From: a virus
Direction: 5' to 3' (one strand)
Length of the DNA: 60,226 bases
IMG/VR virus record: IMGVR_UViG_3300045988_163836
Part shown: positions 1 through 60,226 of the stretch, piece after piece
How positions within the stretch are numbered: the first letter of the stretch is position 1
Layout: every line of letters starts with the position of its first letter
Made by a program: the position numbers and the translations under genes
Notes under the pieces: model-generated
What the model saw: only the letters and a program-made list of their open reading frames with translations
What the model was told of the DNA's origin: nothing
Databases searched by the model: none

Positions 1-368
1 AGTAGTGAATTAGTTAAACGACAGTTGGAAATTTACAATAGTTATCTAGTGAGCATTAAGAATTGCAGACTTGCCCTTGCAGAAGTGTCTACGGCAAAGT
101 GGTGGTTGTATTTTGGTCATTAAATTAATGTTGACAATTATTCATTCTACATTAGACCCGCTATGGTTTCTCATTCCGGGTCTAATCCTATTAGGAGTAG
201 CTATTTATTTACGTTTACATTTAGAAGATTAAATTTTATATAGAACTATTTTCTAAATATATTATACAAAAAAATTTTAATTATGTCAAGCCATTTTGGG
301 CAAAGGAGGATAATATGGATAAAGATTATTTATACGAATTTTGGTCGCCAGAAGGCGATTATTAGAAA

Positions 369-752
369 GTGCGGGCCACTCCATCTGAAGCACGAAGGCA
401 TGATATCACTGGCAGCATGTTAATGAAAGTAGCTTGCGATTGTTATCATGAGCATTATATGGAATATCGTAATGTAGCTGATGTATTAAGTAAATGTTAT
501 TATAATAGGACTCTTATTACAGATGAAGCACGCGACAAGAAAGATGAAGATTGTTTTAGACTAATTGGTTATACACCTTATGGCGAATCTAATACCTGGA
601 TTGTAGCGAATGGGTCTGATAGTATAAAACAATTTGAACATGGGATGAAAACAGAATTAACAGTAGAATGGTGGCCGGAACATCGTGATGAATACGATAA
701 CAAAGAAGATTTCTATAATGCTTGTTATTGTAAGGTGGAACCTGTAAAATGA
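369..752 (+). CDS. hypothetical protein
   Basis: Intact ORF in the six-frame track with a non-ATG start at 369; compact early region. Confidence 0.4.
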   Translation: MRATPSEARRHDITGSMLMKVACDCYHEHYMEYRNVADVLSKCYYNRTLITDEARDKKDEDCFRLIGYTPYGESNTWIVANGSDSIKQFEHGMKTELTVEWWPEHRDEYDNKEDFYNACYCKVEPVK

Positions 753-1174
753 TGAATTATTATATTTTAAACTTCTATACACCAAAAGATGAAATGGTAA
801 AAGAAGTTTTTATAGATAAAGATACCATAACTCAATCATTTATTAATCGTATTCTATTGGATATTGCTGAAAATTTTTTTGGACATAAGTATGATAATTC
901 TGCGGCAATGGTTAATTATTTAGAGCATTGCTATTATACTAAAGAAAAAGTAAATCAAAACAGAAAAAAAGAATACTGGAATATTATCGTTGCCGACTAT
1001 CAAGGTAATACTGAAACAGAAAGTTATCTTGCTACTGAAGATTTTAATGTAGATAAAGCTATTGATCGGCTGAAACATTATTTAGCATTTATTCATAAAC
1101 CATCAGATATGAGTGAGCAAGAGTATGTTGATAAATATTGTTATTTAGTATCGGCAGAAAAAATTGAAAAATAA
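749..1174 (+). CDS. hypothetical protein
   Basis: 141-aa ORF with ATG at 749 overlapping the previous stop (ATGA). Confidence 0.5.
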   Translation: MMNYYILNFYTPKDEMVKEVFIDKDTITQSFINRILLDIAENFFGHKYDNSAAMVNYLEHCYYTKEKVNQNRKKEYWNIIVADYQGNTETESYLATEDFNVDKAIDRLKHYLAFIHKPSDMSEQEYVDKYCYLVSAEKIEK

Positions 1175-1220
1175 AAAATAATATTATATAATATTTATAT
1201 AATAAAGGAGGAAATATTAT

Positions 1221-2378
1221 ATGAGTTATTTATTTACCAGTGAGAGCGTTTTTGCCGGTCACCCTGATAAGGTTTGTGATTAGGTAAGTGATGCTATTCT
1301 GGATTATGTCCTCCAGCTTGACCCTGATGCACGAGTAGCTTGTGAATGTACTATTAGTCCAGGTCTTTTCCACATCATGGGAGAGATTACAGCTAAAACA
1401 GAACAATCTATTCCTTATCAGGAAATTGCAAGAGAGACTTTAAGATTTATTGGTTATGACAATGATGAAGCAGGATTTAACTGCGACACTTGTTCATATA
1501 TTATTAATGTAGTAAATCAATCCCCTGACATCGCTGCGGGTGTCGATAGGGATGGTGCTGGAGATCAAGGCATGATGTTTGGTTATGCAACTAACGAAAC
1601 AGAAAATTATATGCCTATTGCCCAGCAACTTGCTAACAATATCTCGGTCATTATGTTTAGTAAGTATAAAAATGATTTGCTACCTTGGGCATTACCTGAC
1701 GGCAAATGTCAGATAACTGTCCAATACGATGATGATGGCAACTTTGAAGGGGTAGATACAATTGTCGTATCGGCCCAACACAAAGACAAATATAGTATTA
1801 AGGAAATAACACCCGATATTACGAACATTTGTAATATTGCCCTTCAAGGTTATGCCATTAAGAAAGATTGTAAATTTTATATTAACCCAACAGGCAGATT
1901 CGTAATTGGTGGACCTGCGGCTGACATTGGATTAACCGGACGTAAAATCGTCGTAGATACATATGGTGGTTATGCTCCACATGGTGGGGGATGTTTTTCA
2001 GGGAAGTCGCCCTGTAAAGTAGATAGGTCTGGTGCTTATATGGCACGTTATGTAGCTAAAAATCTTGTAGCTTCTGGTGTTTGTGATAAATGTATGATTC
2101 AAGTTGCTTATATTATTGGGCAGACAGAACCTGTATCTATTAATATTAATTGTTTTGGTACAGAAAAGAAACCTATCGCTGAAATTCTTGAAGCAGTTAA
2201 TCAGACATTTGATTTTGCACCGCGTAGTATTATTCATAAATTTGATTTAAAACATACTCGCTATTTACCCTATGCTTGCTTCGGTCATTTTGGTCGTATT
2301 GAATGTAATAGTCCTTGGGAACAGCTTGATAAAGTAGAAGAATTAAAAACAATTTTTGATTTTAAAAAGGAGAACTAA
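1221..2378 (+). CDS. metK: S-adenosylmethionine synthetase (methionine adenosyltransferase), one in-frame TAG
   Basis: The N-terminus [30 protein letters not shown] aligns with E. coli MetK [29 protein letters not shown], with TAG at the Gln position. A GAGDQGMMFGYATNETE motif is present. SD aaaggagg is upstream. Confidence 0.85.
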
Positions 2379-2467
2379 TATGGACCCCGTAATTATTCTT
2401 GTTATTGCTATTGTCGTCCTTGGTGGATTGTATTTCTATAACTATAAGAAAGGAACCAAGTATTAAT

Positions 2468-2701
2468 ATGATTTATTGCCTTGTTCCAAAAGATGAACTA
2501 AAAGATTTGCTCTATGATAGTTTGCGACTTCAAGCATTAGACTGTGGTGGCGTTGACAATTGGGATTGGTATGGTGCATCTATTGGAGATTTTATTGATG
2601 CCGCCAAGGCAGACTATAATGTTTCAGAAGATGATGATGATTTCGACATTAGTGATATGGCTGATGTAGATGTTGAAGGTTACAGAACAATGGAGGAATA
2701 A
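2468..2701 (+). CDS. small acidic protein
   Basis: Short ORF with an Asp/Glu-rich C-terminus; start is inferred. Confidence 0.4.
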   Translation: MIYCLVPKDELKDLLYDSLRLQALDCGGVDNWDWYGASIGDFIDAAKADYNVSEDDDDFDISDMADVDVEGYRTMEE

Positions 2702-2703
2702 TT

Positions 2704-3114
2704 ATGTTATTGTATTTGTTGGCTATTGTTATCGGCGTAATTTGTTTTATCATTGCAAAATGTTTGAGTGATAATTTTAGTGATTGGGCTGCTCTTCCAT
2801 TTACTATTGGCTTTATACTTGCTCTTGTAGTATTATTTAGTACAATTGCTTTTATATGCCACAAAGCAACTGCATCTATTGACCGTGCTAATGTAGAAGC
2901 CGAACGAGATGTTATTGTTTATCAGATAGAACACCATGATAGTTTCCTTGAAACTTCAAGAGTTGGTGTAAATGAATTGTATTATACTCAAGTAAAAGAA
3001 TTCAATGAAAAAGTGCGTATTCATCAGTTCTATAGGAGTAATCCTTGGACAAGTTGGTATGAGCAGCCATTTTGGTCAGAAATTGAATTGATTGATTATA
3101 CAGAGGAGTCTTGA
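2704..3114 (+). CDS. membrane protein (2 TM helices)
   Basis: Hydrophobic N-terminal segments; followed by hairpin terminator 3098-3132. Confidence 0.5.
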   Translation: MLLYLLAIVIGVICFIIAKCLSDNFSDWAALPFTIGFILALVVLFSTIAFICHKATASIDRANVEAERDVIVYQIEHHDSFLETSRVGVNELYYTQVKEFNEKVRIHQFYRSNPWTSWYEQPFWSEIELIDYTEES

Positions 3115-3132
3115 TAAGAGACTCCTCTTTTA
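3098..3132 (+). terminator. rho-independent terminator
   Basis: Hairpin gaggagtctt..gagactcctc followed by a T-run. Confidence 0.6.
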
Positions 3133-3167
3133 TTTTTATAAAAAAATATTATAAAATATATATATAA
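3129..3167 (+). promoter_or_regulatory. conserved phage promoter cassette ttatttttataaaaaaatattataaaatatatatataa
   Basis: Almost the same 38-nt motif at 8667-8708 and 14689-14726 (tatatata there is tatttata here), each directly after a terminator. About 20 related AATATTATATAATAT-TATATA copies occur window-wide. Confidence 0.55.
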
Positions 3168-3207
3168 AGAAATGAGAGATATAAAGAATTTTAAAGGAGA
3201 CGATACT

Positions 3208-3366
3208 ATGGACAAGATTAGAAACGAAGAAGTTGTCAATGCTTATAATAAGGTCGTTGATCTCTGTGTAAGTAATTATGAGTATATTGACAATGCTGAA
3301 GCGGAAGAAATTGACATGGCTCTTGATATTCTTTATAAGCAGCTTTTTGAGGAGGGTGACAGATAA
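3208..3366 (+). CDS. small hypothetical protein
   Basis: ATG with SD aaaggagacgatact; the track ORF 3172-3366 shares this frame. Confidence 0.4.
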   Translation: MDKIRNEEVVNAYNKVVDLCVSNYEYIDNAEAEEIDMALDILYKQLFEEGDR

Positions 3367-4076
3367 TGGCTCTTGTTGCTAAATCTTATCAGGATTTGGA
3401 AATTGTCCGTGATACTTATATTGAAAATGGCAAGCGTTATTGTGATGTGCGGACCAAGGATGGCAAGGTCAAGAAGGTCAAGAGCTACACCCAGTCAGAG
3501 TATGACCGCTATTATCCTCCTGTAAAAATTATTAAACCTGGTAATCGTAAGCATATTCTTGGTTTTGATAATGGATATATTACCCTGTTTAAAGGTAATA
3601 CTTATGAAAATCTTGAATGGTTTGAACATTCTAATGCCCGTTTCCACACTACGTTCAAGTGGTATGTTGTTTCTACCGAAGAAGTTCCTGCCGATGTGCC
3701 GGAAGGTATTACGCCCGTGCAGCTGCCTTGGGAACTCGTAGGTAATGACGACGGCACTCTGAAAGATAATGCTGTTATTAATAAGGTAGTTGAAAATCTT
3801 ATTTATGATGAAGGCAATAGTCGTTATCAGGGTGAAGTTGGCGATAAGATTGAACGTGATGTAAAAGTAATTAAAAACATTGAAGCAGAAAATTACTATG
3901 GTGTTAATCATATTATGACGTTTATTGATGCCAATGAGAATCTGTACTGCTGGAGTACAGCCGCCAAGAATTGGGAAATTGGTAAGGAACTTACTATTAA
4001 GGGAACTATTAAGTCTCTTGGAACTTACCAGAAGCAGAAAATTACTTATTTGACGAGGTGTAGTGAAGTTGGATAA
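3366..4076 (+). CDS. hypothetical protein
   Basis: 236-aa ORF whose ATG overlaps the previous stop. Confidence 0.55.
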   Translation: MALVAKSYQDLEIVRDTYIENGKRYCDVRTKDGKVKKVKSYTQSEYDRYYPPVKIIKPGNRKHILGFDNGYITLFKGNTYENLEWFEHSNARFHTTFKWYVVSTEEVPADVPEGITPVQLPWELVGNDDGTLKDNAVINKVVENLIYDEGNSRYQGEVGDKIERDVKVIKNIEAENYYGVNHIMTFIDANENLYCWSTAAKNWEIGKELTIKGTIKSLGTYQKQKITYLTRCSEVG

Positions 4077-4344
4077 TTGGATGGATATATTTGATGCATA
4101 TGCTGAAGAAGTTTATCAACATATGGTTAATGAAAAGCATTCTAATGCTCTTAAATATGGTAAGATTGCTATTGATTTACAGAGTGAAGAGAATGGGAAT
4201 TATTATCGTTTGCGTATAATCCTTTGGGATGATATGGTTTATGCAGATTGGATGCGTAATGGAATAGTTATTTTTTGTGAGCCGATTTCTGACAAGAAAA
4301 GTTATAATGAGAGGATTGAATTGAGTAATTGGAATTTGACATGA
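4063..4344 (+). CDS. hypothetical protein
   Basis: Track ORF. Confidence 0.4.
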   Translation: MKLDNWMDIFDAYAEEVYQHMVNEKHSNALKYGKIAIDLQSEENGNYYRLRIILWDDMVYADWMRNGIVIFCEPISDKKSYNERIELSNWNLT

Positions 4345-4757
4345 GCAAGGTAATGTCTGGTCCAGGCAATCCTTTTGTATTTAATCAAATGGATTATTTA
4401 ATGGGTCGTATTAAAAAAGAAGACACATTACATAAATACCATGTTCTGCTTAAATCAGGTCAAGTTATTCTTGAAGACTATTGGTGTTGGCATGGTCATA
4501 AATGGTATAAAGCATTAATTAAATGCTTTGATGATTTTTATATTGTAATTACTACTGAAGAAGATGTAATTAGTATAGAAAAAATAGAAAATCCAACAGT
4601 AGATTCTATCTATATAGAATATATATTGGCAAGCAGACTGAGAGGAGATGAAGTTGATGGCGACTCTATATATGATGTGCGGCTTGAGTGCAAATGGAAA
4701 GACTACATTCGCGAAATCCTTCGCAAAGATGAATCACATCCGGTATGTAAACCCTGA
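4329..4757 (+). CDS. hypothetical protein
   Basis: Track ORF; its 3' end overlaps the next gene in another frame. Confidence 0.35.
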   Translation: MEFDMSKVMSGPGNPFVFNQMDYLMGRIKKEDTLHKYHVLLKSGQVILEDYWCWHGHKWYKALIKCFDDFYIVITTEEDVISIEKIENPTVDSIYIEYILASRLRGDEVDGDSIYDVRLECKWKDYIREILRKDESHPVCKP

Positions 4758-5193
4758 TGAATTGTATGCTGTCTTCAATGGTGATGAATGCAACCGCTGT
4801 CATAAGTTCGAAGTTTGGCAGACATTATATCAGATTGTACATTGTGCAGAGATGGATAAGGCAGATATTATCATTGATACTAATTGTTTGACTCTTGGAC
4901 AGAGAGAAGAAATCAGAAGCCGTTTTCCTCATTTTGATAACTACCAGCTTATGGTTATTATCGCTAGTGTAGAAAATTCAAAGGAATGGAACTCCAAGAG
5001 ACATAGAGTTGTGCCGCAGCAGGAGCTTGAACGGCAGGCACGTATTGTAGATTGGCCTGATTTGACTGATCATTATAATGGTTGGAATAGTATTAGATAT
5101 TATTATAATGATGGCTCTCTGTTTACTAAATATCGTGAAATTTATGATGGCGAAGACCATGATCTGCGACAGAAGAAGGAGGATAATAAGTAA
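4654..5193 (+). CDS. P-loop NTPase / kinase-like protein
   Basis: Walker A motif GLSANGKTT near the N-terminus; about 180 aa. Confidence 0.55.
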   Translation: MMATLYMMCGLSANGKTTFAKSFAKMNHIRYVNPDELYAVFNGDECNRCHKFEVWQTLYQIVHCAEMDKADIIIDTNCLTLGQREEIRSRFPHFDNYQLMVIIASVENSKEWNSKRHRVVPQQELERQARIVDWPDLTDHYNGWNSIRYYYNDGSLFTKYREIYDGEDHDLRQKKEDNK

Positions 5194-5750
5194 TGTTTTT
5201 AATTATTTTAGGTATTTTTATTGTATTTGCTATTATCTGTTTTATAGTATTTAGCTATTTTAAGAATTGGGAAGATTATCAGCGTTTTAAAAAGGAAGCC
5301 ATTGGATGGCATGATAAAACTGTTGAGCTTACCTTTGATGAAGTAATGAAATACTCTGCTATTAAGCCTGATAAATGGTGTATTAGTGATACTAGCATTT
5401 CTTATAAAATTGGTAAAAAAAATATTGTTGGTGAAAGTAAATTTTATGTGTATTTTAGTTCTTATAAGGAATACCGTAAATTTATCCAATGGTGGGAAAA
5501 TAAAAGAACTAAAGCAATGCAGGAAGCAGAACTGCTTAAGGGTCTTGAATTTTGTGACCTTATGAAAGCAGATTGTCAGACACTCAAAGAAGAAAGCCAA
5601 GAGGCAATTTGTAAGGCGGCAATTAGTAGTGCCCAGCTTATTAAGCAAACGGTTGAAAATGATGCTGAACTTAAACATATTTATAAGTGTGTAGTTAATG
5701 AGGATGGTATTGTTGAACTTGTTAAATATAATTATACTGCAACTGCATAA
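5193..5750 (+). CDS. membrane-anchored hypothetical protein
   Basis: Hydrophobic N-terminal helix; 185 aa. Confidence 0.5.
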   Translation: MFLIILGIFIVFAIICFIVFSYFKNWEDYQRFKKEAIGWHDKTVELTFDEVMKYSAIKPDKWCISDTSISYKIGKKNIVGESKFYVYFSSYKEYRKFIQWWENKRTKAMQEAELLKGLEFCDLMKADCQTLKEESQEAICKAAISSAQLIKQTVENDAELKHIYKCVVNEDGIVELVKYNYTATA

Positions 5751-5790
5751 TTGACTACCCGGAAGGTTCTATTTCTTGTTTGTAAATTTG

Positions 5791-5827
5791 AAAAAAATAA
5801 AAAAATATTATATAATTTATATATAAA
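5791..5827 (+). promoter_or_regulatory. promoter motif copy
   Basis: aaaaaaatattatataatttatatataaa followed by SD and ATG 5845. Confidence 0.45.
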
Positions 5828-5844
5828 GATAAGGAGTAATTAAT

Positions 5845-6069
5845 ATGTTTGGTTTTGATGATAGTTATTTTCTGTTCATGAATGAAGCAGAGGGTACTGG
5901 AATGGTAAACACTCGTACTGGATGTATTAATACTCTGGTACGTAAGATGCAAGAAAATCCTCGATGGTATGTTGAGGAAAATTTTAATATTATGTGTGAA
6001 GAGTGCGGGATTGAGGATATCACACCTGCCGAAGAAGATATGGTATGGGAGATGTATAGTCGAGGATGA
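5845..6069 (+). CDS. small hypothetical protein
   Basis: Track ORF. Confidence 0.4.
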   Translation: MFGFDDSYFLFMNEAEGTGMVNTRTGCINTLVRKMQENPRWYVEENFNIMCEECGIEDITPAEEDMVWEMYSRG

Positions 6070-7682
6070 AAGCTTATTTAAAAGACATATGGCCGATGGA
6101 CAAGAAAAGAACTTATAGTCCAGTCTATGATGCCAAAGTTTATAATAAAGAAGCCTGGGAAAAGCTACTAGATGATTTTAACAAAAATGTTAAAGCCGGA
6201 GCTTATAATAAACTGCTTTATACTGATTGGAAAGTTCTCCATTTAATGGATGGAGACTATAAGGTAGTATGGTTTGAGATTAATAATACCTGTCTTGCTC
6301 CTACTATAGTCCATATTCAGGAATTTAAGTATTTAAAAGATTCAGATAATTTTAGAATGGTAGGTACTGATAAGAAGTATAATACTTCTGAAGATGATTA
6401 TTCATTTGGTACATATTTGGCCGATATGTTGTTCTATGATTATTTTGATTGGGTAGAAGCTGATGAAAAGGTAGATGATTATAGGCTATTTGGCTTAACT
6501 AATTTAGGAGCTTATAGTTCAGAGGACGGCATCGGTTGGCGTGCTATTAATTGGGCACTTAATCCCGCGGTGGAGGGTACAACTGGTCAAGTGATTTTTA
6601 ATGATGTAAAAAAAGATATAAAGAAGCTCAATTGCGAATTTAATAAGACTACTGAGATTCTTAATAATTGTTATAATAAAATTAACGAAAATACTGAATG
6701 GCTTAATAAAGTATATGAAAATGTAGATAAAGTAAAAAATACCACATTTTCTGATACGGCAACTATTAATGTTAGCCCTATTGATCCAGCTAAATTGGAT
6801 ATTAAAGATGAAACAGCTTCTACTGCGTCTGTTAGTATAGATTGGGGATATCGTCCAACCGCTTCTACAGCTAGTTCTATTACTGGCGAAAGTGTTATAG
6901 GGAAAACTATTGAAGTTAATGGTGATTCTGGTATTACTTATAATCCATATACTACAGCTACTGTTTCAATCTGTAATAGTTTAACTAGCCGTATTGATAC
7001 AATGGAAGAAAGAATTAATAAACTTGAAACAAACAATGATGATGTGAAAGGTAAAGGAAATAATATGAAGATGTTTAATTTTGATTTTGGTCCGATTAAG
7101 GATAATGATGCTGTTCGTATGTCGCCGTATGGTCTGGCGGTTAAGAATGTTAATGGCACATATCAGGCTTATGATAAGAAGAATGGCGAGATTATGGATG
7201 TTGATATTTTCAACTTTAAGGCTGATAATATGTTCTTCAAGATGCCTGTTGGCATTGACGCCATTGAAGCTGGTGATGTGATTATTTTCAACAGACGTCC
7301 GTGTTTTGTCTTTGGTTTCTCCGAGCAGGGTGATGTAATTGCAATTGATATTGCAATGGGTGAAAAGAAGACTATTATGCCTACAAAGTCTCCTTTTGGT
7401 AATTTTAGTTTTATTACTAAAATTGTAAGCCTTTTTGATAATATGATGGCTCCTCCTTCTAAAGACAACCCTCTGGGCAATATGTGGATGTTTACTCTTC
7501 TTGATGACAATAATAAGTCCATGAAAGATATTCTTCCTATGATGCTGCTTATGAATGGTGCAAATGGTATGACCGGTTTTAATCCTATGATGCTCTATCT
7601 TATGTCGGATAAGGCTGATGGTGATAAAGATTGGCTTCTGCCGATGCTTATGATGAATAATTTTCCGGGTAAGACTAATTAA
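6066..7682 (+). CDS. hypothetical protein, Met-rich C-terminus
   Basis: 538-aa intact ORF. Confidence 0.55.
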   Translation: MKAYLKDIWPMDKKRTYSPVYDAKVYNKEAWEKLLDDFNKNVKAGAYNKLLYTDWKVLHLMDGDYKVVWFEINNTCLAPTIVHIQEFKYLKDSDNFRMVGTDKKYNTSEDDYSFGTYLADMLFYDYFDWVEADEKVDDYRLFGLTNLGAYSSEDGIGWRAINWALNPAVEGTTGQVIFNDVKKDIKKLNCEFNKTTEILNNCYNKINENTEWLNKVYENVDKVKNTTFSDTATINVSPIDPAKLDIKDETASTASVSIDWGYRPTASTASSITGESVIGKTIEVNGDSGITYNPYTTATVSICNSLTSRIDTMEERINKLETNNDDVKGKGNNMKMFNFDFGPIKDNDAVRMSPYGLAVKNVNGTYQAYDKKNGEIMDVDIFNFKADNMFFKMPVGIDAIEAGDVIIFNRRPCFVFGFSEQGDVIAIDIAMGEKKTIMPTKSPFGNFSFITKIVSLFDNMMAPPSKDNPLGNMWMFTLLDDNNKSMKDILPMMLLMNGANGMTGFNPMMLYLMSDKADGDKDWLLPMLMMNNFPGKTN

Positions 7683-7749
7683 TTAATTTATCTCCATAGT
7701 TAAAAAGTGTAGAAGATAATTTTACTTTTTAACTATGGAGGATTTTTAT

Positions 7750-8657
7750 ATGCCAGCAAAGAAAGATTTAACTGGAAAAAGATTTGGTAGATTGTTAGTA
7801 GAATATGATACGGGTAAAAAAAATAGTTATAATCGTATTCTATGGCATTGTAAATGCGATTGCGGTAATGAACTTGATATATCAAGTGCTTCTTTAAATA
7901 GAGCTAAACCTACATAGTCTTGTGGTTGTTTACAAAGAGAAAAAACAAGAGAGGCTAATCAATCTGAAGATTTAACTGGAAAAGTTTATGGATATTTAAC
8001 TGTTTTACGACGTATGCCTAATAGTGCCTTATGGGAATGTCAATGTAAATGTGGTAATAAAGTGATAGTAAATACAAATCATTTAAATACAGGTCATACT
8101 AAATCTTGCGGATGCTATTAAAAAGAAAGAACTTCTGAAACATCTACTGTTAATTTAGTAGGTAAAAGGTTTGGATTATTAACTGTTATAAAATTAGATA
8201 CAGAAAAATCAATTCCTAAAATTAAATATTGGATTTGTCAATGTGATTGTGGTAATATAGTTTCAGTGAGAGGAAGTCATTTAAGTAGCGGTGACACTCA
8301 ATCTTGTGGATGTTTAAAAATATCTCATGGAGAATTAAAAATACAATAGATATTAGAAGAATATCATATCCCTTATGTAAGAGAAAAGAGTTTTGATGAT
8401 TGTATTAATCCTAAAACTAATAAAAAATTAAGATTTGATTTTTTTGTTGATAATAAATATTTAATTGAATATGATGGAATATAGCATTCTATAGATGCTC
8501 CTACAAAAAATTGGGGAGAGTCAATAGATGATATGCAATATAGAGACAATATAAAAACTCAATGGTGTAGAGATAATAATATTCCATTAATTAGAATACC
8601 ATATACGAAATATAAAGATTTAACAATAGATGATTTACTTTTATAGGAGCCTTGTTA
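7750..8657 (+). CDS. Zn-ribbon repeat protein with C-terminal Vsr/DUF559-like endonuclease domain; in-frame TAG codons and one in-frame TAA
   Basis: Three tandem GK(R/V)(F/Y)G-LTV...C-C-CG...SCGC repeats. C-terminus LRFDFFVDNKYLIEYDGI-TAG-H matches the Vsr-like motif. TAG at 7915, 8347, 8482 and 8643; TAA at 8119 sits between repeats 2 and 3. Confidence 0.5.
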
Positions 8658-8668
8658 AAGGCTCCTTA
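8643..8668 (+). terminator. terminator hairpin
   Basis: ggagcc ttgttaaa ggctcc followed by a T-run. Confidence 0.6.
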
Positions 8669-8732
8669 TTTTATTTTTATAAAAAAATATTATAAAATAT
8701 ATATATAAATTAAAGGGAAAAGGTGAATTAAA

Positions 8733-10397
8733 ATGACAGATTTGAGGACACTCATTCCAGAAGAAGAAAAGAATCTGCTGCATGATTATATTAAAGAGTA
8801 CCTTCATTCTGATAATTACTGCACTGTAGATGAAATTAATCATCTTCTGCGGTTTTGGGCTGCTGAAAAGCCTGACCTGTATGAGTTGCTTGGTAATAAT
8901 TTGATGGTCGAAGACCATATTTCCTATCAGGCATCTGGAGATGATTTGATGGATAAATTCGGTGAAATGTATGAAGAAATTTATAATAATCCTGAATTAG
9001 CAAACGTCAAAAAATTCATTGATTCTTACGAGCAAATTACTAATATTTATTATTCTTGGATGGATACCACTCTTGATAAAGATGAACGTGTTAATTGTTG
9101 TAGCATGATTGACCATTGCCTTGATAGTGAATCTCTCGTAGCCAATAAAAATGTATATATGTTTGATTGGGGTCGCAAATCTGTTGTTATTCGCCGTGGT
9201 CCGCATGCAGATACTTCGAAGCCGCTTGAGTTGAAGAGTGATATGAAGCTGATGCGAATGATGGCTAAAATTGTCGATTGGTTTGAGCTGGATAAAGAAG
9301 CATTTGAGCAGTTTCGTATTCTTCATTCGCGTGTTTTGAATGATCGTATGATTAATGCTGATATTGTACTCTCTATTCATCCGCTTGATTATCTTACTAT
9401 GAGTGATAATGCTTGTGATTGGGAGAGTTGTATGAACTGGTATCAGGGCGGTGATTATCGTCTTGGCACTGTTGAAATGATGAATTCTCCTGTCATCCTT
9501 GAAGCATATGTTGAATCCGAGCATCCTTATTGTCCTATTGACCGTGACAAAAGAACTTGGAGTAATAAGCGTTGGCGGTGTCTTTATATTGTTAATAAGG
9601 ATATTATCACTGAAATTAAGCAGTATCCTTATAACAATATTTATCTGCGTGATTATGTGCTGAATAAAATTAAGCAGTTAGCTGAACAGAATATGGGCTG
9701 GCATTACGACGATAAGATGTATGAGGTTTGGCAGAATCAGAGCAATGATACTGATTTTGGTCAGGTTTATATCCGCATGAGAACTGGAGCTATGTATAAT
9801 GATTATTATGATAATCATTATGCTTATATCAATCCAGAAGTAAAAGAAGTAGAAGTTTACTATTCTGGTGTAGCTGAATGTATGTGCTGCGGTAAAGGCT
9901 ATGAAGCTGATCCGAGTGGAAATGTAGATGCATTTGTAGAATGTGATAAAGTCGTATGTGCAACCTGTGAAGGCAAAGTCCAGTGTGATGATTGTGGCTC
10001 TTGGATTGATAGTGAAGATGCTTGGTTCTGTGAAGGGGACGGTGCAACTTATTGTAGCTGGTGTGCAGATGGCCGCACTCAGACTTGTAGCTGTTGCGGA
10101 GAAACTAAATGGCTTGATTATGATTTCAAGAAGCAGGCTCTTCCCTATATGTTTGAAGTAAAAACTCCTAATGGTAAGCATCGTCGTGATGTTGGAAATC
10201 CCATTGATGTCTGTGATGATTGTTATGAAGATTATGATTTTGGTGATGCACCGAAGGAGCCAGACTTGTGGGGCGATTTTCAGTATATTGATGTTGACAA
10301 GGCAGATAAAAAGGTATGGGAGCCATTTCTGTCCCTTGAAAGAATTGCTGATGCCAAGATGCGGCTAAAGGCGACTTATCCTGATGATTATGTTTAG
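8733..10397 (+). CDS. paralog family protein 1 (SIHPLDY...CMNW core, C-terminal CxxC Zn-ribbon array)
   Basis: Shares SIHPLDYLTMSDNACDWESCMNW...GTVEMMNSP with the ORFs at 14749 and 18988. C-terminus is rich in CxxC pairs. Confidence 0.6.
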   Translation: MTDLRTLIPEEEKNLLHDYIKEYLHSDNYCTVDEINHLLRFWAAEKPDLYELLGNNLMVEDHISYQASGDDLMDKFGEMYEEIYNNPELANVKKFIDSYEQITNIYYSWMDTTLDKDERVNCCSMIDHCLDSESLVANKNVYMFDWGRKSVVIRRGPHADTSKPLELKSDMKLMRMMAKIVDWFELDKEAFEQFRILHSRVLNDRMINADIVLSIHPLDYLTMSDNACDWESCMNWYQGGDYRLGTVEMMNSPVILEAYVESEHPYCPIDRDKRTWSNKRWRCLYIVNKDIITEIKQYPYNNIYLRDYVLNKIKQLAEQNMGWHYDDKMYEVWQNQSNDTDFGQVYIRMRTGAMYNDYYDNHYAYINPEVKEVEVYYSGVAECMCCGKGYEADPSGNVDAFVECDKVVCATCEGKVQCDDCGSWIDSEDAWFCEGDGATYCSWCADGRTQTCSCCGETKWLDYDFKKQALPYMFEVKTPNGKHRRDVGNPIDVCDDCYEDYDFGDAPKEPDLWGDFQYIDVDKADKKVWEPFLSLERIADAKMRLKATYPDDYV

Positions 10398-10476
10398 TTT
10401 AAATTCTTGCCAAAATTGAATACTCGAAAATTTATAAAAAATTTGATATAATATATATAGAAAGGATGGGAGAGAT

Positions 10477-10932
10477 ATGGAACGCATTTATAGACTAACA
10501 TATGGTCCTTATTATGAAGAGCAGAAGCTTGGTTATCTTACTGAAGATAAGTTGAATGATTATCTTGAAGAGTTGTTTCATTCAACTCTAATGCAAAGTA
10601 GCATTCATAATCATTTTGAAACTCTCAAAGCTGAAAAAGCTCGATACGAAACTAAACGCCATGAAGCAATTCAGGACATGAATAAATATCTTCCCATCCT
10701 TCAGGTGGGTAAGGAAAATCCTGAATACAAAGACGCCAAGAAACAATATAAGAAATATGAACGTATTGTCATTGATTGTAACTGCCAAATGAAGAAAATA
10801 GATAAGTTAGTTGAAGAACATAATAAATGGACAGCAACTGATTGGCTTCACTGGGCTGATTACAATTGGGAACCTATTGAACTTAATGTAGTCAGACCGG
10901 TTAATGAAAGGGTAAGCGAGGATTGGATGTAA
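10477..10932 (+). CDS. hypothetical protein
   Basis: Track ORF after a promoter motif around 10425-10460. Confidence 0.5.
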   Translation: MERIYRLTYGPYYEEQKLGYLTEDKLNDYLEELFHSTLMQSSIHNHFETLKAEKARYETKRHEAIQDMNKYLPILQVGKENPEYKDAKKQYKKYERIVIDCNCQMKKIDKLVEEHNKWTATDWLHWADYNWEPIELNVVRPVNERVSEDWM

Positions 10933-11168
10933 TGGGAAAAAAAGAAATGGTAATTAAAATTCTTAAAGAAAGCGGCACTCTTACTGCAAAGCAAATTTCA
11001 GCGTTCGCAAAGCGTAAGTATGATTTTGATATTACATCACAAGGGGTTTCAGGTGTTATGCGTGGCCTCATCGGTCAGGGGCTAGCGGCGAGTTCTAAAG
11101 ATGGTAGTAATCAGACACGATACTGGCTTAATACTTGTACATGGAAGGATATGACTGCAAATGATTAA
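10923..11168 (+). CDS. hypothetical protein
   Basis: Track ORF. Confidence 0.4.
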   Translation: MDVMGKKEMVIKILKESGTLTAKQISAFAKRKYDFDITSQGVSGVMRGLIGQGLAASSKDGSNQTRYWLNTCTWKDMTAND

Positions 11169-11391
11169 AAAGTGTGTTATAACAATCCTATTGATTATAG
11201 CTGCCGGAATGATTCTTATTTCCTCTTGGAATTATACTTCTAATAGGATTCGTATTTTCCCTGATGCTATTGGTTCTCAAGGTGTTGAAATTCAAAAGCG
11301 AGATGGATATAAAATTGATCTTCATCATCCATATGAAATGGTTGAAACGGAAGAAGGTTATGATTTAATTATTCATTTTGTAGAGGAATAA
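11161..11391 (+). CDS. small membrane protein
   Basis: Track ORF with a hydrophobic N-terminus. Confidence 0.4.
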   Translation: MIKKCVITILLIIAAGMILISSWNYTSNRIRIFPDAIGSQGVEIQKRDGYKIDLHHPYEMVETEEGYDLIIHFVEE

Positions 11392-11393
11392 GT

Positions 11394-11639
11394 ATGACTG
11401 AATATAAATGTAAGGTGTATCTGATTGAACCACAGGTAGGGTGGCATGGATTTAGTCTAGTTGCTGCCCTTGATGCTGAACATGCCAATCAAATTATTCG
11501 CAAAGCCGCAGGAGAGAGTAGATATTATTGGGGCTATTCACACGTGCGAGAATACGATGCCATTGATAATGTTTATTCTGATACTATTGGATTTGTATAT
11601 GAAGGAATTTTTGAAGATGAACAGTTTTCAATGATTTAA
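11394..11639 (+). CDS. hypothetical protein
   Basis: Track ORF. Confidence 0.4.
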   Translation: MTEYKCKVYLIEPQVGWHGFSLVAALDAEHANQIIRKAAGESRYYWGYSHVREYDAIDNVYSDTIGFVYEGIFEDEQFSMI

Positions 11640-11652
11640 GGAGTTGATAATT

Positions 11653-12459
11653 ATGAATTACCATTTAGATAAATGGGTTATGGATAAAGTAGAAACTCAT
11701 TTAGAAGCAGTTAATGTCAGAGGAGAAAATTGGGTTAGCTTAATGGCTTATGGTAGCCAGAACTATGGTCTTGATACTCAATTGTCTGATGTAGATACCC
11801 GGCTTATTGTTCTTCCTTCATTTGAAGATATTGTATTGAATAAAAAGCCAGTGTCTTATACCAAGATTCTTCCTAATGATGAACACATTGATTTTAAAGA
11901 TATTCGTTTGTTCATTGATTGTTTGAAGAAACAGAATATGGCATATCTTGAATGTATCTTCACACCTTATAAAATGGCATCAAGCGTGTATTGGAATGAG
12001 TGGCAGGCACTGCTTAATGAGCGTGAAGCTATTGCACGTTATAATCCTTACAAGGCAGTTAAGACAATGAAGGGTATTGCTATGGAAAAATATCATGCAA
12101 TGGAGCATAGATATCCTACTAAAACTCATCTGATTGATACATATGGTTATGATAGTAAGCAGCTTATGCATTTGCTTCGTATCGAACAGTATCTTGGACG
12201 TTATATTGATGAGGTTAAGTATGCTGATTGTCTTCAGGCACCAAGGGGTGATTATCTTCTTGCTGTAAAAAATTATCACTATGATCTTGAAACTGCACGA
12301 ATTGTAGCAAATACTGCTATTAATAATATTACAAGAGTAGCTGATGATTATTGTTCTAAGACCAAGGATGAAGGTAATGAAGAACTTGAAGATTTTATGA
12401 ATAAGATTGTTTATCTTATTATGAAAAAAAGAATTGTAAAGGAAATGTTAAATGTCTGA
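11653..12459 (+). CDS. nucleotidyltransferase (Pol-beta superfamily)
   Basis: GSQNYGLDTQLSDVD matches the GS..G..SDxD minimal NTase motif. Confidence 0.55.
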   Translation: MNYHLDKWVMDKVETHLEAVNVRGENWVSLMAYGSQNYGLDTQLSDVDTRLIVLPSFEDIVLNKKPVSYTKILPNDEHIDFKDIRLFIDCLKKQNMAYLECIFTPYKMASSVYWNEWQALLNEREAIARYNPYKAVKTMKGIAMEKYHAMEHRYPTKTHLIDTYGYDSKQLMHLLRIEQYLGRYIDEVKYADCLQAPRGDYLLAVKNYHYDLETARIVANTAINNITRVADDYCSKTKDEGNEELEDFMNKIVYLIMKKRIVKEMLNV

Positions 12460-12643
12460 AGATAATATGACTATTGAAATTGATAGTCGAGATATTGAAG
12501 AAATTGAAAACAATTTTGATGATCTTGGTAAATGGTTGACTGAACATTTTACCAGATTTGGGGCTCAAGCTGTTGTGCTTAGTGCAGTTATAGAAAAAGT
12601 AGAAGAATTAAAGGAAGAGCTGGCTAAAGAAGAAAATACGTAA
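12452..12643 (+). CDS. small hypothetical protein
   Basis: Track ORF. Confidence 0.35.
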   Translation: MSEDNMTIEIDSRDIEEIENNFDDLGKWLTEHFTRFGAQAVVLSAVIEKVEELKEELAKEENT

Positions 12644-12656
12644 GGAGGGAACTTCA

Positions 12657-13436
12657 ATGTTCAAGGACTATCTGATTAGAGGCGATTGTCATGGTGATTT
12701 CACATGGCTTAATGCAAGAATGTTTAGAATTTTAAATCCAAAAGACTACGCAATTATTATCCTTGGAGACTGCGGTTTTAATACTGGTAGTGCATTCAGA
12801 GATAATATGAAGAAAGAATATGCAAGCCAGTTTGGATATTTTATTTATTGCGTGCATGGCAATCATGAAGTACGTCCTGAAAACGTTGAAGGTATGGAGC
12901 GTGTTTGGGATAGCAATGTTCAGGCTAATGTATGGTATGAGCCGACTCACCCTCTGATTAGATATTTTGATAATTACGGGATTTATTATCTTAAAACCGA
13001 AGATAGAGAATATCGTACATTAGTTATTGGTGGTGCTTATTCTGTTGATAAATATTATCGTCTTAAAAACAATTTGCTTTGGTGGGAAGATGAACAATTA
13101 AATAATAAAGAAAAAGTTGATGCTGAAATGCTTATTCGACAAACTAATAAGCATTTTGATCTTGTACTATCACACACCTGCCCTTATTCTCTTAGGCCAG
13201 TTGATAAATTCCTTTCAATAGTAGATCAATCTACCGTAGATACTTCTATGGAAGAATGGCTTGAAGAAATTAAGAATATGATTACATATGATGTATGGCT
13301 CTTTGGTCATTATCATTGTGATAGATTTATTAATAAGCATAATATTATCTTTTTTAATTGTATCGACCCTTTGGAAGATATTTTCCTCTGGCATGATAAA
13401 ATGGATGATGCTGTAAATAATATTGACCGCTTTTGA
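12657..13436 (+). CDS. calcineurin-like metallophosphoesterase
   Basis: Motifs RGDCHGD, ILGDCGFN and VHGNHE. Confidence 0.6.
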   Translation: MFKDYLIRGDCHGDFTWLNARMFRILNPKDYAIIILGDCGFNTGSAFRDNMKKEYASQFGYFIYCVHGNHEVRPENVEGMERVWDSNVQANVWYEPTHPLIRYFDNYGIYYLKTEDREYRTLVIGGAYSVDKYYRLKNNLLWWEDEQLNNKEKVDAEMLIRQTNKHFDLVLSHTCPYSLRPVDKFLSIVDQSTVDTSMEEWLEEIKNMITYDVWLFGHYHCDRFINKHNIIFFNCIDPLEDIFLWHDKMDDAVNNIDRF

Positions 13437-13529
13437 GTGGTCAATTCTTTTTAGCTATTAAATTTGACTTTTCATATGAAATATAGTATTATTTACTAGT
13501 TATTTATTTTATATTGAAGGAGAATTAAT

Positions 13530-14118
13530 ATGCGAAAATTCTTAAATGTCATTCTTGTAATCGCTATGGTTGCTTTAATGATGATGCCAGTAAATGCTTT
13601 TAACATAAAAAGTTATAGTGCTGATGGCGGAAGCAGGTCAGAAATCGAATACGGTCCTACAGAATATTGTAATTGCGGAATCGACCATACTAATAAACCC
13701 TTTGAATGGTGGACTGATATTATATCTACTGATAGTCCTCAATGGGATTTAATTCATAATTATTTAACCATTTAGGAGAACGGCACATTAGCTACTGATG
13801 ATGGCTATACTGCTTGTGCTCTTGGAAGGTATTTCGGTAAGATTGGTTCAAAATGGATTTTTATTTGTGAAGATGGTTCAGAGATTAAGGTCGTTAAAGC
13901 TGATGAAAAGCAAGACCGCCATACAAAAAACTGGGATTTAATTCACGGTATTATTTGTGATGAATTAATTGAGCTTGTTGTAGATAGTAAGATTAGTCAA
14001 ACTTGCCCAACTGGCAATTTCAAAGACCTTGAAGGTTTTGAAGGTAATATAATTGGGTGGAAAGAAGTTCTTAATAATGAATTACCCGATTTGTTAAAGG
14101 GAACAATTTATAAATAAA
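13530..14118 (+). CDS. secreted hypothetical protein (one TAG read-through)
   Basis: Signal-peptide-like N-terminus. ORF continues through TAG at 13773 to TAA 14116, with an internal WDLIH duplication. Confidence 0.45.
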
Positions 14119-14143
14119 ATAATATTAAATGAGGTAATATAAA

Positions 14144-14644
14144 ATGAGCGTAGTTGCCGCGAAGGTATATGATAATAATATTCAAATGTCTGCAGATAGT
14201 ATTTTAACTAATGGATGGGAAAAAGACCCCAATACTAACTTTACTAAAATTATTTCTTTAAATGATATGATTGTTGGTAGTGTTGGTAATGCAGATGAAT
14301 GTAGCCTTATGTGGCTATATATGGAAAATCATCAGCCGCTTAATGCTACAGAGAGAGAAATTCTTAATTATTTTGCTGAATTTGGTAAATGGAAAGGCGA
14401 TATTGCTAATACTCGTGATATTAAGAATAGTTATTTAATGGCTTTTGGAGGTCATCTTTTTCAGATTTGTGGATATTTGGTTAGAGAAATTAAAGATTAT
14501 TATGCCATCGGTGCTGGTGCTCCTTATGCTTTGACAGCCCTTCATCTTGGACATGATTCAGAAGAAGCTGTTAAAGTTTCTTGTGCTATGTGTTGCTTCG
14601 TTTGTGAACCTATTGTGACATATAATCAGACAAAAGATAATTAA
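14144..14644 (+). CDS. hypothetical protein
   Basis: Track ORF; terminator 14656-14689 follows. Confidence 0.5.
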   Translation: MSVVAAKVYDNNIQMSADSILTNGWEKDPNTNFTKIISLNDMIVGSVGNADECSLMWLYMENHQPLNATEREILNYFAEFGKWKGDIANTRDIKNSYLMAFGGHLFQICGYLVREIKDYYAIGAGAPYALTALHLGHDSEEAVKVSCAMCCFVCEPIVTYNQTKDN

Positions 14645-14748
14645 ACATAGATAAAAAAGGGATAAAGATTTGATTCTTTATCCCTTTTTTATTTTTATAA
14701 AAAAATATTATAAAATATTTATAGAAAAAATAAAGGGAGTAAATAATC

Positions 14749-16392
14749 ATGACACCTTATGAAGCATTAACGGCCCAAGATAAGAAATATATTACTGAAT
14801 ATATTGAAAAATGGGGTGGCATTAATTCCCCCGTTAAACTTAAAGCCCCTCTTGATTATATCCTTCGAGAATGGAATAAGAGTAAGCAAACTCTGTTTGA
14901 TATTTTTGGTGAAAAGTTAATGCTGGAGAAGGAAATCCAGGTTGAAGATGGAGATAATAAAAAAATAAGAGAAGTTAGTGAATATCTCTATAGTTTTAAT
15001 CCTGGTATTAATTTTATTAAGAATCTTCGTAAGTTATTTGAGCTTAATAATATTTATTTTGACGATAGTTATGCAACAAAACATGCAATATATAATTTAA
15101 TTCAAGCTTATCAACTTTTTACTAATAGAGTTGCTAAAGGATTTATTTATCATAATAAAGATGGTAAGGCAGTTAAAGTTCCAGAAGGAGCCAAGGTAAT
15201 GAAAGTTCTTCAAAAAATGGCTAAAGAATTTGATTTACCTGATTTTGAAATTTTCCGCAATCATATTTCACGTATTACCGAAGTACGCAAATCTAAAATC
15301 AAATTTACTCTATCTATTCATCCTTTGGATTATATGACTATGAGCGATAATGCAAATGGATGGGAAAGTTGTATGAACTGGACTCAAGGACCAGGAAGTT
15401 ATCGTGCTGGTACTATTGAGATGATGAATAGTCCATTAGTTGTTATAGCATATATTACTACTAAACCTTATTATCCAGCAAACACTTCTATTGAATGGAC
15501 TTCTAAAAGCTGGAGAGAATTAATTATTGTCCATCCGAATGCTATTTGTTCTGTAAAATCTTATCCTTATTATAATATTGCATTTGATAAAGCTCTTGTA
15601 AATTGGCTTGTTGATTTGGTTGAAGAAAAAACTGAATGGCGTTATAACAGAAAAAAGCCACAAGAGAGTTTGGAAAGTTGCTCTTATATTGGAGCTTGGC
15701 AAGATAAAGAAGATAAGAATAATCATTTTCTGTTGGATTTTGCAACAAATGAAATGTATAATGATTTTGGTAATACAGAGAATTATGGAATTTTTTCAAT
15801 TAATTCACCAAACAATAAATATCGTACATTTACAATTAATTATTCTGGTTTAATGACTTGTATGTGCTGCGGCGAGGATGCTTATTGGTCTGATGATACT
15901 GAAATGGTGGTTTGTGAAGACTGTGATCCACCCACTTATTGTTATTGCTGTGGCGAACGAGTTAATGCAAATGATGCAATTGAAGTAGATGGTGAATTGG
16001 TTTGCGAAGATTGTTATCATGATTTGCATAGATGCTTATGCTGTGAGGATGCTCATTTTGATGAAGATTTCACTACTGTATTTGTTGGACATATTGAAAA
16101 TCAAACTATTAATATTGATTATGATGAACATTATATTTGTAGTGAATGTCTTGCTAATAAAGAATATTTAAAGTATCTTGGAGATACTGATATTAGAGCT
16201 GAAACAATTCGATTGGATGGCGGTCCTTATTATGGTATGGTGGCTCTTTTAATTGAAGAAGATGATTTAAATGTAGAGGCTAAAAAGATAATTTCTAATG
16301 ATCCTTATTCTACTATAATTACTGATTATACTTATGCTATTCGTCGTTATCCTGAGCGTTTTTATAGTTACAATAGGTCAATCGCGATTTAA
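14749..16392 (+). CDS. paralog family protein 2
   Basis: SIHPLDYMTMSDNANGWESCMNW...GTIEMMNSP plus a C-terminal CxxC array. Confidence 0.6.
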   Translation: MTPYEALTAQDKKYITEYIEKWGGINSPVKLKAPLDYILREWNKSKQTLFDIFGEKLMLEKEIQVEDGDNKKIREVSEYLYSFNPGINFIKNLRKLFELNNIYFDDSYATKHAIYNLIQAYQLFTNRVAKGFIYHNKDGKAVKVPEGAKVMKVLQKMAKEFDLPDFEIFRNHISRITEVRKSKIKFTLSIHPLDYMTMSDNANGWESCMNWTQGPGSYRAGTIEMMNSPLVVIAYITTKPYYPANTSIEWTSKSWRELIIVHPNAICSVKSYPYYNIAFDKALVNWLVDLVEEKTEWRYNRKKPQESLESCSYIGAWQDKEDKNNHFLLDFATNEMYNDFGNTENYGIFSINSPNNKYRTFTINYSGLMTCMCCGEDAYWSDDTEMVVCEDCDPPTYCYCCGERVNANDAIEVDGELVCEDCYHDLHRCLCCEDAHFDEDFTTVFVGHIENQTINIDYDEHYICSECLANKEYLKYLGDTDIRAETIRLDGGPYYGMVALLIEEDDLNVEAKKIISNDPYSTIITDYTYAIRRYPERFYSYNRSIAI

Positions 16393-16463
16393 TTGAAATT
16401 TTTAAAATAAAATAATATAATATATACATAAAATAAAGGAAAAATAAAAGGAGTCATTAAATT

Positions 16464-16859
16464 ATGGAAAAGAAGTTTACGAAGCGTGAGCTGTATGATG
16501 CTCTGATTGGCAAGCTGTGCGGTGAAGAGGTCGAAGTTGATGCGCAGACTCTGGTTGATTTCTGTCAGACAGAAATTGACCGTATTGATCAGCGTAATGC
16601 CAAGGATCGCGAGAAGCGTGAAGCTAAGAAGGCTGAACCTGATATTGCACGCGAGAAGGTATTTGCTGCACTTGACGAGCAGTTCCGTACTGCTGATGTA
16701 ATTCATGATTTTATTGGTGATGAAGATATTACTCTGGGTAAGGTTCGTCATCGTCTTGCAGGTCTTGTCCGCGATGGTCTTGTAAAGAAGCAGGAAATGA
16801 AGATTCCTGGCGGCGAGGGCGAGAAGGCACGTCATGCCATGTGCTATGCAAAGGCTTAA
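16464..16859 (+). CDS. charged small protein, atypically GC-rich
   Basis: Intact ORF at about 50% GC against about 30% flanks; followed by terminator gggtcgggaaaccgaccctttt (16868-16892). Confidence 0.5.
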   Translation: MEKKFTKRELYDALIGKLCGEEVEVDAQTLVDFCQTEIDRIDQRNAKDREKREAKKAEPDIAREKVFAALDEQFRTADVIHDFIGDEDITLGKVRHRLAGLVRDGLVKKQEMKIPGGEGEKARHAMCYAKA

Positions 16860-17026
16860 TAAATGAAGGGTCGGGAAACCGACCCTTTTGTTTTGCCCTT
16901 TTAGGATGCTGCTCCGGCCAAGGTCAAGCGTCTATACCGAACATCCAAATTAAAAAGTGGTTTAAGAATTTTTTTGACTAAATATTAATAATATGATAAA
17001 ATAATATAAAAAAGGAGTAGATAAAA

Positions 17027-17854
17027 ATGAAAGTTTGTTTAAGACATAATCAAGAAGAACAATATCTCCAAAAGGCAGAATAGGTCGAGGTTAAGTGGGC
17101 ATATATTGACCAACTTCTTGATTTAGTAGAAAAATATCCTGATAAAGATTTTGTCATAGATGCTCCAAAAGGCAAACCAATGGATTGGAAAAGTATAGCT
17201 ACTTGTAAGGCCGGCCTACATTAGGGCCACACCTTCTATATTCGGTTGCATGATCTAAATCCTTTGCTTACATTACGCTGGATGGAGAAATACGATTTTA
17301 AATTTTTTTATAGTGAACCAGCAAAAACATATTATGAGCTGTATAATCTAAAAAAATTAGGTGTATCATATGCTTATATTGATGCTCCTATCTTCTTTGA
17401 TTTAAATGAAGTAAAAAAAATAGATATCCCGTTAAGGATTGTACCAAATCGGGCATATATCCAAGGGCATATTCCACAAATGAGTGGCTTACATGGCACT
17501 TGGGTTCGTCCAGAAAAACTTGATATTTATGAACCATATTTTGATGTTTGTGAATTTGAAAATGATGGGCCTACGCAAGAACGAGCCTTCTACCGCATTT
17601 ATTTTGAAGATAAGTCTTGGCCAAATGACATGAATTCATTGATTTTTGGACTTAATACTAATATTGATGATAGATTGGTGTATGAAGGTCTTGATGAAAT
17701 GCGTCTTAATTGTAAACAAGTATGTGAAACACCTAAGCCCTATTGTCAAATGTGTGATAAAGTATTATATTTCGAACGGGCTGGACGTCAATGGGCCAAG
17801 GAGTATATTGCCGAGCATGAGGGAGAAGACCAAGAACAGATAAGCCCTAATTGA
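17027..17854 (+). CDS. hypothetical protein (two TAG read-throughs)
   Basis: ATG 17027 is in frame with track ORF 17246-17854 through TAG codons near 17081 and 17222. Confidence 0.45.
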
Positions 17855-17908
17855 TTATTTAATAAAATTATTATATAATATTTATATAATAATAGAAGGG
17901 AATAAGAA

Positions 17909-18907
17909 ATGGGTAAAAAAGTTTTAGTTCCTGAGTTTACTGAAAATTGTAGAGGGCTTTTGGAAGGACTATTCAAGATTAGCGAAGTAGGTCTTTTGAA
18001 AGCTCTTGGTGATTTTGTATCTAATAAATATTCTAATGTAGAGATTACAGAAGATTATGTATATGCTGAAGGCAATATTCCTGTTATGCTTATCGCACAT
18101 GTAGATACTGTATTTAGACAGCCAATTCGTCAATTTACTTATAATGAGAAAAGAGCTGTTTATAAAGGCAAGGAAGGTCTTGGAGCAGATGATAGAGCAG
18201 GTGTTTTTGCGATTATTCAGATTTTACGCAAAAAGTATAGACCTTATGTTCTTTTTACAACAGATGAAGAAATGGGTGGCTATGGGGCACATATATTTGT
18301 TGAAGAACATCCAGTAGCTCCAAATATTAAGTACATGATTGAGCTTGATAGAGCTGGTGAAAGAGATTGTGTCTTCTATGAGTGTGAAAATTTTACGTTC
18401 ATGGATTATGTTGAAAGTTTCGGCTTTAAGCAAGCAATTGGATCATTTACAGATATTAGTATTATTATGCCTGAATGGGAAATTGCCGGAGTAAATTTAT
18501 CAGTTGGCTATCATCATGAACATACTCAAAATGAAGATTTGCATATTAGAACATTGTATAATACAATTAATAAAGTATGTAAAATGCTTGATGATATCGA
18601 AAATGCAGATAAATATAAATTTATTCCTAGCAAGGAATATCTTCAGTGGATTACATTAACTAATAAATATCATATGCCTTATGATTTTGATGATGATAAA
18701 CTTCTTAATTGTAGTTTTTGTAATCAGTTATATTATGAGTGGGAAGATTTTCCTCTTGATATTGATGGAGTAAAGGTCCATGTATGTCCTGAATGTTTAG
18801 CACTTGATCCTAATATTCATCAATGTGAAAGATGTTATAATTTATTTTATTCAAATAATATGAAAGAAAGAGTATGTAATAAATGTCGAGTCCCTATTGT
18901 AATTTAA
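17909..18907 (+). CDS. M20/M28/M42-family metallopeptidase-like protein with C-terminal Zn-ribbon
   Basis: Motifs IAHVDTVF, GADDRAG and FTTDEEMGGYGA; C-terminal CxxC...CxxC. Confidence 0.5.
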   Translation: MGKKVLVPEFTENCRGLLEGLFKISEVGLLKALGDFVSNKYSNVEITEDYVYAEGNIPVMLIAHVDTVFRQPIRQFTYNEKRAVYKGKEGLGADDRAGVFAIIQILRKKYRPYVLFTTDEEMGGYGAHIFVEEHPVAPNIKYMIELDRAGERDCVFYECENFTFMDYVESFGFKQAIGSFTDISIIMPEWEIAGVNLSVGYHHEHTQNEDLHIRTLYNTINKVCKMLDDIENADKYKFIPSKEYLQWITLTNKYHMPYDFDDDKLLNCSFCNQLYYEWEDFPLDIDGVKVHVCPECLALDPNIHQCERCYNLFYSNNMKERVCNKCRVPIVI

Positions 18908-18987
18908 ATGAAATTAAAGAACAAGTAAAGAAGGTTATTGCCTATTCATAGGGGCTGGATATTAACCTTTTAAATATTGATAAATTA

Positions 18988-20310
18988 ATGAATGATTGGG
19001 AAGAGAATAAATGCAAATTTTATAGCAGGCTTCCTGGTAATAAATTAATTTATCAAAGCCATGCACCTATTACAATGTCTATTTCAGAAGATGATAAAAA
19101 AGCTGAATTAGATTGTTTTATTGACAACATTCGTTGGCGTTATGGCTTATTTGAATTAAGAGATTTTGTTGAAAATAATAGAAAAGATTTTTATAATAAT
19201 ATTTTAAGCGAAGATTATCCAATGAATAATGGAACTATCATTCCAAAAGGAATGAAAATAATTAAAGCATTTAAATATTTTGTAGAAGATAAGGAAATTC
19301 TTACTGAAATACAAGATAAAGCCAGTATGCTCATTCAGAATACAAAAATTAGTGGATATTTTTGTATGTCAGTTCATCCATTGGATTATCTTAGTTTAAG
19401 TGAAAATACGCATAACTGGCGGTCATGCCATGCACTTGATGGAGAATATCGGGCTGGTAATTTATCTTATATGGCAGATAATTGTACAATTATATGTTAT
19501 ATTAAGAGTGAACATGACGCAGTTTTACCTAGATTTCCAGATGATGTGCCATGGGTGGATAAGAAGTGGCGTATGCTTCTTCATGTGTCTGATGATGATA
19601 CTATGGTTATTTCAGGTCGGCATTATCCTTATGAAAGTAAAGGATTACAAGATTTTGCTCTTGAACTGTATGAAACATTTTTCGGGCAAGGATACCGTTT
19701 TACTGATTGGTGTCATGAAAAATATAATACATTTACAATAAATGATAAAATTTTTTCTAATGAAGTTCGTTTATTGCCTACGGGATACGTAATGACCCCA
19801 GATATTAAGGTTATTGTTGACCCAAAAAATCCTTTGCATTACAATGACCCTCTTCATTCTACTGTATATGACTATTGGTTTAGTATTGCTTATAGTGAAC
19901 CTTATTGGCATGAAGAAGGTATTCCACAAGATAAGTTAATTCTTCCAAGAACTCGTACCACTACTAAAGTTAATATAGGACATGATGTAAAATGCTGTAT
20001 TTGTGGTAAAAATGATTGTGTTTTAACAGATACAATGCTTTGTATTGATTGCGAACTTAAATATGGTACAGAAGAAACAGAAGATTTTACTTTCTGTAGA
20101 GAGTGCGGTAGACGTATTTATATTCCTGAAGCAATATCATTAGATGATGATGATGGTTATGTATGCCGTAGTTGCGGAGACAATTATTAGATATGTGATA
20201 ATTGTAATATGTATTATGATAAAAAAGATTTAATTTATGATGAAGAAAACAATGCTTACTATTGTGAAGCTTGTTATGATGAAATTTTATTTGATAGGGA
20301 GAATGAATAA
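18988..20310 (+). CDS. paralog family protein 3 (TAG read-through at 20188)
   Basis: SVHPLDYLSLSENTHNWRSC core. Reading TAG as Gln extends the CxxC-rich C-terminus to TAA 20308. Confidence 0.55.
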
Positions 20311-20618
20311 TGGCAAAAGGTAGTATTGCTAAAGATGCTGTTGTAGAAAAAATTGCAGAAGCATTTGGTGAAGATTTCCTCGGATCTTATGATAAAAAGT
20401 ATTATGTGCGAGCTAAAGAAAATGGACAATATATTCAGATTGCAATTAGTTTAACTTGTCCGAAAACTCCTGTGGAAAATTTTGGTTCTATGGATTTTGG
20501 TAATAATGAACTTAATTTTGAAGATGGTGCAACAATTCAGTCTGTAAAGAAGGCTACAGAAATTAGTCCAGAAGAAGAAGAAAATTTAAAAGCTTTAATT
20601 GAAAAGCTTGGTTTATAA
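20310..20618 (+). CDS. hypothetical protein
   Basis: Track ORF; terminator hairpin 20620-20645. Confidence 0.45.
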   Translation: MAKGSIAKDAVVEKIAEAFGEDFLGSYDKKYYVRAKENGQYIQIAISLTCPKTPVENFGSMDFGNNELNFEDGATIQSVKKATEISPEEEENLKALIEKLGL

Positions 20619-20725
20619 GAGAAAGTCAAATTGACTTTCTCTTATTTTTATGTTATAATTATTTATATAGGGTATATTATATTAATTAAATAATTAAATT
20701 TCTTATATAAGAAAGGAATAAAAAT

Positions 20726-21007
20726 ATGAAGAAGATTATAATTCCTCAAGAAGAAGTAAATTATCTTTAGAAATTAAATTATGAAATTGAAGCTAGAAAA
20801 AATTTATGTCAATTTTTAATTAGACAAAATATTAGAAATAAAGCTTTTGATGATTATCATAATGAGTATATAGAATTATTTGCTGAATATGAATTAGCTA
20901 AATTAGAATTAGAAAATAATTATATCAAACCAGAAATTGGGAATCAAACTTGCAATTGGAATTTAGATTTTTATACAAATGAGGTAATTATTGATGTTAT
21001 TTCCTAA
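20726..21007 (+). CDS. small protein upstream of rSAM (RiPP accessory candidate)
   Basis: ORF with one TAG, overlapping the rSAM start. Confidence 0.4.
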
Positions 21008-22334
21008 AATAAGCCACATTCCTGAAGAATTTTCTGATTTTATAGGTCGTTTATATCCTGAAGATTGTTTAAATTCTTAGTCCGTATTTACATTAACATT
21101 TTAGGTTACAGATGATTGTTGTTTAAATTGTACTTATTGTTATCAAGGGCATAAAGGTAAACATAAATTATCTTTTGAAACAGCTAAACAGATGATTGAT
21201 TAGATATTAACCAGAGATAATAAAATTATTGGTTATATTGATTCTTATAAAATACCAGGAGTAATAATAGAATTTATAGGTGGAGAGCCATTTTTAGAAA
21301 TTGAATTAATTGATTAGATTACTGATTATTTTATTAATAAAATGATTGAATTGCGGCATCCTTGGGCTACTAAATATAAAATTTCAATTAGTTCTAATGG
21401 TATTTTATATTTTGAACAAAAAGTACAAGAGTATATTAAAAAAAATAATGAAAATTTAAGTTTATCAATTTCTATTGATGGAAATAAAAAATTACATGAC
21501 GCTTGTAGAGTTTTCCCTGATGGTAGTGGTAGTTATGATAAAGCATTGTCTGCCGCATTACATTATAGTCATAATTATAATAAATGGATTGGGAGTAAAA
21601 TGACTATCTCTCCATTTAATATAGATTATTTATATGACGCTGTTTTAGAAATGATAAACAATGGTTATAGTCAAATCAATCTAAATTGTGTGTATGAAAA
21701 AGGTTGGGAACTTAACCATGCCACTACATTATATTATTAGTTAAAAAAAATTGCTGATTATTTATTAAATAATGATTTGTGGGATAAAGTTTATTTATCT
21801 ATTTTTTATATTAATGATGGAAGTAAAAATTTATCTAATGATAATTGGTGTGGCGGGAATGGTCGTATGTTAGCCTTAAATTGGAAAGGTAAATATTATC
21901 CATGTTTACGTTATATGGAAGATAGCATAAGTAATCAGCCAGAATATTATATTGGAGATATTTATTAGGGAATAGGCCAAGATAATTTAACCATCAATAG
22001 ATTAAAAGATTTATCTGAAATAACAGTTATTAGTCAATCTCCTCAAGAATGTTTAGATTGTGAAATTTCTGGAGGATGCTCTTGGTGTACAGCTTATAAT
22101 TATCAAGAAACAGGTAATGTTAATAAAAGAGTTACTTATATTTGTGATATGCATTATGCTACAGTTCTAGCTTCTTTATATTATTTAAATTCTATTTTAA
22201 AAAAAATAAACTCGAATAAACGATTTAAATTTAATGGAGATAGGGAAAAAGCATTAAAAATTATCTCTTAGGATGAATATAATATAATAAAGGAGACAAT
22301 GACAAATGAAAATAGGAACGACAATAACTTCTGA
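20994..22334 (+). CDS. radical SAM / SPASM-domain peptide-modifying enzyme (8 in-frame TAG)
   Basis: CLNCTYC CX3CX2C cluster, GGEPFL, and a C-terminal SPASM-like CLDCEISGGCSWC...C..C. The track shows only a 132-aa fragment because of TAG codons. Confidence 0.7.
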
Positions 22335-22956
22335 TAGATTCAATGAATTAAAGAAAAAAATAAAGGCTGAATGTTTACGTCGTAAATATACCGGTAGTGT
22401 AAGTTCATATGGAGGGACTTCTTATGATTATACTACTTAGCCTGATAATGGAAAAGTTATTTCAAAAGAACACATAACAAAACTGGTAGAACCTATGGCG
22501 GCAATAAATATTGAAAATCAGAATGAAAATATAAATGTTATTAAAGATGATGATTTAAGTACATTAGAGGCAAAAATTACAGCTTATCAAGCTATGGGAT
22601 TAACTGATTCGAATACTGGATGTTCAGCTTATTGCACTGGATTATGTTCTACCAGTTGTAGCGAAAGTTGTGGAGTACAATGTTAGGGAACTTGTTTAGG
22701 TAGTTGTAAGAATACTTGCCAAGGAGGTTGTCAAAACACTTGCAGAGGCGGATGTCGAAGCAGTTGTAGTGGTAGCTGTAGCGGATGTAGTGGTTCTTGC
22801 TCAGGTGGATGCTATACAGGATGTAGTGGATGCAGTGGTAGCTGTACAAGACATTGTGCTAACGATTGTACTGGATTGTGTGGAGGAAGTTGTTCAGGTT
22901 TATGTAAAAGCTGTACTGGCACATGTAGTGGCACAGGTAGAAATGAACCATTATAA
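22306..22956 (+). CDS. Cys-rich repeat peptide/protein (candidate rSAM substrate), 2 TAG
   Basis: 216 aa with a Cys-poor N-terminal half, then about 40 Cys in G/S-C-x2-3-C repeats. Lies immediately downstream of the rSAM-SPASM gene with an SD. Confidence 0.55.
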
Positions 22957-23002
22957 TTTAAAAATATTTATCGAAAATACATATAACTGTAAGATATATT
23001 AT

Positions 23003-23644
23003 ATGTATCTTATACAAGATAATATTTTATTTTGTATAAGTAATTATAAGAATATAAATTTTCAAAAATATAATATGGATATTTAGATTTTATCTGTTTA
23101 TGAATATTTATGTCAAAAATATATTTTACATAAGGATATATTAAAACAATATAAAGGTATAGAATTATATAAAATTATGGAAATTCAAGATAAAATTTTT
23201 ATTAATAGATATAAATTATTATTGTAGATTATTAATAATAATTATAATTTTGATAATTAGTTAATATATACTGATTTTAATAATTTTAATTTTGAACAAA
23301 ATATTAGTTATATAAATTATTGTTTAAAATTGCTATTTAATAATTTTAAAAAAATAGATAAACAATTTTGGAAAATTTTAGATTAGATTTATTTTTTAAT
23401 TAATGGTAAAACTAATTTATTTTTATTGTTGGGAAATTTTTATTTGAATAAAAGTAATTTATAGCAATTTACTGAAGAAATAAAAAAAATTCCTGGAATT
23501 AAAGAATAGCTCTCTTTTAGTTATACAGCTTTAAATTTAGCTATTGAAATTGATAAAGTTGCAGAAAATAAAAATTATCTTAATGAATTAATTGAAATTA
23601 TTGATAATCATTCACAAGAAAAAATTTATAAATTTGATATTTAA
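23003..23644 (+). CDS. TAG-rich hypothetical protein
   Basis: 213-codon frame with no TAA or TGA but about 6 TAG, in sequence of about 80% AT; an uninterrupted frame this long is unlikely by chance. Confidence 0.35.
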
Positions 23645-23689
23645 TAAAAATTAATATATAATATATATACAAAATAAAGAAAATAAAGA

Positions 23690-23805
23690 CTTTAACAGCA
23701 AAAAATGGACAGTAAATCCGTCGCAAATGCTACGCAGGTTCGAATCCTGCCCTCCCCACCATTATATGGCGGAGGTAGGGAAGCGGTTAAACCCAGCGGA
23801 ACCAA
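23690..23805 (+). other. tRNA-like unit 1: T-arm/acceptor 3' half with CCA, followed by a tRNA 5'-half-like segment (possible permuted tRNA)
   Basis: tccgt-cgcaaatgctac-gcagg ttcgaat cctgc cctcccc a cca (to 23761), then gcggagg ta ggg aagcggttaaa ccc a gcgga. The gcgga/tccgt and gcggagg/cctcccc segments can pair. Confidence 0.3.
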
Positions 23806-23912
23806 ATCAAATAAGTCTTGTTTGAATAAAATAATTATTTGATTTTTAATAAAAAATATTATATAATATTTATATAAAAAGAGAAAGGCTTTTACAGCAA
23901 CTTAAACTTTTT

Positions 23913-23987
23913 TCCGTGGTCGAATAACTGGATAATTCATCAGAGTTAATTCTGAAAATAAGGATTCGAATTCCTTCCTTGGAGCCA
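23913..23987 (+). tRNA. tRNA-like unit 2, noncanonical 6-nt anticodon loop GUUAAU
   Basis: Acceptor tccgtgg/ccttgga, D gaat-aactggata-attc, anticodon tcaga-gttaat-tctga, T aagga-ttcgaat-tcctt, then g-cca. Leader and trailer are paralogous to unit 1. Confidence 0.4.
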
Positions 23988-24078
23988 AGTATAAAAAGTC
24001 TTGGGTAAATTTCTTAATTTGAAAAAATTAAAAAAATATAATATAATATATAAGTAATCAATAAGAAATTAAATAAAT

Positions 24079-24226
24079 GGGGTCGTGGCCAAGCGGTAAG
24101 GCCGGCAACTTATCCAAGATTAGTTTAAATGGTAAAATAGTCTATGCGCAAGAAAGATGTGAGTTCAAACCTAACATTTTGGGCCAAATTGCCAAATCGT
24201 TGGTTCGAATCCAACCGGCCCCACCA
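24079..24226 (+). tRNA. tRNA (Gln-like D-arm) with about 78-nt ORF-less intervening sequence in the anticodon loop
   Basis: Acceptor ggggtcg/cggcccc, D gcc-aagcggtaa-ggc, anticodon stem ggcaa...ttgcc, T gttgg-ttcgaat-ccaac, a-cca. Insert helix ccaagat/attttgg is adjacent to the anticodon stem. Anticodon is ambiguous (UAU, UCA or CCA depending on splice position). Confidence 0.55.
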
Positions 24227-24561
24227 TATTCCAATAGAAAGGAATCAAAATAATGAAGTTGACAAATATTAAGTAGGTTGAAGATTTTATCGCAGCAGTT
24301 AATCGGGCACATAGTAATGTATGGCTGGTTAGTCCGCAGGGTGATAGATATAATATGAAATCTGCACTTTCACAGTATATTGCACTTGGTGCATTGCTCG
24401 GCCAGCATGGTGATGAATTGGAACTTTTCTGTGATAGTAAGCAGGATGAAGGCTTGTTTATTGAATTTTTTGTTCGTCATCCTGAAGTTTAATTGAAAAA
24501 TTAAAAAAAATATTATAAAATATATATACAAAATAAATGAGAAATAAATTCTCATTTGTAT

Positions 24562-24638
24562 GGGACAGTAGCTTACGAGGTCGGAGCATTGGTCTGAAAA
24601 ACCAAAGGATGGAGGTTCGATACCTCTCTGTCCCACCA
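24562..24638 (+). tRNA. tRNA-Phe (GAA)
   Basis: Cloverleaf gggacag..gctt-acgaggtcg-gagc..ttggt-ctgaaaa-accaa..ggagg-ttcgata-cctct-ctgtccc-a-cca. Confidence 0.8.
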
Positions 24639-24891
24639 ATTGGTCTTATACATGGGGTTTCCGATTTGAACTAGGTAGATTAGTCACCTACCGTTGGCAA
24701 TAGACCAATTAAAAATAAACTGAGGCAAAGGGAAATCGGGTTTTAATATATATAGCTATAAAGAAATTTTATAGTTAGCTATGATGAACTTCATAGTAAA
24801 ATCCTCTTGTAATCAAGCTAATTGGGAGAGGGGTAGCGCGGGAACGGGGAGAAGCGCGCTATAAAAGGTGAAATACTTCTTTCCACCATAT

Positions 24892-24967
24892 GCCGGTGTA
24901 GCCGAATGGCATAGGCGAATGATTTAGGATCATTAATCTGAAGGTTCGAGTCCTTTCACCGGTACCA
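24892..24967 (+). tRNA. tRNA with anticodon UAG but short variable loop (type I body)
   Basis: gccggtg..gcc-gaatggcata-ggc..aatga-tttagga-tcatt-aatct-gaagg-ttcgagt-ccttt-caccggt-a-cca. Confidence 0.6.
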
Positions 24968-25575
24968 ATAGTGAAGTAGTAGCTATACTCACTATAATCA
25001 AGGCTCGGTGGTTGGTGGCTCCATCGTTATGTAAATAAGCCATATGTATATTACTTCTTGGTGTAATGGAAGCATGCTGCCTGAAAGAGGCGGAGGTATT
25101 GGTTCAATTCCAATAGAAGGATTAATTAAAGCTGGGAAATAATAGTCGCCCATAACTAATTATTTAATATAGGACTATTATTAAAGGTTATTTAAGTTAA
25201 AGAAATGCGGTTGAAGTTATTACTTACTTGATTATAAAATAACATGACCGCAAGACGAGTTTATAGTGTGCGTCTATAAATGATCTGCCTATATGTTATC
25301 TTTTTATACTTTCTCTTTGGTTGTTTCTTGACATATAAGTAAAAACGGAAAGGGAGTTAAAGGTTCAGCTAAAAAACTGGTTTGTTTTTTGATAAGGTTT
25401 TAAAAATTAGGTGACAAAATCTTATTTGAGTGACGCTGCTCAGGAGGGTCCGGAACCTCTGAAATGCGATATGCGGTTGTAGCTCAGTCGAAAAAAATAA
25501 ATTTGGACGAAGTGAGCTAATTAATTACTTTTATTTCCTAAATATAATAGAATAAAATAGAAAGAAGGTAATTAA

Positions 25576-26139
25576 TTGCCAAAAGCCTTAGATTTAACGA
25601 ATAAAGTATTTGGAAATTTAAAATGTATTTAGAAAGCTCCTACTAGAAATAAAAAGACTTATTGGGAATGTGAATGTTTATTATGCGGAACTCATAAAAT
25701 TATTTAGACTTGTCATTTAACAGATGGTAGAACTACAAGTTGCGGGTAGCATAATGAAAATAATCTTTTTAATATTAGCAAAGAAAAGCAATGCTTAATT
25801 TGTGGAGAAAAGTTTATAACTAATAATCCTAAAAGAAAATATTGTTTTAATTGTTCTCCAGACAATATATCAGCAGCTGACCGATTAAGACATATCAAAA
25901 GAATTATTAAACATAAATTAATAGTATATAAAGGCGGAAAATGTGAAATTTGTGGTTATGATAAATGTGAAGGAGCTTTATAGTTTCATCATTTAAATCC
26001 GCAAGAAAAAGAATTTACAATTTCTCAAGTAAATTTAAATGAAGGTGAATTTTCTTTTGAAAATTTATTAAAAGAAGTTGATAAATGTTAGTTATTATGT
26101 GCTAATTGTCATGCTGAACAACATTATAAAATTGAATGA
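25576..26139 (+). CDS. HNH homing endonuclease (TTG start, 5 in-frame TAG)
   Basis: CxxC...GAL-TAG-FHHLNP...DKC-TAG-LLCANCHAEQH. TAG aligns with Gln of NFQLLCPNCH in the 59479 HNH gene. The stop overlaps the start of tRNA-Lys. Confidence 0.65.
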
Positions 26140-26212
26140 TGGTGTGGCCTAGTGGTAAGGCACCTGCCTTTTAAGCAGGGTACCGAGGGTTCAAATCCCT
26201 CCACCATCACCA
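26138..26212 (+). tRNA. tRNA-Lys (UUU)
   Basis: gatggtg..gcc-tagtggtaa-ggc..cctgc-cttttaa-gcagg-gtacc-gaggg-ttcaaat-ccctc-caccatc-a-cca. Confidence 0.85.
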
Positions 26213-26745
26213 GGTCAAGTTTGAGAAATTTCATAAAGCATCGCTGACGTTAAATGGCACTTATATGAAAACGCGTAAGTAATATAAGATAGCAAAATTC
26301 TCGTAGTTCATCCTATTAGAGAATCTTAAAGAGTAATGGCAAGATCATATTGCGGGAGACCGTGCGTATGAGATACCAATAAAGGTAGCACATCTTGTGT
26401 TGAACAAGATAAAAGATGGAAAGGATACCTGCCATGTTTGGACAGCAAAAGAAGGCGTTGAATGTAATCGAAAAACATTCCGTTGGTTCTTAGGGGAGCG
26501 ACGTAACAGTGAAACCCGAGGTTTGAGTTACCTTGTCCAAACGCTATGTATAGTCAAAGTCTAGGCAACAAGGCTTTAATTAGAGTTAAAATTGTTTTAA
26601 TTAAACTCATACTTGTGGAAATCAAGCAGATCCACTTTACTGGGCCTACTGTAAAAGCCAGTTTGATATAGCCTCCATACCCAATGAGGAATTTTTATAA
26701 AAGTCTATTTAATTTTTCTTGGCAGTTTAATTAAGTAGACTATAT
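26213..26745 (+). ncRNA. ORF-free structured block, candidate large ncRNA
   Basis: About 530 nt with no ORF in any frame, locally GC-enriched with many complementary segments, between tRNA-Lys and tRNA-Val. Confidence 0.3.
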
Positions 26746-27302
26746 GCGGGATTAGCTCAGCTGGTTAGAGCGTTTGGTTTACTCGGCAAACTCTTTTAAT
26801 TTCTATTTTATGACACGAAATTCTAAAGAAGTCGGTAATTTAGCAGAATTACAATGTATTACTGGTCTTTATGAACTGGGATGTGATATTTCATTTCCTT
26901 TTGGAAATAGTCAAAAGTATGATTTAATTATGGATTATAAAGGTAAACTTTATAAAGTTCAAGTTAAACATGCTAAAGATGAATATACATTAGGAGAAAT
27001 TACACATTTTTCTTTTGCTACGAGATGGCAAAGTCATAATACGACTGGTTATAAAAAAACTCCATACACAAAAAATGATATTGATTTTTTCGCTACTTAT
27101 CACCAAGGAAAAGTTTATTTAATTCCTGTTGAAGAATGTAGCGGAGCTACTAAATCTATTCGTTATACCCCCCCTAAAAATGGACAACGAATTGGTATTA
27201 ATTTTGCTCAAGATTATTTGGCGGAGGAGGTGTTGAAGAAATTGTAAGAGCATTGCTAAGTAATCCAAGAGGTCATTGGTTCGAATCCAATATCCTGCAC
27301 CA
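26746..27302 (+). tRNA. tRNA-Val (UAC), anticodon loop interrupted by a 482-nt ORF-containing intervening sequence
   Basis: 5' exon gcgggat ta gctc-agctggtta-gagc g tttgg tttac (Val-like GAUUAGCUCAGCUGG). 3' exon from 27265: ccaag aggtc attgg-ttcgaat-ccaat atcctgc a cca. Junctions form an extended helix ttact/agtaa + ggcaa/ttgct. Confidence 0.7.
26810..27247 (+). CDS. intron-encoded Hjc/PD-(D/E)xK-like nuclease (paralog A)
   Basis: MTRNSKEVGNLAELQC...YDLIMDYKGKLYKVQVK matches Hjc-like ERExx...D-x-x-A...(E/Q)VK. Fills the tRNA-Val intervening sequence with about 27 nt 5' and about 17 nt 3' non-coding. Paralogs at 56076 and 57052. Confidence 0.65.
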   Translation: MTRNSKEVGNLAELQCITGLYELGCDISFPFGNSQKYDLIMDYKGKLYKVQVKHAKDEYTLGEITHFSFATRWQSHNTTGYKKTPYTKNDIDFFATYHQGKVYLIPVEECSGATKSIRYTPPKNGQRIGINFAQDYLAEEVLKKL

Positions 27303-27367
27303 ATAAATTTGAAAATTTAAAAAAAATATTATATAATATATATATAATAATAAAGGAGATATTTGAA

Positions 27368-27535
27368 ATGGCAACTACTAAAAAACCTGCAATTAAAATG
27401 GATAATACAGAGTTGAACGAGTATCTTCTGTTTCGTCGTCGTAGATCTATTGTGCCTGCCAAGAAAGGTAAGGGTATGGAATATGATAGGGCGAAAGAAA
27501 AAGAGAAATCTGAAAAAATGATTTCTGATGAATAA
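27368..27535 (+). CDS. small basic protein
   Basis: 56-codon ORF after promoter motif 27310-27350 and an SD. Confidence 0.3.
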   Translation: MATTKKPAIKMDNTELNEYLLFRRRRSIVPAKKGKGMEYDRAKEKEKSEKMISDE

Positions 27536-27537
27536 AT

Positions 27538-27614
27538 CGGCGCATAGACAAATAGGTATAGTCACTACCCTTTCAAGGTAGAATGTAGGGGTTCGATCCC
27601 CCTTGCGCTGACCA
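27538..27614 (+). tRNA. tRNA-Glu (UUC)
   Basis: cggcgca..gac-aaataggtata-gtc..ctacc-ctttcaa-ggtag-aatgt-agggg-ttcgatc-cccct-tgcgctg-a-cca. Confidence 0.75.
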
Positions 27615-27619
27615 TTTAT

Positions 27620-27695
27620 GGTGCTGTAGTTTAGTTGGAAGAATGCCAGCCTGTCACGCTGGAGGTCATGGGGTCAGGACCCATCAGCATCGCCA
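27620..27695 (+). tRNA. tRNA-Asp (GUC), unusual T-loop GUCAGGA
   Basis: ggtgctg..ccagc-ctgtcac-gctgg-aggtc-atggg-gtcagga-cccat-cagcatc-g-cca. Confidence 0.65.
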
Positions 27696-27725
27696 TTCGC
27701 TTTCCCGATATAAGCGATTTTGAAA

Positions 27726-27787
27726 CATAGAACTTGATAGAGCGTTCTATTAATCTGATTAGATTAAGTTTTATAACTATCATATTT
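27726..27787. repeat. about 62-nt structured leader element, copy 1
   Basis: catagaacttgatagagcgttctattaatctgattagattaagttttataactatcatatttgg has a second copy at 28813-28883 with a 7-nt insertion. It has two hairpins and immediately precedes a tRNA. Confidence 0.6.
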
Positions 27788-27863
27788 GGGGCACGGGACT
27801 GCATGGAGTGGTCGTCTCCCTTGCAAGGAGAAAAGCAGATGAGTTCGATTCTCATGTGTTCCA
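27788..27863 (+). tRNA. tRNA-Ala (UGC), no encoded CCA
   Basis: ggggcac..tctcc-cttgcaa-ggaga..atgag-ttcgatt-ctcat-gtgttcc-a; G3-U70 is present; 7-nt variable region. Confidence 0.6.
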
Positions 27864-27995
27864 GTCATCTAATATTCACAACCGCCACGAGGTAGATGAT
27901 GGGTAATGCTAATAGTGGATAAAACGAAAATCGGGCAAAGCAAGTTAAACTCCTTAAAGTTTTTATCAAATATAGTAGAAAAGGAGTTGAATTAA

Positions 27996-28628
27996 ATGCC
28001 TAAAAAATTAACTCAAGAAGAATTTGAGCAAAGAGTTTATGAATGCGTTGGAGATAAATATTCTGTTATAAGCGAATATAATGGAAAATCTAAACCAATA
28101 GATTTAAAGTGTAATATTCATAACATTATATTTCAAGTATCGGCAGAGTGTTTTATGCGAGGTCCAAAAGAAATAAGATGTTCTTGTCCTAAATGTTCAG
28201 AAGAAAAGAAAAATGAAAAATTTTCTATAAATAGAACAGAATTAGAATGTGCTTATTGCGGAAGAAAATTTATTCGTTCAAATTCTAAATTAAATAATTC
28301 AAAAAGTGGAATATATTTTTGTTGTAGAGAACATAAAGATTTGGCTCAAAGAATAGATTTCGGATTAAAAGAAATTCAGCCAAATCATTATGGAAATGCT
28401 GTTGAAAATATTCATAACTATCGTAAAAATGCTTTTCGATATTATTCTCATAAATGTGCAGTCTGTGATTGGAATGAAGATGAAGATATCTTAGAAGTTC
28501 ATCATATTGATGAAAATCGAGATCATAATGAACTATCTAATTTAATTATTCTTTGTCCTATATGTCATAGAAAACTTAGTTCACATAAATATAAATTGAT
28601 TGATAGAGAACAAATTGTTCTTTGTTAA
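27996..28628 (+). CDS. HNH homing endonuclease
   Basis: Zn-finger CxxC pairs plus EVHHIDENRDHN...LIILCPICH; no internal TAG. Confidence 0.75.
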   Translation: MPKKLTQEEFEQRVYECVGDKYSVISEYNGKSKPIDLKCNIHNIIFQVSAECFMRGPKEIRCSCPKCSEEKKNEKFSINRTELECAYCGRKFIRSNSKLNNSKSGIYFCCREHKDLAQRIDFGLKEIQPNHYGNAVENIHNYRKNAFRYYSHKCAVCDWNEDEDILEVHHIDENRDHNELSNLIILCPICHRKLSSHKYKLIDREQIVLC

Positions 28629-28702
28629 TAAATAGTGTGATATATTCCAAACACGTAGGGTGGTAAGCACACGGGTTTTCTAGAAGCCTTCCCTATGAAC
28701 AT

Positions 28703-28778
28703 GGATGCATAGCTCAGTTGGTAGAGCAATTGACTGTTAATCAATGGGTCGGAGGATCATACCCTTCTGCATCCGCCA
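28703..28778 (+). tRNA. tRNA-Asn (GUU)
   Basis: ggatgca ta gctc-agttggta-gagc a attga-ctgttaa-tcaat gggtc ggagg-atcatac-ccttc tgcatcc g cca. Confidence 0.7.
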
Positions 28779-28812
28779 CCGCACTTGCGGAAAACATACA
28801 ACTCAACTGGTG

Positions 28813-28883
28813 CATAGAACTTGATGGAGCGTTCTATTAGTCTGATGCCTGCATTAGATTAAGTTTTATAACCATCATACTTG
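28813..28883. repeat. structured leader element, copy 2
   Basis: catagaacttgatggagcgttctattagtctgatgcctgcattagattaagttttataaccatcatacttgg. Confidence 0.6.
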
Positions 28884-28957
28884 GGGACATAGTTTATGGT
28901 AGGAAAACGTTGAATTTAATTCAAAGTCGAGGGTGCGATTCCCTCTGGCTCCACCAT
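28884..28957 (+). tRNA. noncanonical tRNA, anticodon arm ttgaa-tttaa-ttcaa (possible anticodon UUA)
   Basis: ggggaca ta gttt-atggtagga-aaac g ... agtc gaggg-tgcgatt-ccctc tggctcc a cca. The loop is 5 nt, or 7 nt (atttaat) if the last stem pair opens. Confidence 0.45.
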
Positions 28958-29089
28958 TTATGAAAGACAATACAGCAATTATACATTTGCTTTGGGAGCC
29001 GTGTGTTATAGGTTCGAGTCCTATTGTTTGGTCGAAGACCGAATATAGCGTAATTGGTAGCGCAACGTATAAAATTGTCTTGTTAATAT

Positions 29090-29162
29090 TGCGGGATCGT
29101 CAAGTGGTTAAGACACCAGCCTCATAAACTGGTTATCGTGGGTTCGAATCCCACTCCCGCAA
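29090..29162 (+). tRNA. tRNA-Met (CAU)
   Basis: tgcggga tc gtc-aagtggttaa-gac a ccagc-ctcataa-actgg ttatc gtggg-ttcgaat-cccac tcccgca a; loop CUCAUAA. Confidence 0.6.
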
Positions 29163-29288
29163 GAGATACATTAATCAAGCCTCCACGGGGCGTATCTTGG
29201 GTAATGCTAATTGATTAAAAAATTTTTGGTCGCGGAAAATTAATTTTGCAACCAAAATTTCCATAATATTATGGAGGAGATAATAATT

Positions 29289-29939
29289 ATGGCTTATATT
29301 TATTAGATAACAAATAATATTAATGGAAAAATTTATGTTGGTAAAACATTAAAAAATAATATTTAGGAACGTTGGAAAGAACATTTAAGAGATTATAAAA
29401 AATCTAAATATGAAAAACGTCCTTTATATAACGCAATAAATAAATATGGTCCAGAAAATTTTTCTATTAAGGAATTAGAAGAATGTTCTGCTGAAGAAGC
29501 TAGCGAAAAAGAAATTTATTGGATTGAGAAATTAAACTCTTTTAAATATGGATATAATGCTACTAAAGGAGGAGATGGCAAGATAAAATATGACCATCAA
29601 AAAATTTTAGAAGCATTAAGAATAAATCCACGTCCAATTGAAATAGCTAAATTATTTAATTGTAGTTGTGATTTAGTTCAATAGATAGCTAAAGAACACC
29701 AAATTTAGATAATTAATCAAAGTAATGAATAGATGAAAAAAGAAAAATCCAAAAGTATTAGGCAATATAATAAAAATGGAATATTAATTAATACTTTTGA
29801 TTCTGTAGCAGAAGCTGGACAATGGTGTTTTGAAAATAAAAAATGTCTAAATTATAATTCTGGAGTTAGAAGTCATATTGCTGAATGTGCAAATGGAAAA
29901 CGTAAAACAGCATATGGTTATATCTGGAAATATATATGA
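29289..29939 (+). CDS. GIY-YIG homing endonuclease (6 in-frame TAG)
   Basis: MAYIY-TAG-ITNNINGKIYVGKT...YWIEKLNSFKYGYN is a GIY-YIG motif. A conserved leader (agcctccacggggcg) is shared with the 54788 paralog. Lies just downstream of tRNA-Met. Confidence 0.7.
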
Positions 29940-30066
29940 TTTATATGAAAAGCCCATACAGCAACTTTTAATAGGATAAATAAGAAATTCTGCAAAAATT
30001 TTTTAGAGTTGGTTCAAATCCAGCAAATGATTTTAGGGTTTTGTTAAAATTGTTAAGGAGAAAATA

Positions 30067-30252
30067 ATGAAGTTTAATCCAGGAGACAAGGTCTGGTGCA
30101 AGAGATATGGTAAGGGTAAGTGCCGCAAGGCTGATAATAAGGATAATTTTATGACTTATCTTTTCAGATTTTATGATGGCACTTTAATTTGGATGTCAAA
30201 ATATCAGGCTGAACATTTTGTAAAAGTTCGTTCCACCGAGGCCACGGTGTGA
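30067..30252 (+). CDS. small hypothetical protein
   Basis: Track ORF with SD aaggagaaaataatg. Confidence 0.35.
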   Translation: MKFNPGDKVWCKRYGKGKCRKADNKDNFMTYLFRFYDGTLIWMSKYQAEHFVKVRSTEATV

Positions 30253-30411
30253 ATATAAAGTCCGGTTATAGGAAATCCTGTCATTAGGCAGCAGGCTACC
30301 GGTAATCCTTTCTTATATATTTAAATATGTAAGGAACAAAAACTATACAATAGATAGAGTTTTTACGCCTTGGCGCAATGCTTGTTTTTTACTATCTATT
30401 TTTTTATATTT

Positions 30412-30498
30412 GGAGTCGTGGGATAATGGTATTCCAATGGATTGCTAATCCATCCTACCTCTTAGGTAGTCCGCGTTCGAGTCGCGGCGATTCCGCCA
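30412..30498 (+). tRNA. tRNA-Ser (GCU), type II
   Basis: ggagtcg..atgga-ttgctaa-tccat + long arm cctacctcttaggtagt + ccgcg-ttcgagt-cgcgg-cgattcc-g-cca. Confidence 0.85.
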
Positions 30499-30501
30499 TA
30501 T

Positions 30502-30595
30502 GTAGGAGTGCCAGAGTGGTCGATTGGGTTAGTCTCCAAAACTAATTGTAGCTACACATCCAGGGTTCGAATCCCTTGCTCCTATGCGGTATCAT
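30502..30595 (+). tRNA. type II (long variable arm) tRNA with anticodon CCA
   Basis: gtaggag tg ccag-agtggtcga-ttgg g ttagt-ctccaaa-actaa + arm ttgtagctacacatc + caggg-ttcgaat-ccctt..ctcctat. Confidence 0.45.
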
Positions 30596-30990
30596 ATAGA
30601 GAACCTTTCCGTGGTGATACTATTTAAACTAATCTCTATGAAACTTATTTCCACTTTTTTAAGTTTCTATGGTTAAACCCTGTTGAGGGCAAAGACTACA
30701 GGGTATTCCTTTCCATCCCTCATACATTAAGACTCATTTTCAGCAAACTTTTGCCTGCAAAGGTTCTACATACTTATTTATTACTAATAGATGAAAAAGT
30801 ATAATAAAGAAAATAAAGTATATTTTGAAAAGTTTTTTCTTTTTAGCTAGTTTAGTAAGCTAAATTCCGCGTTTTTATTTTGGCTTTTCAATGAGTCTTG
30901 TTTTTTAAAATAATTGGTATCGCTAAGCTTCATGGTAATTGTGGCGTATTTAAATCATAGATAGTTAAGGGTCTATAGCCAATTATAATA
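30596..30990 (+). ncRNA. ORF-free structured block
   Basis: About 390 nt without ORFs between two tRNAs; contains hairpins. Confidence 0.25.
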
Positions 30991-30991
30991 T

Positions 30992-31080
30992 GCGGAATTA
31001 ACTTGCCCGGCGGTAAGCCTTGTCTTGAAAACAAGTGGTCCTGTGACAGGGATGGGGATCGACACCTCAGTTCCGCGCCA
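30992..31080 (+). tRNA. tRNA-Ser (UGA), type II
   Basis: gcggaat..cttgt-cttgaaa-acaag + arm tggtcctgtgacagggat + gggg-atcgaca-cctca gttccgc g cca. Track ORF 31003-31227 overlaps it and is rejected. Confidence 0.7.
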
Positions 31081-31122
31081 CTCGTTTCAAATTCGTTCAT
31101 TGCATTTCATCCTTTCTGTAAA

Positions 31123-31165
31123 GATGGACTGATTAGATTAATCAGTCCATCTTTTTTTTTATATA
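31123..31165 (+). terminator. rho-independent terminator
   Basis: aaagatggactgattagattaatcagtccatcttttttttt. Confidence 0.7.
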
Positions 31166-31442
31166 TTTTAAAGACAGTAGGTTATAGGGGTTCGGGCCGA
31201 CTTGGACCATTAAAACCGAATGCTTGAATTAAAATTCCATTTAAGAAATTTTCGGTCCAACAGGTATAGAGCAATATAAAATAATTTTAAATATGAAAGG
31301 AGAAGAACAATATGAAAATGTTTATTCTTTCATATAAGGGCGGCAAAGATGGCGGCGACATTGATAAAGAAGATACTTCCAAGTCAACGGGCGGCTGGGA
31401 TGGCGGCTCTATAGATGATGATTAAAGAAAGGAGAACACGAG

Positions 31443-32516
31443 ATGGCTGAAATTATTAAATTAAGACGCGGTAAATCAACTAGCTGGTCTAAAAAGAATA
31501 TAATTCTTGCAGCTGGTGAAATCGGCGTAGAACTTGATACACATTAGATTAAAGTCGGCGATGGTTCAACCCCTTGGAATGAACTATCTTATGTAGGCGG
31601 AACTAAAGTTGTTAATGTTCAAGAATACACTGATAATCCTGCGGTTGTAGATGGTGTGCCTTATCAATCTATTGATGTGGCATTTATGAAAGCTCCAGCA
31701 GGAAGTACAATTCGTCTTAATGCTAACTTTGATAACAGTGTTTCTATTGATAAAGCATTGACTATTGAATTAAATGGTAATGATATTATTAATAATGAAA
31801 AAACGCCAATAGATATCAAAGCAAACGGCGATTTAACTATTAAGGGCCAAGGTACTATTGAATGTAATAAGAATGAAAATGCCGCAGTTTTTAATAATGG
31901 TAATATTACTATTAATAATGGTAAATTACAACGTACTACTGATGTAGCAGGTAATGGTTATTATACTGCTGTTAATCATGGCACTATGACAATCAATGGC
32001 GGCATGTTTATGAGTGGTGGCGAATTTTCTAGCATGATTGAAAATGGCTATTGGGATTATCACGCTGGTAATACTACTAATGGCTATGTTCAAGGCCAAA
32101 ATGCTGAAATGCCTACATTAACTATTAATGATGGTACATTCGCTGGCGGCTTATATGCTATAAAAAATGATGATAATGCTGTTTTAAATATTAATGGCGG
32201 CACATTCTATAATACTATTCTTGCTAATGGTAAGTCAATAACTATCACTGATGGGTATTTTGAAAATAGTAAGCCAAGTCAAGGCGAATATAATTTTTAT
32301 CTTCGTAAATTAAGTGAAGATTTAAATCCTCAAAATACATATATTAGCGGTGGTACATTTATTACTGCACAAGATAAGAATTTCAAGGTTGAGGGCGACC
32401 CTCGTATTGAAATTAGTGGTGGTCGTTTTAATAGAGAATTAGATCCTTCTTATCTAGCTCCTGGCTATAGACAAGTACTTGTCAATGGCTTCTATACTGT
32501 CTAGAAGGAGGAATAA
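31443..32516 (+). CDS. tail fibre protein with HylP-like N-terminal domain (TAG read-through)
   Basis: MAEIIKLRRGKSTSWSKKNIILAAGEIGVELDTH-TAG-IKVGDGSTPWNELSYVGG resembles the streptococcal phage HylP/tail-fibre N-terminus. The pectate-lyase-like G-rich body matches track ORF 31656-32504. Confidence 0.6.
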
Positions 32517-32519
32517 TCT

Positions 32520-33035
32520 ATGGCTGATATCATCAAGTTCAAAAGAGGTCGATCAATTACATGGCGCGAAAAAAACTTATTGCTTAAGGATGGCGAGCCT
32601 GGATTTGAATTAGACACTCATAAACTGAAAATTGGTGATGGTAAAACCTTATGGAATGATTTACCATATATTGGTGGCGAAAGTGGTACAATTGATCTTC
32701 CTGATAATGTAATGGAATTTTTAGGCACAGTTGATACACTTCCAGCTACCGCTGAGGATGGAGAAATGTGTATTTATAATGGTAAATTATATATTTACGA
32801 TGGTAAATGGACAACTACAGAAACTTCCTCTCCAGCACAAAATTCTTTCAATTCTTTAGTAGATGCAATTAACTATATTACCTAGCATAATTGTGTTGGT
32901 CAAATTGTATCTATTTTTTAGAATAATAAATGGTTGCCTTATATTGTAGATGTAAATAATGATCTTGTACCTATTCAATATGGAGAAGATAGTTATGATA
33001 TCCTCAATGGCGGTGACGCAAATACTCTTAATTAA
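32520..33035 (+). CDS. tail fibre-associated protein (2 TAG)
   Basis: The same N-terminal motif, IIKFKRGRSITWREKNLLLKDGEPGFELDTHKLKIGDG. Reading TAG through gives C-terminus ILNGGDANTLN-TAA, homologous to the 34302 gene C-terminus LDGGNANTL-TGA. Confidence 0.6.
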
Positions 33036-33057
33036 TTTTATAGGAGGAAAATGATTT

Positions 33058-34278
33058 ATGGCTGATAAAACTCTTAATACTCGTATTCAAGTATTAAATG
33101 ATACTACTGCCAATCTTGCGGCGAAGAAAGATAAAGTTCCCCTTCGTGGTGAAATTGTCTATGATAGTGATCTTCATAAAATGAAGATTGGTGATGGTGA
33201 ATCCACTCTTGAAAACTTAACCTTTGTTGGCGGTGATGAAGCTAAAAATTTCGAAGCTATTCCAGCAGGTGAGGAAACTGATGTTCAGGCTATTACTCGT
33301 GTTGTAGCTTCTGCAGAACTTCATAATGGCGATACTGCTATTGTAAAGCGTGTTATTACTGGCGATAAGATTTCTTATACTGCTTATGTATATGATGGTA
33401 CTTGGAAAGCTATGGATGGCAATTATCGCGCTGACAATGTTTATTTTGATGATGACATTACTTATACCGTTGCTATTGGTACTCTTTCTAAGCCTTCGGG
33501 TTCTGCTAAATTTGCGGCGAAAGGTAAGAATGTCGAACAGGTGCTTTCTAGCCTAATGGCTCAAGAGGCTAATCCCACTAAGTCCAATCCTGCTGTTAGC
33601 TTCAGCGCACAGGGCGGCTTTGGTACATTTGAGATTGGTACTAAAAAGAATCTAACATATACAGCAGCTCTATCTACTGGTAGTTATACCTATGGTCCAG
33701 CTACTGGTATTGCGGCTTAGACTTGGGAAGTTAGTTGCACTGGTGTAACCGAAAAGAAAACAACTGCAACAGGTACTTTTGAAAATGTTGTTGCTGAAGC
33801 TACTGCTAAGAAGATTACAGCTAAAGCAACTTATAATGAAGGATCTATTCCAGTAACCAATTTGGGCAATCCTTATCCTGCGGGTAAAATTGCAGCAGGC
33901 TCTGCTTCTAAGGATAGTAATATTCTTCAGGGTGTTCGTTATATGTTCTGGGGTCCTATGACTTCTGATGCTGGACTTAACTCTGCTAATGTTCGTGCTC
34001 TTGCTCATAAACAAGCTTAGGGCGCTGGTACATTAGGCGCATTTGGTGCTGGAGCTGGCGCAAAGAAAGTTATCGTTGCAGTTCCTGCTGGTTGTAAGAT
34101 TACGAAGGTTCTTATGCTAAGTGCTCTTAATGCTGATGTTACAGCTCTATTTGTTAAACAAGGCACTACTGTTAGTGTTGAAGGTGCTGAAAGCTATGCT
34201 GCAGCTCCTTATGATGTATATGTCTATCAACCTGCTTCTATTGACGCTGGTGAAACATATAGCGTTACGATTGGTTAA
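33058..34278 (+). CDS. tail fibre protein (2 TAG)
   Basis: N-terminal MADKTLNTRIQ...KMKIGDG; contiguous frame through TAG at 33718 and 34018. Confidence 0.55.
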
Positions 34279-34301
34279 TTTTGAAGGAGGAATAATATAA
34301 T

Positions 34302-36935
34302 ATGGCTACTATTTTAAATAATGCTGCTTATATGGGTTTCCCGCTGTCTATTAAGCGTGGTAATCCTGCTCCTGTTGATACTACCGCTGTATGGTATAAT
34401 AAAACAGAATTAGAAACTTATGCTAAATCTGGCGCTACAGCTTATGTCGGTCAGATTTTAACTTTAGTTGTAGATAATAAGTGCGAAGCTTACATGATCA
34501 GTAATGCAGCTGGCACTCTTGTTAAGCTTGCTTCTACTACTGCTTCTGGTGACCTTGCTTCTGATGTCTCTACATTACAAGGTAAAGTTGCTTCTCTTAT
34601 TGAGAAGGTCGGTGCAGCTAAGGAAGGCGAAACCGCAGCAACTGGTTTATATGCATTAATTGAAGCTGCCCAAAAGCAAGCAGATAAAGGCGTCACTAAT
34701 GCAAAGACTGCTGATGATAAAGCTGTTGCAGCACAGGCTGATGTAGATGCCCTTGAAACTGTTGTTGGTGCTGATGATACTACTGGTCTTCGTAAGCGTA
34801 TTAAGACTAATGAAGATGCTATTGGTGTTCTGAAAGGCACTGGTGAAGGTTCAGTCGCGAAGGCTGTTAATGATGCTATTGATGCATTTGCTACCAAGGC
34901 TACTGATAATGGCACTATTGATACCTTCAAAGAATTAGTTGACTGGGTCGCAAAGCATCCAGAAGTTGTTAATGGTTTAACTGGTGATATTAATAAATTA
35001 AAAGCTATCCTTAAAGGATTTGGTACTGCTGAAGGCGAATCTCCTGAAGTAAAGGCTTATATTGATGGCGCCATTAAGGCTCTCAAAATTGGCGATTATG
35101 CTAAGGCTGCTGATTTAACTACTCTCGCCGGACGTGTTAGCGTAGTTGAAAATCTTCCTGCGGCTGGTATTACTGCTGAAGATATCGCTAAGTGGAATGC
35201 AAAGCAAGATGCGGGTAATTTTGTTGATCAATCTGCTTATGATACTAAGATGACAGCTCTTGATCAAGCTGATAGCGATAATGCAACTGCTATTGCTGCT
35301 GTGAAAAAAACGGCTGATGCGGCTGTCGTTGCCAATAAAGATATTACCGCTGGTACTGCTACTAAAGTTACTTATGATGCTAAAGGTCTTGTAACTAAAG
35401 GTGAGAATCTTGCTGTTTCTGACATTCCTACTCTTGGTATTTCCAAGATTGATGGTCTTCAGGATGCTCTCGATGCTAAGCAGAATAATTTAACATTTGA
35501 GGGTACTTATAATGCTGGCACTAACAAAGTTGCTACTGAAAGCACTGTTAATACTGCTGTTGATAATTTAATCCATACTCTTGGCGGCAAAGATGGTAAG
35601 ACTGATATTGATACTAAGGATAGCAATACTATCCATGGCGCAAAGATGTATGCAGATGAAGTCGGTAAGACTACTCTTGCTTCTGCTAAAACTTATGCTG
35701 ATGGTTTAGTTGGCGATACTTCTGCCATTGGTAAAAAAGTTGCCGCTCTTGAAGGTAAGGTTGATGTTGATAGCGTAAGTGGTGCAATTGATACAGCTAA
35801 GACCGAAGCTATTAATACCGCAGGCACTAATGCTGATACTAAAATTGCAACTGCTAAGACTGCTATTCTTGGTGAAGAACATACTGGCACTGTAAAAGAA
35901 GCTTATGAACTTGCTGCTTCCAAGGCTACAATGAAAGAAGTCGAAGCTAAGGGCTATGCTGTTAAGACTGAAGTTGATACGGCTGTTGCTGATGCAAAGA
36001 AAGCGGGCACTGAGGCTCAGACTTCTGTTAATGCATTAAGCGATAAAGTTGGCACTGTTTCAGCAGACAAGACAATTGTTTAGATGATTGCTGATGCTCA
36101 AAAGGCTGCTACTTATGATGATAGCACTGTTAAGGCAAGTATCAAAGCTAATGCTGATGCTATTACTAAGTTAAATGGTGCTGATACTGTTGAAGGCTCT
36201 GTGGCTAAGACAGTTAAGGATGCTGTTGCTGTTGAACAGAAGCGTGCAGAAGGTAAAGAACAAGCAAATGCTACTGCAGTTGCTGATGTTAAATCTCGTG
36301 TTGACACCTTCCTTGCAGCTGCAGAAGTCGGCGATGCTGCTGTTGATACCTTAAAAGAAATTCAGACTTACATTAGCACGCATGGCTCTGCTGCTGATCA
36401 AATGGTTAAAGATATTGCAGCTAATAAGAAAGCAGTTGAAGATGAAGCTGCTCGTGCTAAGGCCGAAGAAACAAAACTTAATACTGCAATTACCGATGAA
36501 ACCAGTCGTGCGACAGGTATTGAAAGTGGTTTAGCTACTCGTCTTACTACTCTTGAAGGCGCTGACACTGTTGAAGGTTCTGTAGCGAAAACTGTTAAAG
36601 ATGCTATTGATACCCTTAATATTACTCAGTATGCAAAAGATGCTGATGTTGTCAAGAAAGAAACTGGTAAGAGCTTAATTGCTGATACCAAGATTACTAA
36701 ACTTGATGGTATTGCAGAAGGCGCTCAAGTTAACGTAATTGAAAAGATTACAGTTAATGGTACAGAACAGACTCCTACTAAGAAGACAATAGCTCTTGAA
36801 AGCTATAAGGGTGATGGCACTTCTATTGAGAATAATGCTAATCATACTCTTAGCGTGAAGGCAGTTTCTACTGATCTTCTTAAATAGGGTGCTGATACTC
36901 TTATCCTTGATGGTGGTAACGCTAATACGCTTTGA
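34302..36935 (+). CDS. long tail fibre, coiled-coil Ala/Thr/Lys-rich (2 TAG), 877 aa
   Basis: Track ORFs 34302-36083 and 36084-36887 share one frame, joined by TAG. Internal repeats GADTVEGSVAKTVKDA. Terminates at TGA, with terminator 36951-36970. Confidence 0.65.
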
Positions 36936-36988
36936 TTTAATAAATTATAAGGGGAGAGAAATCTCCCCTTTCCATTAGGAGGATTGGA

Positions 36989-37330
36989 ATGGCTGATAAA
37001 ACTTTAAATATTCGTATTAAGTCAAAATACGATACACTTGCTAATTGGACTGCAAACAAATCAAAAGTTTTACTTGCCGGTGAAGTGGGATTTTGTTATG
37101 TACCAGCACTTACATCTGGTACAACAACCACAGCTCCTACTGTATTATTTAAAGTTGGTGATGGTACGACCACATGGGAAAAACTACCTTGGGGAGCAGG
37201 GCTTGGAGCAGATGTCCCGGCATGGGCTAAGGCACCTACAAAGCCATCCTATACCCTTGATGAAATAGGCGCTAACCCTGATGCCAACTATGTAATTTTT
37301 GATTGCGGTTCTTCAACTGTAAATATATAA
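36989..37330 (+). CDS. tail fibre N-domain protein
   Basis: MADKTLNIRIKS...KVGDGTTTWEKLPWG; terminator 37335-37368. Confidence 0.55.
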   Translation: MADKTLNIRIKSKYDTLANWTANKSKVLLAGEVGFCYVPALTSGTTTTAPTVLFKVGDGTTTWEKLPWGAGLGADVPAWAKAPTKPSYTLDEIGANPDANYVIFDCGSSTVNI

Positions 37331-37448
37331 TAATAAAGACTCCATTTTGGAGTCTTTATTTTTTTTTATCTGGACTAATTTAAATAATTTGATATTTTTA
37401 TTTTTTATATAATTTTAGAATAAGAAACATTGAAAGGAGGAACTTTCA

Positions 37449-38587
37449 TTGGCAGATAAACAATTAAAATCATTATAGTTTCCTAATATAAGTGATAAAT
37501 ATGTCGTTAAATTAACAGTAGAAGAATTACAAAATTTATTATCTGATATTAGACTTAATGGCGGAATAGCTTATTAGAAAGATATAGTTACAAGCTACAA
37601 TGATTTAAATGATAAACCTAAGATTTTAACAGAAAAAAATTTATCTGAAGAAGTAAATAATAAATTTGTAGAACTAAAATGTGTAACATTAGATGATTTA
37701 AAAAATCATACTAAAATGTTAGAAGCAAAATTTAATGGTAATGAAGAAAATGATTTAAGTGAAACCTGGATTATTCATAAAGCCCCATCTTTCTATTTTA
37801 AAAGTAATATTGAATTTGTTTCTAATGGAATAACTTATTCTTCTATAGAATATAAAAAAAATACTTAGCCCAAGAAAGATGGTATTATTCTTGAAGATAT
37901 GTTATATTATGATACCACTTGTGTTGGTCATAGTCCTCAAGATAATTCTGCTATTAATTATAAAGAAATATCTTGGGAAAATTAGGCTTATAATATAATT
38001 AAATTTACCAAAGAAAAGCCAACAGGTGATTTATTAAGATGGTTACAAGAAGATGGAACAATTAAAGGACCTAATACATTTCAAGGATTATTTAATTATG
38101 TAAATAATTAGGATAATGAAACTTTAAAAAAGGCTAAAACGTATATAAATGATGTCATGAATAATTATCATGCTCCAATAGCTAGTGAAAATACATTAGG
38201 TATAGTTATGGGCGGCGGAACTGGTATCGGTATTGATGAAAATGGTAGATTATATGCAACAGGAGAAATTATAGCTGATGCAAATATCTTATGGTCTAAG
38301 ATAGTAGAAAAACCTACTACTTTAGAAGCAATCAGCAAAGATGCGATGTGTCGAGCTATTATAAATAGTTTACCATCTAGTAGCTAGTCAGGTAATTATG
38401 CTGATTTATTAAATAAACCAGATTTATCTAAATATGCTTTAAAAACAGACATATCTGAATACACATTACCAACTGCTTCAACCTCTACTCTTGGCGGTGT
38501 AAAAATAGATAATAGTACAATTGGTATTAGTGATGGATTTATTTATGTAAAAAATACTAATTCAGCTGTTTGGACTAAATGGACAGG
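37449..38587 (+). CDS. tail fibre/structural protein (TTG start, 6 TAG)
   Basis: M(TTG)ADKQLKSL-TAG-FPN..., continuous frame to TAA 38585; every internal stop is TAG. Confidence 0.5.
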
Positions 38588-38736
38588 ATAAGTTTGAAAT
38601 TGATAACTTATTTATTATAATCTTTACTCTTTTGAAAATAGATGATTGAGAAAGATATTTAATATAGGGAAATAAATATCTTGAACTATTTTCAAAATAT
38701 TTATTTCCCTATATTTTTGTTTAAGGAGGAAATATA

Positions 38737-39729
38737 ATGGCAAATAATACATTCCAAGGCCGTATGATTTAGAAGCATGATACAAAAGCTAATTGGGATA
38801 AAGCAACTAATTTTGTCCCCTTAAAAGGCGAAATTATTATATATGATGATTTAAAGAAAATAAAAATAGGTGATGGAGCTACTAAAGTAGGAAATCTGGT
38901 TTTTATTAATGACTTAGATACTATAAATGGAAAATATTTACCTCTTGCTGGTGGTACTATGACTGGTAATATTAATATTAATAATAAAACAATTACTAAT
39001 TTAAAAACTCCAACAGCCGATACAGAAGCCGCAAATAAAAAATATGTAGATGACTAGGTTGCCGCTAATGACCATATAGTAAATAGATTTACATTTACTG
39101 CAACAGCAGGTTAGTCTACATTTACTATTCCATTTGATTTTGAAGACAGTAGCGCACTTACTGTTTATTATAATGGTATAATGATGAGGGAGATAGATAA
39201 CTATACAGTATCTAGTAAAGTAATTACACTTGCTGGATTCACAGCCGAAGCTGGTGATTATCTTACTGTAATGGGTATAGAAGGAGCTGCAGCAATTGAT
39301 TTTGGTAAAGAAGCAGAAGATGCAATTAAACAAATACAAGCTATAAAAACTTCATCAATTAATGAAATAAATACTGTGAAAGAAAAGACTCTTAAAGAAA
39401 TTAATGATTTAGTTGCCACATTACCATCGGATACTTCCAATATTATGTTTTTAAATAAAACAAACACAATGGCTGCTGATAGTAAGATTACTATGTATAG
39501 TACTTATACTCCTTCAGCAAACGGAGATGTTGCTACAAAAAAATATGTAGATGATAGTAAACCTTCAATAGTTGGTACAGCTACTACTTTTCCAATCTAT
39601 ATTGGCTCATCTACTCCCGCGTCAGGCACAGCACCTTTATTATGGATTGACACATCTTCATCTGGTACTTTTAAATATCGTACATCTAAAACTGGAACTT
39701 GGACTATCGTACCTGTTGCTTGGAGTTAA
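38737..39729 (+). CDS. tail fibre protein (TAG-containing)
   Basis: MANNTFQGRMI-TAG-KHDTKANW...KIKIGDG; C-terminus PLLWIDTSSSGTFKYRTS..WTIVPVAWS. Confidence 0.6.
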
Positions 39730-39744
39730 TAAGGAGAATAATAG

Positions 39745-40731
39745 ATGGAAATAAAAAACAATGAAAAATTATTAGATTCTTTAGTTATAAATAAAGTTCC
39801 ATCTAGGAAAATTTATAATCAAATGGTGAAACAAGGAAAAGTAAATAATGATGAAATATACATTGTAAATAAAGAAGATGACCTTCCTTATAAATATTCT
39901 TTCATTGCACAAGAAGGAGATACAACATTTACTTTTCCTTTTACTGTTGAAAATCCTGAAGATTTAAATATATTTTTTAATGGTATATTAATGACTAAAA
40001 ATATAAACTATACAATTCAAGATAATAAAATTAAGTTATTAGATTTTGCGGCATCAGCTAATGATAGTATTATTGTTCTTAATATTCGAGGAATAGAACC
40101 AGAAGACTATTTATTAGATGTGATAAATGACTTATAGATTATAAAAAATGATACTATTTAGGCTATTGATAATAAAATAAATGAATTGCCAAAAGATATG
40201 AATGAAATGCTATTAACCTCAAAAAATAATATTATGACAACAGGCAAAATAACTATGAATAGTACTTATACACCATCTAATACTGGAGACTTAACCGATA
40301 AAAAATATGTTGATTAGTAGATATAGAATAACAAAATTTCTAAAGTAAGTCAATTAACTAATGATGCTGGATATCTTACATCTCATTTGGTTAGATCAGT
40401 AAATGGAATGACTGGCGATATAAGTATCAAAGGAGCTTATGTTGGAAGTTATATAGGAAATAATGCTTTAATAAAAACTCTTAATTTTAATTTTGAACCT
40501 GCTTATTTGATGCTATTTATGGTGCAAACTAACGCTGGTACTGCTCAAAATTATATGTGTGGCATACAAGGAATGAAATACCCATTTCCTAACAATAATG
40601 GCACTTATGTTAGCTTTACTTGGAATTCAAAATCAGTTATTATTACTGCTGCTAGTAGTTATTATACTAGTATATTCAATAATAACGGTTATACTTATTA
40701 TTATATAGCGATTCCTAAATTTAATAATTAA
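39745..40731 (+). CDS. tail fibre/structural protein (multiple TAG)
   Basis: Track ORFs 39745-40137 and 40387-40731 share a frame bridged by TAG codons. Confidence 0.5.
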
Positions 40732-40744
40732 AGGAGGTTTTTAA

Positions 40745-41185
40745 ATGTCTAAACCTAAACTTATAGAATAGATTGAAAATGCAGGTGGCGTATTTATCGC
40801 AACTAAAGATATTACCACTTATAAAGAAATTAAAGATGCTTGGGACAGTGGTAAAGATATTATTGTAGTATTTAATTCAGATATTTATATGCTAACTGAA
40901 ATCCCTACTGGTAGTAATACTATAAAATTTTATTATAGAGATTTCCGTAATAGAGGTTATTCTACTACGAGTACTAAATATCTAACCTTAACTTCTACTA
41001 ATACTTGGTCTCCGTCAGTAACAATCGAATAGCCAACAGGAATAACTACACCAATGACTTGGAATGGCACTACTCCAATTACTGCATCAGTAAAATATTT
41101 ACGCCCAATATTAATATCTACTGCAGAACCAACAGCATCAGATGGTAATATCGGCGATATTTGGATACAATATGATACAAATTAA
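40745..41185 (+). CDS. structural protein (TAG-containing)
   Basis: MSKPKLIE-TAG-IENAGG...; SD aaaggagg. Confidence 0.45.
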
Positions 41186-41198
41186 GGAGTTGATTTAA

Positions 41199-43928
41199 TT
41201 GGCAAAACAAACAATTACTTTAACTAATTTATTAACTAATCCAAGTTTTGAAAAGACAGGTTGGACTGCTAATTCAGCTTGCTCAGTTAGTTACGCCACC
41301 TCTCCTAAACATTCCGGCTCTTATAGCTTAAAAGTCACATCTACCTCAAGTTCTGAATCATTAATTGTAACCTCTGACACATATGCTATCAGAAAAAATC
41401 ATATATATTATATAAGTGTTTATTTTTATGAAACTGTTAATGTATGTTCTGAAATGCAATGTTATTGGCCAATAGCAGAACCATTAGTAGGTATTGCTAA
41501 AGTAGATAAAACTAAATTAAATCAATGGCAGCGATTAAGTTGGCATAATGTACGTGCTAACTGGAATGATAATTAGACAGCTCAATTTAGATTTGATTTT
41601 GAAGGCATGGTGGGAAATACAGTAGCATATATTGATGATGCTATGCTTATTGATTTAACTGCTGCATTCGGCACAGGTAATGAACCTACTCAGGAATGGT
41701 GCAATACTAATATTGAATATTTTACTGGTAATAAAACAATTCAATATGAAGCTCCTAATAAATATGATTTAACTGTTACAACTCCTACAAAAATATAGAC
41801 TGGTGATATATTAAATTGTCCTTATAGTGGGTCTATGAAATCAGTAATTCTTCCAAAAGGATAGTATCAATTAGAATGCTGGGGCGCCTAGGGAGGCAAT
41901 GGAACTAATAATACTTCCTAGCCTGGCGGTAAAGGCGGTTATAGTAAAGGAATTATAACTCTAAATAAGAAAACTAATTTATATTTATATACCGGTGGAT
42001 AGGGCCTTAATGGAACTACTTATAATTCAAATGGAGCAACCACTGCTGGAGGATTCAATGGAGGCGGTTCTGCTACCTCAGTTAATAGTCGAGGAAGCGG
42101 TGGCGGCGGCACAGATATTCGCATTGCTGTCGATTCTTTATATGCTAGAGTTTTAGTCGCTGGTGGTGGCAGTGGTTCTAGTGGCTATACTAGTTTGGCT
42201 GGTTTTGCTGGTGGAGGAATATCAGGCAAGACATATAATAATCAAGACTCATCTAGTGGTGGCAGCTGGTATGGTGGTGGTGGTAGCCAAACCTAGGGTG
42301 GTGCAGCAAATACTAGTTATTCTAATTATACTACTGCAGGAAGCTTCGGACAAGGTGGAAATTATAATAGTGGTTCAAACACTTATTATGGCTCAGGAGG
42401 GGGCGGCGGCTGGTATGGCGGCGGTGGTGCTATCGGTGTTGGAGGTGGTGGTTCTGGTTATATGTACACTTCCAGCTCAGCCTCTTATTATCCTTCTGGT
42501 TGTTTATTGAATTCATCTTATTATTTAACTAATGCTACTATATTAGCAGGAAATGCTGCATTTATTTCTCCAACAGGTACAAGTGAAACAGGCCATGCAG
42601 GTAATGGCTATATACGTATTACCGTTATAGAAGCTAGTTCTGGAAATACTTTAGTGAAAACTACTTCGAATAATTGGAAAGAACCAGTACAAATGTTCGT
42701 AAATACTGGAAGTAGTACTACTATTTCTAGTGGATTAGTTGAATTAGAATACATTGAAAGTACCGGTACACAATATATTGACACTGGCATTAAAGCTTCA
42801 AAAAACCTAAAGGTTGAAGCTGATATAGATGTATCTGCTGCGAGTGGATGGGTTATGATACTAGGTGATTATACTAGTGGTTCATATTTTTCTTGGTGGA
42901 GACAAAATACGACTATGTATGCTTATTATGGAAGTAATAATAAAACGCTTGCAGAATTAACTGGGAAAAGAAAATATATTTCAAATAATACTAATAATAT
43001 ATGGAGCATTGACACTAGCAAAATAACTGTTACTCCAAATTCTAGTGATTTCTCAAAGGATGGAAATAATTTATATTTATTTAGTGTAAATAATGGTGGC
43101 AATTATAATAAAGCTTCAATGAAATTATATTCTTGTAAAATATATGATAATGGTACATTAGTTCGTGATTTCATCCCAGCTAGAAGGATATCTGATGGGA
43201 AAGCTGGCTTATGGGATAAAGTTAATCTTAAATTTTATACTGATGAAAATGGTGGCAATTTTACAGCAGGCACAGAAAAATCTGCTATTGCAGCAATAGG
43301 AACACCGATTGAATATATATAGTCTAGTGGCACATAGTATATTGATAGTAATTTTATTCCCAAAGCTACAACTCGCACTATTATGAAAGCTGAACCAATG
43401 TCTTGGAGTACTTGGGGTGCATTTTTTGGCACAAGAAATGCTACTTCTCCTACTGCTTCTCAAGCTTATAATGCTGCAATTCCAGCCGCTACATTATATC
43501 GTAGTGATTATTTTGGTTCATCATTAACTGCTGAAACTCCTACTGTTATGCAAATAACAAATATTGATAAAAATAAAAATATATGTTCATTTAATAATAT
43601 TATGATTACCAATACTTCTAGCACAGTAAATGCTACAACTAATATGTTTTTATTGGCATTAAATGATGTTGGAACCGCTAAATACTTTTTAAGTGCAAAA
43701 TTATATTCTTGTCAAATTTATGATGGAAACACTTTAGTCCGCGATTTTATTCCAGTTAAAACTACAACTAATATTTATGGTCTATGGGATAAAATAAATA
43801 AAGTATTCTATAAAAACGCCGGAACAGGCACCTTCACTGGCGGACCTGCTGTTACCTTGACCGGCTGGCATAAAATAAAAGGTATATGGGCAAAAACTGC
43901 CGCAAACACATGGAGTTAGGCATTATAA
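41199..43928 (+). CDS. giant Gly-rich fibre/receptor-binding protein with duplicated C-terminal domain (TTG start, about 15 TAG), about 909 aa
   Basis: Track ORFs 41199, 41607, 42462 and 43383 are all in frame 0. The G-rich segment 41877-42460 holds TAGs and Gly runs. The duplicated C-terminal module has shared motifs such as GTQYIDTGI/GTQYIDSNF and KLYSC(K/Q)IYD(N)GTLVRDFIP, with GLWDK. Confidence 0.55.
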
Positions 43929-44011
43929 AATTTGATTTTTAAAAAATTATTTTATATAATATAAATGTAAATAAGAAATAAATTTTTTATTTACAGCATT
44001 TAACTCACCCC

Positions 44012-44050
44012 CTTTCTTGAATAGGACATAATAATTAAATTATTATGTCC
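44012..44050 (+). terminator. terminator
   Basis: aataggacataataatt aaattattatgtcctatttttt. Confidence 0.6.
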
Positions 44051-44097
44051 TATTTTTTATTTATATAAGAAAGAAAAAGTAAGAAGGAGGTATACAA

Positions 44098-44532
44098 ATG
44101 GCTTCAAAAACTAGTACAAATTTAAATACTCTTTCTATCAATCAAATCCCTACTAGAGCTTTATATAGACAATTAAAAGAGGATAATTAGTTAAATGAAG
44201 AACAATCATTAGTAATTATAGACGATGATTTTGAATAGCGTCTTTATAAAGATGAAGTAAATGTAATGAGCGCCAATGGTAAAATTTAGATGGCGAATAA
44301 CTATGTCCCAATATCTGGTAATGATATAGCTACTAAAAATTATGTGGATAATAGTAATCCAACTATAACTCCTACTGTTGGTTTTACGTCAAACAATTAG
44401 ATTTATATTGGGACTACTGCTCCTTCTTCTTCATCTGCTCTTATTTGGGTAGATATTTCTAGTAATGGAGTATTGAAATATCGTACATCATCAAGCGATT
44501 CATGGAAACCTATCCCAGTTGCTTGGGGCTAA
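44098..44532 (+). CDS. fibre-like protein (TAG-containing)
   Basis: C-terminus ALIWVDISSNGVLKYRTSSSDSWKPIPVAWG is homologous to the 38737 gene C-terminus. Confidence 0.5.
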
Positions 44533-44556
44533 TAAAAAATAAAAGGAGAAAGAAAA

Positions 44557-44880
44557 ATGAAAATTATAATTAATAATTTAGTTGATAAACCTATTGATAA
44601 TTTAAGTTTTGTTACAGAACGAGCTTACCATCCTGCTTCTGATGATTAGCCAAAAACAATGTTTTTATTAGAAGCAGCTAGAGGAAATGTGCCATCTAAT
44701 TATAATATAAAACAAATGTTAGGATGGCTTATGGAATTAGATAAAATTGAAAATATAAAAGTTTATAATGATAATGAAGAACTAATTTGGGAATATAATA
44801 ATTATAATAAAGTAGATGAAATTTTTATTATGAATGATAATGGAGTCCAAATTAATAATTTAATTATTCATTTTGTTTAA
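44557..44880 (+). CDS. hypothetical protein
   Basis: Track ORFs joined by TAG; terminator 44889-44927. Confidence 0.45.
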
Positions 44881-44953
44881 CATCAATGCTTGAAAAGCTT
44901 GTTCTTAAAATTTGCTTTTCAAGCATTTTTTTTATATAATAATAAAAAAAGAA

Positions 44954-46946
44954 GGTGAATAAAATAAATTAGTATAGAGATGGACCTACTAGAGCATTTT
45001 GGCCTACAGTTTTTGATGGATTTGAATTAGAAATTCATTTAGTAGACCATTGCAACTTACAATGTAATAATTGTAATCATTTTTCTCCTTTGGCTTCTCC
45101 ATTTTTTATTACTTACGAAGATTTTCAAAATTAGCTAAAATTAGTAAAAAAAACTTTGCCTTCTATTAAAGTTTTAATGCTATTAGGGGGAGAACCATTT
45201 TTACATCCTAATTTAATAGAATTATGTTAGATAGCTAGAAATATTCTCCCAGAGATAGAAATAAAGATATTAACTAATGGTATAATTTTAAATAATTATG
45301 ATACAAAAAAATTAAAAAAATTAGAAGAATTAAATATACATATAAGTATTTCTAAATATCCTAATCAAGACTACAAAGATTTTAGCAATAATAAAAATAT
45401 CTCATATTTAAATGATAGATTTTTCTTTGATTAGACATTGGTTGACCCTTTAGGTAAACAAGATAATAAAACTCGTATATATAGTTGTCCAAATAGGATT
45501 CCTTGCTTTACATTAAAAGATTTTAAAATATATTTTTGTCAGTTTGGGGCACACATAAATAATTTTTGTAATTATTTTTTTAAACAAATTCCATTAATAG
45601 AAAATAAAGATTTTATAAAACTAACAGAAAAAACAAATTTACAAGATTTATAGAATTTAAAATTATGTGAAAAAAATATATGTAAATATTGTCGGCCAGG
45701 AGATGTGGTTGATTGGGATCAATCGACTAAAACTTATGATGAATATACTAAAACAGAAAAAGAATTATTCTTAACAAATTATAATGAATATTATAAAAAA
45801 TTTGTTGATTTTTCTAATTTTTAGGATTTTTCAAAAAAGAAATCTTGGAATAACGTTGATTCTTGGTATGCTCCTGATAAAATGAGGACATTTAGAAAGC
45901 GCAACGAAGGAAAAATTGATATTATAATTCCTTTTTATACAATAAATAAAATATATTTTTAGAAATGTTTAGATTCTGTCTTTAAACAAAGTATTATTAA
46001 TGATTGTGTAATCTATTTAATTAGTGATAATTCTCCAGATAAAAAATATGTATATGAATTTTATAAAACTTATAATAATATATACAATATAATATTATTA
46101 GATACTTAGAAAACTAAATCAGGCCCTGCATCAGCTAGGACTCTAGGAATTAATAATAGCTTCAATAAGTATTTTTTCTGTTTAGATAGTGATGATTATT
46201 TTTATGATAATAAGGCTTTAGAAAATTTATATATATATGCTGAAAATAATAATTATGGAATTGTAAATGGATAGACCTATGATAAAAATGAATTTATCCA
46301 TGACGCTCATAGTTATTTATATAATAGAGAATTTTTTATAAAAAATAATTTTTCTTATGGCAAATTTATTTATAATGAAGATAGATTTTTATCATTATAG
46401 ATTTTTGATTTTTATAATGGTGCAATTCCCTTCTTAGAATAGCCTATTTACGTATATAATAGAAATAATGAAAGTATGGGTAAAGATATTAATTTTTTAT
46501 ATATGACAATAAATGAATTAATTGTTTTTACTTATTTTTATAGACAATATTTAACAAATAAAAAATATGAAAATAATCATTTTATTTTCGAACATATTTT
46601 TAATAAAATTATTGTAAATTTATCTATAATAGAAGAAGTAACTGATAAAGACAAAGAATATCTAAAAGATATAAAACAAGAAGAAGCAATTTGTTTAAGT
46701 CTTATTTGTTTAATTTTAATTAATGATAAAATTTTGTTTAATAAGTTATCATTGTTTTATAAAGATTTATTAAATAAAATAAAAAAAGAAGATTTTATTA
46801 AATTAAATAATACTGTATTATTTAATTTAAATAGTCTATTTAATAAAGGAAATCATATACTTGATAATAATAAACTAATTAAACAATTTATTAACAAAGA
46901 GTATATTGATTTTATAAAATACGAGGAGGAAAAATATGGCAATTAG
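44954..46946 (+). CDS. radical SAM domain fused to family-2 glycosyltransferase (about 12 TAG)
   Basis: HCNLQCNNCNH (CX3CX2C), LLGGEPFLHP; GT2 motifs ISDNSPDKKY and CLDSDDYFYD (DxD). Probable GTG start. Confidence 0.55.
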
Positions 46947-47451
46947 TTCAAACTCTAAAATAAATTGGAGTGATATTTAGACTATTTTTACTAATTTAAA
47001 TACCGCAAGAAAAAAATTTTTCCCTAGTTAGAGTGATTTTCAAGCGACTCCTGGAGGATAGTCAACACAAGCTATGGCTCAATTAGCTCAGAATTTAAAT
47101 AAGTATATAGAATCTTTTTCCAGTAGCAGTTATGTTGGTTCAAGAGCAAATATTAGTGAAAATCCTCCTTCGGCAGGAGATTTAATTAGTCCTATTATTT
47201 TTAATAGATTTACTACTACAATTAGAAGCATAAATGATACTTGCGCTCATGATGCGAGTTATAATGCTAGCCATAGAGGTAGTGGATATAATAGTAGTTG
47301 GGATAGTTCTGATTATGGAGCAGGATGGGATACTTCTTATAATTCTTCTCATGATGGTTCAGGTTATCATTCTTCCTATTGGTCAGGGGTTAATCAAACC
47401 TGGTGTTCATCTCATGGATGCTCTAGTCATTACGGTTCTAGGCACACTTAA
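46936..47451 (+). CDS. Ser/His/Tyr/Gly-rich small protein (candidate modification substrate)
   Basis: 171 aa with 3 TAG; C-terminal half is low-complexity: SYNASHRGSGYNSSWDSSDYGAGWDTSYNSSHDGSGYHSSYWSG. Confidence 0.45.
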
Positions 47452-47471
47452 CATTTAAAGGAGAAAAAGGA

Positions 47472-48905
47472 ATGAAATATATATCGGATTTTTCAATAGA
47501 AGAATTATCTATTATTGGAGCTTGTGGATGTAATTTAAATTGTAAATATTGTCATTCAGCTTAGGCTGTAAATGAATATAGTAAATAGTTACAAGAATAG
47601 ACTATAAAGGCTCTTAAAGATGGAAGTTATTTATAGAATATTAAAAATGTTATGAAAAAATTAGAAGTTGATCCATTAAATATCCATAAAATAAGTTTTT
47701 GGGGTCAAGAACCTACATTAGTATTAGAACATTTTACTAAAAATTTAAAAGATTTTTTTGAATTATGTCCCAATATTAATGAATTTTTTACTTCTACTAA
47801 TGGTATGGCTAATACTGATAAAATAATTGATTTTTTAAAAACTTTTGATAATTTAACTAAAAAACATTCATTTATTTGTATTTAGTTTTCTTATGATGGA
47901 GATTATAGTACTGATAATGTAAGAAGAGCTAATTCTAAAGTAGTATATAATAATTTAAAATATTTAATAGAAACTTTAAATACAATTCGTTTTAATAATA
48001 TTACTATTGCTCTTAATACTCATGGAGTTATTAGTAATGAACTCATAAATCATTTTAATAATAATTACAAAGAAATAGAATAGTATTTTATTTAGGCTAA
48101 TGAAAAAATTCAATATTTAACTAATTTAAATCTAAATAAATCTGTTTTTATCAAAAATACTATAAATTTCTCTAGCGAATTACCTATTAATACTTCTAGC
48201 ATTGATGGTATTAATTGGAGTAATTTTATAAAAATTTGTAAATCAATTGGAGAACATTATCCAGAAATTAATAATCCAGATAAAGACTCTATTGAAGGAT
48301 TATTGTGTTTACCTCGAAAAGCAAAAAAATTTTTATTAAAAAATTTGGAATGTTCTAATTTAGATGAAGCTCTTGATAAAGTTTTAGCATTCTCTAATAA
48401 AGAATTAAAGAATTATAATAGAAACTTAACTCCATTCTTATATTGCGGAGAAAAAACAGGAAGCTTAAAACTTTTATATGATGGAACATTAGTAAATTGT
48501 TAGAGTTCTCTTTATGATACTAATCCAGAATATATTAATACTAATGATAAAATTGGGATTATTAAGCAATTTGCCGCAAATCATCATAATTATATAAATC
48601 CATTGAAAGATAAAGATGAAGATATAAAAAATTGTTGTTTTTTATTTGAAACTTTATCTGTATCTAGTTTTTTTTATGTATATAATTAGATTGTTTCTTT
48701 ATTATGTAATTTACGAGAAGTGCATTAGATAAGTCAAAAATTTAATGATGATAAATTTTTAATGAAAGCAGCATTATTATTAGTACCTATACATTCTTGC
48801 TTTTTTAACAGTTTAATCAGTACTGGTTCTTATTTCTTTAGAGATAGTGGATTTTTAAGAAGATATTGTAATGGAATTATTGAAGAAGTTTTGGAGGAAA
48901 AATAA
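47472..48905 (+). CDS. radical SAM / SPASM-like enzyme (multiple TAG)
   Basis: GACGCNLNCKYCH, GQEPTL; Cys-rich C-terminus. Confidence 0.55.
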
Positions 48906-50275
48906 TGATAACAACGTCTATTGATTTCCAATAGGAAGAAAATATTCTATTTTAGAATTTTATTTTTAATCATGAATTAAAAAAGATGGAAAATGAAATA
49001 TTAGAATTAATTATAAGACAAGACTGTAATCAAAAATGTGATTATTGTTATATAACTAATTATGGCAAAGAATTATATCCAGAACATTTTTCTAATTCTT
49101 AGATATTAGATAATTTAAAATTATTATTAGATTATTTTGATAAAAAACAAATAAAACCTTTAGAATGGTCATTATTCGCCGGAGATTTATTTTATGATGG
49201 ATTAATTTTTGAAATACTAGATGTATTTTTTCCGTATTTAAAAAAATGGTATGAATTTGCTTATAAAATAAAAGAAAAAGGTAAACTAGTAATACCTACT
49301 AATGGTAGTTTTATTTCTGATAATGAAAAAGTAATAAAAATAAAAAAATATATCCAAAAGATGAAAGATATAAATGTAGAAATTCATTTTTCATTTTCTA
49401 CTGATGGGCCGTATAGCACTGAATTTAGAGAACATAAAGATTTAAATGATGAATATTTTAATAAATTATTTGAATTTGCTACAGAAAATAATGATGGCTT
49501 CCATCCTATGATTTCTAGCCAAAATGTTGATAAAGCCATTAAAACTTATGATTGGTTTAAAAAGAAATTAAAAGAATACAATTCATGGTAGAAAACTCCT
49601 TATATGTTAGAAGTTCGAAATAATAATTGGACTCAAGAATCTATAGAGAATTATAAAAAATTCTTAAAACATATCTTTGAAGATAGATTGAATGATTGCA
49701 ATAATGATATTAATACTATGGCTTATGCAATGTTTAAAGGGGATGGGGCTAATAATACTCCTACATTTAATGAGCACAATGGAGATCCTATACGATTAAT
49801 GAATTTATCAGATAAAGAAGACAGACATAACCGAATAAGCTGTGCATTGTAGTCTACTGTCCATATAAGGGTTGGAGATTTAGCTATCGTTCCTTGTCAT
49901 CGTACTTGTTATAATCATTTAATTGGTGGACATTTTAAAATAAATGATGAAAAAACAGAGATAATTGATTTAATAAGTGATAATGCCACAGCTTATATAG
50001 GAATGAAATCTTTTAACCCTGTTTATGCTCCAAGATGTTTAGAATGCTGGTGTAGAGATGTCTGTATTAAAGGATGTTTGGGAGCTTAGATAGAAACTTA
50101 TGGTGATTTTTCTATCCCTTGTTTATCAGTTTGTAATTTATTTCAAGAAAAATATAATTATTTATTTAAATTATATTTTGAAACTGGAGTTTTGAAAAGT
50201 GCGAAAGATCAAAAAATATTACCAAAAGTAATAGAAAACATAGCTATAGAATTGGGGTATGATTTAAATGGATAA
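48905..50275 (+). CDS. radical SAM / SPASM-domain enzyme (multiple TAG)
   Basis: RQDCNQKCDYCY; C-terminal CHRTCYNH...CLECWCRDVCIKGC. An alternative start is ATG 48986. Confidence 0.55.
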
Positions 50276-50527
50276 TTTAGATAATATTTTAAAAGAAATT
50301 ACAAATAATATTATAAAAGAAAATAAGGGATATATGGATTTATTATTTGTTATATACAATAATATGGTTACTTTAGAAGAACCAAATCCAGAAGTCAATA
50401 AAAAAATAATTTATACCTTAGCAAATTTATTATAGAATTAGGATTTACGACTAAAAGATTTAAATATAGATTATTCAAAAGAATTAAATAAATTAACAAA
50501 TTAGCTATATTCTATAGGAGAATAAAA

Positions 50528-51376
50528 TTGATTAAATTTACCTTACCTGATTTTTACTATTTTCATACTGTAAATGATAAATTTATTAATTTATCAAGAA
50601 GCCATACTAATTGGCTTCTTGATAAAAACATAGTTTTTTCCTATATTAGAGGGACATTCCCTTATAATATTTGGAATGGAGGATTAAATAACATGGTTGG
50701 TGATACTTTATTGTATCCTAATATAGAATTAATAATTAAGCAAAGTAATTTACCTTTGTGGTTAGATTTTTCTAATATTTTATTAGAAAAATCAGATTTC
50801 TATGATGTAATGAGTAATGTAATTTTAAAATTATTACCAAATAATTGCATTTTTGAAATTAGTAATTTAGATTTATTAAATTATATAAATAACAAATTTC
50901 CTAATTTGAAATATGTTATTTCTAAAAATGCTAATATCTTATATCCTCTTACTCCCGATATTATAAATAATTTTCATCAAAATTTAAATCCATTATATAT
51001 AATAATCCCTAACGAGTTTAAAACTTCACAGCAATATTTAAATGAAATTAATAATAAAGAAAATATTATAATTCCAGTTAATAATCTTTGTAATCCAAAA
51101 TGTAAAAATTATTTTCAATGTCCAATAGTAGAAAATAATAATATATTAAATTATACATTTGAACCTACATTTTGTAATTGTAAAAATTCTATAAATAATA
51201 AACAATATATAACGATTAAAGAAATTAAAGATATTTATATCCCTATGGGTATCACTAATTTTTTAATAGATTATTTCTCTAACAATGAAAATGAATACGG
51301 TCTATTTTTAATTAATTATTTTATTAAACCAGAATTTAAAGAATATGCCTTTCAAGAATTATTTATAAGGAGATAA
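50528..51376 (+). CDS. paralog triad member A (unknown function)
   Basis: MIKFTLPDFYYF...WNGGLNN; paralogous to 51387 and 53695. Confidence 0.5.
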   Translation: MIKFTLPDFYYFHTVNDKFINLSRSHTNWLLDKNIVFSYIRGTFPYNIWNGGLNNMVGDTLLYPNIELIIKQSNLPLWLDFSNILLEKSDFYDVMSNVILKLLPNNCIFEISNLDLLNYINNKFPNLKYVISKNANILYPLTPDIINNFHQNLNPLYIIIPNEFKTSQQYLNEINNKENIIIPVNNLCNPKCKNYFQCPIVENNNILNYTFEPTFCNCKNSINNKQYITIKEIKDIYIPMGITNFLIDYFSNNENEYGLFLINYFIKPEFKEYAFQELFIRR

Positions 51377-51386
51377 AATATAAGTA

Positions 51387-52319
51387 ATGATTAATTTTAA
51401 TTTACCAGGTATGTATGAAACATACCAATTAAATAAATTAACAATTGAACAACTTAATAAATAGCCAGAAATTTTTAATAAAAATATTACAATTCATGCT
51501 TGTTATGGAAATTTCCAATTTTGTTCTTGGGAAGGCGGCAGAACTTTTACTAATTTTAAAACTCATTAGGCTTTAAAGAAAGATATTGAGGAAATTTTTA
51601 ATTTTTATAATTCTTATAATATTGCGGTCAGATTAGTTTTTACAAATTAGTTATTAACTAAAGAAAATTATAATAATCGTTTTGAAAATCTCATTTTAGC
51701 TATTGGAAATAATGGATTGAATGAAATTGTAATTAATAATGAAGGGTTAGAAGAATATATTAGAAATAAATATAATAAGTATAATTTTATTTCTTCAACC
51801 ACTAAAAGAATTACAAATTTAGAACAAAGTTTAAATGAAATTAAGAAAGCTCAATATAAATTTATTTGTTTAGATTATGATTTAAATTCTAATATAGATT
51901 TTTTAAAACAAATTCCTTTAAATTTAAAAAATAAAATTGAATTATTATGTAATGCAATTTGTATTCCTAATTGTCCAAATCGTATTAATCATTATAAAAT
52001 CAATAGTGAATATGCTTTATCTTATGGAAAACCTTATACATTAAATTGTAAAGCAGTTAAAAGTGTTAATAGCCCAGAAGTTATTGCTTATAAGAATACA
52101 GTAACATTAGATAATATTTATAATTTGTATTATCCTCTTGGTATTGAATAGTATAAATTAGAGGGACGTTCTTTAAATTATATTGATAATATATGTACTT
52201 ATGCTCGATATTTATTATTACCAGAATACCAATATGATTTTATTGAACATTGTGTAACAGATATTTTAGGAGTCACTGATGAACGACAAATACTGCTTTG
52301 TAACACTTGCAACAACTGA
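51387..52319 (+). CDS. paralog triad member B (4 TAG)
   Basis: MINFNLPGMYETYQ...; in frame with track ORF 51717-52151 through TAGs. Confidence 0.5.
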
Positions 52320-52914
52320 TAAATATATTAAATGTGCTTGTGCCTTATATTTTTCATTAAAAAAAGTTAATAGTAAATATCCATTTTTACTATTAACTAC
52401 TAATAATGTATCAGATATTTATTTTAAAATTTTAAAAAAAAATAATATAAATTATAAAATAATAGAATAGCCAATTTATTTTTGTGGAGATTCTAATTTT
52501 TATAAAGATACCGCTAATAAATTTTTTATTTATACTTTAACTTAGTACAAAAAAATTTGTTTTATAGATGCTGATATTTTAATTGCTGAAAATATTGATA
52601 ATATTTTTGATTATCCAGATGGTAGTTTTTATGAAGTATATGATAACTAGGAATCTAAAGGACGATTAAGTGGCGGAATAGCTATAATAAAGCCAAATAA
52701 AAATTTATATAAATCAATATTATAGTTTTATATAAATTTTCAAACAGATGAAGAAATATTTAATATCTTATATCCTAAATATTATCATTTACCAAAATTT
52801 TATTATAAACATGATACTGACCATTATCCTGATAAATGGGCTTTTCATTTAACAATATTTAAAATAAAAAAATTAATTGAACATACAAAAAATTTAACTA
52901 TACTATTGAGGTAA
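52279..52914 (+). CDS. family-8 glycosyltransferase (4 TAG)
   Basis: CFVTLATTDKY...FIDADILI matches the LgtC/glycogenin-like GT8 N-terminal motif. Confidence 0.55.
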
Positions 52915-52916
52915 CT

Positions 52917-53663
52917 ATGGATTATTTTTTATATGGATTGATCGATGGTTCTTACCAGCATGGAATAAATAATAACACAAGTGATATAGATATTATTGAA
53001 ATCTATTCTTCTTTTATAAATATGGAAAAAGAATTAAAAAAAATTTCAAATTTTGATTTAAATTTAATTCCATAGGAATAGTCTAATAATTTTATGAAAA
53101 AATTTAATATTATAAATTGGAATCCTTCAAGGCGGATTTATACAGGAGAACATTTTATTTATAATTTATTTTATAATAATAACTATAGTTATTATAGATG
53201 GTTATTCCCTTATCATTATTTAAGTGATAATGAATTTACTTTAGAAATAAAAAAAATTAATGAAGATATAGTTAAAGAAAATTTACCAGTCATTTATTCT
53301 CAATTAATTAATGAAAGTAATAGATTATTTTAGACTGGATTACGAGAAAATTATTATAAATTAAAAAATTATTATAAATTAATTTATAAATCTTTTATTG
53401 ATCTAATAATAATAATTGAATATTATAAAACAAAAAGTTATAAACAAAGTTTATAGCTAGGAATGTATAAACCATATATTTTAGATATAAAAAATAATTT
53501 TAATAATTACAGTAATTTTGATTTTATAGTAAAAAGAAATGAACTTTTAAATAAAATTTCAGAAATAAAAAATTTTTATTTAAATGCTCCTACTAACACA
53601 AAATATCAAAATTAGTTAATTCAAAAAATGGAGAATACAAATTATTCAAAATTTTATATTTGA
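52917..53663 (+). CDS. nucleotidyltransferase-like protein (TAG-containing)
   Basis: GSYQHGINNNTSDIDII minimal NTase motif. Confidence 0.45.
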
Positions 53664-53694
53664 TAAAAAGTAAAAAATATTATATAATTTAAAT

Positions 53695-54570
53695 ATGAAA
53701 AAAATAAATTTAAATTGTCCGGGATTTTATACTGGATTTAATATATATAAAACTCTTTTAGAATTACAATAGACAGCTCCAGAATGTTTCAATTTTAATG
53801 TAGCTATAGAGAGTATATTCGATACATTCCCAAATATGATTTGGAATGGAGGAACTGTCAATCAAGGCTATCAACCTTCATTAGAAAAAATAAAAGAAAT
53901 TATTGATTTTTATTATGGAAATAATATAGAAATTGCTTTAACCTTAACAAATCCATTATTAACAAAAGAAGACTTGTATGATAGATATTGTAATAAAATC
54001 GTTTCCTTATGTGAAAATGAAAATAATTCAATTTTAGTTTCTTCCTCTATTTTAGAAGAATATATAAGAAATAAATATCCTAAATTTAAAATTAAAAGAA
54101 GTATAATAGCTTCAAATAAAAATACAGATTATTTGTCTCTTTTAAATAAATATGATAAAATTGTTTTACCTCGAAGACAAATAAAAGATTTTAAGTTTTT
54201 AGAATCAATTCCAATAGAAGTAAGAAATAGATTTGAACTTTTATGCAATGACCCTTGCCCGATTATTTGTCCATATTTATATAAACATTATAATGGATTT
54301 GCTAAAATAACTTTATATGAAGAAGTAACTTCAAAAGATATTTTAAAATGTAAAACATTAAAAAGTGATGATCCTTTAAAGAATTTTCATTATAAGAATG
54401 ATCAAATTACTTATAATGAAATATGTGAAAAATATTTACCATTATTTTATAACAGCTTTAAATTAAGCGGTCGAAATGATGTATTCACTATAATTTTTTC
54501 AATAGTTCCTTTTTTCTTTAAGCAAGAATATCAATTAGAATTAGCACATTATTTATGTTGTATAATTTGA
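53695..54570 (+). CDS. paralog triad member C
   Basis: MKKINLNCPGFYTGFNIYK...MIWNGGTVNQGYQP. Confidence 0.5.
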
Positions 54571-54635
54571 AAATTTAAAAAAAATTTTATATAATATATA
54601 TAGAAATTGAGGGAAAAATAAATTCTCTCTTAAAT

Positions 54636-54708
54636 GCCGGCATAGCACAGTTGGTAGTGCAATTGATTTGTAATCAATAGGTCGGGGGTTCGAATCCGTC
54701 TGCCGGCT
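54636..54708 (+). tRNA. tRNA-Thr (UGU), no encoded CCA
   Basis: gccggca ta gcac-agttggta-gtgc a attga-tttgtaa-tcaat aggtc ggggg-ttcgaat-ccgtc tgccggc t. Confidence 0.7.
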
Positions 54709-54787
54709 CGCTATCATGTGAAAGCCTTCTCGTGGCGATAGTGTTTTAACTAATTTCACAATTATTTATTAAAGGAGTCATTTAGAT

Positions 54788-55423
54788 ATGGCATACATTT
54801 ATTAGATAATAAATAATATTAATGGAAAAATTTATGTTGGTAAAACAGTAAAAAATAATATTTAGGAACGTTGGAAAGAACATCTTAAAGATTATAAAAA
54901 ACCTAGATGTGAAAAACGTCCTTTATATGACGCAATGAATAAATATGGTTCAGAAAATTTTTCTATTAAAGAGTTAGAGGAATGTCCATTAGAAGAACTT
55001 AATGATAAAGAAGTTTATTGGATTGAAAAATTAGGTTCTTTTAAATATGGATATAACGCTACAATTGGCGGAGATGGCAAACAATATATTGACTATGATT
55101 TAGTATGCGAAACATATAAGAATTTACAATGTATTGTAGATACTGCTAAACAATTAAATATTAGTGAAGATTCAGTTTCTAAAATTTTAAAATTATATAA
55201 AATTGATATTATTCCTAATGCTAAAATAGTTCAAAATAAGTATGGGAAAATAATTAATATGTATGATTTAAATGATAATTATTTAAGGACTTTTCCATCA
55301 ACAACTGAAGCAGCTAAATTTATGGTAGAAAATAAATTAACTAATTGTAAAATGACTACTATAAAACAACATATTTCTGAAGTATGCAAATGTAAACGAA
55401 ATACAGCTGCTAAGTTTAAATGA
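54788..55423 (+). CDS. GIY-YIG homing endonuclease 2 (in-frame TAG)
   Basis: MAYIY-TAG-IINNINGKIYVGKT; paralog of the 29289 gene. A long hairpin lies downstream around 55463-55545. Confidence 0.7.
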
Positions 55424-55629
55424 AAATATGCTTAATTATTATACCATTAGCCAAGATTGGATAGTTAATAAAACCGTTTCTAGTTAATAGATTCTAGATG
55501 GCCGGGACTCAAAACTGCTGGCAATTCTAATCTTGGCTATTTTCTTTTATTTGAAAAAATTAAAAAAATAGTATATAATATATATACAAAATAAAGAAAA
55601 AAATAAATGAGAAAAAGGTGTTAAAAGTT

Positions 55630-55983
55630 ATGGAATATTCTCTGGATAAGTACAAGTATTTTATTCCCACTAAGGCAGATGGTACGCCGTATAAGGTTGT
55701 TGCAGTTTCTACTTATGCTGGTAGGACTGTGCGTGGTGTAGCCAAGTGTGATCCGAAGGATACATTTGATACTGAAAAGGGTAAGCAGCTTGCCGCAGCA
55801 CGTTGCCAGGCGAAGGTCAGTTCTCAGCGTCTGAAGCGTGCTACTAAGAAGCTTGATGAAGCTGCTAAGGCACTTGAGAAGGCACAGAAGTATTATGATG
55901 ATATGACTGTGTATTTCAATGATAGTGCAAGAGATAAGGAAATGTATGATAGCGTAGTTGAAAGACTCGCTAAGGAAATGTAA
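55630..55983 (+). CDS. Lys/Ala-rich small protein, atypically GC-rich
   Basis: Intact ORF with higher GC than the genome; followed by terminator gggtaattaattaccc (55991-56008). Confidence 0.5.
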   Translation: MEYSLDKYKYFIPTKADGTPYKVVAVSTYAGRTVRGVAKCDPKDTFDTEKGKQLAAARCQAKVSSQRLKRATKKLDEAAKALEKAQKYYDDMTVYFNDSARDKEMYDSVVERLAKEM

Positions 55984-56013
55984 TAAATAAGGGTAATTAA
56001 TTACCCTTTATAT

Positions 56014-56569
56014 CCGGGTGTAGTTCAGTTTGGTAGAACGCTTGATTTGGGAAAAGAGATTTTTGTCTAAAAAATATGTTAGATATTACTCAACAGAAAG
56101 GAACTGTAACAGAGTTAAGATGTATTCTTGATTTAACTAATCTTGGATATAGATGTTTAAAATCTGTTGATGAAAGTTCTAAATATGATGTAGTAGCTGA
56201 TATGGGGATGGGTAAATTTATCCGTATTCAATGTAAAACATCTTCTTGGGTTACTGATACAAAAGAACCTAATGTAGCTTTTGCAATTGCTACAAGTTGT
56301 ATTACCACTAATACAAAATCTACTACTCGTCATAAGTATTCAAAAGATGATATTGATTATTTTTATACTTGGTTTGAAGGCCAAGGATATTTAGTTTCCA
56401 TTGAAGAAGCTACTGGTGCAACTTTTAGATGGCGGTATGAATATCCTTCATCTGGTCAAAAACAGGGTATTCATATCGCTAATGATTACAAAATTGAGGA
56501 GGTCTTAAAGACAATCTAAGATTTTCCTGGATCAAGAGGCCGTGAGTTCAAGTCTCGCCACTCGGACCA
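56014..56569 (+). tRNA. tRNA-Pro (UGG) interrupted by about 480-nt ORF-containing intervening sequence
   Basis: 5' exon ccgggtg ta gttc-agtttggtag-aac g cttga tttggg. 3' exon from 56532: tcaag aggcc gtgag-ttcaagt-ctcgc cactcgg a cca. Junction helix tttgggaaaa/ttttcctgga plus ttgtct/agacaa. Confidence 0.7.
56076..56519 (+). CDS. intron-encoded Hjc/PD-(D/E)xK-like nuclease (paralog B)
   Basis: TELRCILDLTNLGYRCLKSV...YDVVADMGMGKFIRIQCK; fills the tRNA-Pro intervening sequence. Confidence 0.65.
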   Translation: MLDITQQKGTVTELRCILDLTNLGYRCLKSVDESSKYDVVADMGMGKFIRIQCKTSSWVTDTKEPNVAFAIATSCITTNTKSTTRHKYSKDDIDYFYTWFEGQGYLVSIEEATGATFRWRYEYPSSGQKQGIHIANDYKIEEVLKTI

Positions 56570-56918
56570 TCAGGGTTCTGTTAAAGATACATAATTGAAA
56601 AGGATTGATCTCCCTAAGTAGATTTGTATTGGAATGAAAAAATGAGGTCTAGATGACACAGATAACCTCCCCTGAACCATCCCTTTTGTTAGTAGGTTGT
56701 CGGGGTTAAATAACTAACAGTAAAGACACACGCAGCAAATATTAGATAAAATCTATGTGTTATTGGTTCAAGTCCAATATTATCTCTGTTAAGATAATTC
56801 ATCCAAAGGGTAGGATAATAGTTAATTTATTTAATGTGTCTTGTAAATTTGAATTTTAAAAAAAAATATTATATAATATATAAGTAATCAATAAGAAATT
56901 ATTAATTACTTATAATTT

Positions 56919-56993
56919 ACTGGTGTCGCCAAGCGGTAAGGCACAGGACTTTGACTCCTGTATTCGTTGGTTCAAATCCAGCCACCAGTGCCA
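56919..56993 (+). tRNA. tRNA-Gln (UUG)
   Basis: actggtg tc gcc-aagcggtaa-ggc a cagga-ctttgac-tcctg tattc gttgg-ttcaaat-ccagc caccagt g cca; leader is shared with the tRNA at 24079. Confidence 0.8.
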
Positions 56994-56997
56994 ATAT

Positions 56998-57525
56998 AGG
57001 TCAGTACAGTGTAATTGGTATCACCCCTGACTGGTTTGAAGGAGGTTCATTTTGTAGTCAAAAAGTAACAAAGATAAAGGACGTTTTGGATTAGCTATGG
57101 CTATTGCCTATTTCACTGACAAAGGCTATACAGTCTCAACTCCTTTAAATGATACTCAGTGGTATGATTTAATTATAGAACGAAATGGTAAATTTTAGAC
57201 AGTTCAATGTAAATGTACTGGAAGTTAGGATAATGTTATAATGTTAAGATCTTGCGGTGGTACTAAAGGAACTGTTTATGATAATGTTTTAAATCATTCT
57301 GAGCTTGATTTATTATTTTGTATAGATGTTCAAGGTAATATGTATGTAATTCCATTAAAAGAAATTTTAAAATCAGGAAATACAAAATAGATTACTTTAC
57401 GAACAGCTCCAACAAGCAATAATCAAGGCTTTTAGACTTATAAATTTCGAGTTCGATTCTCGTTTCAAACACCATAAATCAGGTGCTTAATGCGGTTGTT
57501 GGTTCAAGTCCAACCTGGCCTACCA
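56998..57525 (+). tRNA. tRNA-Tyr (GUA, type II) interrupted by about 440-nt ORF-containing intervening sequence
   Basis: 5' exon aggtcag ta c agtg-taattggta-tcac c cctga ctg (to 57033). 3' exon from 57475: taaa tcagg + arm tgcttaatgcggtt + gttgg-ttcaagt-ccaac ctggcct a cca. The spliced loop CUGUAAA matches the Tyr consensus. Confidence 0.6.
57052..57477 (+). CDS. intron-encoded Hjc/PD-(D/E)xK-like nuclease (paralog C, TTG start, 6 TAG)
   Basis: KGRFGLAMAIAYFTDKGYTV...YDLIIERNGKF-TAG-TVQCK; SD aaggagg; the TAA stop overlaps the first nt of the 3' exon. Confidence 0.55.
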
Positions 57526-57584
57526 TTTAAAATAAAATTTGAAAATTTAAAAAAAATATTATATAATATATATATAATAAATGA

Positions 57585-58925
57585 ACTTTAAAAATTAAAT
57601 AATAATTTAATTACGGTTATAGTACAACTCAGTGCAGACTTAACACCATAAGGCTGAGAAATCGATCCACTCTGGCGGAGATTGTAGAATGGAATATTCA
57701 AAGGATACTTTGAAATTATTTCTAAATCTTTTGTAGTGATACATTAGATTCACGCATCGAAGGATGCGGCTACGGGGAGATTGTGCTGGGATAATCGCAT
57801 TTAAGGTCCTGTTCTTCTCGCTTCCATAATAGACAGCATTGTTAACAGCAATGCCGAATCCTTGTTAGGGTAAGGCTGGTAACCTTGCCAAACCAAGGAA
57901 ATACCAATAAGGAAGTTGGCAATTGATGTGGCGTAATCTACTATAAGAGAAGGTCAAGGGTCAAGTAGCCGAAATTTGCCAAGACAGTATGATATTAATT
58001 TAGTAAAAATTATTGGTAATACTATTCTGAATGGTCGGTGAAAGATAGAGGTAGTCAGTCCTCTGTGAGATTTGGCTTAGGCCGGGGCAAGAAGTTATGA
58101 AGTCGCTATTCATAGCTCAGACTTGTTTCCTTACTTACCTAATAAAATGAAGATTATTAACCAGTAGGGCGAAGGTCCGTAGTATAATTGTAATTAAGTT
58201 ATTATTTAATAACTTACGATTTCCTTTCCTGTTAAAAATAAATCATTAAATGATTTATTTGAAATGAATTATGTAGATGCTAATATAGGCGGTGGCTTGC
58301 ACATTAACCTCATTGGGTAGCCAATCCCACATCGTTAGAGGCCTCTGCGGAACCTGCTCCTATGGCTGTAGGGTTCTTACATAATCTAATCAAATAAGGT
58401 TGACTCGCCTGTTGTCCGGTGAAATGATATATCTGGAAACCGTACTGATACGTATCAGATATTTGATTAGCGTCCTAATCTTGGTTAATTAGGTAGTGGA
58501 ACAATACGCTAAACCAGCCAGCTCTCCACTATAAATAAGCTGAATAGGGATGTTTGTGGCTCACATACCAAAAAGCCATTACCAAGTGCGGAAATAAGAT
58601 CCTTGGTAGTCTCTCATATAAAGGCGTGGAAAATGAGACGTAATGGACTACGAAAAAGACATATAATAGGTAGAGTTATTATTTATTGTGTTAGATTATA
58701 GAATGAAAATCCTATTATTAAAAACTGTATATTCTACTTCCTATTGGTAGGTATTATAAGTTTAATGGTAGGTCAAAAATTTAATATATTCCAATAGCTA
58801 ATGAATGAGGTAGGCTGAAGTACTTAGTGGCGTGGGCAGGCATAGAGGCGACCTATAAATGGTTAGTGGCTATGGTGTAGTTTATTCCTATTGGATATAT
58901 TAATTTTTGTAAATATATTCTACTG
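57585..58925 (+). ncRNA. large ORF-free structured RNA candidate (GOLLD/ROOL-like by size and context)
   Basis: About 1.3 kb with no ORF of 60 aa or more on either strand, locally GC-enriched and rich in complementary stretches. Preceded by promoter motif 57545-57580 and flanked by tRNAs. Confidence 0.45.
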
Positions 58926-59087
58926 AATAATTTGATTTTAAAAAAATTATTTAGTATAATATATTTACAAGATAAAGAGAAGTTAGGATAATTTCTCTAA
59001 GACAGTTTCAGTAAATTTTTATTAAAGATAATCATATGTTTTTTGGTTCATAAGAAGATACTTTATTAAACTGTCTTGTATATATAT

Positions 59088-59162
59088 TCCGGCTTTGGGT
59101 AACGGTTAGCTCAGCTGACTCTAAATCAGCAAGTCTCAGTTCGACTCTGAGAGCCGGTGCCA
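59088..59162 (+). tRNA. amber suppressor tRNA (anticodon CUA), glutamine-type identity
   Basis: tccggct tt gggt-aacggtta-gctc a gctga-ctctaaa-tcagc aagt ctcag-ttcgact-ctgag agccggt g cca. Loop CUCUAAA; weak 1-72 pair (U-U) and G73, as in tRNA-Gln. Confidence 0.8.
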
Positions 59163-59261
59163 GGCGTAAGGCTCACGCAGCAAATTTACTTTTGAAAGTT
59201 CACCTAAAATGAATTGCTATTTTTCAAAATTGAGTCTTGATTTAATTAATATAGTTTATTT

Positions 59262-60085
59262 GCCGGTGTGGTGGAATGGTAGACACAAGGGACTTTTGAC
59301 TTAGCAAACGTTAAAATGGAGTGCCTAAGAGGAAACTCTTAGAGCAGAAGTTGGCTAAAACGGTGAATGGCTAAGAGAACGCCGTGCTAAGTTTTGGAAC
59401 ACATTCTAAAAAATTGGACGACACTCATTAAAATACCTTTTTTAATTTTTAAGTAATAATGAAAGAGAGGTAATATAAATGAGAACTGATATTTTAGAAC
59501 GCAAAGAAGAAATTGAGCAATGGATTACTGAAGGTAAAACTAAAGCTCAAATGGCAAGAGAATTGGGTTGTAATCCTAAAACAATTAATCCAGTATTAAA
59601 AAAGCTTGGTCTTGAATATGCTGGAAATCAAGGTTGTAAAGGATTGTCAAAACCCAATGGACATGAATTATCTTTGTTAGAATACTTAGAAAAAAGTATT
59701 GATATACAGAGTAATAAAGTAAGAAAAAAACTTCTTGATGAAGGTTATAAAGAGTACAAATGTGAATGTTGTGGATTAACCGAATGGTTAGGAGAACCAA
59801 TTCCTTTAGAACTTCATCATAAAGATGGAAATCATTTTAATAATGAATTAGATAATTTCCAATTATTATGCCCAAATTGTCATGCAAAAACATCTTCTTA
59901 TCGTGGAAAAAATTGTTCCAAATAAATGTGTAGAGAGTATATACCAACTATCTAAGTGCAAGTCGTGCATATGATAAAGACGTATTCCAGACTACAACAC
60001 AAAAATGTGGCTATGGTGACATAGAGTAGTAAGAAAATCCCTCGGTGGCAACACCATGCGGGTTCGAGTCCCGCCACCGGCACCA
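59262..60085 (+). tRNA. tRNA-Leu (UAA, type II) with about 738-nt group-I-like intron carrying an HNH ORF
   Basis: 5' exon gccggtg tg gtg-gaatggtaga-cac a aggga ctt (to 59295). 3' exon from 60034: aaaa tccct + arm cggtggcaacaccat + gcggg-ttcgagt-cccgc caccggc a cca. Insertion lies between 34 and 35, the classic tRNA-Leu(UAA) intron site; about 290 nt of non-coding intron sequence flanks the ORF. Confidence 0.65.
59479..59925 (+). CDS. HNH homing endonuclease (intron-encoded)
   Basis: CxxC...ELHHKDGNHFNNELDNFQLLCPNCH; intact, with no TAG. Confidence 0.75.
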   Translation: MRTDILERKEEIEQWITEGKTKAQMARELGCNPKTINPVLKKLGLEYAGNQGCKGLSKPNGHELSLLEYLEKSIDIQSNKVRKKLLDEGYKEYKCECCGLTEWLGEPIPLELHHKDGNHFNNELDNFQLLCPNCHAKTSSYRGKNCSK

Positions 60086-60226
60086 TTAAACAATAGTAGC
60101 TAACGGCAGTTGAACAGACGGGTCGGGGCTAACATAGAAAGGTTAGCAGGTAGTACGGCGGTAGGTAACAAATCCGCAAGTCGAAATGAGTCGGGAAATC
60201 CGAATGATACGGCTTAGATGTTTTCC

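Follow-up and report, generated by a model that had tools for sequence, protein, structure and literature searches.

How can a virus obtain tRNAs from genes whose anticodon loops are interrupted by inserts that are almost entirely protein-coding? In the 60,226-nucleotide stretch of viral DNA analysed here (the window), tRNA-Val(UAC), tRNA-Pro(UGG) and tRNA-Tyr(GUA) each have the anticodon loop interrupted by an insert of 441-480 nt. One ORF takes up 91-100% of each insert, and the non-ORF part is 42 nt in Val, 35 nt in Pro and 18 nt in Tyr. According to ARAGORN, intact Val, Pro and Tyr tRNAs are absent from the window, each being present only in split form. The parts of the three loci are:

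26746-26782, + strand: 5' exon of tRNA-Val(UAC), nt 1-36, anticodon TAC at 26780-26782 (ARAGORN -i)
26783-27262, + strand: Val insert, 480 nt, with a 27-nt leader, ORF and 15-nt trailer; no Rfam match at E<=10
26810-27247, + strand: Val ORF, 145 aa, PF11645 (Pfam, PDB 2OST, AF2/Foldseek)
27263-27302, + strand: 3' exon of tRNA-Val, nt 37-76, CCA encoded (ARAGORN)
56014-56050, + strand: 5' exon of tRNA-Pro(UGG) (ARAGORN and comparison of Pro-type sequences)
56051-56529, + strand: Pro insert, 479 nt, with a 25-nt leader, ORF and 10-nt trailer
56076-56519, + strand: Pro ORF, 147 aa, PF11645 (Pfam)
56530-56569, + strand: 3' exon of tRNA-Pro (ARAGORN)
56998-57033, + strand: 5' exon of tRNA-Tyr(GUA), last nt G34 (type-II fold of the joined exons, A73)
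57034-57474, + strand: Tyr insert, 441 nt, with a 0-nt trailer (sequence, relatives, covariation)
57052-57477, + strand: Tyr ORF, 141 aa, TTG start, PF11645 (Pfam)
57475-57525, + strand: 3' exon of tRNA-Tyr (type-II fold of the joined exons)

With introns permitted, a check proposed with the original prediction, ARAGORN calls split tRNAs at 26746-27302 (480-nt insert) and 56014-56569 (479-nt insert) but makes no direct call at 56998-57525. The joined exons of the latter form an 87-nt type-II cloverleaf with A73, which reads as Tyr(GUA) only when the cut is placed between nt 34 and 35. Once the inserts are removed, cloverleaves with the correct identity elements are present. The Val splice register was set by 57 relatives and by an intron-less allele in the comparison with phage EFP01 (see below), and it places the insert between nt 36 and 37; an ARAGORN call of 'tRNA-Stop(tta)' for Val was rejected because its splice register is wrong. 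For Pro, 36/37 fits best, and positions from 35/36 to 37/38 yield an identical product. The predicted exon-exon junctions of the split tRNAs are GGTTTAC joined to ATCCAAG (Val), TTTGG joined to GATCAAG, and CTG joined to TAAATCAGG.

Most of this had been anticipated by the original prediction: three anticodon loops split by 440-480-nt inserts, after nt 34 in Tyr and at about 36/37 in Val and Pro, with a Tyr ORF that uses recoded TAG (we count five in-frame TAG codons) and has a stop overlapping the 3' exon, its TAA being built from exon nt 35-37. The proposed leader, ORF and trailer layout also holds, but not the trailer length of 12-17 nt, as the trailer is 10 nt in Pro and 0 nt in Tyr.

All three ORFs match a single Pfam family, PF11645 (E 1e-17 to 1e-26), with scores of 64-91 bits against a cutoff of 26, the Val ORF reaching 91 bits. 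Structurally, the Val ORF matches PDB 2OST (E 5e-8), and its AF2 model (pLDDT 89) has a Foldseek TM of 0.70 to 2OST, which is the only significant structural match. The catalytic D...QxK residues of the family, D38, Q51 and K53, show no variation among 38-39 sequences. The ORFs belong, by sequence and by fold, to the I-Ssp6803I homing-endonuclease family (PDDEXK_5, PF11645). They are mutually paralogous PD-(D/E)xK nucleases, as predicted, and the earlier comparison with I-Ssp6803I was exactly right; the label 'Hjc-like', however, was not, Hjc being only a distant fold relation (Foldseek E ~0.03). By analogy with the family, the encoded endonuclease is predicted to cut the DNA of intron-less tRNA genes. 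It had also been proposed as the excision nuclease itself, but nothing points to an RNA nuclease: the ORF model matches the archaeal splicing endonuclease of Aeropyrum at E 0.58 over 53 columns.

The inserts belong to a widespread family. Homologues were found by an alignment-based scan, while a single-protein scan of viral contigs and blastn against phage genomes returned nothing. About 80 of the 93 homologues, on viral, metagenome and MAG contigs, lie within a tRNA as a 437-497-nt insert in the anticodon loop. ARAGORN labels most of these split tRNAs 'Stop(tta)'. In the Ala members, the G3:U70 pair establishes that the anticodon reads TGC. A separate 'class B' insertion site for five of the loci (L005-L009) was rejected, since at 36/37 they are all tRNA-Asp(GTC). 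Our literature searches found the element nowhere described.

One member is found in a cultured phage. In the Enterococcus phage EFP01, a 463-nt insert lies between nt 36 and 37 of tRNA-Asn, with a predicted exon junction of CTGTT joined to AACCAGT. The exons are 100% identical to the uninterrupted tRNA-Asn of its sister Schiekvirus phages, a target duplication is absent, and tRNA-Asn is uninterrupted in ~29 Schiekvirus genomes. This shows that the element is mobile. A search for intron-less alleles in related phages, also suggested with the original prediction, thus succeeded for EFP01 tRNA-Asn, and a search for an intron-less copy of the source phage's own tRNA-Val found none. As EFP01 has the insert and close relatives are without it, the question of splicing is testable in culture.

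The first candidate for removing an insert from a phage tRNA is a ribozyme. No Rfam match was found for any of the three inserts at E<=10, as had been expected, and the synonymous-site ratio is flat over the full ORF length (0.87-1.2), i.e., without constraint. Because the synonymous sites are unconstrained and Rfam is empty, a hidden ribozyme was rejected, and the flat profile speaks in particular against a group I core overlapping the ORF. The claim that neither a group I nor a group II core could be held by these inserts is confirmed: a group I core (P3-P9) takes ~200 nt, and only 18-42 nt here are non-coding. The borders do not follow group I rules either, which call for a U at the end of the 5' exon, paired to G, and a G as the last intron nucleotide. 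Mostly, the exon ends in C, the insert runs from T to A and the next exon starts with A; a terminal G occurs in 1 of 51 junction types, and in EFP01 the exon T is followed by an insert running from T to C and by an exon A. A group II intron would be a six-domain RNA of more than 500 nt, starting with GUGYG and carrying a reverse transcriptase ORF, while these inserts are 441-480 nt long, start with TCGGC, GAAAA or GTTTG and encode a PD-(D/E)xK protein.

A cryptic ribozyme, whether a group I core hidden in the ORF or a small self-splicing motif of a new kind at the insert ends, is hinted at by the endonuclease itself, since members of the same family are carried by bona fide group I introns in tRNA-fMet and tRNA-Arg(UCU) (PMC13011429). 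However, every known tRNA group I intron with an endonuclease is longer than 500 nt (PMC13011429), that of I-Ssp6803I measuring 655 nt (PMC1995217). The Synechocystis tRNA-fMet intron and the PF11645 introns of tRNA-Arg(UCU) share family, fold, anticodon-loop target and mobility with the present inserts, but they have a group I core of ~200 nt, whereas here there is no core and no terminal G, and they are inserted at 33/34 instead of 36/37 or 34/35. Given the short non-coding part, the flat synonymous profile, the rarity of a terminal G and the empty Rfam search, we find self-splicing barely credible. If the tRNAs are functional, they would therefore have to be cut and rejoined by proteins, as the insert carries no self-splicing RNA; the original prediction had drawn the same consequence of cutting and RNA ligation.

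What, then, could mark the exon borders? In Val and Pro, the junctions pair into a helix that prolongs the anticodon stem, as predicted. RNAfold gives -26.3 kcal/mol (z = -6.9) for Val and z = -4.2 for Pro, both far more stable than shuffled sequence. The prediction fails for Tyr, where the junction helix is weak (z = -1.7) and a tRNA-like minihelix is found instead. In Val, the two strands are:

26779-26804, + strand: top strand, nt 33-36, insert positions +1 to +7 and outer helix +9 to +22 (RNAfold, covariation)
27237-27263, + strand: bottom strand, ending at A37 (comparison and covariation)

The A at +8 (26790) is invariant and unpaired in 58 sequences. On the bottom strand, the outer helix takes in the final ORF codons and the stop, followed by a conserved GCATTG (27250-27255) and a tail GTA (27260-27262) that is complementary to the anticodon. 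In the Pro insert, the inner helix is 9 bp long, the 7x7 internal loop is conserved and the outer helix covaries. A K-turn in the Pro-type internal loop was considered and rejected; it fits 7 of 9 sequences, and its key G.A pair is missing in L161 and L162.

The alignment of 58 distinct junction sets reveals a single ungapped helix that is 93% paired, compared with 31-43% when the strands are slid. Compensatory changes are seen at 23 of the 24 helix pairs, and G-U pairs are abundant. The insert tail follows the anticodon, as in TAC/GTA, TGT/ACA, TCT/AGA, GTT/AGC and AGT/ATT. The Val/Pro design thus lengthens the anticodon stem by a covarying 30 bp and places the junctions on opposite strands with 3 bp between them. 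The borders are pseudo-symmetric, with two 7-bp arms and a pseudo-dyad at base pair 35:-2.

This geometry bears on several ways in which the helix could be cut. A long and mostly continuous duplex of ~30 bp would suit RNase III, whose 5'-phosphate and 3'-OH ends are generally known to be directly ligatable, and the original prediction had named an RNase III site. However, RNase III cuts with a 2-nt stagger (3' overhang), while the Val/Pro helix requires an offset of 3 bp. With a 2-nt 3' overhang, religation would give a loop of 6 or 8 nt instead of the 7 nt seen in the intron-less allele of EFP01, and the tRNA side of the cut sites offers just ~8 bp. Since the required stagger is 3 nt, RNase III does not fit Val and Pro even though the duplex exceeds the minimum of ~20 bp that the enzyme needs, and we consider excision by this enzyme followed by ligation improbable. 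A parallel would be the intervening sequences of bacterial 23S rRNA, which also sit at a helix tip with a long closing stem, sometimes contain an ORF and are removed by a host nuclease (RNase III). The 23S rRNA fragments, however, stay unjoined, whereas a tRNA with a broken anticodon loop can decode only once it has been religated.

An archaeal-type intron would be cut by an EndA-like enzyme, leaving a 2',3'-cyclic phosphate and a 5'-OH, and be joined by RtcB. The pairing between anticodon and insert resembles that in archaeal and eukaryotic pre-tRNAs, and candidates for end healing, a kinase and a phosphoesterase gene, lie within the window. The bulge-helix-bulge introns of archaea, a number of them with a homing-endonuclease gene, are likewise ribozyme-free with a border helix, and need an endonuclease and a ligase. 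However, the motif consists of two 3-nt bulges with a 4-bp helix between them, and even the relaxed form that had been predicted is not seen: the helix has no 3-nt bulges, its borders are 3 continuous bp apart, and in Tyr the 3' border sits at a boundary between helix and single strand (RNAfold). Further, no EndA-like protein was found, the host is a bacterial virus, and the encoded endonuclease is of the PD-(D/E)xK type and not LAGLIDADG. An archaeal-type mechanism is therefore very unlikely.

It can also be speculated that the insert-encoded PD-(D/E)xK dimer cuts the RNA itself, the junction helix reproducing in RNA the left half and the centre of the enzyme's DNA target and being cut with the same 3-nt 3' stagger. 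Helix nt 27-36 have the same sequence as the DNA target except at position 32, the borders are related by the pseudo-dyad at base pair 35:-2, and I-Ssp6803I reportedly leaves 3-nt 3' overhangs. On the other hand, the insert half of the helix is unlike the second half-site of the DNA, only DNA cleavage is known for the family, A-form RNA mimics B-DNA poorly, and the Tyr-type insert is structured quite differently. As a general account we regard this as highly improbable. We are aware of no bacterial nuclease that cuts an RNA helix with a 3-nt 3' stagger.

The ends of the Tyr insert adopt another form, which the original prediction had not distinguished. They form a tRNA-like minihelix:

57034-57040 and 57464-57470, + strand: terminal stem, GTTTGAA paired with TTCAAAC (sequence, covariation)
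57448-57462, + strand: T-arm-like hairpin (sequence, relatives)
57471-57474, + strand: tail of the insert, A at 57471 and CCA at 57472-57474 (sequence)

Similar ends are found in the relatives L143, L128, L115 and L127. As the thermodynamic folding of truncated Tyr-type constructs is ambiguous, comparative evidence was used. In an alignment of 8 sequences assembled by hand, pairing in the 7-bp terminal stem and T-arm reaches 92.7%, compared with 29-49% when slid, and 7/7 stem pairs show compensatory changes. The 3' border lies after ACCA in three members and after a bare discriminator in two. In the window, one insert border falls at a predicted RNase P site and the other at a tRNA 3' end, and from this structure the Tyr insert is a predicted substrate of RNase P and RNase Z. 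A scan with the generic pattern 'T-loop...ACCA TAAA' returned an ORF-less tRNA-like mini-insert (L258/L266) and otherwise mainly ordinary tandem tRNAs.

As the likeliest reading, we suggest that the inserts are protein-processed, ligase-dependent mobile introns in functional-looking phage tRNAs, a proposal to which we give an even chance on the sequence evidence. The mobile cassette would consist of an I-Ssp6803I-type endonuclease gene and a few dozen nt of terminal RNA 'adaptor', lodged in the anticodon loop. Judging from the family, the endonuclease would cut the palindrome-like anticodon-arm DNA of an uninterrupted tRNA gene, and repair would copy the cassette in. In the transcript, the insert ends could fold onto one another and onto the anticodon loop, presenting the two exon borders to protein or RNP nucleases. 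In Val and Pro, the anticodon would pair with the last three insert nt and the stem run on into the ~30-bp helix, while in Tyr the insert ends would make an acceptor stem, T-arm and A-CCA, leading to an RNase P cut at the 5' border and an RNase Z-type cut at the 3' border. RNase P and RNase Z cuts yield 3'-OH and 5'-phosphate ends, and an ATP-dependent ligase of the T4 Rnl1 kind could reseal these to restore the 7-nt loop. One point against the Tyr scheme is that a CCA-bearing tRNA-like end, which in many bacteria is matured by exonucleases, would lose the 3' exon. We are more tentative, at somewhat below even, about the specific form of a third, ribozyme-free kind of phage tRNA intron, in which the adaptors would recruit housekeeping RNA-processing enzymes for an RNase P/RNase Z-type cut (Tyr) or a symmetric duplex cutter, conceivably the insert's own PD-(D/E)xK dimer (Val/Pro), followed by a phage or host RNA ligase.

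As a rule, phages can do without their tRNAs, and the insert may simply be selfish. The endonuclease gene would then inactivate a tRNA whose halves are discarded, and the terminal modules would serve the endonuclease mRNA, through RNase P/Z-type 'punctuation', duplex cleavage, stability or translation. Free-standing related endonuclease genes do adjoin tRNA genes in Pectobacterium phage My1, Kuttervirus and Halorubrum viruses, and many Tyr-type loci have the endonuclease gene 5-15 nt upstream of an intact tRNA-Tyr. EFP01 is viable though its sole tRNA-Asn is interrupted. The ORFs are intact almost throughout the family, apparent stops sitting where relatives have Q/E, i.e., TAG=Q, as expected of young, spreading elements; ORF decay as a sign of long-retained splicing was rejected because the in-frame stops reflect this recoding. 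If the elements are young, intact exons may simply be a trace of recent homing into genes that were whole, and not of selection for a working tRNA.

However, the release of an mRNA needs no cuts exactly on the exon borders, nor a tail that covaries, G-U pairs included, with the anticodon of each host tRNA. The stems of the split tRNAs stay complementary (4/4) even between inserts with 75-88% identical ORFs, e.g., TTTGG/CCAAG in the anticodon stem of the window and TCTGC/GCAGG in L023, and Val, Pro and Tyr exist in the window solely in split form. Selfish insertion without splicing is a serious alternative but, in our view, the less likely one.

The absence of a ligase gene from the window also favours selfish insertion. 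In its 60 kb, neither an RNA ligase gene nor one for RNase P or RNase Z was detected. No RNA ligase is listed in the first 50 kb of the annotation of iF6, a sister phage of EFP01. The window does encode a polynucleotide-kinase-like P-loop kinase, a metallophosphoesterase and an RlaP nucleotidyltransferase, and in large phages RlaP follows the distribution of RNA ligases (PMC7824862). Three large paralogous proteins of the window have no match in Pfam or PHROGs.

In T4, a tRNA cut by PrrC is healed by Pnkp and sealed by Rnl1, so phage enzymes can reseal anticodon-loop breaks; free-standing endonucleases of the SegB type likewise lie among phage tRNA genes; and in external-guide-sequence and tRNA-punctuation processing, RNase P and RNase Z cut wherever an acceptor-stem/T-arm mimic is presented. 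We know of no description in which any of these serves to excise a tRNA insert. To our knowledge, all accepted tRNA introns of bacteria and their viruses are self-splicing, and cutting and rejoining by proteins is not a known route there. A ribozyme-free, widespread and mobile insert with covarying, anticodon-specific junctions points to protein-dependent tRNA splicing beyond archaea and eukaryotes. If confirmed, this would explain why automatic annotation misses or mislabels split tRNAs ('Stop(tta)'), provide a natural substrate and splicing role for phage and bacterial RNA ligases of unclear function, and show a homing endonuclease colonising a gene without a ribozyme of its own.

A 2014 review stated that no phage tRNA intron was then known (PMC3984707). 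'Enigmatic' tRNA introns that could not be classified with Rfam were later described in Tyr-GTA and Thr-TGT of the TAG-recoded Lak megaphages of the gut; the main text of the paper reports no endonuclease ORFs, terminal-helix architecture or mechanism (PMC6784885). One of the Lak introns is itself tRNA-like (PMC6784885), as are the ends of the Tyr insert and an intron at 24114-24186 of the window, where one tRNA is nested in another. The window also contains a classical U/G-bounded intron in tRNA-Leu (59262-60085), preceded by T and ending in G.

ARAGORN with introns off finds 14 tRNAs in the window, none of them Val, Pro or Tyr. With introns allowed it adds split genes at 26746-27302 (480-nt insert) and 56014-56569 (479-nt insert), and even then makes no call at the Tyr locus, 56998-57525. 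Joining exons 56998-57033 and 57475-57525 there yields a type-II cloverleaf of 87 nt whose discriminator is A, and solely the 34/35 junction makes this tRNA-Tyr(GUA). The split Val, Pro and Tyr genes, and the Tyr insert after nucleotide 34, are thus as originally predicted. Nearly all of each insert is ORF sequence; the inserts are listed here with a tRNA(CUA) of the same window:

26783-27262, Val insert, ORF 26810-27247, 42 nt non-coding
56051-56529, Pro insert, ORF 56076-56519, 35 nt non-coding
57034-57474, Tyr insert, ORF 57052-57477, 18 nt non-coding
59088-59162, tRNA(CUA)

The Tyr ORF does use TAG, in five in-frame codons, and its TAA stop is supplied by exon nucleotides 35-37. When ORFs are read with TAG as sense, most in-frame TAGs fall in genes between ~37 and 53 kb, and the first 20 kb has few; this distribution and the tRNA(CUA) indicate that TAG is recoded in the window. 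The endonuclease ORFs of five related loci (L025, L037, L071, L081 and L089) have in-frame stops where relatives have Q or E and, judged by sequence, are themselves in a recoded (TAG=Q) code.

All three ORFs match Pfam PF11645 (PDDEXK_5) with 64-91 bits, and the one solved structure significantly related to them is 2OST, that of the homing endonuclease I-Ssp6803I (E 5e-8). In Foldseek, an AlphaFold model of the Val ORF (pLDDT 89) matches 2OST with TM 0.70 and E 2.5e-8, Hjc resolvases with E about 0.03 at best, and the archaeal splicing endonuclease with E 0.58 over 53 columns. D38, Q51 and K53 are invariant in the aligned family sequences, and the Tyr and Val ORFs share 26% identity. The expected PD-(D/E)xK nuclease fold is therefore recovered; of the two likenesses proposed, the one to I-Ssp6803I holds, while the ORFs are not Hjc proper. 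The I-Ssp6803I family is known for cleaving tRNA genes, at the DNA level, in the anticodon arm (PMC3384342). It is very improbable that the insert protein is itself an RNA nuclease.

A protein search gave 220 relatives of the ORFs, and scans of viral, metagenome and genome collections gave 105 loci. About 80 of the 93 closer loci have the ORF inside a tRNA, in an insert of 437-497 nt. Most of these split tRNAs are labelled 'Stop(tta)' by ARAGORN, a register error; with the anticodon stem as anchor, the insert falls between nucleotides 36 and 37 and the genes have anticodons TAC, TGC, TGT, TCT, AGT and GTT, with G3:U70 confirming the TGC members as Ala. An intron-less allele is seen for one related insert: tRNA-Asn(GTT) of the cultured Enterococcus phage EFP01 has a 463-nt insert, and about 29 sister genomes of Schiekvirus have the gene uninterrupted. 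Exon sequences do not differ, and the break falls exactly between CTGTT and AACCAGT, without duplication, so that by sequence comparison EFP01 is the decisive case for mobility of the insert and for its exact site. Free-standing relatives occur beside tRNA genes in other cultured phages and in haloarchaeal viruses.

As expected, no group I or group II core is evident; Rfam gives no match at E<=10 at any of the three loci, where 18-42 nt are non-coding. Across 53 relatives aligned by codon, the observed/expected synonymous difference is 0.87-1.2 in each 9-codon window, and therefore no RNA structure is concealed within the ORF. Junctions mostly read C/T at the 5' border and A/A at the 3' border, and just 1 of 51 junction types ends in G. 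A cryptic ribozyme is, given these observations, most unlikely. Published endonuclease-bearing tRNA group I introns are all >500 nt (PMC13011429), and the I-Ssp6803I intron has 655 nt with an ORF of 150 aa (PMC1995217). The inserts fit no known intron class. ARAGORN with introns allowed also calls:

59262-60085, tRNA-Leu(UAA), 736-nt intron at 34/35, last 5' exon nucleotide U and last intron nucleotide G, HNH ORF 59479-59925

Unlike the Val, Pro and Tyr inserts, this intron has the border arrangement of classical group I, to which it probably belongs; Rfam gives no group I match for it. Locus L146 holds a 789-nt relative, and a RAGATH-33 RNA (139 bits, 60099-60211) lies directly 3' of the tRNA-Leu gene.

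The junctions of the Val/Pro design (58 distinct sets, aligned without gaps) form, in order, the anticodon stem, a 32.38 mismatch, an 11-bp helix (33:37, 34:-1, 35:-2, 36:-3, +1:-4 ... +7:-10), a 1x2 internal loop in which A(+8) and A(-11) are invariant, and an outer helix, 6-8 bp or longer, that takes in the final ORF codons and the stop. Pairing across the structure is 93% but drops to 31-43% once the partner strand is shifted along; compensatory changes occur at 23 of 24 pairs, G-U pairs are frequent, and the last three insert nucleotides track the anticodon of each tRNA type. RNAfold reproduces it (Val z -6.9, Pro z -4.2, EFP01 z -5.7), and the predicted helix continuing the anticodon stem is thus borne out for Val and Pro. 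Nine Pro-type sequences share the plan, their 7x7 loop conserved and their outer helix covarying. This loop, GAGAUUU / UCUAAGA (window 56056-56062 / 56514-56521; L155-L162), fits the kink-turn consensus in 7 of 9 sequences; L161/L162 have A.C in place of the key G.A pair.

The Val/Pro exon borders lie on opposite strands, 3 bp apart. In our reading of the alignment each border would be at the 5' end of a 7-layer arm whose second layer is weak or mismatched, a putative pseudo-symmetry. This geometry excludes a bulge-helix-bulge, and excision by EndA, with the poor match of the Val ORF model to the archaeal enzyme, is very unlikely. The other route originally suggested, RNase III, makes a 2-nt stagger that does not fit the 3-bp offset, and we give it little credence. 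We know of no nuclease that fits these borders.

The Tyr junctions do not simply continue the anticodon stem. Members of the Tyr ORF branch often stand free, a short distance upstream of an intact tRNA-Tyr; when the ORF is within the loop, the insert ends form a tRNA-like minihelix. In the window its stem is GTTTGAA with TTCAAAC; the latter is preceded by a T-arm-like hairpin (CGAG-TTCGATT-CTCG) encoded in the C-terminal extension of the ORF and followed by A-CCA and immediately by exon nucleotide 35. The L143 and L128 inserts also end in ACCA; L115 and L127 end directly after the discriminator. In a hand-built alignment (n=8), 92.7% of cells pair, against 29-49% when slid, and 7 of 7 terminal-stem pairs show compensatory change. 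The 5' border is therefore a predicted RNase P site and the 3' border a predicted tRNA 3'-end site. Cuts by RNase P and at the tRNA 3' end leave ligatable ends, as would then be expected at both Tyr borders.

A tRNA within a tRNA appears to follow the same logic without an ORF. The outer gene, 24079-24226 (anticodon TAT, 36/37 junction), encloses a 73-nt element, 24114-24186, with a 7-bp acceptor-like stem (CCAAGAT/ATTTTGG), T-arm, G and CCA, which ARAGORN, when its threshold is relaxed, reports as a tRNA. A similar case is the Lak-phage intron that 'may encode a tRNA' (PMC6784885). Phage tRNA anticodon loops hold many ORF-less inserts of 40-76 nt, all too small for group I; a terminal 7-9-bp stem, T-arm and (A)CCA are present in some, and others share a ...AACAGCAA motif:

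L037 2237-2385
L054 2019-2153
L061 1789-1930
L071 85-227
L114/L122/L123 about 527-666
L147 543-664
L151 44-174
L258/L266

We suggest, at about even confidence, that the inserts are removed by protein-dependent excision followed by ligation. In the Tyr design RNase P would cut the 5' border, the 3' border would be cut where the tRNA 3' end is made, and the exons would be rejoined by RNA ligation. This is supported by RNA-level selection on anticodon-specific structures that include exon nucleotides, by Tyr-design borders that match processing sites exactly, by retention of every tRNA stem in split genes, by the existence of the window's Val, Pro and Tyr tRNAs as split genes only, and by end-healing genes:

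4648-5190, polynucleotide-kinase-like P-loop kinase (AAA_33)
11644-12456, RlaP 'RNA-ligase-associated' nucleotidyltransferase
12657-13433, metallophosphoesterase

Together they are a predicted RNA end-healing kit, and in large phages RlaP is found alongside RNA ligases (PMC7824862). Against excision and ligation, no RNA ligase gene was found in the 60-kb window, and nearly all insert ORFs are intact, so the elements may be young. The main rival, clearly less probable though appreciable, is a selfish insertion without splicing, whose terminal adaptors would serve just to process the mRNA of the endonuclease.

The endonuclease family, its tRNA target and 'enigmatic introns' of phage tRNAs are already known. 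The ribozyme-free cassette, its two terminal RNA designs, its prevalence and its presence in a cultured phage appear undescribed in the searchable literature. We class the inserts with endonuclease-bearing tRNA introns, as a variant; if splicing is true, they would be a new intron kind for bacteria and their viruses.

The tRNA region is crowded with mobile nucleases, with these additional homing-endonuclease genes standing free among the tRNAs:

25576-26139, Cys-rich ORF with HNH-like C-terminus, no match in Pfam
27996-28628, free-standing HNH homing-endonuclease gene
29271-29939, GIY-YIG-type gene (Pfam match)
54788-55423, GIY-YIG-type paralogue, by an N-terminal sequence shared with 29271-29939

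A ROOL RNA (323 bits, 57604-58197) lies directly 3' of the split tRNA-Tyr, and in L117 (1-475) one directly precedes a tRNA-Tyr with a 67-nt insert; the two appear linked. The long, ORF-poor, GC-rich and structured-looking stretches 56570-56800 and 58200-58900, one with a T-arm-like GGTTCAAGTCC at about 56768, match no Rfam family and may be further non-coding RNAs. Three large paralogous proteins (8733-10451, 14749-16392, 18883-20310) share the motif HPLDY(L/M)(T/S)(M/L)S(D/E)N..W.SC and C-terminal CxxC repeats; none matches Pfam, and one of three matches a PHROG of unassigned function. A tRNA at 28883-28953 (Rfam 48.5 bits), not called by ARAGORN, has an odd anticodon arm, TTGAA-TTTAA-TTCAA, and may read UUA or UAA. 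Finally, a repeated motif (TTGAAAATTTAAAAAAAATATTATATAATAT...) 5' or 3' of tRNA genes (24020-24060, 27305-27350, 56850-56890, 57530-57580) looks like a strong phage promoter reused across the cluster.

Follow-up and report, generated by a model that had tools for sequence, protein, structure and literature searches.

A candidate RiPP-like protein-tailoring module, with its own presumed substrate, in a TAG-recoded gut phage

Introduction

Several described systems resemble parts of the locus reported here. The nearest formal analogies are the radical SAM (rSAM) cyclophane systems (triceptide, His-Xaa-Ser) and the ranthipeptide systems, which operate on repeat cores. Mycofactocin combines an rSAM/SPASM enzyme, MftC, with a GT2 glycosyltransferase, MftF, and glycocins are characterized by a SunS-type enzyme and a helix-loop-helix disulfide core. 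Among phages, GT2 enzymes encoded by mycobacteriophages glycosylate virion proteins, and glycosylation of modified bases is common. The U32 family was originally described as collagenase-type peptidases; UbiU/V act on a quinone precursor, and we know of no U32 enzyme that acts on a protein. More recent work counts U32 proteins among hydroxylation factors and no longer among proteases: TrhP and RlhA, for which an E/C/C motif is essential, depend on prephenate to hydroxylate RNA pyrimidines, and B. subtilis relies on two such factors in tandem (PMC6599085). Thymidine hypermodification pathways, rSAM enzymes among them, have been reviewed (PMC8989533).

Here we analysed a 60,226-nucleotide stretch of DNA (the window; IMG/VR record IMGVR_UViG_3300045988_163836) from a large gut phage in which TAG encodes glutamine. 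Ten co-directional + strand genes at 44955-54570, nine of them readable only with TAG as Gln, directly follow the tail-fibre genes (31443-44532). A preliminary description had given this position and strand correctly but counted nine genes, overlooking an 85-aa ORF. Its view of the locus as a protein- or peptide-modification cluster is borne out by a dedicated Ser/Tyr/His-rich candidate substrate accompanied by rSAM enzymes and glycosyltransferases. Its claim of novelty also stands, as no description of the module was found in papers, in INPHARED and cultured-phage records or among Pfam, NCBIfam and PHROGs models.

Results and discussion

The cluster is read with TAG as glutamine

Read in the standard code, these 9.7 kb contain just five ORFs of at least 90 aa, a single one of them complete; TAG read-through fills the region with genes from end to end. 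All cluster genes terminate in TAA or TGA, and an amber-suppressor tRNA with anticodon CUA (59088-59162, + strand; found with ARAGORN) permits their translation. The 28 in-frame TAGs of g1, g3 and g4 were compared with standard-code homologs, in which Gln accounted for 22 of the 113 aligned residues (19.5%) against a background of 2.9%; at one near-invariant Gln position, 7 of 7 aligned residues were Gln. The tRNA, the stop codon usage and the Gln enrichment together demonstrate that read-through is genuine and that TAG specifies Gln. The earlier statement that every gene is TAG-recoded and none intact holds for nine genes and fails for g5, an ORF free of in-frame TAGs that the standard code already reads in full. 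TAG density is ~1.5 per 100 codons in the cluster compared to ~0.2 in genes at 0.3-20.6 kb, which suggests late expression of the cluster.

An AT-rich, low-complexity stretch, through misassembly or misannotation, can mimic genes once a stop is ignored, and both the low GC content (17-25% over most of the region compared to 31% for the whole window) and the invisibility of the genes in the standard code would fit such an artefact. That reading has already been refuted and retains next to no probability: the domain matches are significant, a model with a pLDDT of 95 was obtained, Shine-Dalgarno motifs precede most cluster genes, and the TAA/TGA stops are consistent. Orthologous clusters occur in standard-code genomes (L005, L013; relatives are numbered with the prefix L) and in dozens of independent assemblies, with identical gene order assembled independently in many samples.

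Radical SAM enzymes and their presumed substrate

The canonical CxxxCxxC motif is common to g1, g3 and g4. The first of these (44955..46958, + strand, 667 aa, 12 in-frame TAGs) is, as the preliminary description proposed, a radical SAM domain (Pfam Radical_SAM, 5.1e-11, residues 30-133) fused to GT2 (Glycos_transf_2, 7.7e-16, residues 323-455), followed by a helical C-terminal region. Its end, placed at 46946 before, lies at 46958 because the TAG at 46944 is read through. Conserved cysteines are C33/C37/C40, C178, C184, C195, C243 and C246, a DSDD motif occupies residues 411-414, and the closest glycosyltransferase among solved structures is GalT1 (5hea, 7e-12). Orthologs of g1 occur in L005, L011, L012 and L019-L024.

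Both g3 (47472..48905, + strand, 477 aa) and g4 (48905..50275, + strand, 456 aa) had been credited with SPASM-like C-termini. This is correct for g4, in which the invariant C41/C45/C48 is joined by a seven-Cys SPASM pattern (C313, C331, C378-x2-C381-x5-C387-x3-C391, C410); g3 (Radical_SAM 3.2e-7, 31.1 bits, above cut-off) instead of a full SPASM domain has three extra conserved cysteines, those of a twitch-like auxiliary domain, with C20/C24/C27 and C325/C343/C443 invariant in 13 orthologs. The weak NCBIfam matches of g3 (CbpB, YhhB, PapB) and of the two enzymes together (these three, nif11 and XyeB) are all to peptide maturases, none near its curated cut-off (for example, YhhB 24.8 vs 445 and PapB 26.9 vs 340). 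The PapB alignment covers g4 residues 33-401, and the top PDB match of the g4 family profile is the SCIFF maturase CteB (5wgg, 4.6e-5). A phage-encoded MetK, S-adenosylmethionine synthetase (1221..2378, + strand; Pfam S-AdoMet_synt N, M and C domains, 2e-35 to 1e-58), is a plausible SAM source for the window's four rSAM enzymes; in L012, a MetK fragment lies ~10 kb away from the module.

The presumed substrate, g2 (46936..47451, + strand, 171 aa), has no match in Pfam, NCBIfam or PHROG. A helical N-domain of ~105 aa, terminating in NDTCAH, is followed by a disordered, fast-evolving tail of ~14 [Y/W/H]-x-x-S tetrads; AlphaFold2 returned three helices at pLDDT 70-86 and a tail below 30. The N-domain is common to 45 homologs with divergent repeat tails; aligned with P0091, g2 is 88.6% identical over the N-domain and 39.4% identical over the tail. 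Judged from sequence comparison, a conserved N-domain with a fast-evolving tail is the pattern of a precursor. Tails of the family have a modal aromatic-aromatic spacing of 4 and 24% Ser, and their repeats vary by lineage (FNSS/YNSS, SYDGSYRGS, GNGWSQGAN, NSYGDSNAR, SNTCSNG), with Cys/Thr-rich repeats found alongside YcaO, a RiPP-type enzyme, at L026-L029. In some tails the third repeat position is Gly, so no C-beta crosslink is possible there.

Together with the g2 pattern and the shared gene order, the family and fold affinities, from which each enzymatic step is deduced, make it probable that the cluster is a late-expressed, RiPP-like post-translational tailoring module with its own small protein, g2, as substrate. 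The g2 N-domain would act as a leader-like recognition handle, and g3 and g4, perhaps joined by the rSAM domain of g1, would abstract hydrogen from the repeats to form intramolecular crosslinks. The nearest precedent for these would be an aromatic-to-C-beta cyclophane per Omega-x-S unit, with thioethers as an alternative in Cys-rich relatives. A glycosylated, crosslinked RiPP had been suggested before; the RiPP-like modification agrees with our analysis, but the glycocin label does not, as a SunS-type enzyme and a helix-loop-helix disulfide core are both absent from the cluster.

Multi-copy repeat cores with a leader-like N-domain, and the pairing of rSAM/SPASM and GT2 shared with mycofactocin, could also mean that modified repeats are excised to give numerous copies of a small cyclophane/quinone glycopeptide resembling PQQ or mycofactocin, or else an antimicrobial that is set free when the cell lyses. 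Cutting would fall to the U32-like proteins as true peptidases, in line with the first description of that family, or to other proteases; a C39-like peptidase lies 5 kb 3' of the module in L011 and an M28-like peptidase at 17909-18907 in the window. Such a product is quite unlikely, however, since the module has no conserved protease or exporter across the loci compared, the mycofactocin MftC score is far from its cut-off (17.5 vs 265 bits), and U32 proteins are now seen as hydroxylation factors (PMC6599085).

U32-like triad, glycosyltransferases and accessory proteins

Genes g5 (50528-51376, 282 aa, no TAG), g6 (51387..52319, 310 aa) and g9 (53695..54570, 291 aa, one TAG), all on the + strand, encode U32-like TIM-barrel paralogs A, B and C. 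Pairwise identities of 26-30% (g5: 30% to g6, 26% to g9) agree with their earlier recognition as mutual paralogs. Either a TIM-barrel or a methyltransferase fold had been guessed; predicted fold and weak sequence signals identify the triad as remote peptidase-U32-fold TIM barrels, and this fold excludes a methyltransferase. TrhP, RlhA and UbiU/V, hydroxylation factors that need prephenate but no O2, adopt this fold; hhalign gave 12% probability to UbiU and nothing to UbiV. The motif E...C-x3-C-x3-C...H is present in g6, whose orthologs in L005, L007, L012 and L054 are 36-45% identical. The family's conserved Glu is missing from g5 (orthologs in L005, L012 and L054), which may for this reason be a non-catalytic partner. 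The trio would hydroxylate aromatic side chains in an O2-independent, prephenate-dependent manner, probably in heteromeric form, using a metal or Fe-S site bound by Cys/His. In phages, distant U32-like homologs are often solitary, with neither rSAM nor repeat protein nearby, so the trio could have a target separate from g2. In favour of the prephenate link, one lineage (L016) encodes a bona fide DAHP synthase (389 bits vs a cut-off of 335) overlapping the gene 3' of the U32-like pair, with the phage genes YonG and TerL next; this enzyme could also just raise the supply of aromatic amino acids.

The GT8 assignment of g7 (52279..52914, + strand, 211 aa) was confirmed as glycogenin-like by phmmer (5e-11 to 1e-9 to glycogenin-1/-2) and by Pfam GT8 (4.4e-5, 23.6 bits vs a cut-off of 24.3). 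It carries a DAD motif, and the DxD motifs of GT2 and GT8 are both intact. Searches of the read-through proteins with Pfam and, for g7, also with phmmer uphold the rSAM and glycosyltransferase assignments for g1, g3 and g7, with g4 assigned by motif. No g7 was found in other core loci, and within this module it belongs to the window's lineage only. The two glycosyltransferases would then glycosylate Ser, Tyr or the new hydroxyls.

The call of g8 (52917..53663, + strand, 248 aa), a conserved phage protein, as a nucleotidyltransferase is weak, drawing on a Pol-beta-type GS-x10-DxD motif and on Pfam matches that are all sub-threshold (Polbeta 0.039, NTP_transf_2 0.088); the protein has no PDB match, and its 132 homologs lack Pfam domains. 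This function is possible. Within the module, g8-like proteins are confined to the window's near-identical relatives and L054-type 193-kb phages; in L054, the homolog (45% identity) is flanked by an rSAM gene and a g2-like gene. The overlooked ORF (50268-50525, + strand, three TAGs, open under read-through) encodes a small helical protein. In L005, L007, L011, L012 and L013 an 82-147-aa protein fills the same slot, between the second rSAM and the U32-like genes, sharing a weak N-terminal pattern at 15-33% identity. Both g8 and the 85-aa protein would be accessory.

The same enzymes could be arranged into a nucleic-acid hypermodification pathway conferring restriction protection, in which pyrimidines of phage DNA or of tRNA/rRNA gain a C5 hydroxyl through the U32-like proteins, as they do through RlhA and TrhP, GT2 and GT8 glycosylate the hydroxylated bases and g8 nucleotidylates. 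Two characterized U32 systems, TrhP and RlhA, work on RNA pyrimidines, phage base glycosylation is common, and the solitary U32-like homologs are compatible with this. Nevertheless, we judge it very unlikely: the module has no nucleotide-metabolism or DNA-binding gene, what is conserved in tight linkage is a repeat protein, SPASM/twitch rSAMs with peptide-maturase affinities and, in some lineages, YcaO, and the nearest solved relatives of the glycosyltransferases (GalT1, glycogenin) act on proteins.

Distribution, fibre genes and a second lineage

The core order, a g2-like precursor, rSAM, rSAM/SPASM, small protein and one to three U32-like genes, is present in the window, L005/L016, L007, L011, L012, L013, L015, L022-L030, L032 and L054. 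Its carriers are uncultured phages of several lineages, mostly 100-220 kb in size, and a search of 185,579 species genomes gave only two loci. Synteny in related recoded phages, which the preliminary description proposed to check, was found and extends to standard-code genomes; some U32-like loci are apparently TGA-recoded. By sequence comparison, the conserved core consists of the precursor, two rSAMs and the U32-like proteins, and accessories differ by lineage (rSAM-GT2, YcaO, DAHP synthase, an aldo-keto reductase/ferredoxin fusion).

The preliminary description had also considered virion fibres as substrates, for receptor recognition or immune evasion, which would leave g2 as an accessory or scaffold. 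Mycobacteriophage GT2s provide a precedent, the cluster lies directly 3' of fibre genes, L045 and L049 have fibre homologs no more than a few kb away from U32-like genes, and a fibre-like protein is two genes 5' of the g2 homolog in L013. The enzymes, however, travel with the g2-type protein and not with fibres: the module is flanked by HU/tRNA genes and YonG/TerL in L005/L016, and by PD-(D/E)XK and other non-structural genes in L007 and L009. This makes fibres an unlikely substrate, as do the rSAM affinities to leader-dependent maturases and the precursor pattern of g2. Tailoring of g2 would yield a 17-kDa protein whose tail is rigid, crosslinked and glycosylated, or fragments of it. Production would coincide with virion assembly and lysis, and the product would either be presented at the tail fibres or close to them, or leave the cell upon lysis. 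A virion-associated role is possible, since synteny with the LamG-type fibre genes is conserved in another lineage, the 193-kb L054.

In L054, a LamG-type fibre 68% identical to that of the window lies 5' of the module, which sits just 3' of homologous tail-fibre genes. A fibre-related 144-aa protein (44098..44532, + strand), just 5' of the window's cluster and similar at its C-terminus to that of fibre gene 38737-39729, is 59% identical to the product of L054 4658-5092, which directly precedes a CXXX-repeat/rSAM supercluster. The window keeps the corresponding pair separate, at 20.9-23.0 kb, in what had been called a first cluster; in L054 it is fused to the g2 module. The pair consists of the fourth radical SAM/SPASM-type enzyme (20991..22334, + strand; Radical_SAM 8.5e-7), 52% identical to the L054 rSAM adjoining g8-like and g2-like genes, and its presumed substrate, a 216-aa protein (22306..22956, + strand) with an N-domain of ~100 aa and a long C-x3-C repeat tail, 39% identical to an L054 protein weakly flagged as PF27846 tSAM_targ_Cxxx_rpt.

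Reading frame and genetic code of the cluster

Standard-code translation of the 9.7 kb between 44.9 and 54.6 kb gave five ORFs of at least 90 aa, one of them complete, and ten closely packed genes occupy the same stretch once TAG is read through. The preliminary description had counted nine genes, having overlooked an 85-aa gene at 50268-50525, and had ended the first gene, g1 (44955-46958), at 46946. All genes of the window lie on the plus strand; its G+C content is 31%, falling to 20-25% across 44-54 kb. The ten cluster genes stop at TAA (seven) or TGA (three) and at no other codon. A tRNA with anticodon CUA, labelled tRNA-Pyl by ARAGORN, lies at 59088-59162, close to a tRNA-Gln(UUG). Opposite the 28 in-frame TAGs of g1, g3 (47472-48905) and g4 (48905-50275), Gln accounts for 22 of 113 residues aligned from homologs in standard-code phages (19.5% vs 2.9% background). 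Where a near-invariant Gln of the g3 family aligned to a window TAG, Gln was present in 7/7. Genetic code 15, in which TAG is read as Gln, is identified by three features: the tRNA-CUA suppressor, TAGs inside conserved reading frames and the aligned Gln residues. Together with the TAA and TGA stops, they bear out the original view that the cluster needs TAG read-through. The statement that every gene is TAG-recoded was too broad, since g5 (50528-51376) has no TAG and is intact under any code. This case shows standard annotation missing entire pathways owing to stop-codon recoding.

TAG codons occur about 1.5 times per 100 codons in the cluster, about 0.9 times in the fibre genes and about 0.2 times in the genes at 0.3-20.6 kb. 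This density, highest in the cluster, fits late expression of these genes. A hairpin with a perfect 17-bp stem followed by a T-run (44019-44055), directly after a 909-aa fibre gene, is the sole strong terminator-like site ahead of the cluster. No comparable site is present in 44.1-54.6 kb, and the cluster may therefore form a single transcription unit. A promoter scan was uninformative (123 matches vs ~120 expected).

Radical SAM enzymes

Both halves of the proposed fusion of a radical SAM domain with a family-2 glycosyltransferase in g1 were recovered above Pfam thresholds. The radical SAM domain matched Radical_SAM at 5e-11 (43.5 bits against the PF04055 cut-off of 29.5), and residues 323-455 matched Glycos_transf_2 (PF00535) at 8e-16 (58.9 bits against 23.3). 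The protein has a CxxxCxxC motif, five more conserved Cys and a conserved DSDD (D411, D413, D414). Its closest solved glycosyltransferase is GalT1 (5hea; 7e-12), which belongs to the Streptococcus Fap1 serine-rich-repeat glycosylation pathway. For g3, the PF04055 score was 31.1 bits, exceeding the cut-off. The g4 score of 21.3 bits falls under it, yet g4 has an invariant CxxxCxxC and a profile match to the SCIFF maturase CteB. In g3 and in g4 the motif is invariant across 13 orthologs each, and in g1 across 6. Judged from motifs and profiles, g1, g3 and g4 are thus predicted members of the radical SAM superfamily (PF04055).

Two of these enzymes had been described as carrying SPASM domains, and this held for g4 but not for g3. 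The SPASM pattern (TIGR04085; C-x9-15-G-x4-C ... C-x2-C-x5-C-x3-C ... C) is matched exactly by seven invariant Cys of g4 (C313, C331, C378-x2-C381-x5-C387-x3-C391 and C410), although the score against the TIGR04085 HMM is sub-threshold (17.8 vs 27). The g3 protein falls outside the pattern; its conserved extra Cys are just C325, C343 and C443, a twitch-like arrangement. The weak NCBIfam matches of g3 and g4 are all to peptide maturases (CbpB, YhhB, PapB, nif11 and XyeB), far under their cut-offs. With the g4-family profile, CteB (5wgg) was the best solved relative (4.6e-5), matched over both the radical SAM core and the SPASM region. Queries of the PDB with g3 or g4 as single sequences gave no meaningful match.

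The candidate substrate

The second gene, g2 (46936-47451), encodes 171 aa and belongs to a family of 45 proteins, all with an N-domain of about 100 aa and tandem short repeats at the end. The N-domain follows the pattern WSDI..YTNLNTAR.KF ... G.LI.P ... INDTCAH. In the window, the tail consists of about 14 [Y/W/H]-x-x-S tetrads with about three Cys and ends in ...GSRHT, whereas other members repeat FNSS/YNSS, SYDGSYRGS, or GNGWSQGAN or NSYGDSNAR nonamers. Across the family, Ser makes up 24% of the tail residues, Asn 14%, Gly 12% and Tyr+Phe 18%; the modal aromatic spacing is 4, and the form [F/Y/W/H]-[N/R/D]-[S/G]-[S/G] predominates. Between close relatives, identity is 88.6% in the N-domain and 39.4% in the tail. 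A conserved recognition domain joined to a hypervariable core is a hallmark of RiPP precursors. In the AlphaFold model of g2, three helices (pLDDT 70-86) precede a tail that is disordered (below 30).

Radical SAM triceptide synthases act on an Omega1-X2-X3 motif (PMC11499958), and the Omega-X-S units of the g2 tail read as putative precursor motifs of this type. We consider g2 probably to be the substrate of a tailoring module. With about three Cys in its tail, thioether chemistry cannot be the main modification of g2.

Glycosyltransferase g7 and the g8 protein

The GT8 assignment of g7 (52279-52914) stands, although its score against the Pfam model PF01501 is a marginal miss (23.6 bits against 24.3). 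In phmmer searches, residues 5-153 matched glycogenin-2 (5e-11) and glycogenin-1 (1.7e-10), and a DxD-type motif, DAD, lies within FIDADIL. Homology to solved enzymes and the DxD motif together make g7 a predicted GT8. Glycogenin is a Tyr-O-glucosylating enzyme. Within the module, GT8 is confined to the window's lineage.

For g8 (52917-53663), the nucleotidyltransferase assignment was measured against the Pol-beta-fold signature, a G-[GS]-x9-13-D-x-[DE] motif with an HMM match. The protein has a GS-x10-DxD motif, GSYQHGINNNTSDIDI. Its nucleotidyltransferase HMM matches are weak and sub-threshold (E 0.039-0.09), and a single-sequence PDB search gave no match; g8 is at most a possible nucleotidyltransferase. 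No g8 homolog among the matches listed (120 of 132) carries a Pfam domain. Proteins like g8 occur in the window's near-identical relatives and in phages of the type of L054, a 193-kb phage.

The U32-like paralogs

The three mutual paralogs reported in the cluster, g5, g6 (51387-52319) and g9 (53695-54570), are indeed related, with pairwise identities of 26-30%, and none is assigned to a Pfam, NCBIfam or PHROG family. For a relative 99% identical to g9, AlphaFold modelling with 73 homologs reached a pLDDT of 95.2. Of the two folds proposed for the trio, the TIM barrel was recovered, as a U32-type barrel, and the methyltransferase fold was rejected. The top structural match of the model is the peptidase-U32 protein Mk0906 (Foldseek E 5e-6); the best match among viral models is "Peptidase [Escherichia phage OLB35]" (TM 0.65-0.70). 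The trio is thus predicted, on modelled structure, to adopt the U32-type TIM-barrel fold. PF01136 did not match g5, g6 or g9 at E <= 0.1 and was matched weakly by 13 of 73 relatives (best 2.9e-4). The NCBIfam UbiU model gave E 0.098, and hhalign gave 12% probability to UbiU and nothing to UbiV. A PDB profile search with the U32-like alignment was empty, and fold comparison alone succeeded. Given these sequence results, the trio is termed U32-fold remote relatives.

The family comprises 2,638 cluster representatives at E <= 1e-3, with E181, C188, C192, H198 and C219 invariant. Tandem fusions of two or three barrels occur in it, as in the homologs P0156 (595 aa) and P0266 (673 aa), and are consistent with the paralogs acting as heteromers. 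A Tyr-rich low-complexity protein beside a lone U32-like gene in the related locus L035 was considered as a further substrate and was identified instead as the acidic linker in an SH3b-NlpC/P60 lysin.

UbiU/UbiV are counted among the U32 hydroxylation factors. TrhP and RlhA, which act as hydroxylation factors and depend on prephenate, carry an essential Glu/Cys/Cys motif (PMC6599085; also PMC5727448), and both genes of a B. subtilis tandem pair of U32 genes contribute (PMC6599085). Like TrhP, RlhA and UbiU-UbiV, the trio is predicted to have a TIM barrel, with Mk0906 as top match, and the module has tandem paralogs, as do YrrN/YrrO and UbiU/UbiV. At the barrel, the family of the trio has a conserved Glu and then Cys. 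The Glu-Cys-Cys order of the family is that of TrhP E162/C170/C177, but the spacing differs (E-x6-C-x3-C...H...C here, E-x7-C-x6-C in the known U32 hydroxylation factors), and g5 is without the Glu. The trio also lacks the C-terminal domains of TrhP and RlhA, and its window members are undetected by PF01136. The U32 precedent, with the many stand-alone U32-like genes in phages, speaks for hypermodification of a nucleic acid; this fits poorly with the peptide-type partners of the trio and is very unlikely here. We know of no protein substrate for the peptidase-U32 family.

Distribution and accessory genes

A shared order of genes was found, comprising a g2-like gene, a radical SAM gene, a radical SAM/SPASM gene, a small protein (82-147 aa) and one to three U32-like genes. 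It is present in the window and in two IMG/VR contigs (105 and 137 kb) nearly identical to it, in the standard-code SPbeta-like element L005/L016 of Clostridiales Family XIII bacterium PM5-7 and in many metagenomic phage contigs, mostly of 100-220 kb (L007, L011-L013, L015, L022-L030, L032 and L054). These loci use the standard code or are TAG-recoded. An assembly or annotation artefact, misassembly included, is excluded. At a locus with U32-like genes only (L010, a 105-kb ENA contig), TGA read-through fits best. ORF structure also fits TGA read-through in further phages with U32-like relatives (L031, L038 and L044), and TAG read-through or the standard code in others (compared here in L009, L011, L012, L005 and L013). 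The module has passed between recoding regimes.

A scan of 185,579 species genomes returned two loci only and added no sequence to L005. Among 50,697 GenBank phage records, megablast with either the fibre region or the cluster gave no match, nor did tblastn of g4, and tblastn of g9 found only three unannotated human-faecal contigs; no locus came from a cultured-phage record. PHROGs offered no useful match for any cluster gene. Literature searches on phage-encoded radical SAM, U32 or RiPP clusters returned nothing relevant, and genes of this sort go unmentioned in the phAss-1 recoded-phage paper. The claim that the cluster is undescribed agrees with these searches of literature, GenBank phage records and curated family libraries.

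The accessory genes that accompany the core differ between lineages. The radical SAM-GT2 fusion is found in the window, L005, L011, L012 and L019-L024, and a YcaO protein of about 595 aa in L011, L019-L024 and L026-L029. In the YcaO-bearing loci L026-L029, the g2-like repeats are SNTCSNG, Cys/Thr-rich as azoline-type chemistry would predict. Two accessory proteins have no Pfam or NCBIfam match: a stand-alone protein of 311 aa immediately upstream of the U32-like genes (L007, L015, L022 and L027) and a protein of 215-266 aa with an I(D/N)HHHD motif after them (L005/L016 15552-16199, L013 14686-15486 and L032). In L054, an aldo-keto-reductase domain fused to 4Fe-4S ferredoxin-type motifs (12761-13849) lies between the g4-like radical SAM gene and the U32-like genes and is a possible electron donor for the module. 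A C39-like peptidase is encoded 5 kb downstream in L011. A protein family of 116-155 aa recurs close to the module, no more than a few kb away, in three phages (window 55618-55983, L007 19110-19577 and L009 12863-13213), its L007 member giving a weak Rv2632c-like Pfam signal.

In one lineage, a phage DAHP synthase adjoins the module, a circumstantial parallel to the prephenate need of the U32 hydroxylation factors; DAHP synthase is the first enzyme of the pathway to prephenate. The gene (L016 16189-16992) encodes a bona fide class I-beta enzyme (NF006421, 389 bits against a cut-off of 335), shares 11 nt with the final module gene and precedes phage YonG and TerL. In the window, a MetK (S-adenosylmethionine synthetase) gene at 1221-2378 (+) contains each of the three MetK Pfam domains (E 1e-34 to 1e-58) and plausibly supplies SAM for the four radical SAM enzymes. 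A MetK fragment lies near the module in L012 too.

The CXXX-repeat pair and the tail-fibre genes

The fourth radical SAM/SPASM-type gene of the window (20991-22334, +) is followed by a gene (22306-22956, +) whose 216-aa product has a long tail of C-x3-C repeats. The pair is of the CXXX-repeat radical SAM target type (maturase NCBIfam TIGR04115, target Pfam PF27846), in which thioether chemistry may operate. The g2 family has no detectable homology to the CXXX target; for the two N-domains, hhalign gave a probability of 5%. In L009 and L034, a U32-like gene adjoins a CXXX-type pair. In L054, a CXXX pair (5138-8008) and a g2 module are contiguous, head-to-tail, with a g8-like gene between them. 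The L054 order is a LamG-type fibre, a 144-aa protein, the CXXX-repeat protein, two small genes, a radical SAM gene, the g8-like gene, a g2-like gene, g3-like and g4-like radical SAM genes, a 213-aa protein, the aldo-keto-reductase/ferredoxin fusion and two U32-like genes. What had been described as a first and a second cluster is thus one module elsewhere.

The window has a run of tail-fibre paralogs at 31443-41185 (+) with differing distal domains and a common N-terminal module (~60 aa; MADKTLN.RI..K.DT.ANW...L..GE......KIGDG.T.W..L). In the 909-aa fibre (41199-43928), the middle is Gly-rich and the C-terminal part carries two LamG-like repeats. The L054 fibre is 68% identical to the C-half of this 41199-43928 protein, its 144-aa protein 59% to window 44098-44532, its radical SAM protein 52% to the fourth radical SAM enzyme and its g8-like protein 45% to g8. 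The link between module and fibre genes is therefore conserved in a second lineage. Such synteny would be expected if the tail-fibre proteins were the target of the cluster enzymes, but in L005, L007 and L009 the enzymes track g2 rather than fibres, and modification of the fibres themselves is unlikely.

Comparison with known peptide-tailoring systems

A close likeness is to triceptides and other radical SAM cyclophane RiPPs (XyeB, YhhB, FxsB, HaaB and HtkB; PMC11499958), where a radical SAM/SPASM-type maturase likewise stands beside an iterated aromatic-X-X precursor. All aromatic residues are usable there, the FNSS/YNSS tails can be read as F-x-S or Y-x-S, and g3 and g4 match YhhB and XyeB weakly. 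Scores place the enzymes outside the 3-CyFE maturase families (g3/YhhB 24.8 bits vs 445; g4/XyeB 16.4 vs 450; g1/FxsB 18.2 vs 370). Unlike triceptide systems, the module has two or three radical SAM enzymes per precursor, a leader-like domain of about 100 aa, a repeat period of 4 or 9 with sometimes Gly at X3, and U32-like, glycosyltransferase and YcaO partners. It is also phage-encoded.

The His-Xaa-Ser system (HxsA repeat peptide with the radical SAM enzymes HxsB/HxsC; TIGR03977 and TIGR03978 in NCBIfam) likewise pairs two radical SAM enzymes with a His/Ser-rich repeat peptide. HxsC is the fourth-best NCBIfam match of the g1 radical SAM core (3.5e-8), but at 32.7 bits against a cut-off of 267.9. 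Since g3 and g4 have no Hxs-model matches and the g2-type repeats are mostly Y/W/F-x-x-S (Y/W/H-x-x-S in g2) rather than H-x-S, membership was rejected. Among SCIFF/ranthipeptide maturases, besides the CteB relationship of the g4 family, the PapB model aligned over g4 residues 33-401, but at 26.9 bits against a cut-off of 340. The mycofactocin pathway was also rejected (MftC model TIGR03962, 17.5 bits vs 265; g2 does not end in Val-Tyr).

Glycocins combine SunS/GccA-type GT2 enzymes with sublancin or glycocin F precursors, sublancin coming from the SPbeta prophage. The resemblance lies in a GT2 within a ribosomal-peptide cluster and in the SPbeta-like L005 relative (YonJ, YonG). However, a helix-loop-helix disulfide core is missing from g2, the GT2 is part of a radical SAM fusion, and glycocin clusters have nothing comparable to the radical SAM and U32 content. 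No SunS-type enzyme was found when g1 was searched against PDB and NCBIfam. With this result, and a g2 tail that is predicted to be disordered with few Cys, the earlier glycocin-like label was dropped. Serine-rich-repeat adhesin glycosylation and glycogenin offer another parallel, GalT1 being nearest to the g1 GT2, glycogenin to g7, and the g2 tail being Ser/Tyr-rich. The similarity is just in the GT-A cores (E 1e-11), and the module is without the GtfA/B initiating pair and SecA2/Y2 export.

Proposed pathway and its implications

In the proposed pathway, the N-domain of g2 would recruit the tailoring enzymes. The radical SAM enzymes g3 and g4, and possibly the radical SAM half of g1, would crosslink the g2 repeats, the cyclophane type being the best precedent. 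U32-like heteromers would hydroxylate aromatic side chains in an O2-free, prephenate-dependent reaction, and the GT2 of g1 and the glycogenin-like g7 would glycosylate Ser, Tyr or newly made hydroxyls. SAM would come from MetK, and shikimate-pathway intermediates, in one lineage, from DAHP synthase. The outcome may be a 17-kDa protein that carries these modifications, is produced late in infection and is either virion-associated or freed at lysis. Each specific chemical step is tentative, and confidence in any particular biological role is low. Release of a small molecule would be a special case of this tailoring pathway; no protease is conserved, which argues against it, and it is quite unlikely.

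Bacteria are well known to tailor ribosomal peptides with radical SAM enzymes, and radical SAM tailoring of a ribosomal repeat peptide is, as a kind of system, already known. What is new is its combination with a U32-like trio and a radical SAM-fused GT2, the joining of hypervariable aromatic/Ser repeats to a leader-like domain of about 100 aa, and a spread over genetic codes that is restricted to phages; none of these was met in the literature or the curated family libraries searched. If the tailoring model is true, a family of ~290-aa proteins missed by Pfam, NCBIfam and PHROG gains a testable function, and U32 chemistry could reach proteins, beyond RNA and quinones. Uncultured gut phages would then spend about 10-13 kb, plus SAM and shikimate supply genes, on one small hypervariable protein, an investment that points to strong selection in adsorption, competition or counter-defence. 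The module would also be a compact, naturally anaerobic enzyme set for crosslinking and decorating aromatic/Ser repeat peptides.

A bolder, rather unlikely extension can be stated. Oxygen-independent, prephenate-fed U32 hydroxylation of protein aromatics, radical SAM crosslinks and Tyr/Ser glycosylation would together turn the disordered Tyr/Trp/His/Ser tail of g2 into a DOPA/quinone-like glycoprotein "bristle", stiffened by cyclophanes and placed on or beside the tail fibres, diversifying rapidly with host range in large gut phages that infect anaerobes. The phage itself would provide SAM synthetase and, in one lineage, DAHP synthase. If so, g2 would be the first protein substrate of the U32 family, and this would be the first RiPP-type chemistry to build a virion component.

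Other features of the window

Fourteen tRNA genes are present, in an array at 24562-30587 (24.5-30.6 kb) and at 54636-54709, 56919-56993 and 59088-59162; the set includes tRNA-Gln(UUG) and the amber suppressor. The TAG-poor, presumably early region encodes an RlaP-type Pol-beta nucleotidyltransferase (11644-12459, 6e-6), a metallophosphoesterase (12657-13436, 1e-11) and an M28-like peptidase (17909-18907, 1e-7). The RlaP-type protein was considered as a paralog of g8, and BLASTP between the two was not significant. Three large paralogs (475-572 aa; 8733-10451, 14749-16392 and 18883-20310, +) have Cys-rich, zinc-ribbon-like C-termini and share the motif SIHPLDY(L)(T/S)(M/L)S(D/E)N..(W)(E/R)SC; a Pfam scan of the one at 8733-10451 gave no match. 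Two GIY-YIG/NUMOD1 homing endonucleases (29271-29939 and 54788-55423, +) have nearly identical N-termini. The second lies directly after the cluster and the tRNA-Thr (54636-54709), and these endonucleases may mark mobile-element junctions around the low-GC cluster.

Follow-up and report, generated by a model that had tools for sequence, protein, structure and literature searches.

A ROOL RNA and a second conserved structured RNA as the likely content of a gene-free block in a phage tRNA island

Of the bacterial and phage RNAs that still lack a known function, ROOL and GOLLD are among the largest; the structures of their cages were determined only recently. The ROOL RNA family was described by Weinberg 2017 (PMC5737381) and its structure was addressed by cryo-EM in Kretsch 2025 (PMC12286853); it typically occurs in phages and prophages, often near tRNA islands (PMC12286853), and few of its positions are reported to be highly conserved (PMC5737381/PMC12286853). 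ROOL env-120 self-assembles into a homo-octameric nanocage, and closed cages are obtained in vitro with ROOL alone (PMC12286853).

The window considered here is the whole analysed stretch of 60,226 nt from a phage (IMG/VR record IMGVR_UViG_3300045988_163836). Long-ORF coverage rises from 43% to 72% once TAG is counted as sense, which shows that the phage reads through TAG; a tRNA with the CUA anticodon is present, and under this recoding all genes lie on the plus strand. The window carries 14 tRNAs, and homing-endonuclease genes are abundant in the tRNA island. The stretch 57585-59478 is devoid of genes: the longest ORF on either strand is 37 aa (ORF listing, minimum 30 aa, standard code), and reading TAG, TGA or TAA as sense reveals no credible ORF there, the TAG-as-sense reading yielding no more than two stop-to-stop frames, one of 121 codons (minus) and one of 101 codons (plus). 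The initial annotation had called this interval ORF-free, which held under both the standard and the TAG-recoded codes. It had also pointed to a higher local GC content, and this is real yet modest; the value is 36.3% in 57585-58925 versus a window mean of 31.1%, and this GC content is matched or exceeded in 13.5% of windows of the same size. Folding is better than in shuffled controls for the plus strand (z -2.7 to -3.1) but not for the minus strand (z -1.2). The block is likely a non-coding transcription unit of the plus strand with two large structured RNAs in tandem, their co-transcription being inferred; the joint claim, that these are a ROOL RNA and a second conserved structured RNA with the anatomy given in Table 1, is also held to be likely.

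Table 1. Features of the gene-free block and its borders (positions in the window)
Feature	Position	Strand	Remarks
Conserved sigma-70-like promoter copy	57539-57573	+	TTGAAA-17-TATAAT, A-rich spacer; would head the ROOL-X unit
ROOL RNA, full length	57594-58210	+	RF03087 match and closing inverted repeat
AT-only 12-bp hairpin between ROOL and X	58236-58260	+	Inverted repeat, 100% complementary
X conserved 5' domain	58256-58520	+	Homologues, covariation, leave-out profile
X P1	58269-75/58378-84	+	
X PK0	58284-89/58359-64	+	
X P2	58289-94/58330-35	+	
X PK1	58308-11/58338-41	+	
X P3	58349-54/58372-77	+	Invariant 17-nt loop L3, 58355-71 (UGCUCCUAUGGCUGUAG)
X P4	58386-95/58461-70	+	
X P5	58415-19/58433-37	+	Invariant 13-nt loop L5, 58420-32 (UGAAAUGAUAUAU)
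X PK2	58441-43/58450-52	+	
X P6	58445-49/58454-58	+	
X PK3	58470-73/58506-09	+	
X variable middle	58521-58775	+	Hairpin set, e.g. 58575-58618; specific to the window's subfamily
Probable X 3' domain	58776-58908	+	Closing helix 58776-58797/58887-58908, UGAGG, GGC-hairpin-ACC...hairpin-GUAG core
27-bp inverted repeat	58907-58970	+	93% complementary; overlaps promoter 58932-58960; would end the ROOL-X unit
tRNA, anticodon CUA, TAG suppressor	59088-59162	+	tRNA search and Rfam; would open the next unit
TAG-as-sense frame, 121 codons	58310-58675	-	
TAG-as-sense frame, 101 codons	58513-58818	+	

The first RNA is a ROOL. The Rfam model RF03087 matches 57604-58197 with 323 bits against a gathering score of 99.1 (cmscan, E 1.4e-73); the alignment spans model positions 1-574 of 574 without truncation, and the RNA is closed by an inverted repeat of 32 nt (57594-57625/58179-58210) with 88% complementarity. 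It lies just downstream of tRNA-Gln and tRNA-Tyr and is kept at 95-98% in the phages L001 and L002. Gathering score, end-to-end architecture and phage tRNA-island setting are all fulfilled, and the identity of this RNA is shown. By analogy with ROOL env-120 it is expected to have an architecture of ~19 stems and to form a hollow homo-octameric cage; its assembly is inferred.

The second RNA, at about 58256-58910 (~650 nt, ends inferred), is likely a member of a distinct and uncurated family, named X here. No Rfam 15 family matches 58256-58910 even at E<=10. These searches (cmscan) applied gathering scores to the window and 10 member loci, and a threshold of E<=10 to 58150-59480 and the compact member L057:3310-3800. 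Apart from noise, the only other Rfam candidate for the second half was DUF2800, rejected because its 17 bits (E 2.8) fall short of the cut-off of 60. X is present in more than 50 loci of uncultivated phages and metagenome-assembled genome (MAG) contigs; a single-sequence nhmmer search matches a 402-kb phage (E 7e-11), a 19-nt motif of L3 occurs in 36 viral stretches versus ~3 expected by chance, a second motif adds 11 stretches, and 11 MAG contigs carry the RNA. A profile built without the window's subfamily matches 58260-58492 (nhmmer, 125.8 bits, E 2.7e-38) as its sole match in the 60 kb window. A metagenome motif scan with a gap of 15-45 nt was too narrow; it returned only 7 contigs and allows no abundance estimate. 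X was not detected by blastn in any of 50,697 GenBank phage records (the second half of the window and two other X subfamilies as queries), and megablast of 50-60 kb against GenBank phages returned tRNA matches only; X is known in metagenomic phages only and in no cultured one, which explains why it has escaped curation. The sequence motifs of X were not found in the literature searched, and they are absent from the supplementary text files of PMC12286853, among which is the sequence of the GOLLD env-38 construct. Fremin 2023 reportedly lists 8,495 unnamed candidate RNAs from IMG/VR in its supplements, and it remains possible that X is already among these.

The 5' domain of X is its best-supported part; its existence, conservation, strand and secondary structure are shown. 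It spans ~265 nt and folds into a compact core with several pseudoknots; X has at least eight helices, at least four pseudoknots and two invariant loops, of which L3 has the family consensus UGCUCCUAUGGCUGWAG and L5 UGAAAYGAUAYAU. Both loops, P1-P6, PK0, PK2 and PK3 are present and pairable in the window's copy. In the predicted fold P1 encloses a three-way module in which the junction UAUAGG would pair with the invariant P3 loop and the P2 loop with the P2/P3 junction; P4-P5-P6 and two hairpins would follow, with loops pairing to their own 5' flanks. When RNAalifold was applied to the MAFFT alignment, it found no more than P2, P3 and a single short helix; the remaining structure was drawn by eye, then tested by pair counts and strand comparison. 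The 39 pairs are 89.0% paired versus 73.0% after shuffling (0/500) and 39-46% when slid; 30 of them change on both sides, and the covariation score is 0.438 versus 0.171. Cognate strands beat non-cognate ones for P1, P2, PK1, P3, P4 and P5 (0/5000 each), and PK0 shows compensatory changes in L019 (ACAUAC:GUAUGU), L070 (UAUAGA:UCUAUG) and L048. P1 and P7 were only 73-77% paired in the MAFFT alignment, and the cognate versus non-cognate test gave no covariation signal for P4a (AAGG/CCUG). The strand of X is taken as plus because the invariant G-U pairs (columns 36-96, 39-93 and 111-139) would be A-C mismatches on the opposite strand.

These alignments also bear on the reading that the second half is a gene with a recoded stop codon, or a spacer with chance structure, which is all but excluded. 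In its favor are the two TAG-as-sense frames in Table 1. Against it, the 101-codon frame on the plus strand has no ATG-initiated ORF of >=70 aa under TAG recoding and only a 32-aa TTG-initiated ORF in the standard code, the 121-codon frame lies on the minus strand while all genes of the window are on the plus strand, and both frames carry 1- and 2-nt indels among close relatives (83-99% identity). Many indels that are not multiples of three, together with compensatory pair changes, are found throughout the family alignments. The spacer reading is excluded because X is conserved across more than 50 loci.

Downstream of the 5' domain the evidence is weaker. The middle portion of X varies in length and sequence among family members; in six relatives of the window (83-99% identity) indels are located in loops, and stems show compensatory or wobble changes. 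The window's 3' portion has the closing helix and the motif order UGAGG...GGC-hairpin-ACC...hairpin-AGUAG seen in L057-type members, and its homology to other X members is possible; however, it is not demonstrated. The covariance model R1, built from other subfamilies, scores this portion at no more than 6.4 bits (E 1.2), and there is no match to the leave-out HMM there, for which reason the claim of homology is downgraded; an nhmmer value of E 5e-8 was obtained with the window in the seed and is circular. The cognate versus non-cognate test of the 3' hairpin is weak (81/5000, several segments being mis-anchored), and a column-based pair count over 14 sequences is clearer than this strand test. 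The length of X is about 330-650 nt across the family, with about 450 nt in the compact L057 version; the ~650 nt assigned to the window's copy rests on subfamily conservation and analogy, since R1 and the leave-out HMM both miss the 3' portion.

These results bear on what the initial annotation had proposed for 57585-58925, namely a single giant RNA of about 1.3 kb that could be GOLLD, ROOL, both or a new class. A GOLLD/ROOL-type assignment is supported in that the region holds ROOL and an unmatched conserved RNA family, and not GOLLD; the single ~1.3 kb RNA is not supported, as two tandem RNAs and a short AT-rich hairpin are found instead. The proposed Rfam cmscan found ROOL but neither GOLLD nor group II introns, and the proposed covariation check is strong for the 5' domain of X (column pair counts with shuffled and slid controls). 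As refuting evidence it had named recoded ORFs, of which none is credible, a group II intron, for which there is no match, and a known family that explains the region; ROOL does so for the first half only. The long complementary stretches it cited held; ccttgttagggtaagg...ccaaaccaagg is a hairpin of ROOL and a helix in the covariance model, and gatacgtatcagatat is the P6/PK2 pseudoknot hairpin of X. A placement behind a copy of a conserved promoter also held; the 35-nt motif TTGAAAATTTAAAAAAAATATTATATAATATATAT occurs at 27309, 54567, 56849 and 57539 in four near-identical copies (chance expectation 0). The smaller blocks it considered similar (24640-24890, 24968-25560, 26213-26745 and 30596-30990) contain no ROOL, X or significant Rfam family.

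The tRNA-island context of X is shown. X loci are always found inside tRNA arrays, with a same-strand tRNA upstream in 35 of the 38 non-identical copies counted, at <=20 nt from X in 18 of these 38, and a median of 6 tRNAs within 3 kb; the window's X likewise lies in a phage tRNA array and on the tRNA strand. In most phages tRNAs flank X directly, and it is for this reason that X is considered probably to be excised there from polycistronic tRNA precursors by tRNA-processing nucleases. A very unlikely alternative is that 58211-58925 acts in cis on the tRNA(CUA) downstream of it, as a leader or a processing scaffold. This is supported by the position of the tRNA(CUA) gene within ~180-210 nt downstream of X in the window, L002 and L045. 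It is opposed by a separate promoter variant between X and tRNA(CUA) (TTGATT-17-TATAAT, 58932-58960), by the different tRNAs (Leu, Gly and others) or protein-coding genes that follow X in other phages, and by the size and pseudoknotted core of X, which are far above those of known tRNA leaders.

A recurrent linkage of ROOL and X is also shown: 16 of the 52 X loci have a ROOL upstream in the same orientation, including those of the divergent phages L083, L017, L043, L037 and L082, with spacings in divergent phages from 50 nt to about 1.1 kb; in L082 the gap has room for just one tRNA. In the window's lineage X would be co-transcribed with ROOL, in a plus-strand unit that would start at the promoter 57539-57573 with ROOL first and X second. 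Co-transcription and the unit boundaries are inferred from promoter-like sites alone, since there is no RNA-seq or end mapping. The promoter/terminator scan found no canonical terminator, and no strong promoter or terminator between the two RNAs in the window. The hairpin at 58236-58260 is not conserved beyond the closest relatives, is absent in L045 and L065, and could be a weak terminator, a processing site or functionless. A weak promoter-like site at 58259-58286 (9/12) overlaps the 5' end of X. In L019 X precedes ROOL, and a promoter-like TTGACA-17-TATAAT sequence (identified by eye) stands before ROOL.

It is possible, though less likely, that ROOL and X are instead two domains of one composite RNA with a bipartite architecture like that of GOLLD, which has two regions with a linker that sometimes holds tRNAs (PMC12286853). 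The recurrence of the same-strand ROOL-then-X order in divergent phages and the lack of a strong promoter or terminator between them favor this reading. However, most X copies have no ROOL in the 3-10 kb available upstream (e.g. L058, L046, L049, L036 and L057), and such copies begin 4-40 nt from a tRNA 3' end. X is moreover not seen at most ROOL loci, the order and promoter-like site in L019 do not fit, and ROOL by itself suffices for closed cages in vitro (PMC12286853). Two separate RNAs in tandem remain the preferred reading.

Another alternative is that X derives from a group I intron, either as the ribozyme core of a former intron or as a mobile intron in tRNA precursor spacers, which is considered unlikely. 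The best score of R1 in the window (11.7 bits, E 0.12) falls at 60006-60035 (UGUGGCUAUG...CAUAGAGUAG), the 3' end of a 738-nt insertion in tRNA-Leu(UAA) that lies between U34 and A35 and ends in G; this insertion is possibly a group I intron, though this is unproven. The ORF-less insertion of L058 shares short blocks with X by eye (CGGYGAAA, CCGUGCUAA, CCCUACC..RCGUUAA and GUUGGC-hairpin-AGAGUAG); blastn gives it a weak Lak-phage match only. The wealth of homing-endonuclease genes in the tRNA island is a further point in favor. Against this origin, X sits between complete tRNAs and not within any gene, its profile HMMs give no alignment whatever to the tRNA-Leu insertions, no match to Intron_gpI (RF00028) is seen in X at E<=10, and no internal guide sequence, exon pairing or 3'-terminal G is identifiable in it. 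Rfam sees no group I intron in the tRNA-Leu(UAA) insertions of the window and L058, and the Intron_gpI model may be insensitive here because these probable introns are also missed.

With X taken as a family in its own right, its function is inferred, in the absence of expression data. The best guess, which we would not back against its alternatives, is that X forms a stable RNA particle and acts in trans on the infected cell's translation or tRNA machinery, by itself or with ROOL, as a scaffold or decoy for a tRNA-recognizing factor or as a ribozyme. A bolder reading, which could as readily prove wrong as right, is that X represents a hitherto undescribed class of large RNAs with multiple pseudoknots, a third beside GOLLD and ROOL, carried by uncultivated and mostly large phages in their tRNA islands. 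Under this reading the near-invariant loops and a core module transplantable into a tRNA body suggest a catalytic role or specific binding of the tRNA machinery, unlike a purely architectural cage, and the genetic linkage in several lineages suggests that X may be a functional partner or cargo of ROOL. If true, having a third class of large RNA in this niche would provide a comparative handle on tRNA-island RNAs; helpful traits of X are sequence conservation well above that of ROOL, a defined pseudoknotted core and the module that is also grafted into tRNA-like bodies. The recurrent adjacency could make the function of ROOL testable, and scanning the ORF-free blocks of tRNA islands is productive.

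Among known systems, X resembles tRNA mimics (e.g. the tRNA-like domain of YrlA, or viral TLS) in that five small phages (L039, L041, L051, L055 and L063) carry the first X module inserted in a cloverleaf. The module (AAUAUAG, a hairpin and P3 with the 17-nt loop) occupies the anticodon-arm position of a cloverleaf with acceptor stem, D arm and T arm; ARAGORN calls no tRNA in these chimeras, and the Rfam tRNA model gives the L041 chimera only 34 bits. The window's X has no acceptor, D or T arms, unlike these mimics, and P1 closes the module. Its pseudoknot density and invariant single-stranded stretches are ribozyme-like, as in group I introns, and the end of its 3' domain (GUGGC-hairpin-AGAGUAG) briefly resembles the 3' end of the window's tRNA-Leu(UAA) insertion; X differs from these introns in that it interrupts no gene and has neither an Intron_gpI match nor profile similarity to the tRNA insertions. 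GOLLD (RF01998) has no match at the gathering score in the window or 10 X loci, and none at E<=10 in 58150-59480 or L057:3310-3800. X is shorter than GOLLD, and the universally conserved region is the 5' one in X and the 3' one in GOLLD; both are large, ornate phage or prophage RNAs, often beside or interleaved with tRNAs, with a two-region layout that includes a variable part (PMC12286853). From ROOL, X differs by the lack of a ROOL model match at E<=10 (58150-59480 and the compact L057 member) and by far more invariant nucleotides, with the 17-nt and 13-nt loops kept in all members; the two RNAs share their genomic niche and size class (about 600 nt, many stems, pseudoknots), and lie adjacent in several lineages.

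The reading of this region as a giant non-coding RNA, proposed in the initial annotation, is essentially right overall; one half is an ordinary ROOL, and the other belongs to an RNA family that is apparently uncurated, provisionally named X (~58256-58910). The claim that 57585-59478 is free of ORFs held, with no start-to-stop ORF above 37 aa in either direction, and that of raised GC held modestly (36.3% against 31.1% for the window; GC is as high in 13.5% of equal-sized windows). The 35-nt conserved promoter motif has four copies in the window (27309, 54567, 56849 and 57539; 0 expected by chance), and the 57539 copy lies immediately 5' of the region, as claimed. Every window gene lies on the plus strand, and TAG is a sense codon in this phage; long-ORF coverage of the window rises from 43% to 72% on TAG read-through, and late genes hold as many as 12 in-frame TAGs each, early genes few if any. 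Recoded ORFs under table 15, which would have refuted the RNA reading, are not credible in the region: with TAG as sense it gives only stop-to-stop frames of 101 codons (plus) and 121 codons (minus), both broken by 1-2 nt indels in relatives at 83-99% identity. Relative to dinucleotide shuffles, folding is better on the plus strand (z -2.7 and -3.1) and not on the minus strand (z -1.2).

The first half adds an ordinary new member to a known family. A complete ROOL is identified by Rfam cmscan at 57604-58197 (323 bits, gathering score 99.1; E 1.4e-73; model 1-574 of 574), and its closing helix reaches 57594-57625/58179-58210. The hairpin offered in the initial annotation as an example of complementary stretches is a ROOL stem; of the two families suggested there, ROOL is confirmed for this half and the GOLLD model is unmatched. 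ROOL RNAs, ~580 nt long, occur in phages and prophages close to tRNA islands (PMC5737381); ROOL env-120 forms a hollow homo-octameric cage, and the function of ROOL is unknown (PMC12286853).

The second half has no such assignment; from 58150 to 59480 there is no Rfam match at E<=10 beyond tRNA and a 17-bit DUF2800 match (cut-off 60). Close relatives were found via a neighbouring protein (loci L001 and L002, 95% and 98% identity), and nhmmer of the unknown stretch against loci fetched by ROOL motif matched L017, a phage contig of 402 kb (E 7e-11). Blocks common to the window and L017 served as search patterns: CTGCTCCTATGGCTGNAGG is present in 36 viral stretches, vs ~3 expected by chance from collection size, and a second, gapped pattern in 11. 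In bacterial assemblies CTGCTCCTATGGCTGNAGG occurs in 25 stretches; 11 are true homologues, all on MAG contigs, and the remaining 14, in coding-like sequence, match by chance. By a 5'-domain profile the family is present in 52 loci (38 non-identical copies); it was not found in 50,697 GenBank phage records at blastn sensitivity. A profile built without the window and loci L065 and L077 has a sole window match, at 58260-58492 (126 bits, E 2.7e-38). The second half is not spacer: it represents a widespread family of large RNAs, apparently uncurated, for which function is only inferred; that it is a hidden ORF or spacer is all but excluded.

The anatomy of the 5' domain, derived from a 29-sequence alignment (A3), is listed in the table. 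Across its 39 pairs in eight helices, 89.0% of cells are paired vs 73.0% after shuffling (observed value reached in 0/500 shuffles) and 39-46% when 3' partners are slid by 1-3 columns; 30 of the 39 pairs change on both sides, and the covariation score is 0.438 vs 0.171 for the control. Because MAFFT misplaces some helices, each 5' strand was also compared with its own and others' 3' strands; pairing is better between cognate strands for P1, P2, PK1, P3, P4 and P5 (0/5000 permutations each), and P4a gave no signal in this test. PK0 is invariant in most members, with compensatory changes in loci L019 (ACAUAC:GUAUGU), L070/L071 (UAUAGA:UCUAUG) and L048. Invariant G-U pairs fix the strand of X as plus. 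What is established is ROOL's identity at the sequence level and, for X, its conservation, strand, fold and context.

Features of the ROOL-X region and the surrounding tRNA islands (P, helix; PK, pseudoknot; window coordinates)
Feature	Position	Strand	Remarks
P1	58269-75/58378-84	plus	
PK0	58284-89/58359-64		UAUAGG of junction GAAUAUAG with CCUAUG of P3 loop
P2	58289-94/58330-35		bears variable insert
PK1	58308-11/58338-41		P2 insert with P2/P3 junction
P3	58349-54/58372-77		invariant 17-nt loop UGCUCCUAUGGCUGWAG
P4	58386-95/58461-70		long-range
P5	58415-19/58433-37		invariant 13-nt loop UGAAAUGAUAUAU
P6	58445-49/58454-58		hairpin
PK2	58441-43/58450-52		P6 loop with P6 5' flank
PK3	58470-73/58506-09		GCGU past P4 with loop of a further hairpin
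tRNA, anticodon CUA	59088-59162		own suppressor tRNA, immediately 3' of ROOL-X unit
tRNA-Pro(UGG)	56015-56569		split at 37/38; ~479-nt insertion 56052-56530, ORF 56076-56519
tRNA-Tyr(GUA)	56999-57525		split after anticodon G34; 441-nt insertion 57034-57474
tRNA-Leu(UAA)	59262-60085		split between U34/A35; 738-nt insertion 59296-60033 ending in G, HNH ORF 59479-59925
Insertion directly 3' of tRNA-Thr	54710-55444		GIY-YIG + NUMOD1 homing-endonuclease ORF 54788-55423
RAGATH-33 RNA	60099-60211		3' of tRNA-Leu exon 2; 139 bits, gathering score 120

Past the 5' domain, members of X diverge. In many the 3' domain reads UGAGG...GUGGC-hairpin-ACC...hairpin-AGAGUAG, and covariation is seen in its two stacked helices (89% paired vs 79% shuffled and 28-45% slid; both sides vary in 5 of the 10 pairs). 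The window has the matching motif order at 58776-58908, inside a 22-bp helix and kept within its subfamily; however, a covariance model from other subfamilies scores only 6.4 bits there (E 1.2), and the leave-out HMM has no match to the window's 3' part. Since independent models fail on it, only its position and the subfamily comparison support counting 58521-58908 as part of X; within the subfamily, indels fall in loops and hairpins such as 58575-58618 carry compensatory changes. The 64-kb phage L019 (850-2900, minus) holds a compact divergent X (~330 nt) and, standing alone, one more X 3' domain, with several tRNAs and a ROOL, all within 2 kb.

X always lies inside tRNA arrays, with a same-strand tRNA upstream in 35/38 copies (<=20 nt away in 18/38), usually a tRNA 3' of it, and a median of six tRNAs within 3 kb; due to this placement, tRNA-processing enzymes would most likely excise X from tRNA precursors. 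ROOL sits between tRNA-Tyr and X in the window lineage. Of the 52 loci, 16 have a same-strand ROOL 5' of X, including the divergent L083, L017, L043, L037 and L082; the order in L019 is X, tRNAs, ROOL, and in other X subfamilies ROOL is missing from the upstream sequence, which extends up to 10 kb. Common ancestry of a syntenic island, a functional tie between the two RNAs, or both may account for the linkage; that ROOL and X form one composite RNA is unlikely. That X acts in cis as a leader of the suppressor tRNA, which has a separate promoter, is very improbable. Five small phages that lack tRNA arrays (L039 6526-6650, L041 402-516, L051, L055 and L063; strand as fetched, minus or plus) carry a tRNA-like cloverleaf of ~115-120 nt whose anticodon arm is replaced by the first module of X, made up of AAUAUAG, a hairpin and P3 with loop UGCUCCUAUGGCUGAAG; the L039 element is part of the replication module and precedes a 100-aa ORF. 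This tRNA-framed module may point to recognition by something that handles tRNAs.

Other elements share these islands. A small protein of ~117 aa (conserved motif YAG..V.G.AKC...D.FD.E.G..LA.ARC; borderline Rv2632c-like match, 24.5 bits vs 25) recurs beside X and tRNAs in divergent phages (window 55630-55983; L017 5750-5400, minus; L048 ~10770-10540, minus), and the tRNA island of L017 has a partial OLE RNA match (2050-2137, minus; 53.4 bits, gathering score 50, model 437-594). Relative to the 98%-identical L002, the window's island carries four endonuclease insertions, three in split tRNAs; the one beside tRNA-Thr is missing from L002, where tRNA-Pro is also intact (11585-11661), and tRNA-Tyr is intact in L001, L002 and L017. 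The tRNA-Tyr insertion is nearly all a PD-(D/E)XK endonuclease ORF (PF11645, I-Ssp6803I-type) with in-frame TAGs; its ends mimic a tRNA top half (GUUUGAA 57034-40 pairs with UUCAAAC 57464-70; T-arm-like hairpin 57447-62, then ACCA 57471-74). It has no Rfam intron match and no space for a ribozyme core, and any splicing of it is unexplained. The tRNA-Pro insertion holds a second PF11645 PD-(D/E)XK ORF, leaving only ~25 + 10 nt non-coding. The first tRNA island has two sub-threshold Rfam matches (27864-27931 and 29000-29070), to an HDV-like ribozyme of the F. prausnitzii type (32 bits vs 44, E 0.005) and a YrlA-like element (E 0.019); a 145-nt tRNA-model match (24079-24223) suggests another interrupted tRNA. 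Non-coding blocks at 25938-26126, 26213-26340 and 56570-56890 are conserved in distant phage loci (L033, L043, L056, L084, L089 and L037; nhmmer E 1e-6 to 1e-12) and are possibly additional unclassified RNAs.

The U34/A35 site of tRNA-Leu(UAA) is the classical cyanobacterial group I intron site, and descent of X from a group I intron was considered. The best window match of the 3'-domain model is 60006-60035, at the 3' end of the tRNA-Leu insertion (E 0.12), and the ORF-less 316-nt insertion of locus L058 (split tRNA at 8530-8932; the tRNA is intact in L045 and L077) has, by eye, short blocks in common with X. However, X profiles fail to align to the tRNA-Leu insertions, Rfam Intron_gpI at E<=10 detects neither that of the window nor that of L058, and X interrupts no gene; a group I derivative is very unlikely and remains a weak lead.

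X is ruled out as a ROOL or GOLLD by their models. Its motifs were not found in the supplementary text of PMC12286853, GOLLD env-38 construct included, nor its motif strings in the literature searched, which did not cover the PMC10690425 supplements; the unnamed IMG/VR candidate RNAs of that study could include fragments of X. Our preferred reading, in which all functional statements are inferred and which falls short of being probable, is that X is a stable trans-acting RNA particle that would act, in the course of infection, on the tRNA or translation machinery, possibly with ROOL. X merits a dedicated comparative and biochemical study; its dense invariant unpaired nucleotides and pseudoknots are typical of ribozymes and of RNAs that bind a specific ligand or protein.

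What the first reader, a model, noticed from the sequence alone, without database searches (positions are those of the whole stretch)
59088..59162. Amber suppressor tRNA(CUA) with glutamine-type identity underlies genome-wide TAG->Gln recoding
In-frame TAG occurs in dozens of genes: 12 in the 37449 fibre gene, 8 in the 20994 rSAM, and in the HEG genes. TAA and TGA still terminate genes.

Three independent alignments place TAG at Gln. The phage MetK (1221-2378) has ...HPDKVCD-TAG-VSD against E. coli ...HPDKIADQISD. The HNH gene has DKC-TAG-LLCANCH against NFQLLCPNCH in two intact HNH paralogs. Only with read-through do gene pairs show homologous C-termini: ILNGGDANTLN-TAA against LDGGNANTL-TGA.

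The tRNA at 59088 has anticodon loop CUCUAAA, a weak U1-U72 pair and G73, the hallmarks used by GlnRS.

Many early-region ORFs are TAG-free, while MetK, HEGs and all structural genes use it. This is consistent with timing-dependent suppression.
Basis: partly seen in the sequence, partly recalled or inferred. Interest (0 to 1): 0.7.

Follow-up and report, generated by a model that had tools for sequence, protein, structure and literature searches.

The report
Phage amber suppressor tRNA, TAG read as glutamine
This stretch of an uncultivated gut phage genome carries its own tRNA that reads the stop codon TAG, and its genes use TAG as a glutamine codon; this is real, but it is a trick already well described in gut phages.

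Summary
A canonical 75-nt tRNA with anticodon CUA lies at 59088-59162(+). It has a U1·U72 mismatch, G73 and an encoded CCA end.

Reading TAG as sense raises + strand ORF coverage from 62% to 84% and the longest ORF from 593 to 909 aa. Reading TGA as sense does almost nothing. About 135 in-frame TAGs lie in about 40 genes.

TAG means glutamine. The MetK TAG sits where 64 of 80 bacterial MetK genes have CAA or CAG. At codon level, window TAGs align mainly with TAG, CAA or CAG in relatives that are 50-95% identical. A likelihood test over 88 TAG columns ranks Gln first, 32 log units above Lys.

The tRNA belongs to a covarying family found in 21 viral contigs of about 10-200 kb, most of whose loci also gain ORF coverage when TAG is read as sense.

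TAG supplies 8% of Gln codons in 1-20.6 kb and about 36% beyond that. This fits the published late-gene gating model, but timing was not tested.

The acceptor-end features fit GlnRS but do not prove it.

This is a new member of a known kind (code 15 phages). Interest is low.

The parts
59088..59162 (+). Amber suppressor tRNA, anticodon CUA. Features: U1·U72 mismatch, G73, encoded CCA, 4-nt variable loop, G18G19 and a T-loop TTCGACT.
   Evidence: ARAGORN. Rfam tRNA 49.2 bits. Cloverleaf minimum-energy fold. In 13 distinct family members, 12 of 21 stem pairs show compensatory changes.
58932..58960 (+). Sigma-70-like promoter match TTGATT-17-TATAAT, 128 nt upstream of the suppressor tRNA. Candidate only.
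   Evidence: Consensus scan, 10 of 12 matches. Similar top-scoring sites precede tRNA-Gln (56849-56877) and ROOL (57539-57567). The region gave 25 sites against 16 expected by chance, so this is weak evidence.
56919..56993 (+). Phage tRNA-Gln(UUG) for CAA/CAG. It shares a weak first pair (A1-U72) and G73 with the suppressor.
1221..2378 (+). MetK (SAM synthetase) with one in-frame TAG at 1281-1283, inside the HPDKxxDQxSD motif.
   Evidence: Matches PDB MetK at E=3e-115 with Q at the TAG position. That position is CAG or CAA in 64 of 80 bacterial MetK genes.
20991..22334 (+). Radical SAM gene with 7 in-frame TAGs.
   Evidence: Pfam and PHROG radical SAM matches. TAG positions 38, 109 and 250 align with Gln codons in 69, 71 and 64 of about 80 viral homologs at DNA level.
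25576..26139 (+). HNH homing-endonuclease-like gene with 5 in-frame TAGs, one of them in the ..C-TAG-LLCANCH motif.
   Evidence: The paralog at 59479-59925 has Q at that position.
41199..43928 (+). Glycine-rich tail-fibre-like gene (CBM_4_9 plus ALK_LTK_GRD domains) with 10 in-frame TAGs.
   Evidence: Pfam. Position 231 is Gln (CAA or CAG) in 63 of 64 homologs.
44955..46958 (+). Radical SAM plus glycosyltransferase-2 gene with 12 in-frame TAGs.
   Evidence: In relatives L135, L136 and L138 the window's TAGs align with TAG or CAA at positions 60, 92, 160, 233 and 482.
47403..48905 (+). Radical SAM gene with 12 in-frame TAGs.
1..20650 (+). TAG-poor block: 13 TAGs in 6373 codons (8% of Gln codons); 22 of 31 ORFs are TAG-free; GC3 is 25%.
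20651..58991 (+). TAG-rich block with fibre, radical SAM, homing-endonuclease and tRNA genes: 122 TAGs in 9752 codons (about 36% of Gln codons); GC3 is 16%.
   Evidence: Fisher test against the first block gives p of about 3e-13.

Best explanation
The window comes from an uncultivated, low-GC (31%) tailed phage of the gut, with relatives on contigs of about 105-200 kb. It uses genetic code 15: TAG is a glutamine codon, and TAA and TGA still terminate.

**Shown.** Dozens of genes are intact only if TAG is read through. Where the aligned position is conserved in homologs, it is Gln. The phage encodes a structurally sound tRNA with anticodon CUA. That tRNA belongs to a conserved family that travels with TAG-recoded loci.

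**Inferred.**
- This tRNA is the decoder.
- It is charged with glutamine by a host enzyme, since no aaRS or release factor lies in the window. Direct charging by GlnRS is the more likely route. The tRNA has U35, G73, G10-C25 and an already open 1:72 pair. It has C34, not the modified U34 that B. subtilis-type GluRS needs, and it lacks the U1-A72 pair used by the amidotransferase route.
- Because TAG is concentrated in the fibre, radical SAM and homing-endonuclease genes and is rare in the first 20 kb, full-length products of the TAG-rich genes appear only once enough suppressor tRNA has accumulated to outcompete host RF1.
For: - **Coding density.** Coverage is 62% with code 11 and 84% with TAG as sense, and the longest ORF grows from 593 to 909 aa. 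TGA as sense has no comparable effect.
- **No sign that TAG still terminates.** There is no excess of TAG near gene ends: 7 observed against 6.75 expected in the last 5% of ORFs.
- **Gln assignment.** The MetK TAG aligns with Q in PDB MetKs and with CAG or CAA in 64 of 80 bacterial genomes. Radical SAM positions 38, 109 and 250 align with Q in 64-71 of about 80 homologs. Fibre position 231 is Q in 63 of 64. In relatives about 50% identical, window TAGs align with TAG, CAA or CAG. Across 88 TAG columns the internal-control log-likelihoods are Q -238, K -270 and W -451, and Q is the plurality residue in 25 of 88 columns against a 2.3% background.
- **The tRNA.**. Family covariation shows 93% of cells paired, 12 pairs with changes on both sides, and 0 of 500 shuffles reaching the observed score.
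- **The family co-occurs with recoding.** In 20 loci that carry it, mean coverage rises from 0.66 to 0.82 with TAG as sense, against 0.73 with TGA as sense. In 23 control loci it stays at 0.90.
- **The 1:72 position.** When positions 1, 72 and 73 were left free in the search, the two further members with a family-like D arm and G73 had U1·C72 and A1-U72. Two other tRNA(CUA) genes with C1-G72/U73 and G1-C72/A73 also matched but look unrelated.
- **TAG skew between blocks.**
- **Literature.** The same phenomenon, host-aaRS hypothesis and late-gene and homing-endonuclease bias are published (10.1101/2021.08.26.457843). Proteomic proof of TAG as Gln exists for crAss-like phages (PMC9523058). GlnRS identity rules and glutaminylation of amber suppressors are reviewed in PMC9976931.
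Against: - Many TAG columns are variable (K, E, N, T), so Gln is proven only at the conserved ones. One fairly conserved column is Ala (fibre position 366, in a low-complexity Gly-rich stretch).
- The acceptor pairs C2-G71 and C3-G70 differ from the E. coli Gln determinants, and A36 and A38 differ from G36 and U38.
- Overall sequence similarity does not place the tRNA with tRNA-Gln: it is 61% identical to the window's tRNA-Gln(UUG).
- The host is unknown. Strong AGGAGG ribosome-binding sites and MetK neighbours hint at Bacillota. Not all Bacillota have GlnRS (own knowledge).
- The TAG-poor block also has higher GC3 and more G-ending codons in general, so part of the skew may be compositional.
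- None of its genes could be called early.
- The tRNA has a constitutive-looking sigma-70-type promoter match.
Confidence: 0.85

Rival explanations
1. TAG is a sense codon but is read as another amino acid, such as Lys, Glu, Trp, Tyr or Leu.
For: Many TAG columns have K, E or N as the plurality residue, and K is second in the likelihood ranking. G73 with a weak first pair also occurs in bacterial tRNA-Trp (own knowledge). tRNAscan isotype calls for other phage suppressors include Trp, Ile and Tyr (PMC10879173).
Against: Every strongly conserved TAG column except one is Gln. Gln beats Lys by 32 log units, and Trp is the worst fit. K is 8% of residues, so it is expected at variable columns. In relatives about 50% identical, TAG frequently aligns with CAA, which is two substitutions away and is what synonymy predicts.
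Confidence: 0.05
2. The recoding is real, but this tRNA is not the decoder or not the only one. Other suppressors elsewhere in the genome, host factors or release-factor manipulation do the work.
For: Only 60 kb of a genome of roughly 105-200 kb is visible. Other code 15 phages carry several suppressor tRNAs (three in phAss-1; PMC10607447) or RF2. Suppressor tRNAs were detected in only 40% of TAG-recoded genomes.
Against: The tRNA is intact, structurally conserved with covariation, identical or one nucleotide different in close relatives, and co-distributed with TAG-recoded loci.
Confidence: 0.08
3. The TAGs are true stops, so the genes are fragmented pseudogenes or assembly errors and the tRNA is incidental.
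For: None beyond the formal possibility.
Against: About 135 interruptions use TAG only and never TAA or TGA. Homology continues across TAGs. TAG positions are conserved as TAG in independent assemblies about 95% identical. Public gene callers already translate relatives with code 15.
Confidence: 0.01
4. This is a pyrrolysine tRNA, as the ARAGORN label says, and TAG encodes Pyl.
For: The CUA anticodon and the ARAGORN label.
Against: The cloverleaf is canonical, with an 8-nt D loop containing G18G19, a normal T loop and a 5-bp anticodon stem, unlike tRNA-Pyl (own knowledge of tRNA-Pyl architecture). No pyl genes turned up among the ORFs scanned. The aligned residue is Gln, not Lys-like.
Confidence: 0.01

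Closest known systems
Code 15 (TAG read as Gln) gut phages with suppressor tRNA(CUA): crAss-like phages, Lak phages and the Garnet to Topaz clades of Borges et al. (10.1101/2021.08.26.457843), validated by proteomics in PMC9523058
   Same: Low GC; in-frame TAG concentrated in structural and late genes and in homing endonucleases; TAA and TGA kept as stops; a phage-encoded tRNA(CUA); no phage GlnRS; a TAG-poor block that can be read in standard code.
   Different: A different lineage. Neither the 24-kb stretch 31000-55000 at DNA level nor the 572-aa protein of 8733-10451 matches GenBank phages, and the radical SAM matches at 37% identity or less. No lysis or DNA-replication genes are visible in the window, so the late-gene link is untested. 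No RF2 was seen in the window.
phAss-1 / proposed Phassvirus (PMC10607447)
   Same: A human-gut phage of about 136 kb with TAG in 28% of ORFs, tRNA-Sup-CTA genes called Gln by tRNAscan-SE, many tRNAs and no aaRS.
   Different: The two window proteins tried found no GenBank phage above 37% identity. That phage carries three suppressor tRNA genes; one is visible here.
E. coli supE (tRNA-Gln CUA) and the su7 tRNA-Trp amber suppressor that GlnRS glutaminylates (reviewed in PMC9976931)
   Same: The CUA anticodon keeps U35, the main GlnRS anticodon determinant. G73, G10-C25 and a weak or open 1:72 pair favour GlnRS.
   Different: Those are point mutants of cellular tRNAs, whereas this is a dedicated, conserved phage gene. 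It has a U1·U72 mismatch instead of U1-A72, and C2-G71/C3-G70 instead of G2-C71/G3-C70.
Theta (HDV-like) ribozyme and tRNA-Sup modules of recoded gut phages (PMC10879173)
   Same: Gut phage, code 15 and a suppressor tRNA. A weak HDV-like match does abut another tRNA in this window (tRNA-Ala, 27864-27931).
   Different: No ribozyme match lies next to the suppressor tRNA. This tRNA encodes its CCA end, whereas only 4.5% of theta-associated tRNAs do.

Membership tests
Code 15 (TAG read as Gln) recoded bacteriophage | Coding density rises by more than about 5-10% when TAG is read as sense, with fragmented genes merging | tested here: met
   Coverage is 62% with code 11 and 84% with TAG as sense. 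The longest ORF grows from 593 to 909 aa. TGA as sense gives 63%.
Code 15 (TAG read as Gln) recoded bacteriophage | In-frame TAG aligns with glutamine in homologs | tested here: met
   Q is the best fit by likelihood and is the residue at 5 of the 6 strongly conserved columns.
Code 15 (TAG read as Gln) recoded bacteriophage | TAA and TGA still terminate, and TAG is not used as a terminator | tested here: met
   There are no TGA-driven merges apart from one doubtful case. There is no excess of TAG at ORF 3' ends. A few TAGs close to the C-terminus (8644, 10395, 32502, 50502) cannot be excluded as stops.
Code 15 (TAG read as Gln) recoded bacteriophage | Phage-encoded suppressor tRNA with anticodon CUA | tested here: met
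Code 15 (TAG read as Gln) recoded bacteriophage | Peptides with Gln at TAG positions; host uses the standard code | not testable with these tools
   This needs metaproteomics and host identification. The tRNA family is absent from one genome of each of 185,579 bacterial and archaeal species.
Glutamine-identity tRNA (E. coli GlnRS determinant set, PMC9976931) | U35 in the anticodon, with G36 contributing | tested here: inconclusive
   U35 is present. Position 36 is A, as in every amber suppressor; supE-type tRNAs are still charged by GlnRS.
Glutamine-identity tRNA (E. coli GlnRS determinant set, PMC9976931) | Weak 1:72 pair and discriminator G73 | tested here: met
   U1·U72 mismatch and G73. 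With these positions left free in the search, the two further family-like members have U·C and A-U, both with G73.
Glutamine-identity tRNA (E. coli GlnRS determinant set, PMC9976931) | Acceptor pairs G2-C71 and G3-C70 | tested here: not met
   C2-G71 and C3-G70, invariant in the family. This invariance was fixed by the search pattern.
Glutamine-identity tRNA (E. coli GlnRS determinant set, PMC9976931) | G10-C25 pair | tested here: met
   G10-C25 is invariant in all 13 family sequences.
Glutamine-identity tRNA (E. coli GlnRS determinant set, PMC9976931) | Highest score with a tRNAscan-SE Gln isotype model | not testable with these tools
   tRNAscan-SE is not available. Plain sequence identity does not group it with tRNA-Gln.
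tRNA-Pyl | Atypical architecture (short D loop without G18G19, 3-nt variable loop, 6-bp anticodon stem) and pyl genes | tested here: not met
   The cloverleaf is canonical, with an 8-nt D loop containing GG, a 4-nt variable loop and a 5-bp anticodon stem. No pyl genes were found among the scanned ORFs.
Theta ribozyme and tRNA-Sup module | HDV-like ribozyme with its cleavage site within ±5 nt of the tRNA 3' end | tested here: not met
   No Rfam match with E up to 1 in 58950-59350 other than the tRNA itself.

The most novel reading that the evidence does not exclude
The mismatched first pair (U1·U72, or U·C) together with G73 and the C2-G71/C3-G70 acceptor end defines a dedicated lineage of phage amber suppressors.

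One possible purpose is to make up for the lost G36 determinant when host GlnRS charges the tRNA. Another is to alter how EF-Tu, peptidyl-tRNA hydrolase or host tRNA-targeting defences handle it.

Separately, the excess of TAG in the first tenth of genes (25 observed against 13.5 expected, mostly behind strong ribosome-binding sites) may be a deliberate early-abort gate and not drift.
Probability: 0.15. Interest if true: 0.45.

Novelty: new member of a known kind. Interest (0 to 1): 0.2.

Why it matters
**For annotation.** This lineage must be called with table 15. With table 11, about a quarter of the coding sequence is lost and the fibre and radical SAM genes are shattered. Public protein collections already translate its relatives with TAG as Q, so pipelines have largely caught up.

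**For biology.** It adds one more independent, probably Bacillota-infecting, large-phage lineage to the known TAG-as-Gln phages. It also supplies a well-defined suppressor tRNA family with an unusual open first base pair, which could be used to test how host enzymes charge phage suppressors. It does not change the current picture.

Tried and rejected
- **GenBank phage searches.** Megablast of 31000-55000 gave only tRNA-sized hits. tblastn with the 572-aa protein gave nothing. tblastn with the radical SAM found only homologs at 37% identity or less. No named relative emerged.
- **Protein-level tally.** The tally of residues at TAG positions in database homologs turned out to be partly circular. 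Those proteins had been translated with TAG as Q. I therefore relied on codon-level comparisons.
- **'TAG replaces CAG'.** The combined share of CAG and TAG among Gln codons is 54% in one block and 48% in the other. I rejected this as a specific signal because all G-ending codons halve in the TAG-rich block.
- **Isotype by similarity.** Pairwise identity to 250 tRNAs was uninformative.
- **Host search.** The tRNA family pattern found nothing in bacterial genomes. The nearest bacterial MetK genes are only about 50% identical, mostly from Clostridia.
- **Other elements.** No ribozyme lies next to the suppressor tRNA, no group I intron model matches the tRNA-Leu insert, and no release factor or aaRS is in the window.
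- **A second recoding.** TGA as sense gave no gain.
- **Long-arm tRNA(CUA).** Such genes in 57% GC viral contigs show little gain from TAG as sense and were not pursued.

Full report
**1. The tRNA**

ARAGORN finds 14 tRNA genes in the window. One lies at 59088-59162(+) with anticodon cta. Its 'Pyl' label is only a naming convention for that anticodon. The Rfam tRNA model scores it at 49.2 bits against a gathering score of 29, and marks pair 1:72 as non-standard. The minimum-energy fold is a cloverleaf.

Reading the sequence directly:
- acceptor UCCGGCU/AGCCGGU, that is U1·U72 followed by six Watson-Crick pairs
- G73 and an encoded CCA end
- D stem GGGU/GCUC with loop AACGGUUA (G18G19 present)
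- anticodon stem GCUGA/UCAGC with loop CUCUAAA
- a 4-nt variable loop
- T arm CUCAG-UUCGACU-CUGAG

**2. Is TAG really in frame?**

All credible genes are on the + strand. Non-overlapping ORF tiling gives the following:

| Reading | Coverage | Longest ORF |
|---|---|---|
| Code 11 | 62% | 593 aa |
| TAG as sense | 84% | 909 aa |
| TGA as sense | 63% | 593 aa |
| TAA as sense | 74% | 600 aa |

- The TAA result is the spurious gain expected in 31% GC DNA.
- Making TGA sense on top of TAG adds two points and one doubtful merge.
- Much of the remaining 16% is taken up by tRNA genes, a ROOL RNA and other non-coding elements.
- About 40 credible genes contain 135 or more in-frame TAGs.
- TAGs are not enriched at the 3' ends of ORFs (7 in the last 5%, against 6.75 expected). 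So there is no sign that TAG still serves as a terminator.
- TAGs are enriched in the first tenth of ORFs (25 against 13.5 expected). Most of these follow a strong AGGAGG-type ribosome-binding site with no alternative start downstream.

The ORF at 37449 has 6 TAGs and the radical SAM at 20991 has 7, while the genes with 12 are 44955 and 47403. Only one intact HNH paralog carries NFQLLCPNCH.

**3. Which amino acid?**

- **MetK.** The TAG at 1281 falls on the Q of HPDKxxDQxSD in solved MetK structures. That position is CAG or CAA in 64 of the 80 closest bacterial MetK genes, Ala in 11 and other residues in 5.
- **Radical SAM 20991.** Three of its seven TAGs align with Gln codons in 64-71 of about 80 viral homologs read at DNA level. 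The other four fall in variable columns.
- **Fibre gene.** Position 231 is Gln in 63 of 64 homologs.
- **Relatives about 50% identical** (a 199-kb Hadza gut contig and a GenBank metagenome contig). Window TAGs align mainly with TAG, CAA and CAG. CAA is two substitutions from TAG, so frequent TAG/CAA exchange is what synonymy predicts.
- **Internal control.** I built the substitution profile of each real amino acid from the same alignments and scored 88 TAG columns against each profile. Gln wins at -238, ahead of Lys at -270 and Asn at -301, with Trp last at -451. Gln is the plurality residue in 25 of 88 columns although it makes up only 2.3% of residues.
- **One contrary column.** Fibre position 366 is mostly Ala. 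It lies in a low-complexity Gly-rich stretch where alignment is unreliable.
- **A caveat I ran into.** The large protein collection already holds relatives translated with TAG as Q. Protein-level tallies are therefore partly circular, and I do not rely on them.

**4. Does the tRNA go with the recoding?**

- The identical tRNA is present in relative 164919. A copy with one D-loop change is in 3300029858_000001.
- A pattern search for tRNA(CUA) genes with the same acceptor ends found 21 viral contigs of about 10-200 kb (most over 80 kb) carrying 14 distinct sequences. I aligned 13 of them.
- On the cloverleaf, 93% of cells pair and 12 of 21 pairs show changes on both sides. None of 500 shuffles reaches this, and sliding the partner columns destroys the signal. 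It is a functional, evolving tRNA family.
- The acceptor sequence was fixed by that pattern, so I repeated the search with positions 1, 72 and 73 left free. Two further tRNA(CUA) genes with a family-like D arm and G73 had U1·C72 and A1-U72. Two clearly different tRNA(CUA) genes with C1-G72/U73 and G1-C72/A73 also matched. The first pair is weak or open throughout the family.
- In 20 loci that carry the family, reading TAG as sense raises mean ORF coverage from 0.66 to 0.82, against 0.73 for TGA as sense. In 23 control viral loci it stays at 0.90.
- The pattern is absent from one genome of each of 185,579 bacterial and archaeal species.

**5. Who charges it?**

No aminoacyl-tRNA synthetase or release factor turned up among the ORFs scanned. 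Only 60 kb of the genome is visible.

The E. coli glutamine identity set comprises U35 and G36, the acceptor stem including pairs 1-72 and 3-70, the discriminator base and the 10-25 pair. Amber suppressors derived from tRNA-Trp and tRNA-fMet are glutaminylated (PMC9976931).

This tRNA has U35, G73, G10-C25 and an open first pair. It has C2-G71/C3-G70, A36 and A38 where E. coli tRNA-Gln has G2-C71/G3-C70, G36 and U38.

The indirect route depends on a modified U34 for B. subtilis GluRS and on U1-A72 for the amidotransferase (same review). This tRNA has C34 and no U1-A72 pair. I therefore favour direct charging by a host GlnRS, at roughly 60%.

The host is unknown. Strong Shine-Dalgarno sites and Clostridia-like nearest MetK genes at about 50% identity hint at Bacillota.

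**6. Timing**

| Region | TAGs | Codons | TAG share of Gln codons | TAG-free ORFs |
|---|---|---|---|---|
| 1-20650 | 13 | 6373 | 8% | 22 of 31 |
| 20650-59000 | 122 | 9752 | about 36% | 5 of 36 |

The difference gives a Fisher p of about 3e-13. This is the pattern published for code 15 phages, including preferential recoding of homing endonucleases.

Three things keep it an inference:
- The TAG-poor block has no recognisable early functions. It holds MetK, a metallophosphatase, an RlaP-like nucleotidyltransferase, an M28 peptidase, a kinase-like ATPase and unknowns.
- That block also has higher GC3 (25% against 16%) and twice the share of every G-ending codon.
- The tRNA is preceded by a sigma-70-type match, TTGATT-17-TATAAT. 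If that site is real, host polymerase could transcribe the tRNA from the start of infection.

MetK itself needs read-through at a position that is Gln in most bacterial MetK genes.

**7. Comparison with what is known**

TAG read as Gln in gut phages is established:
- suppressor tRNAs, reliance on host synthetases and late-gene bias (10.1101/2021.08.26.457843)
- proteomic proof in crAss-like phages (PMC9523058)
- further lineages such as phAss-1 (PMC10607447)
- theta ribozymes next to suppressor tRNAs (PMC10879173)

This window belongs to a lineage with no close GenBank phage among the queries tried. The lineage is present in IMG/VR and ENA assemblies. Unlike the theta-ribozyme modules, this suppressor tRNA encodes its CCA end and has no ribozyme match beside it.

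**Verdict.** This is a new member of a known kind, of low interest.

Noticed in passing
window 57604-58197 (+): A full-length ROOL RNA (323 bits, E=1e-73). The best sigma-70-like site in the region (TTGAAA-17-TATAAT, 57539-57567) lies just upstream. It sits between tRNA-Gln(UUG) and the suppressor tRNA in an island of non-coding RNA genes.
   Followed up: no
window 60099-60211 (+): A RAGATH-33 RNA (139 bits against a gathering score of 120), starting 11 nt after the 3' exon of the split tRNA-Leu.
   Followed up: no
window 59262-59295 and 60034-60088 (+), insert 59296-60033: A tRNA-Leu(UAA) gene is split in its anticodon loop (after U34) by a 738-nt insert that carries a TAG-free HNH endonuclease ORF (59479-59925). 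Relative L103 has the uninterrupted tRNA. The insert ends in G like a group I intron, but no Rfam intron model matches it.
   Followed up: partly
window 24079-24223 (+): A tRNA-like gene (Rfam 46.6 bits) with a 73-nt insert in the anticodon loop, too short for a typical group I intron. ARAGORN with introns calls it Trp(CCA). Shifting the junction by one base would give UCA, an opal suppressor. It was not found in the relatives' loci. Reading TGA as sense gives no ORF gain, so TGA recoding is not supported.
   Followed up: partly
window 27864-27931 (+): A weak HDV-like ribozyme match (HDV-F-prausnitzii, 32 bits against a gathering score of 44) starts exactly at the 3' end of a CCA-less tRNA-Ala, with a plausible P1 helix GUCAUCU/AGAUGAU. 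This looks like the published theta-ribozyme and tRNA arrangement.
   Followed up: partly
window 30502-30587 (+): An 86-nt tRNA with a long variable arm but anticodon CCA (Trp), 3 nt after tRNA-Ser(GCU). It has no CCA end. The Rfam tRNA-Sec model scores 39 bits, below threshold. Its identity is unclear.
   Followed up: no
window 22306-22956 (+): A 216-aa ORF that my first tiling missed (good ribosome-binding site, 2 in-frame TAGs). Its C-terminal half is about 25 CxxxC repeats (…CSGSCSGCSGSCSGGC…). It overlaps the end of the radical SAM gene 20991-22334 by 29 nt, so it may be a substrate of that enzyme. Its only family match is phrog_6085 (function unknown). The neighbouring gene then starts at 22943, not 22670.
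   Followed up: partly
window 41199-50275 (+); L135 1-7782: A Gly-rich ALK_LTK_GRD fibre-like gene is followed, after two small ORFs, by a radical SAM plus GT2 fusion and two more radical SAM-like genes. All are heavily TAG-recoded. The arrangement is syntenic in a 199-kb Hadza gut contig. Function is unknown; it may modify the fibre.
   Followed up: no
window 8733-10451, 14749-16392, 18883-20310 (+): Three large paralogs share an HPLDY[LM][ST][LM]S[DE]N..W.SC motif and Cys-rich (CxxC) C-terminal parts. None has a Pfam family; one hits phrog_18912 (function unknown).
   Followed up: no
loci L090, L092, L097, L113, L116, L124: Viral contigs of 30-39 kb and 57% GC carry an 84-nt tRNA(CUA) with a long variable arm, G1-C72 and A73 (Leu/Tyr-like in shape). 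The five of these loci that were checked gain little ORF coverage when TAG is read as sense. They may be suppressors without wholesale recoding.
   Followed up: partly
window 1-20650 versus 20650-59000: The two blocks differ in composition: GC 34% against 29%, and GC3 25% against 16%. Every G-ending two-fold codon is about twice as frequent in the first block. This suggests different expression classes or different histories.
   Followed up: partly
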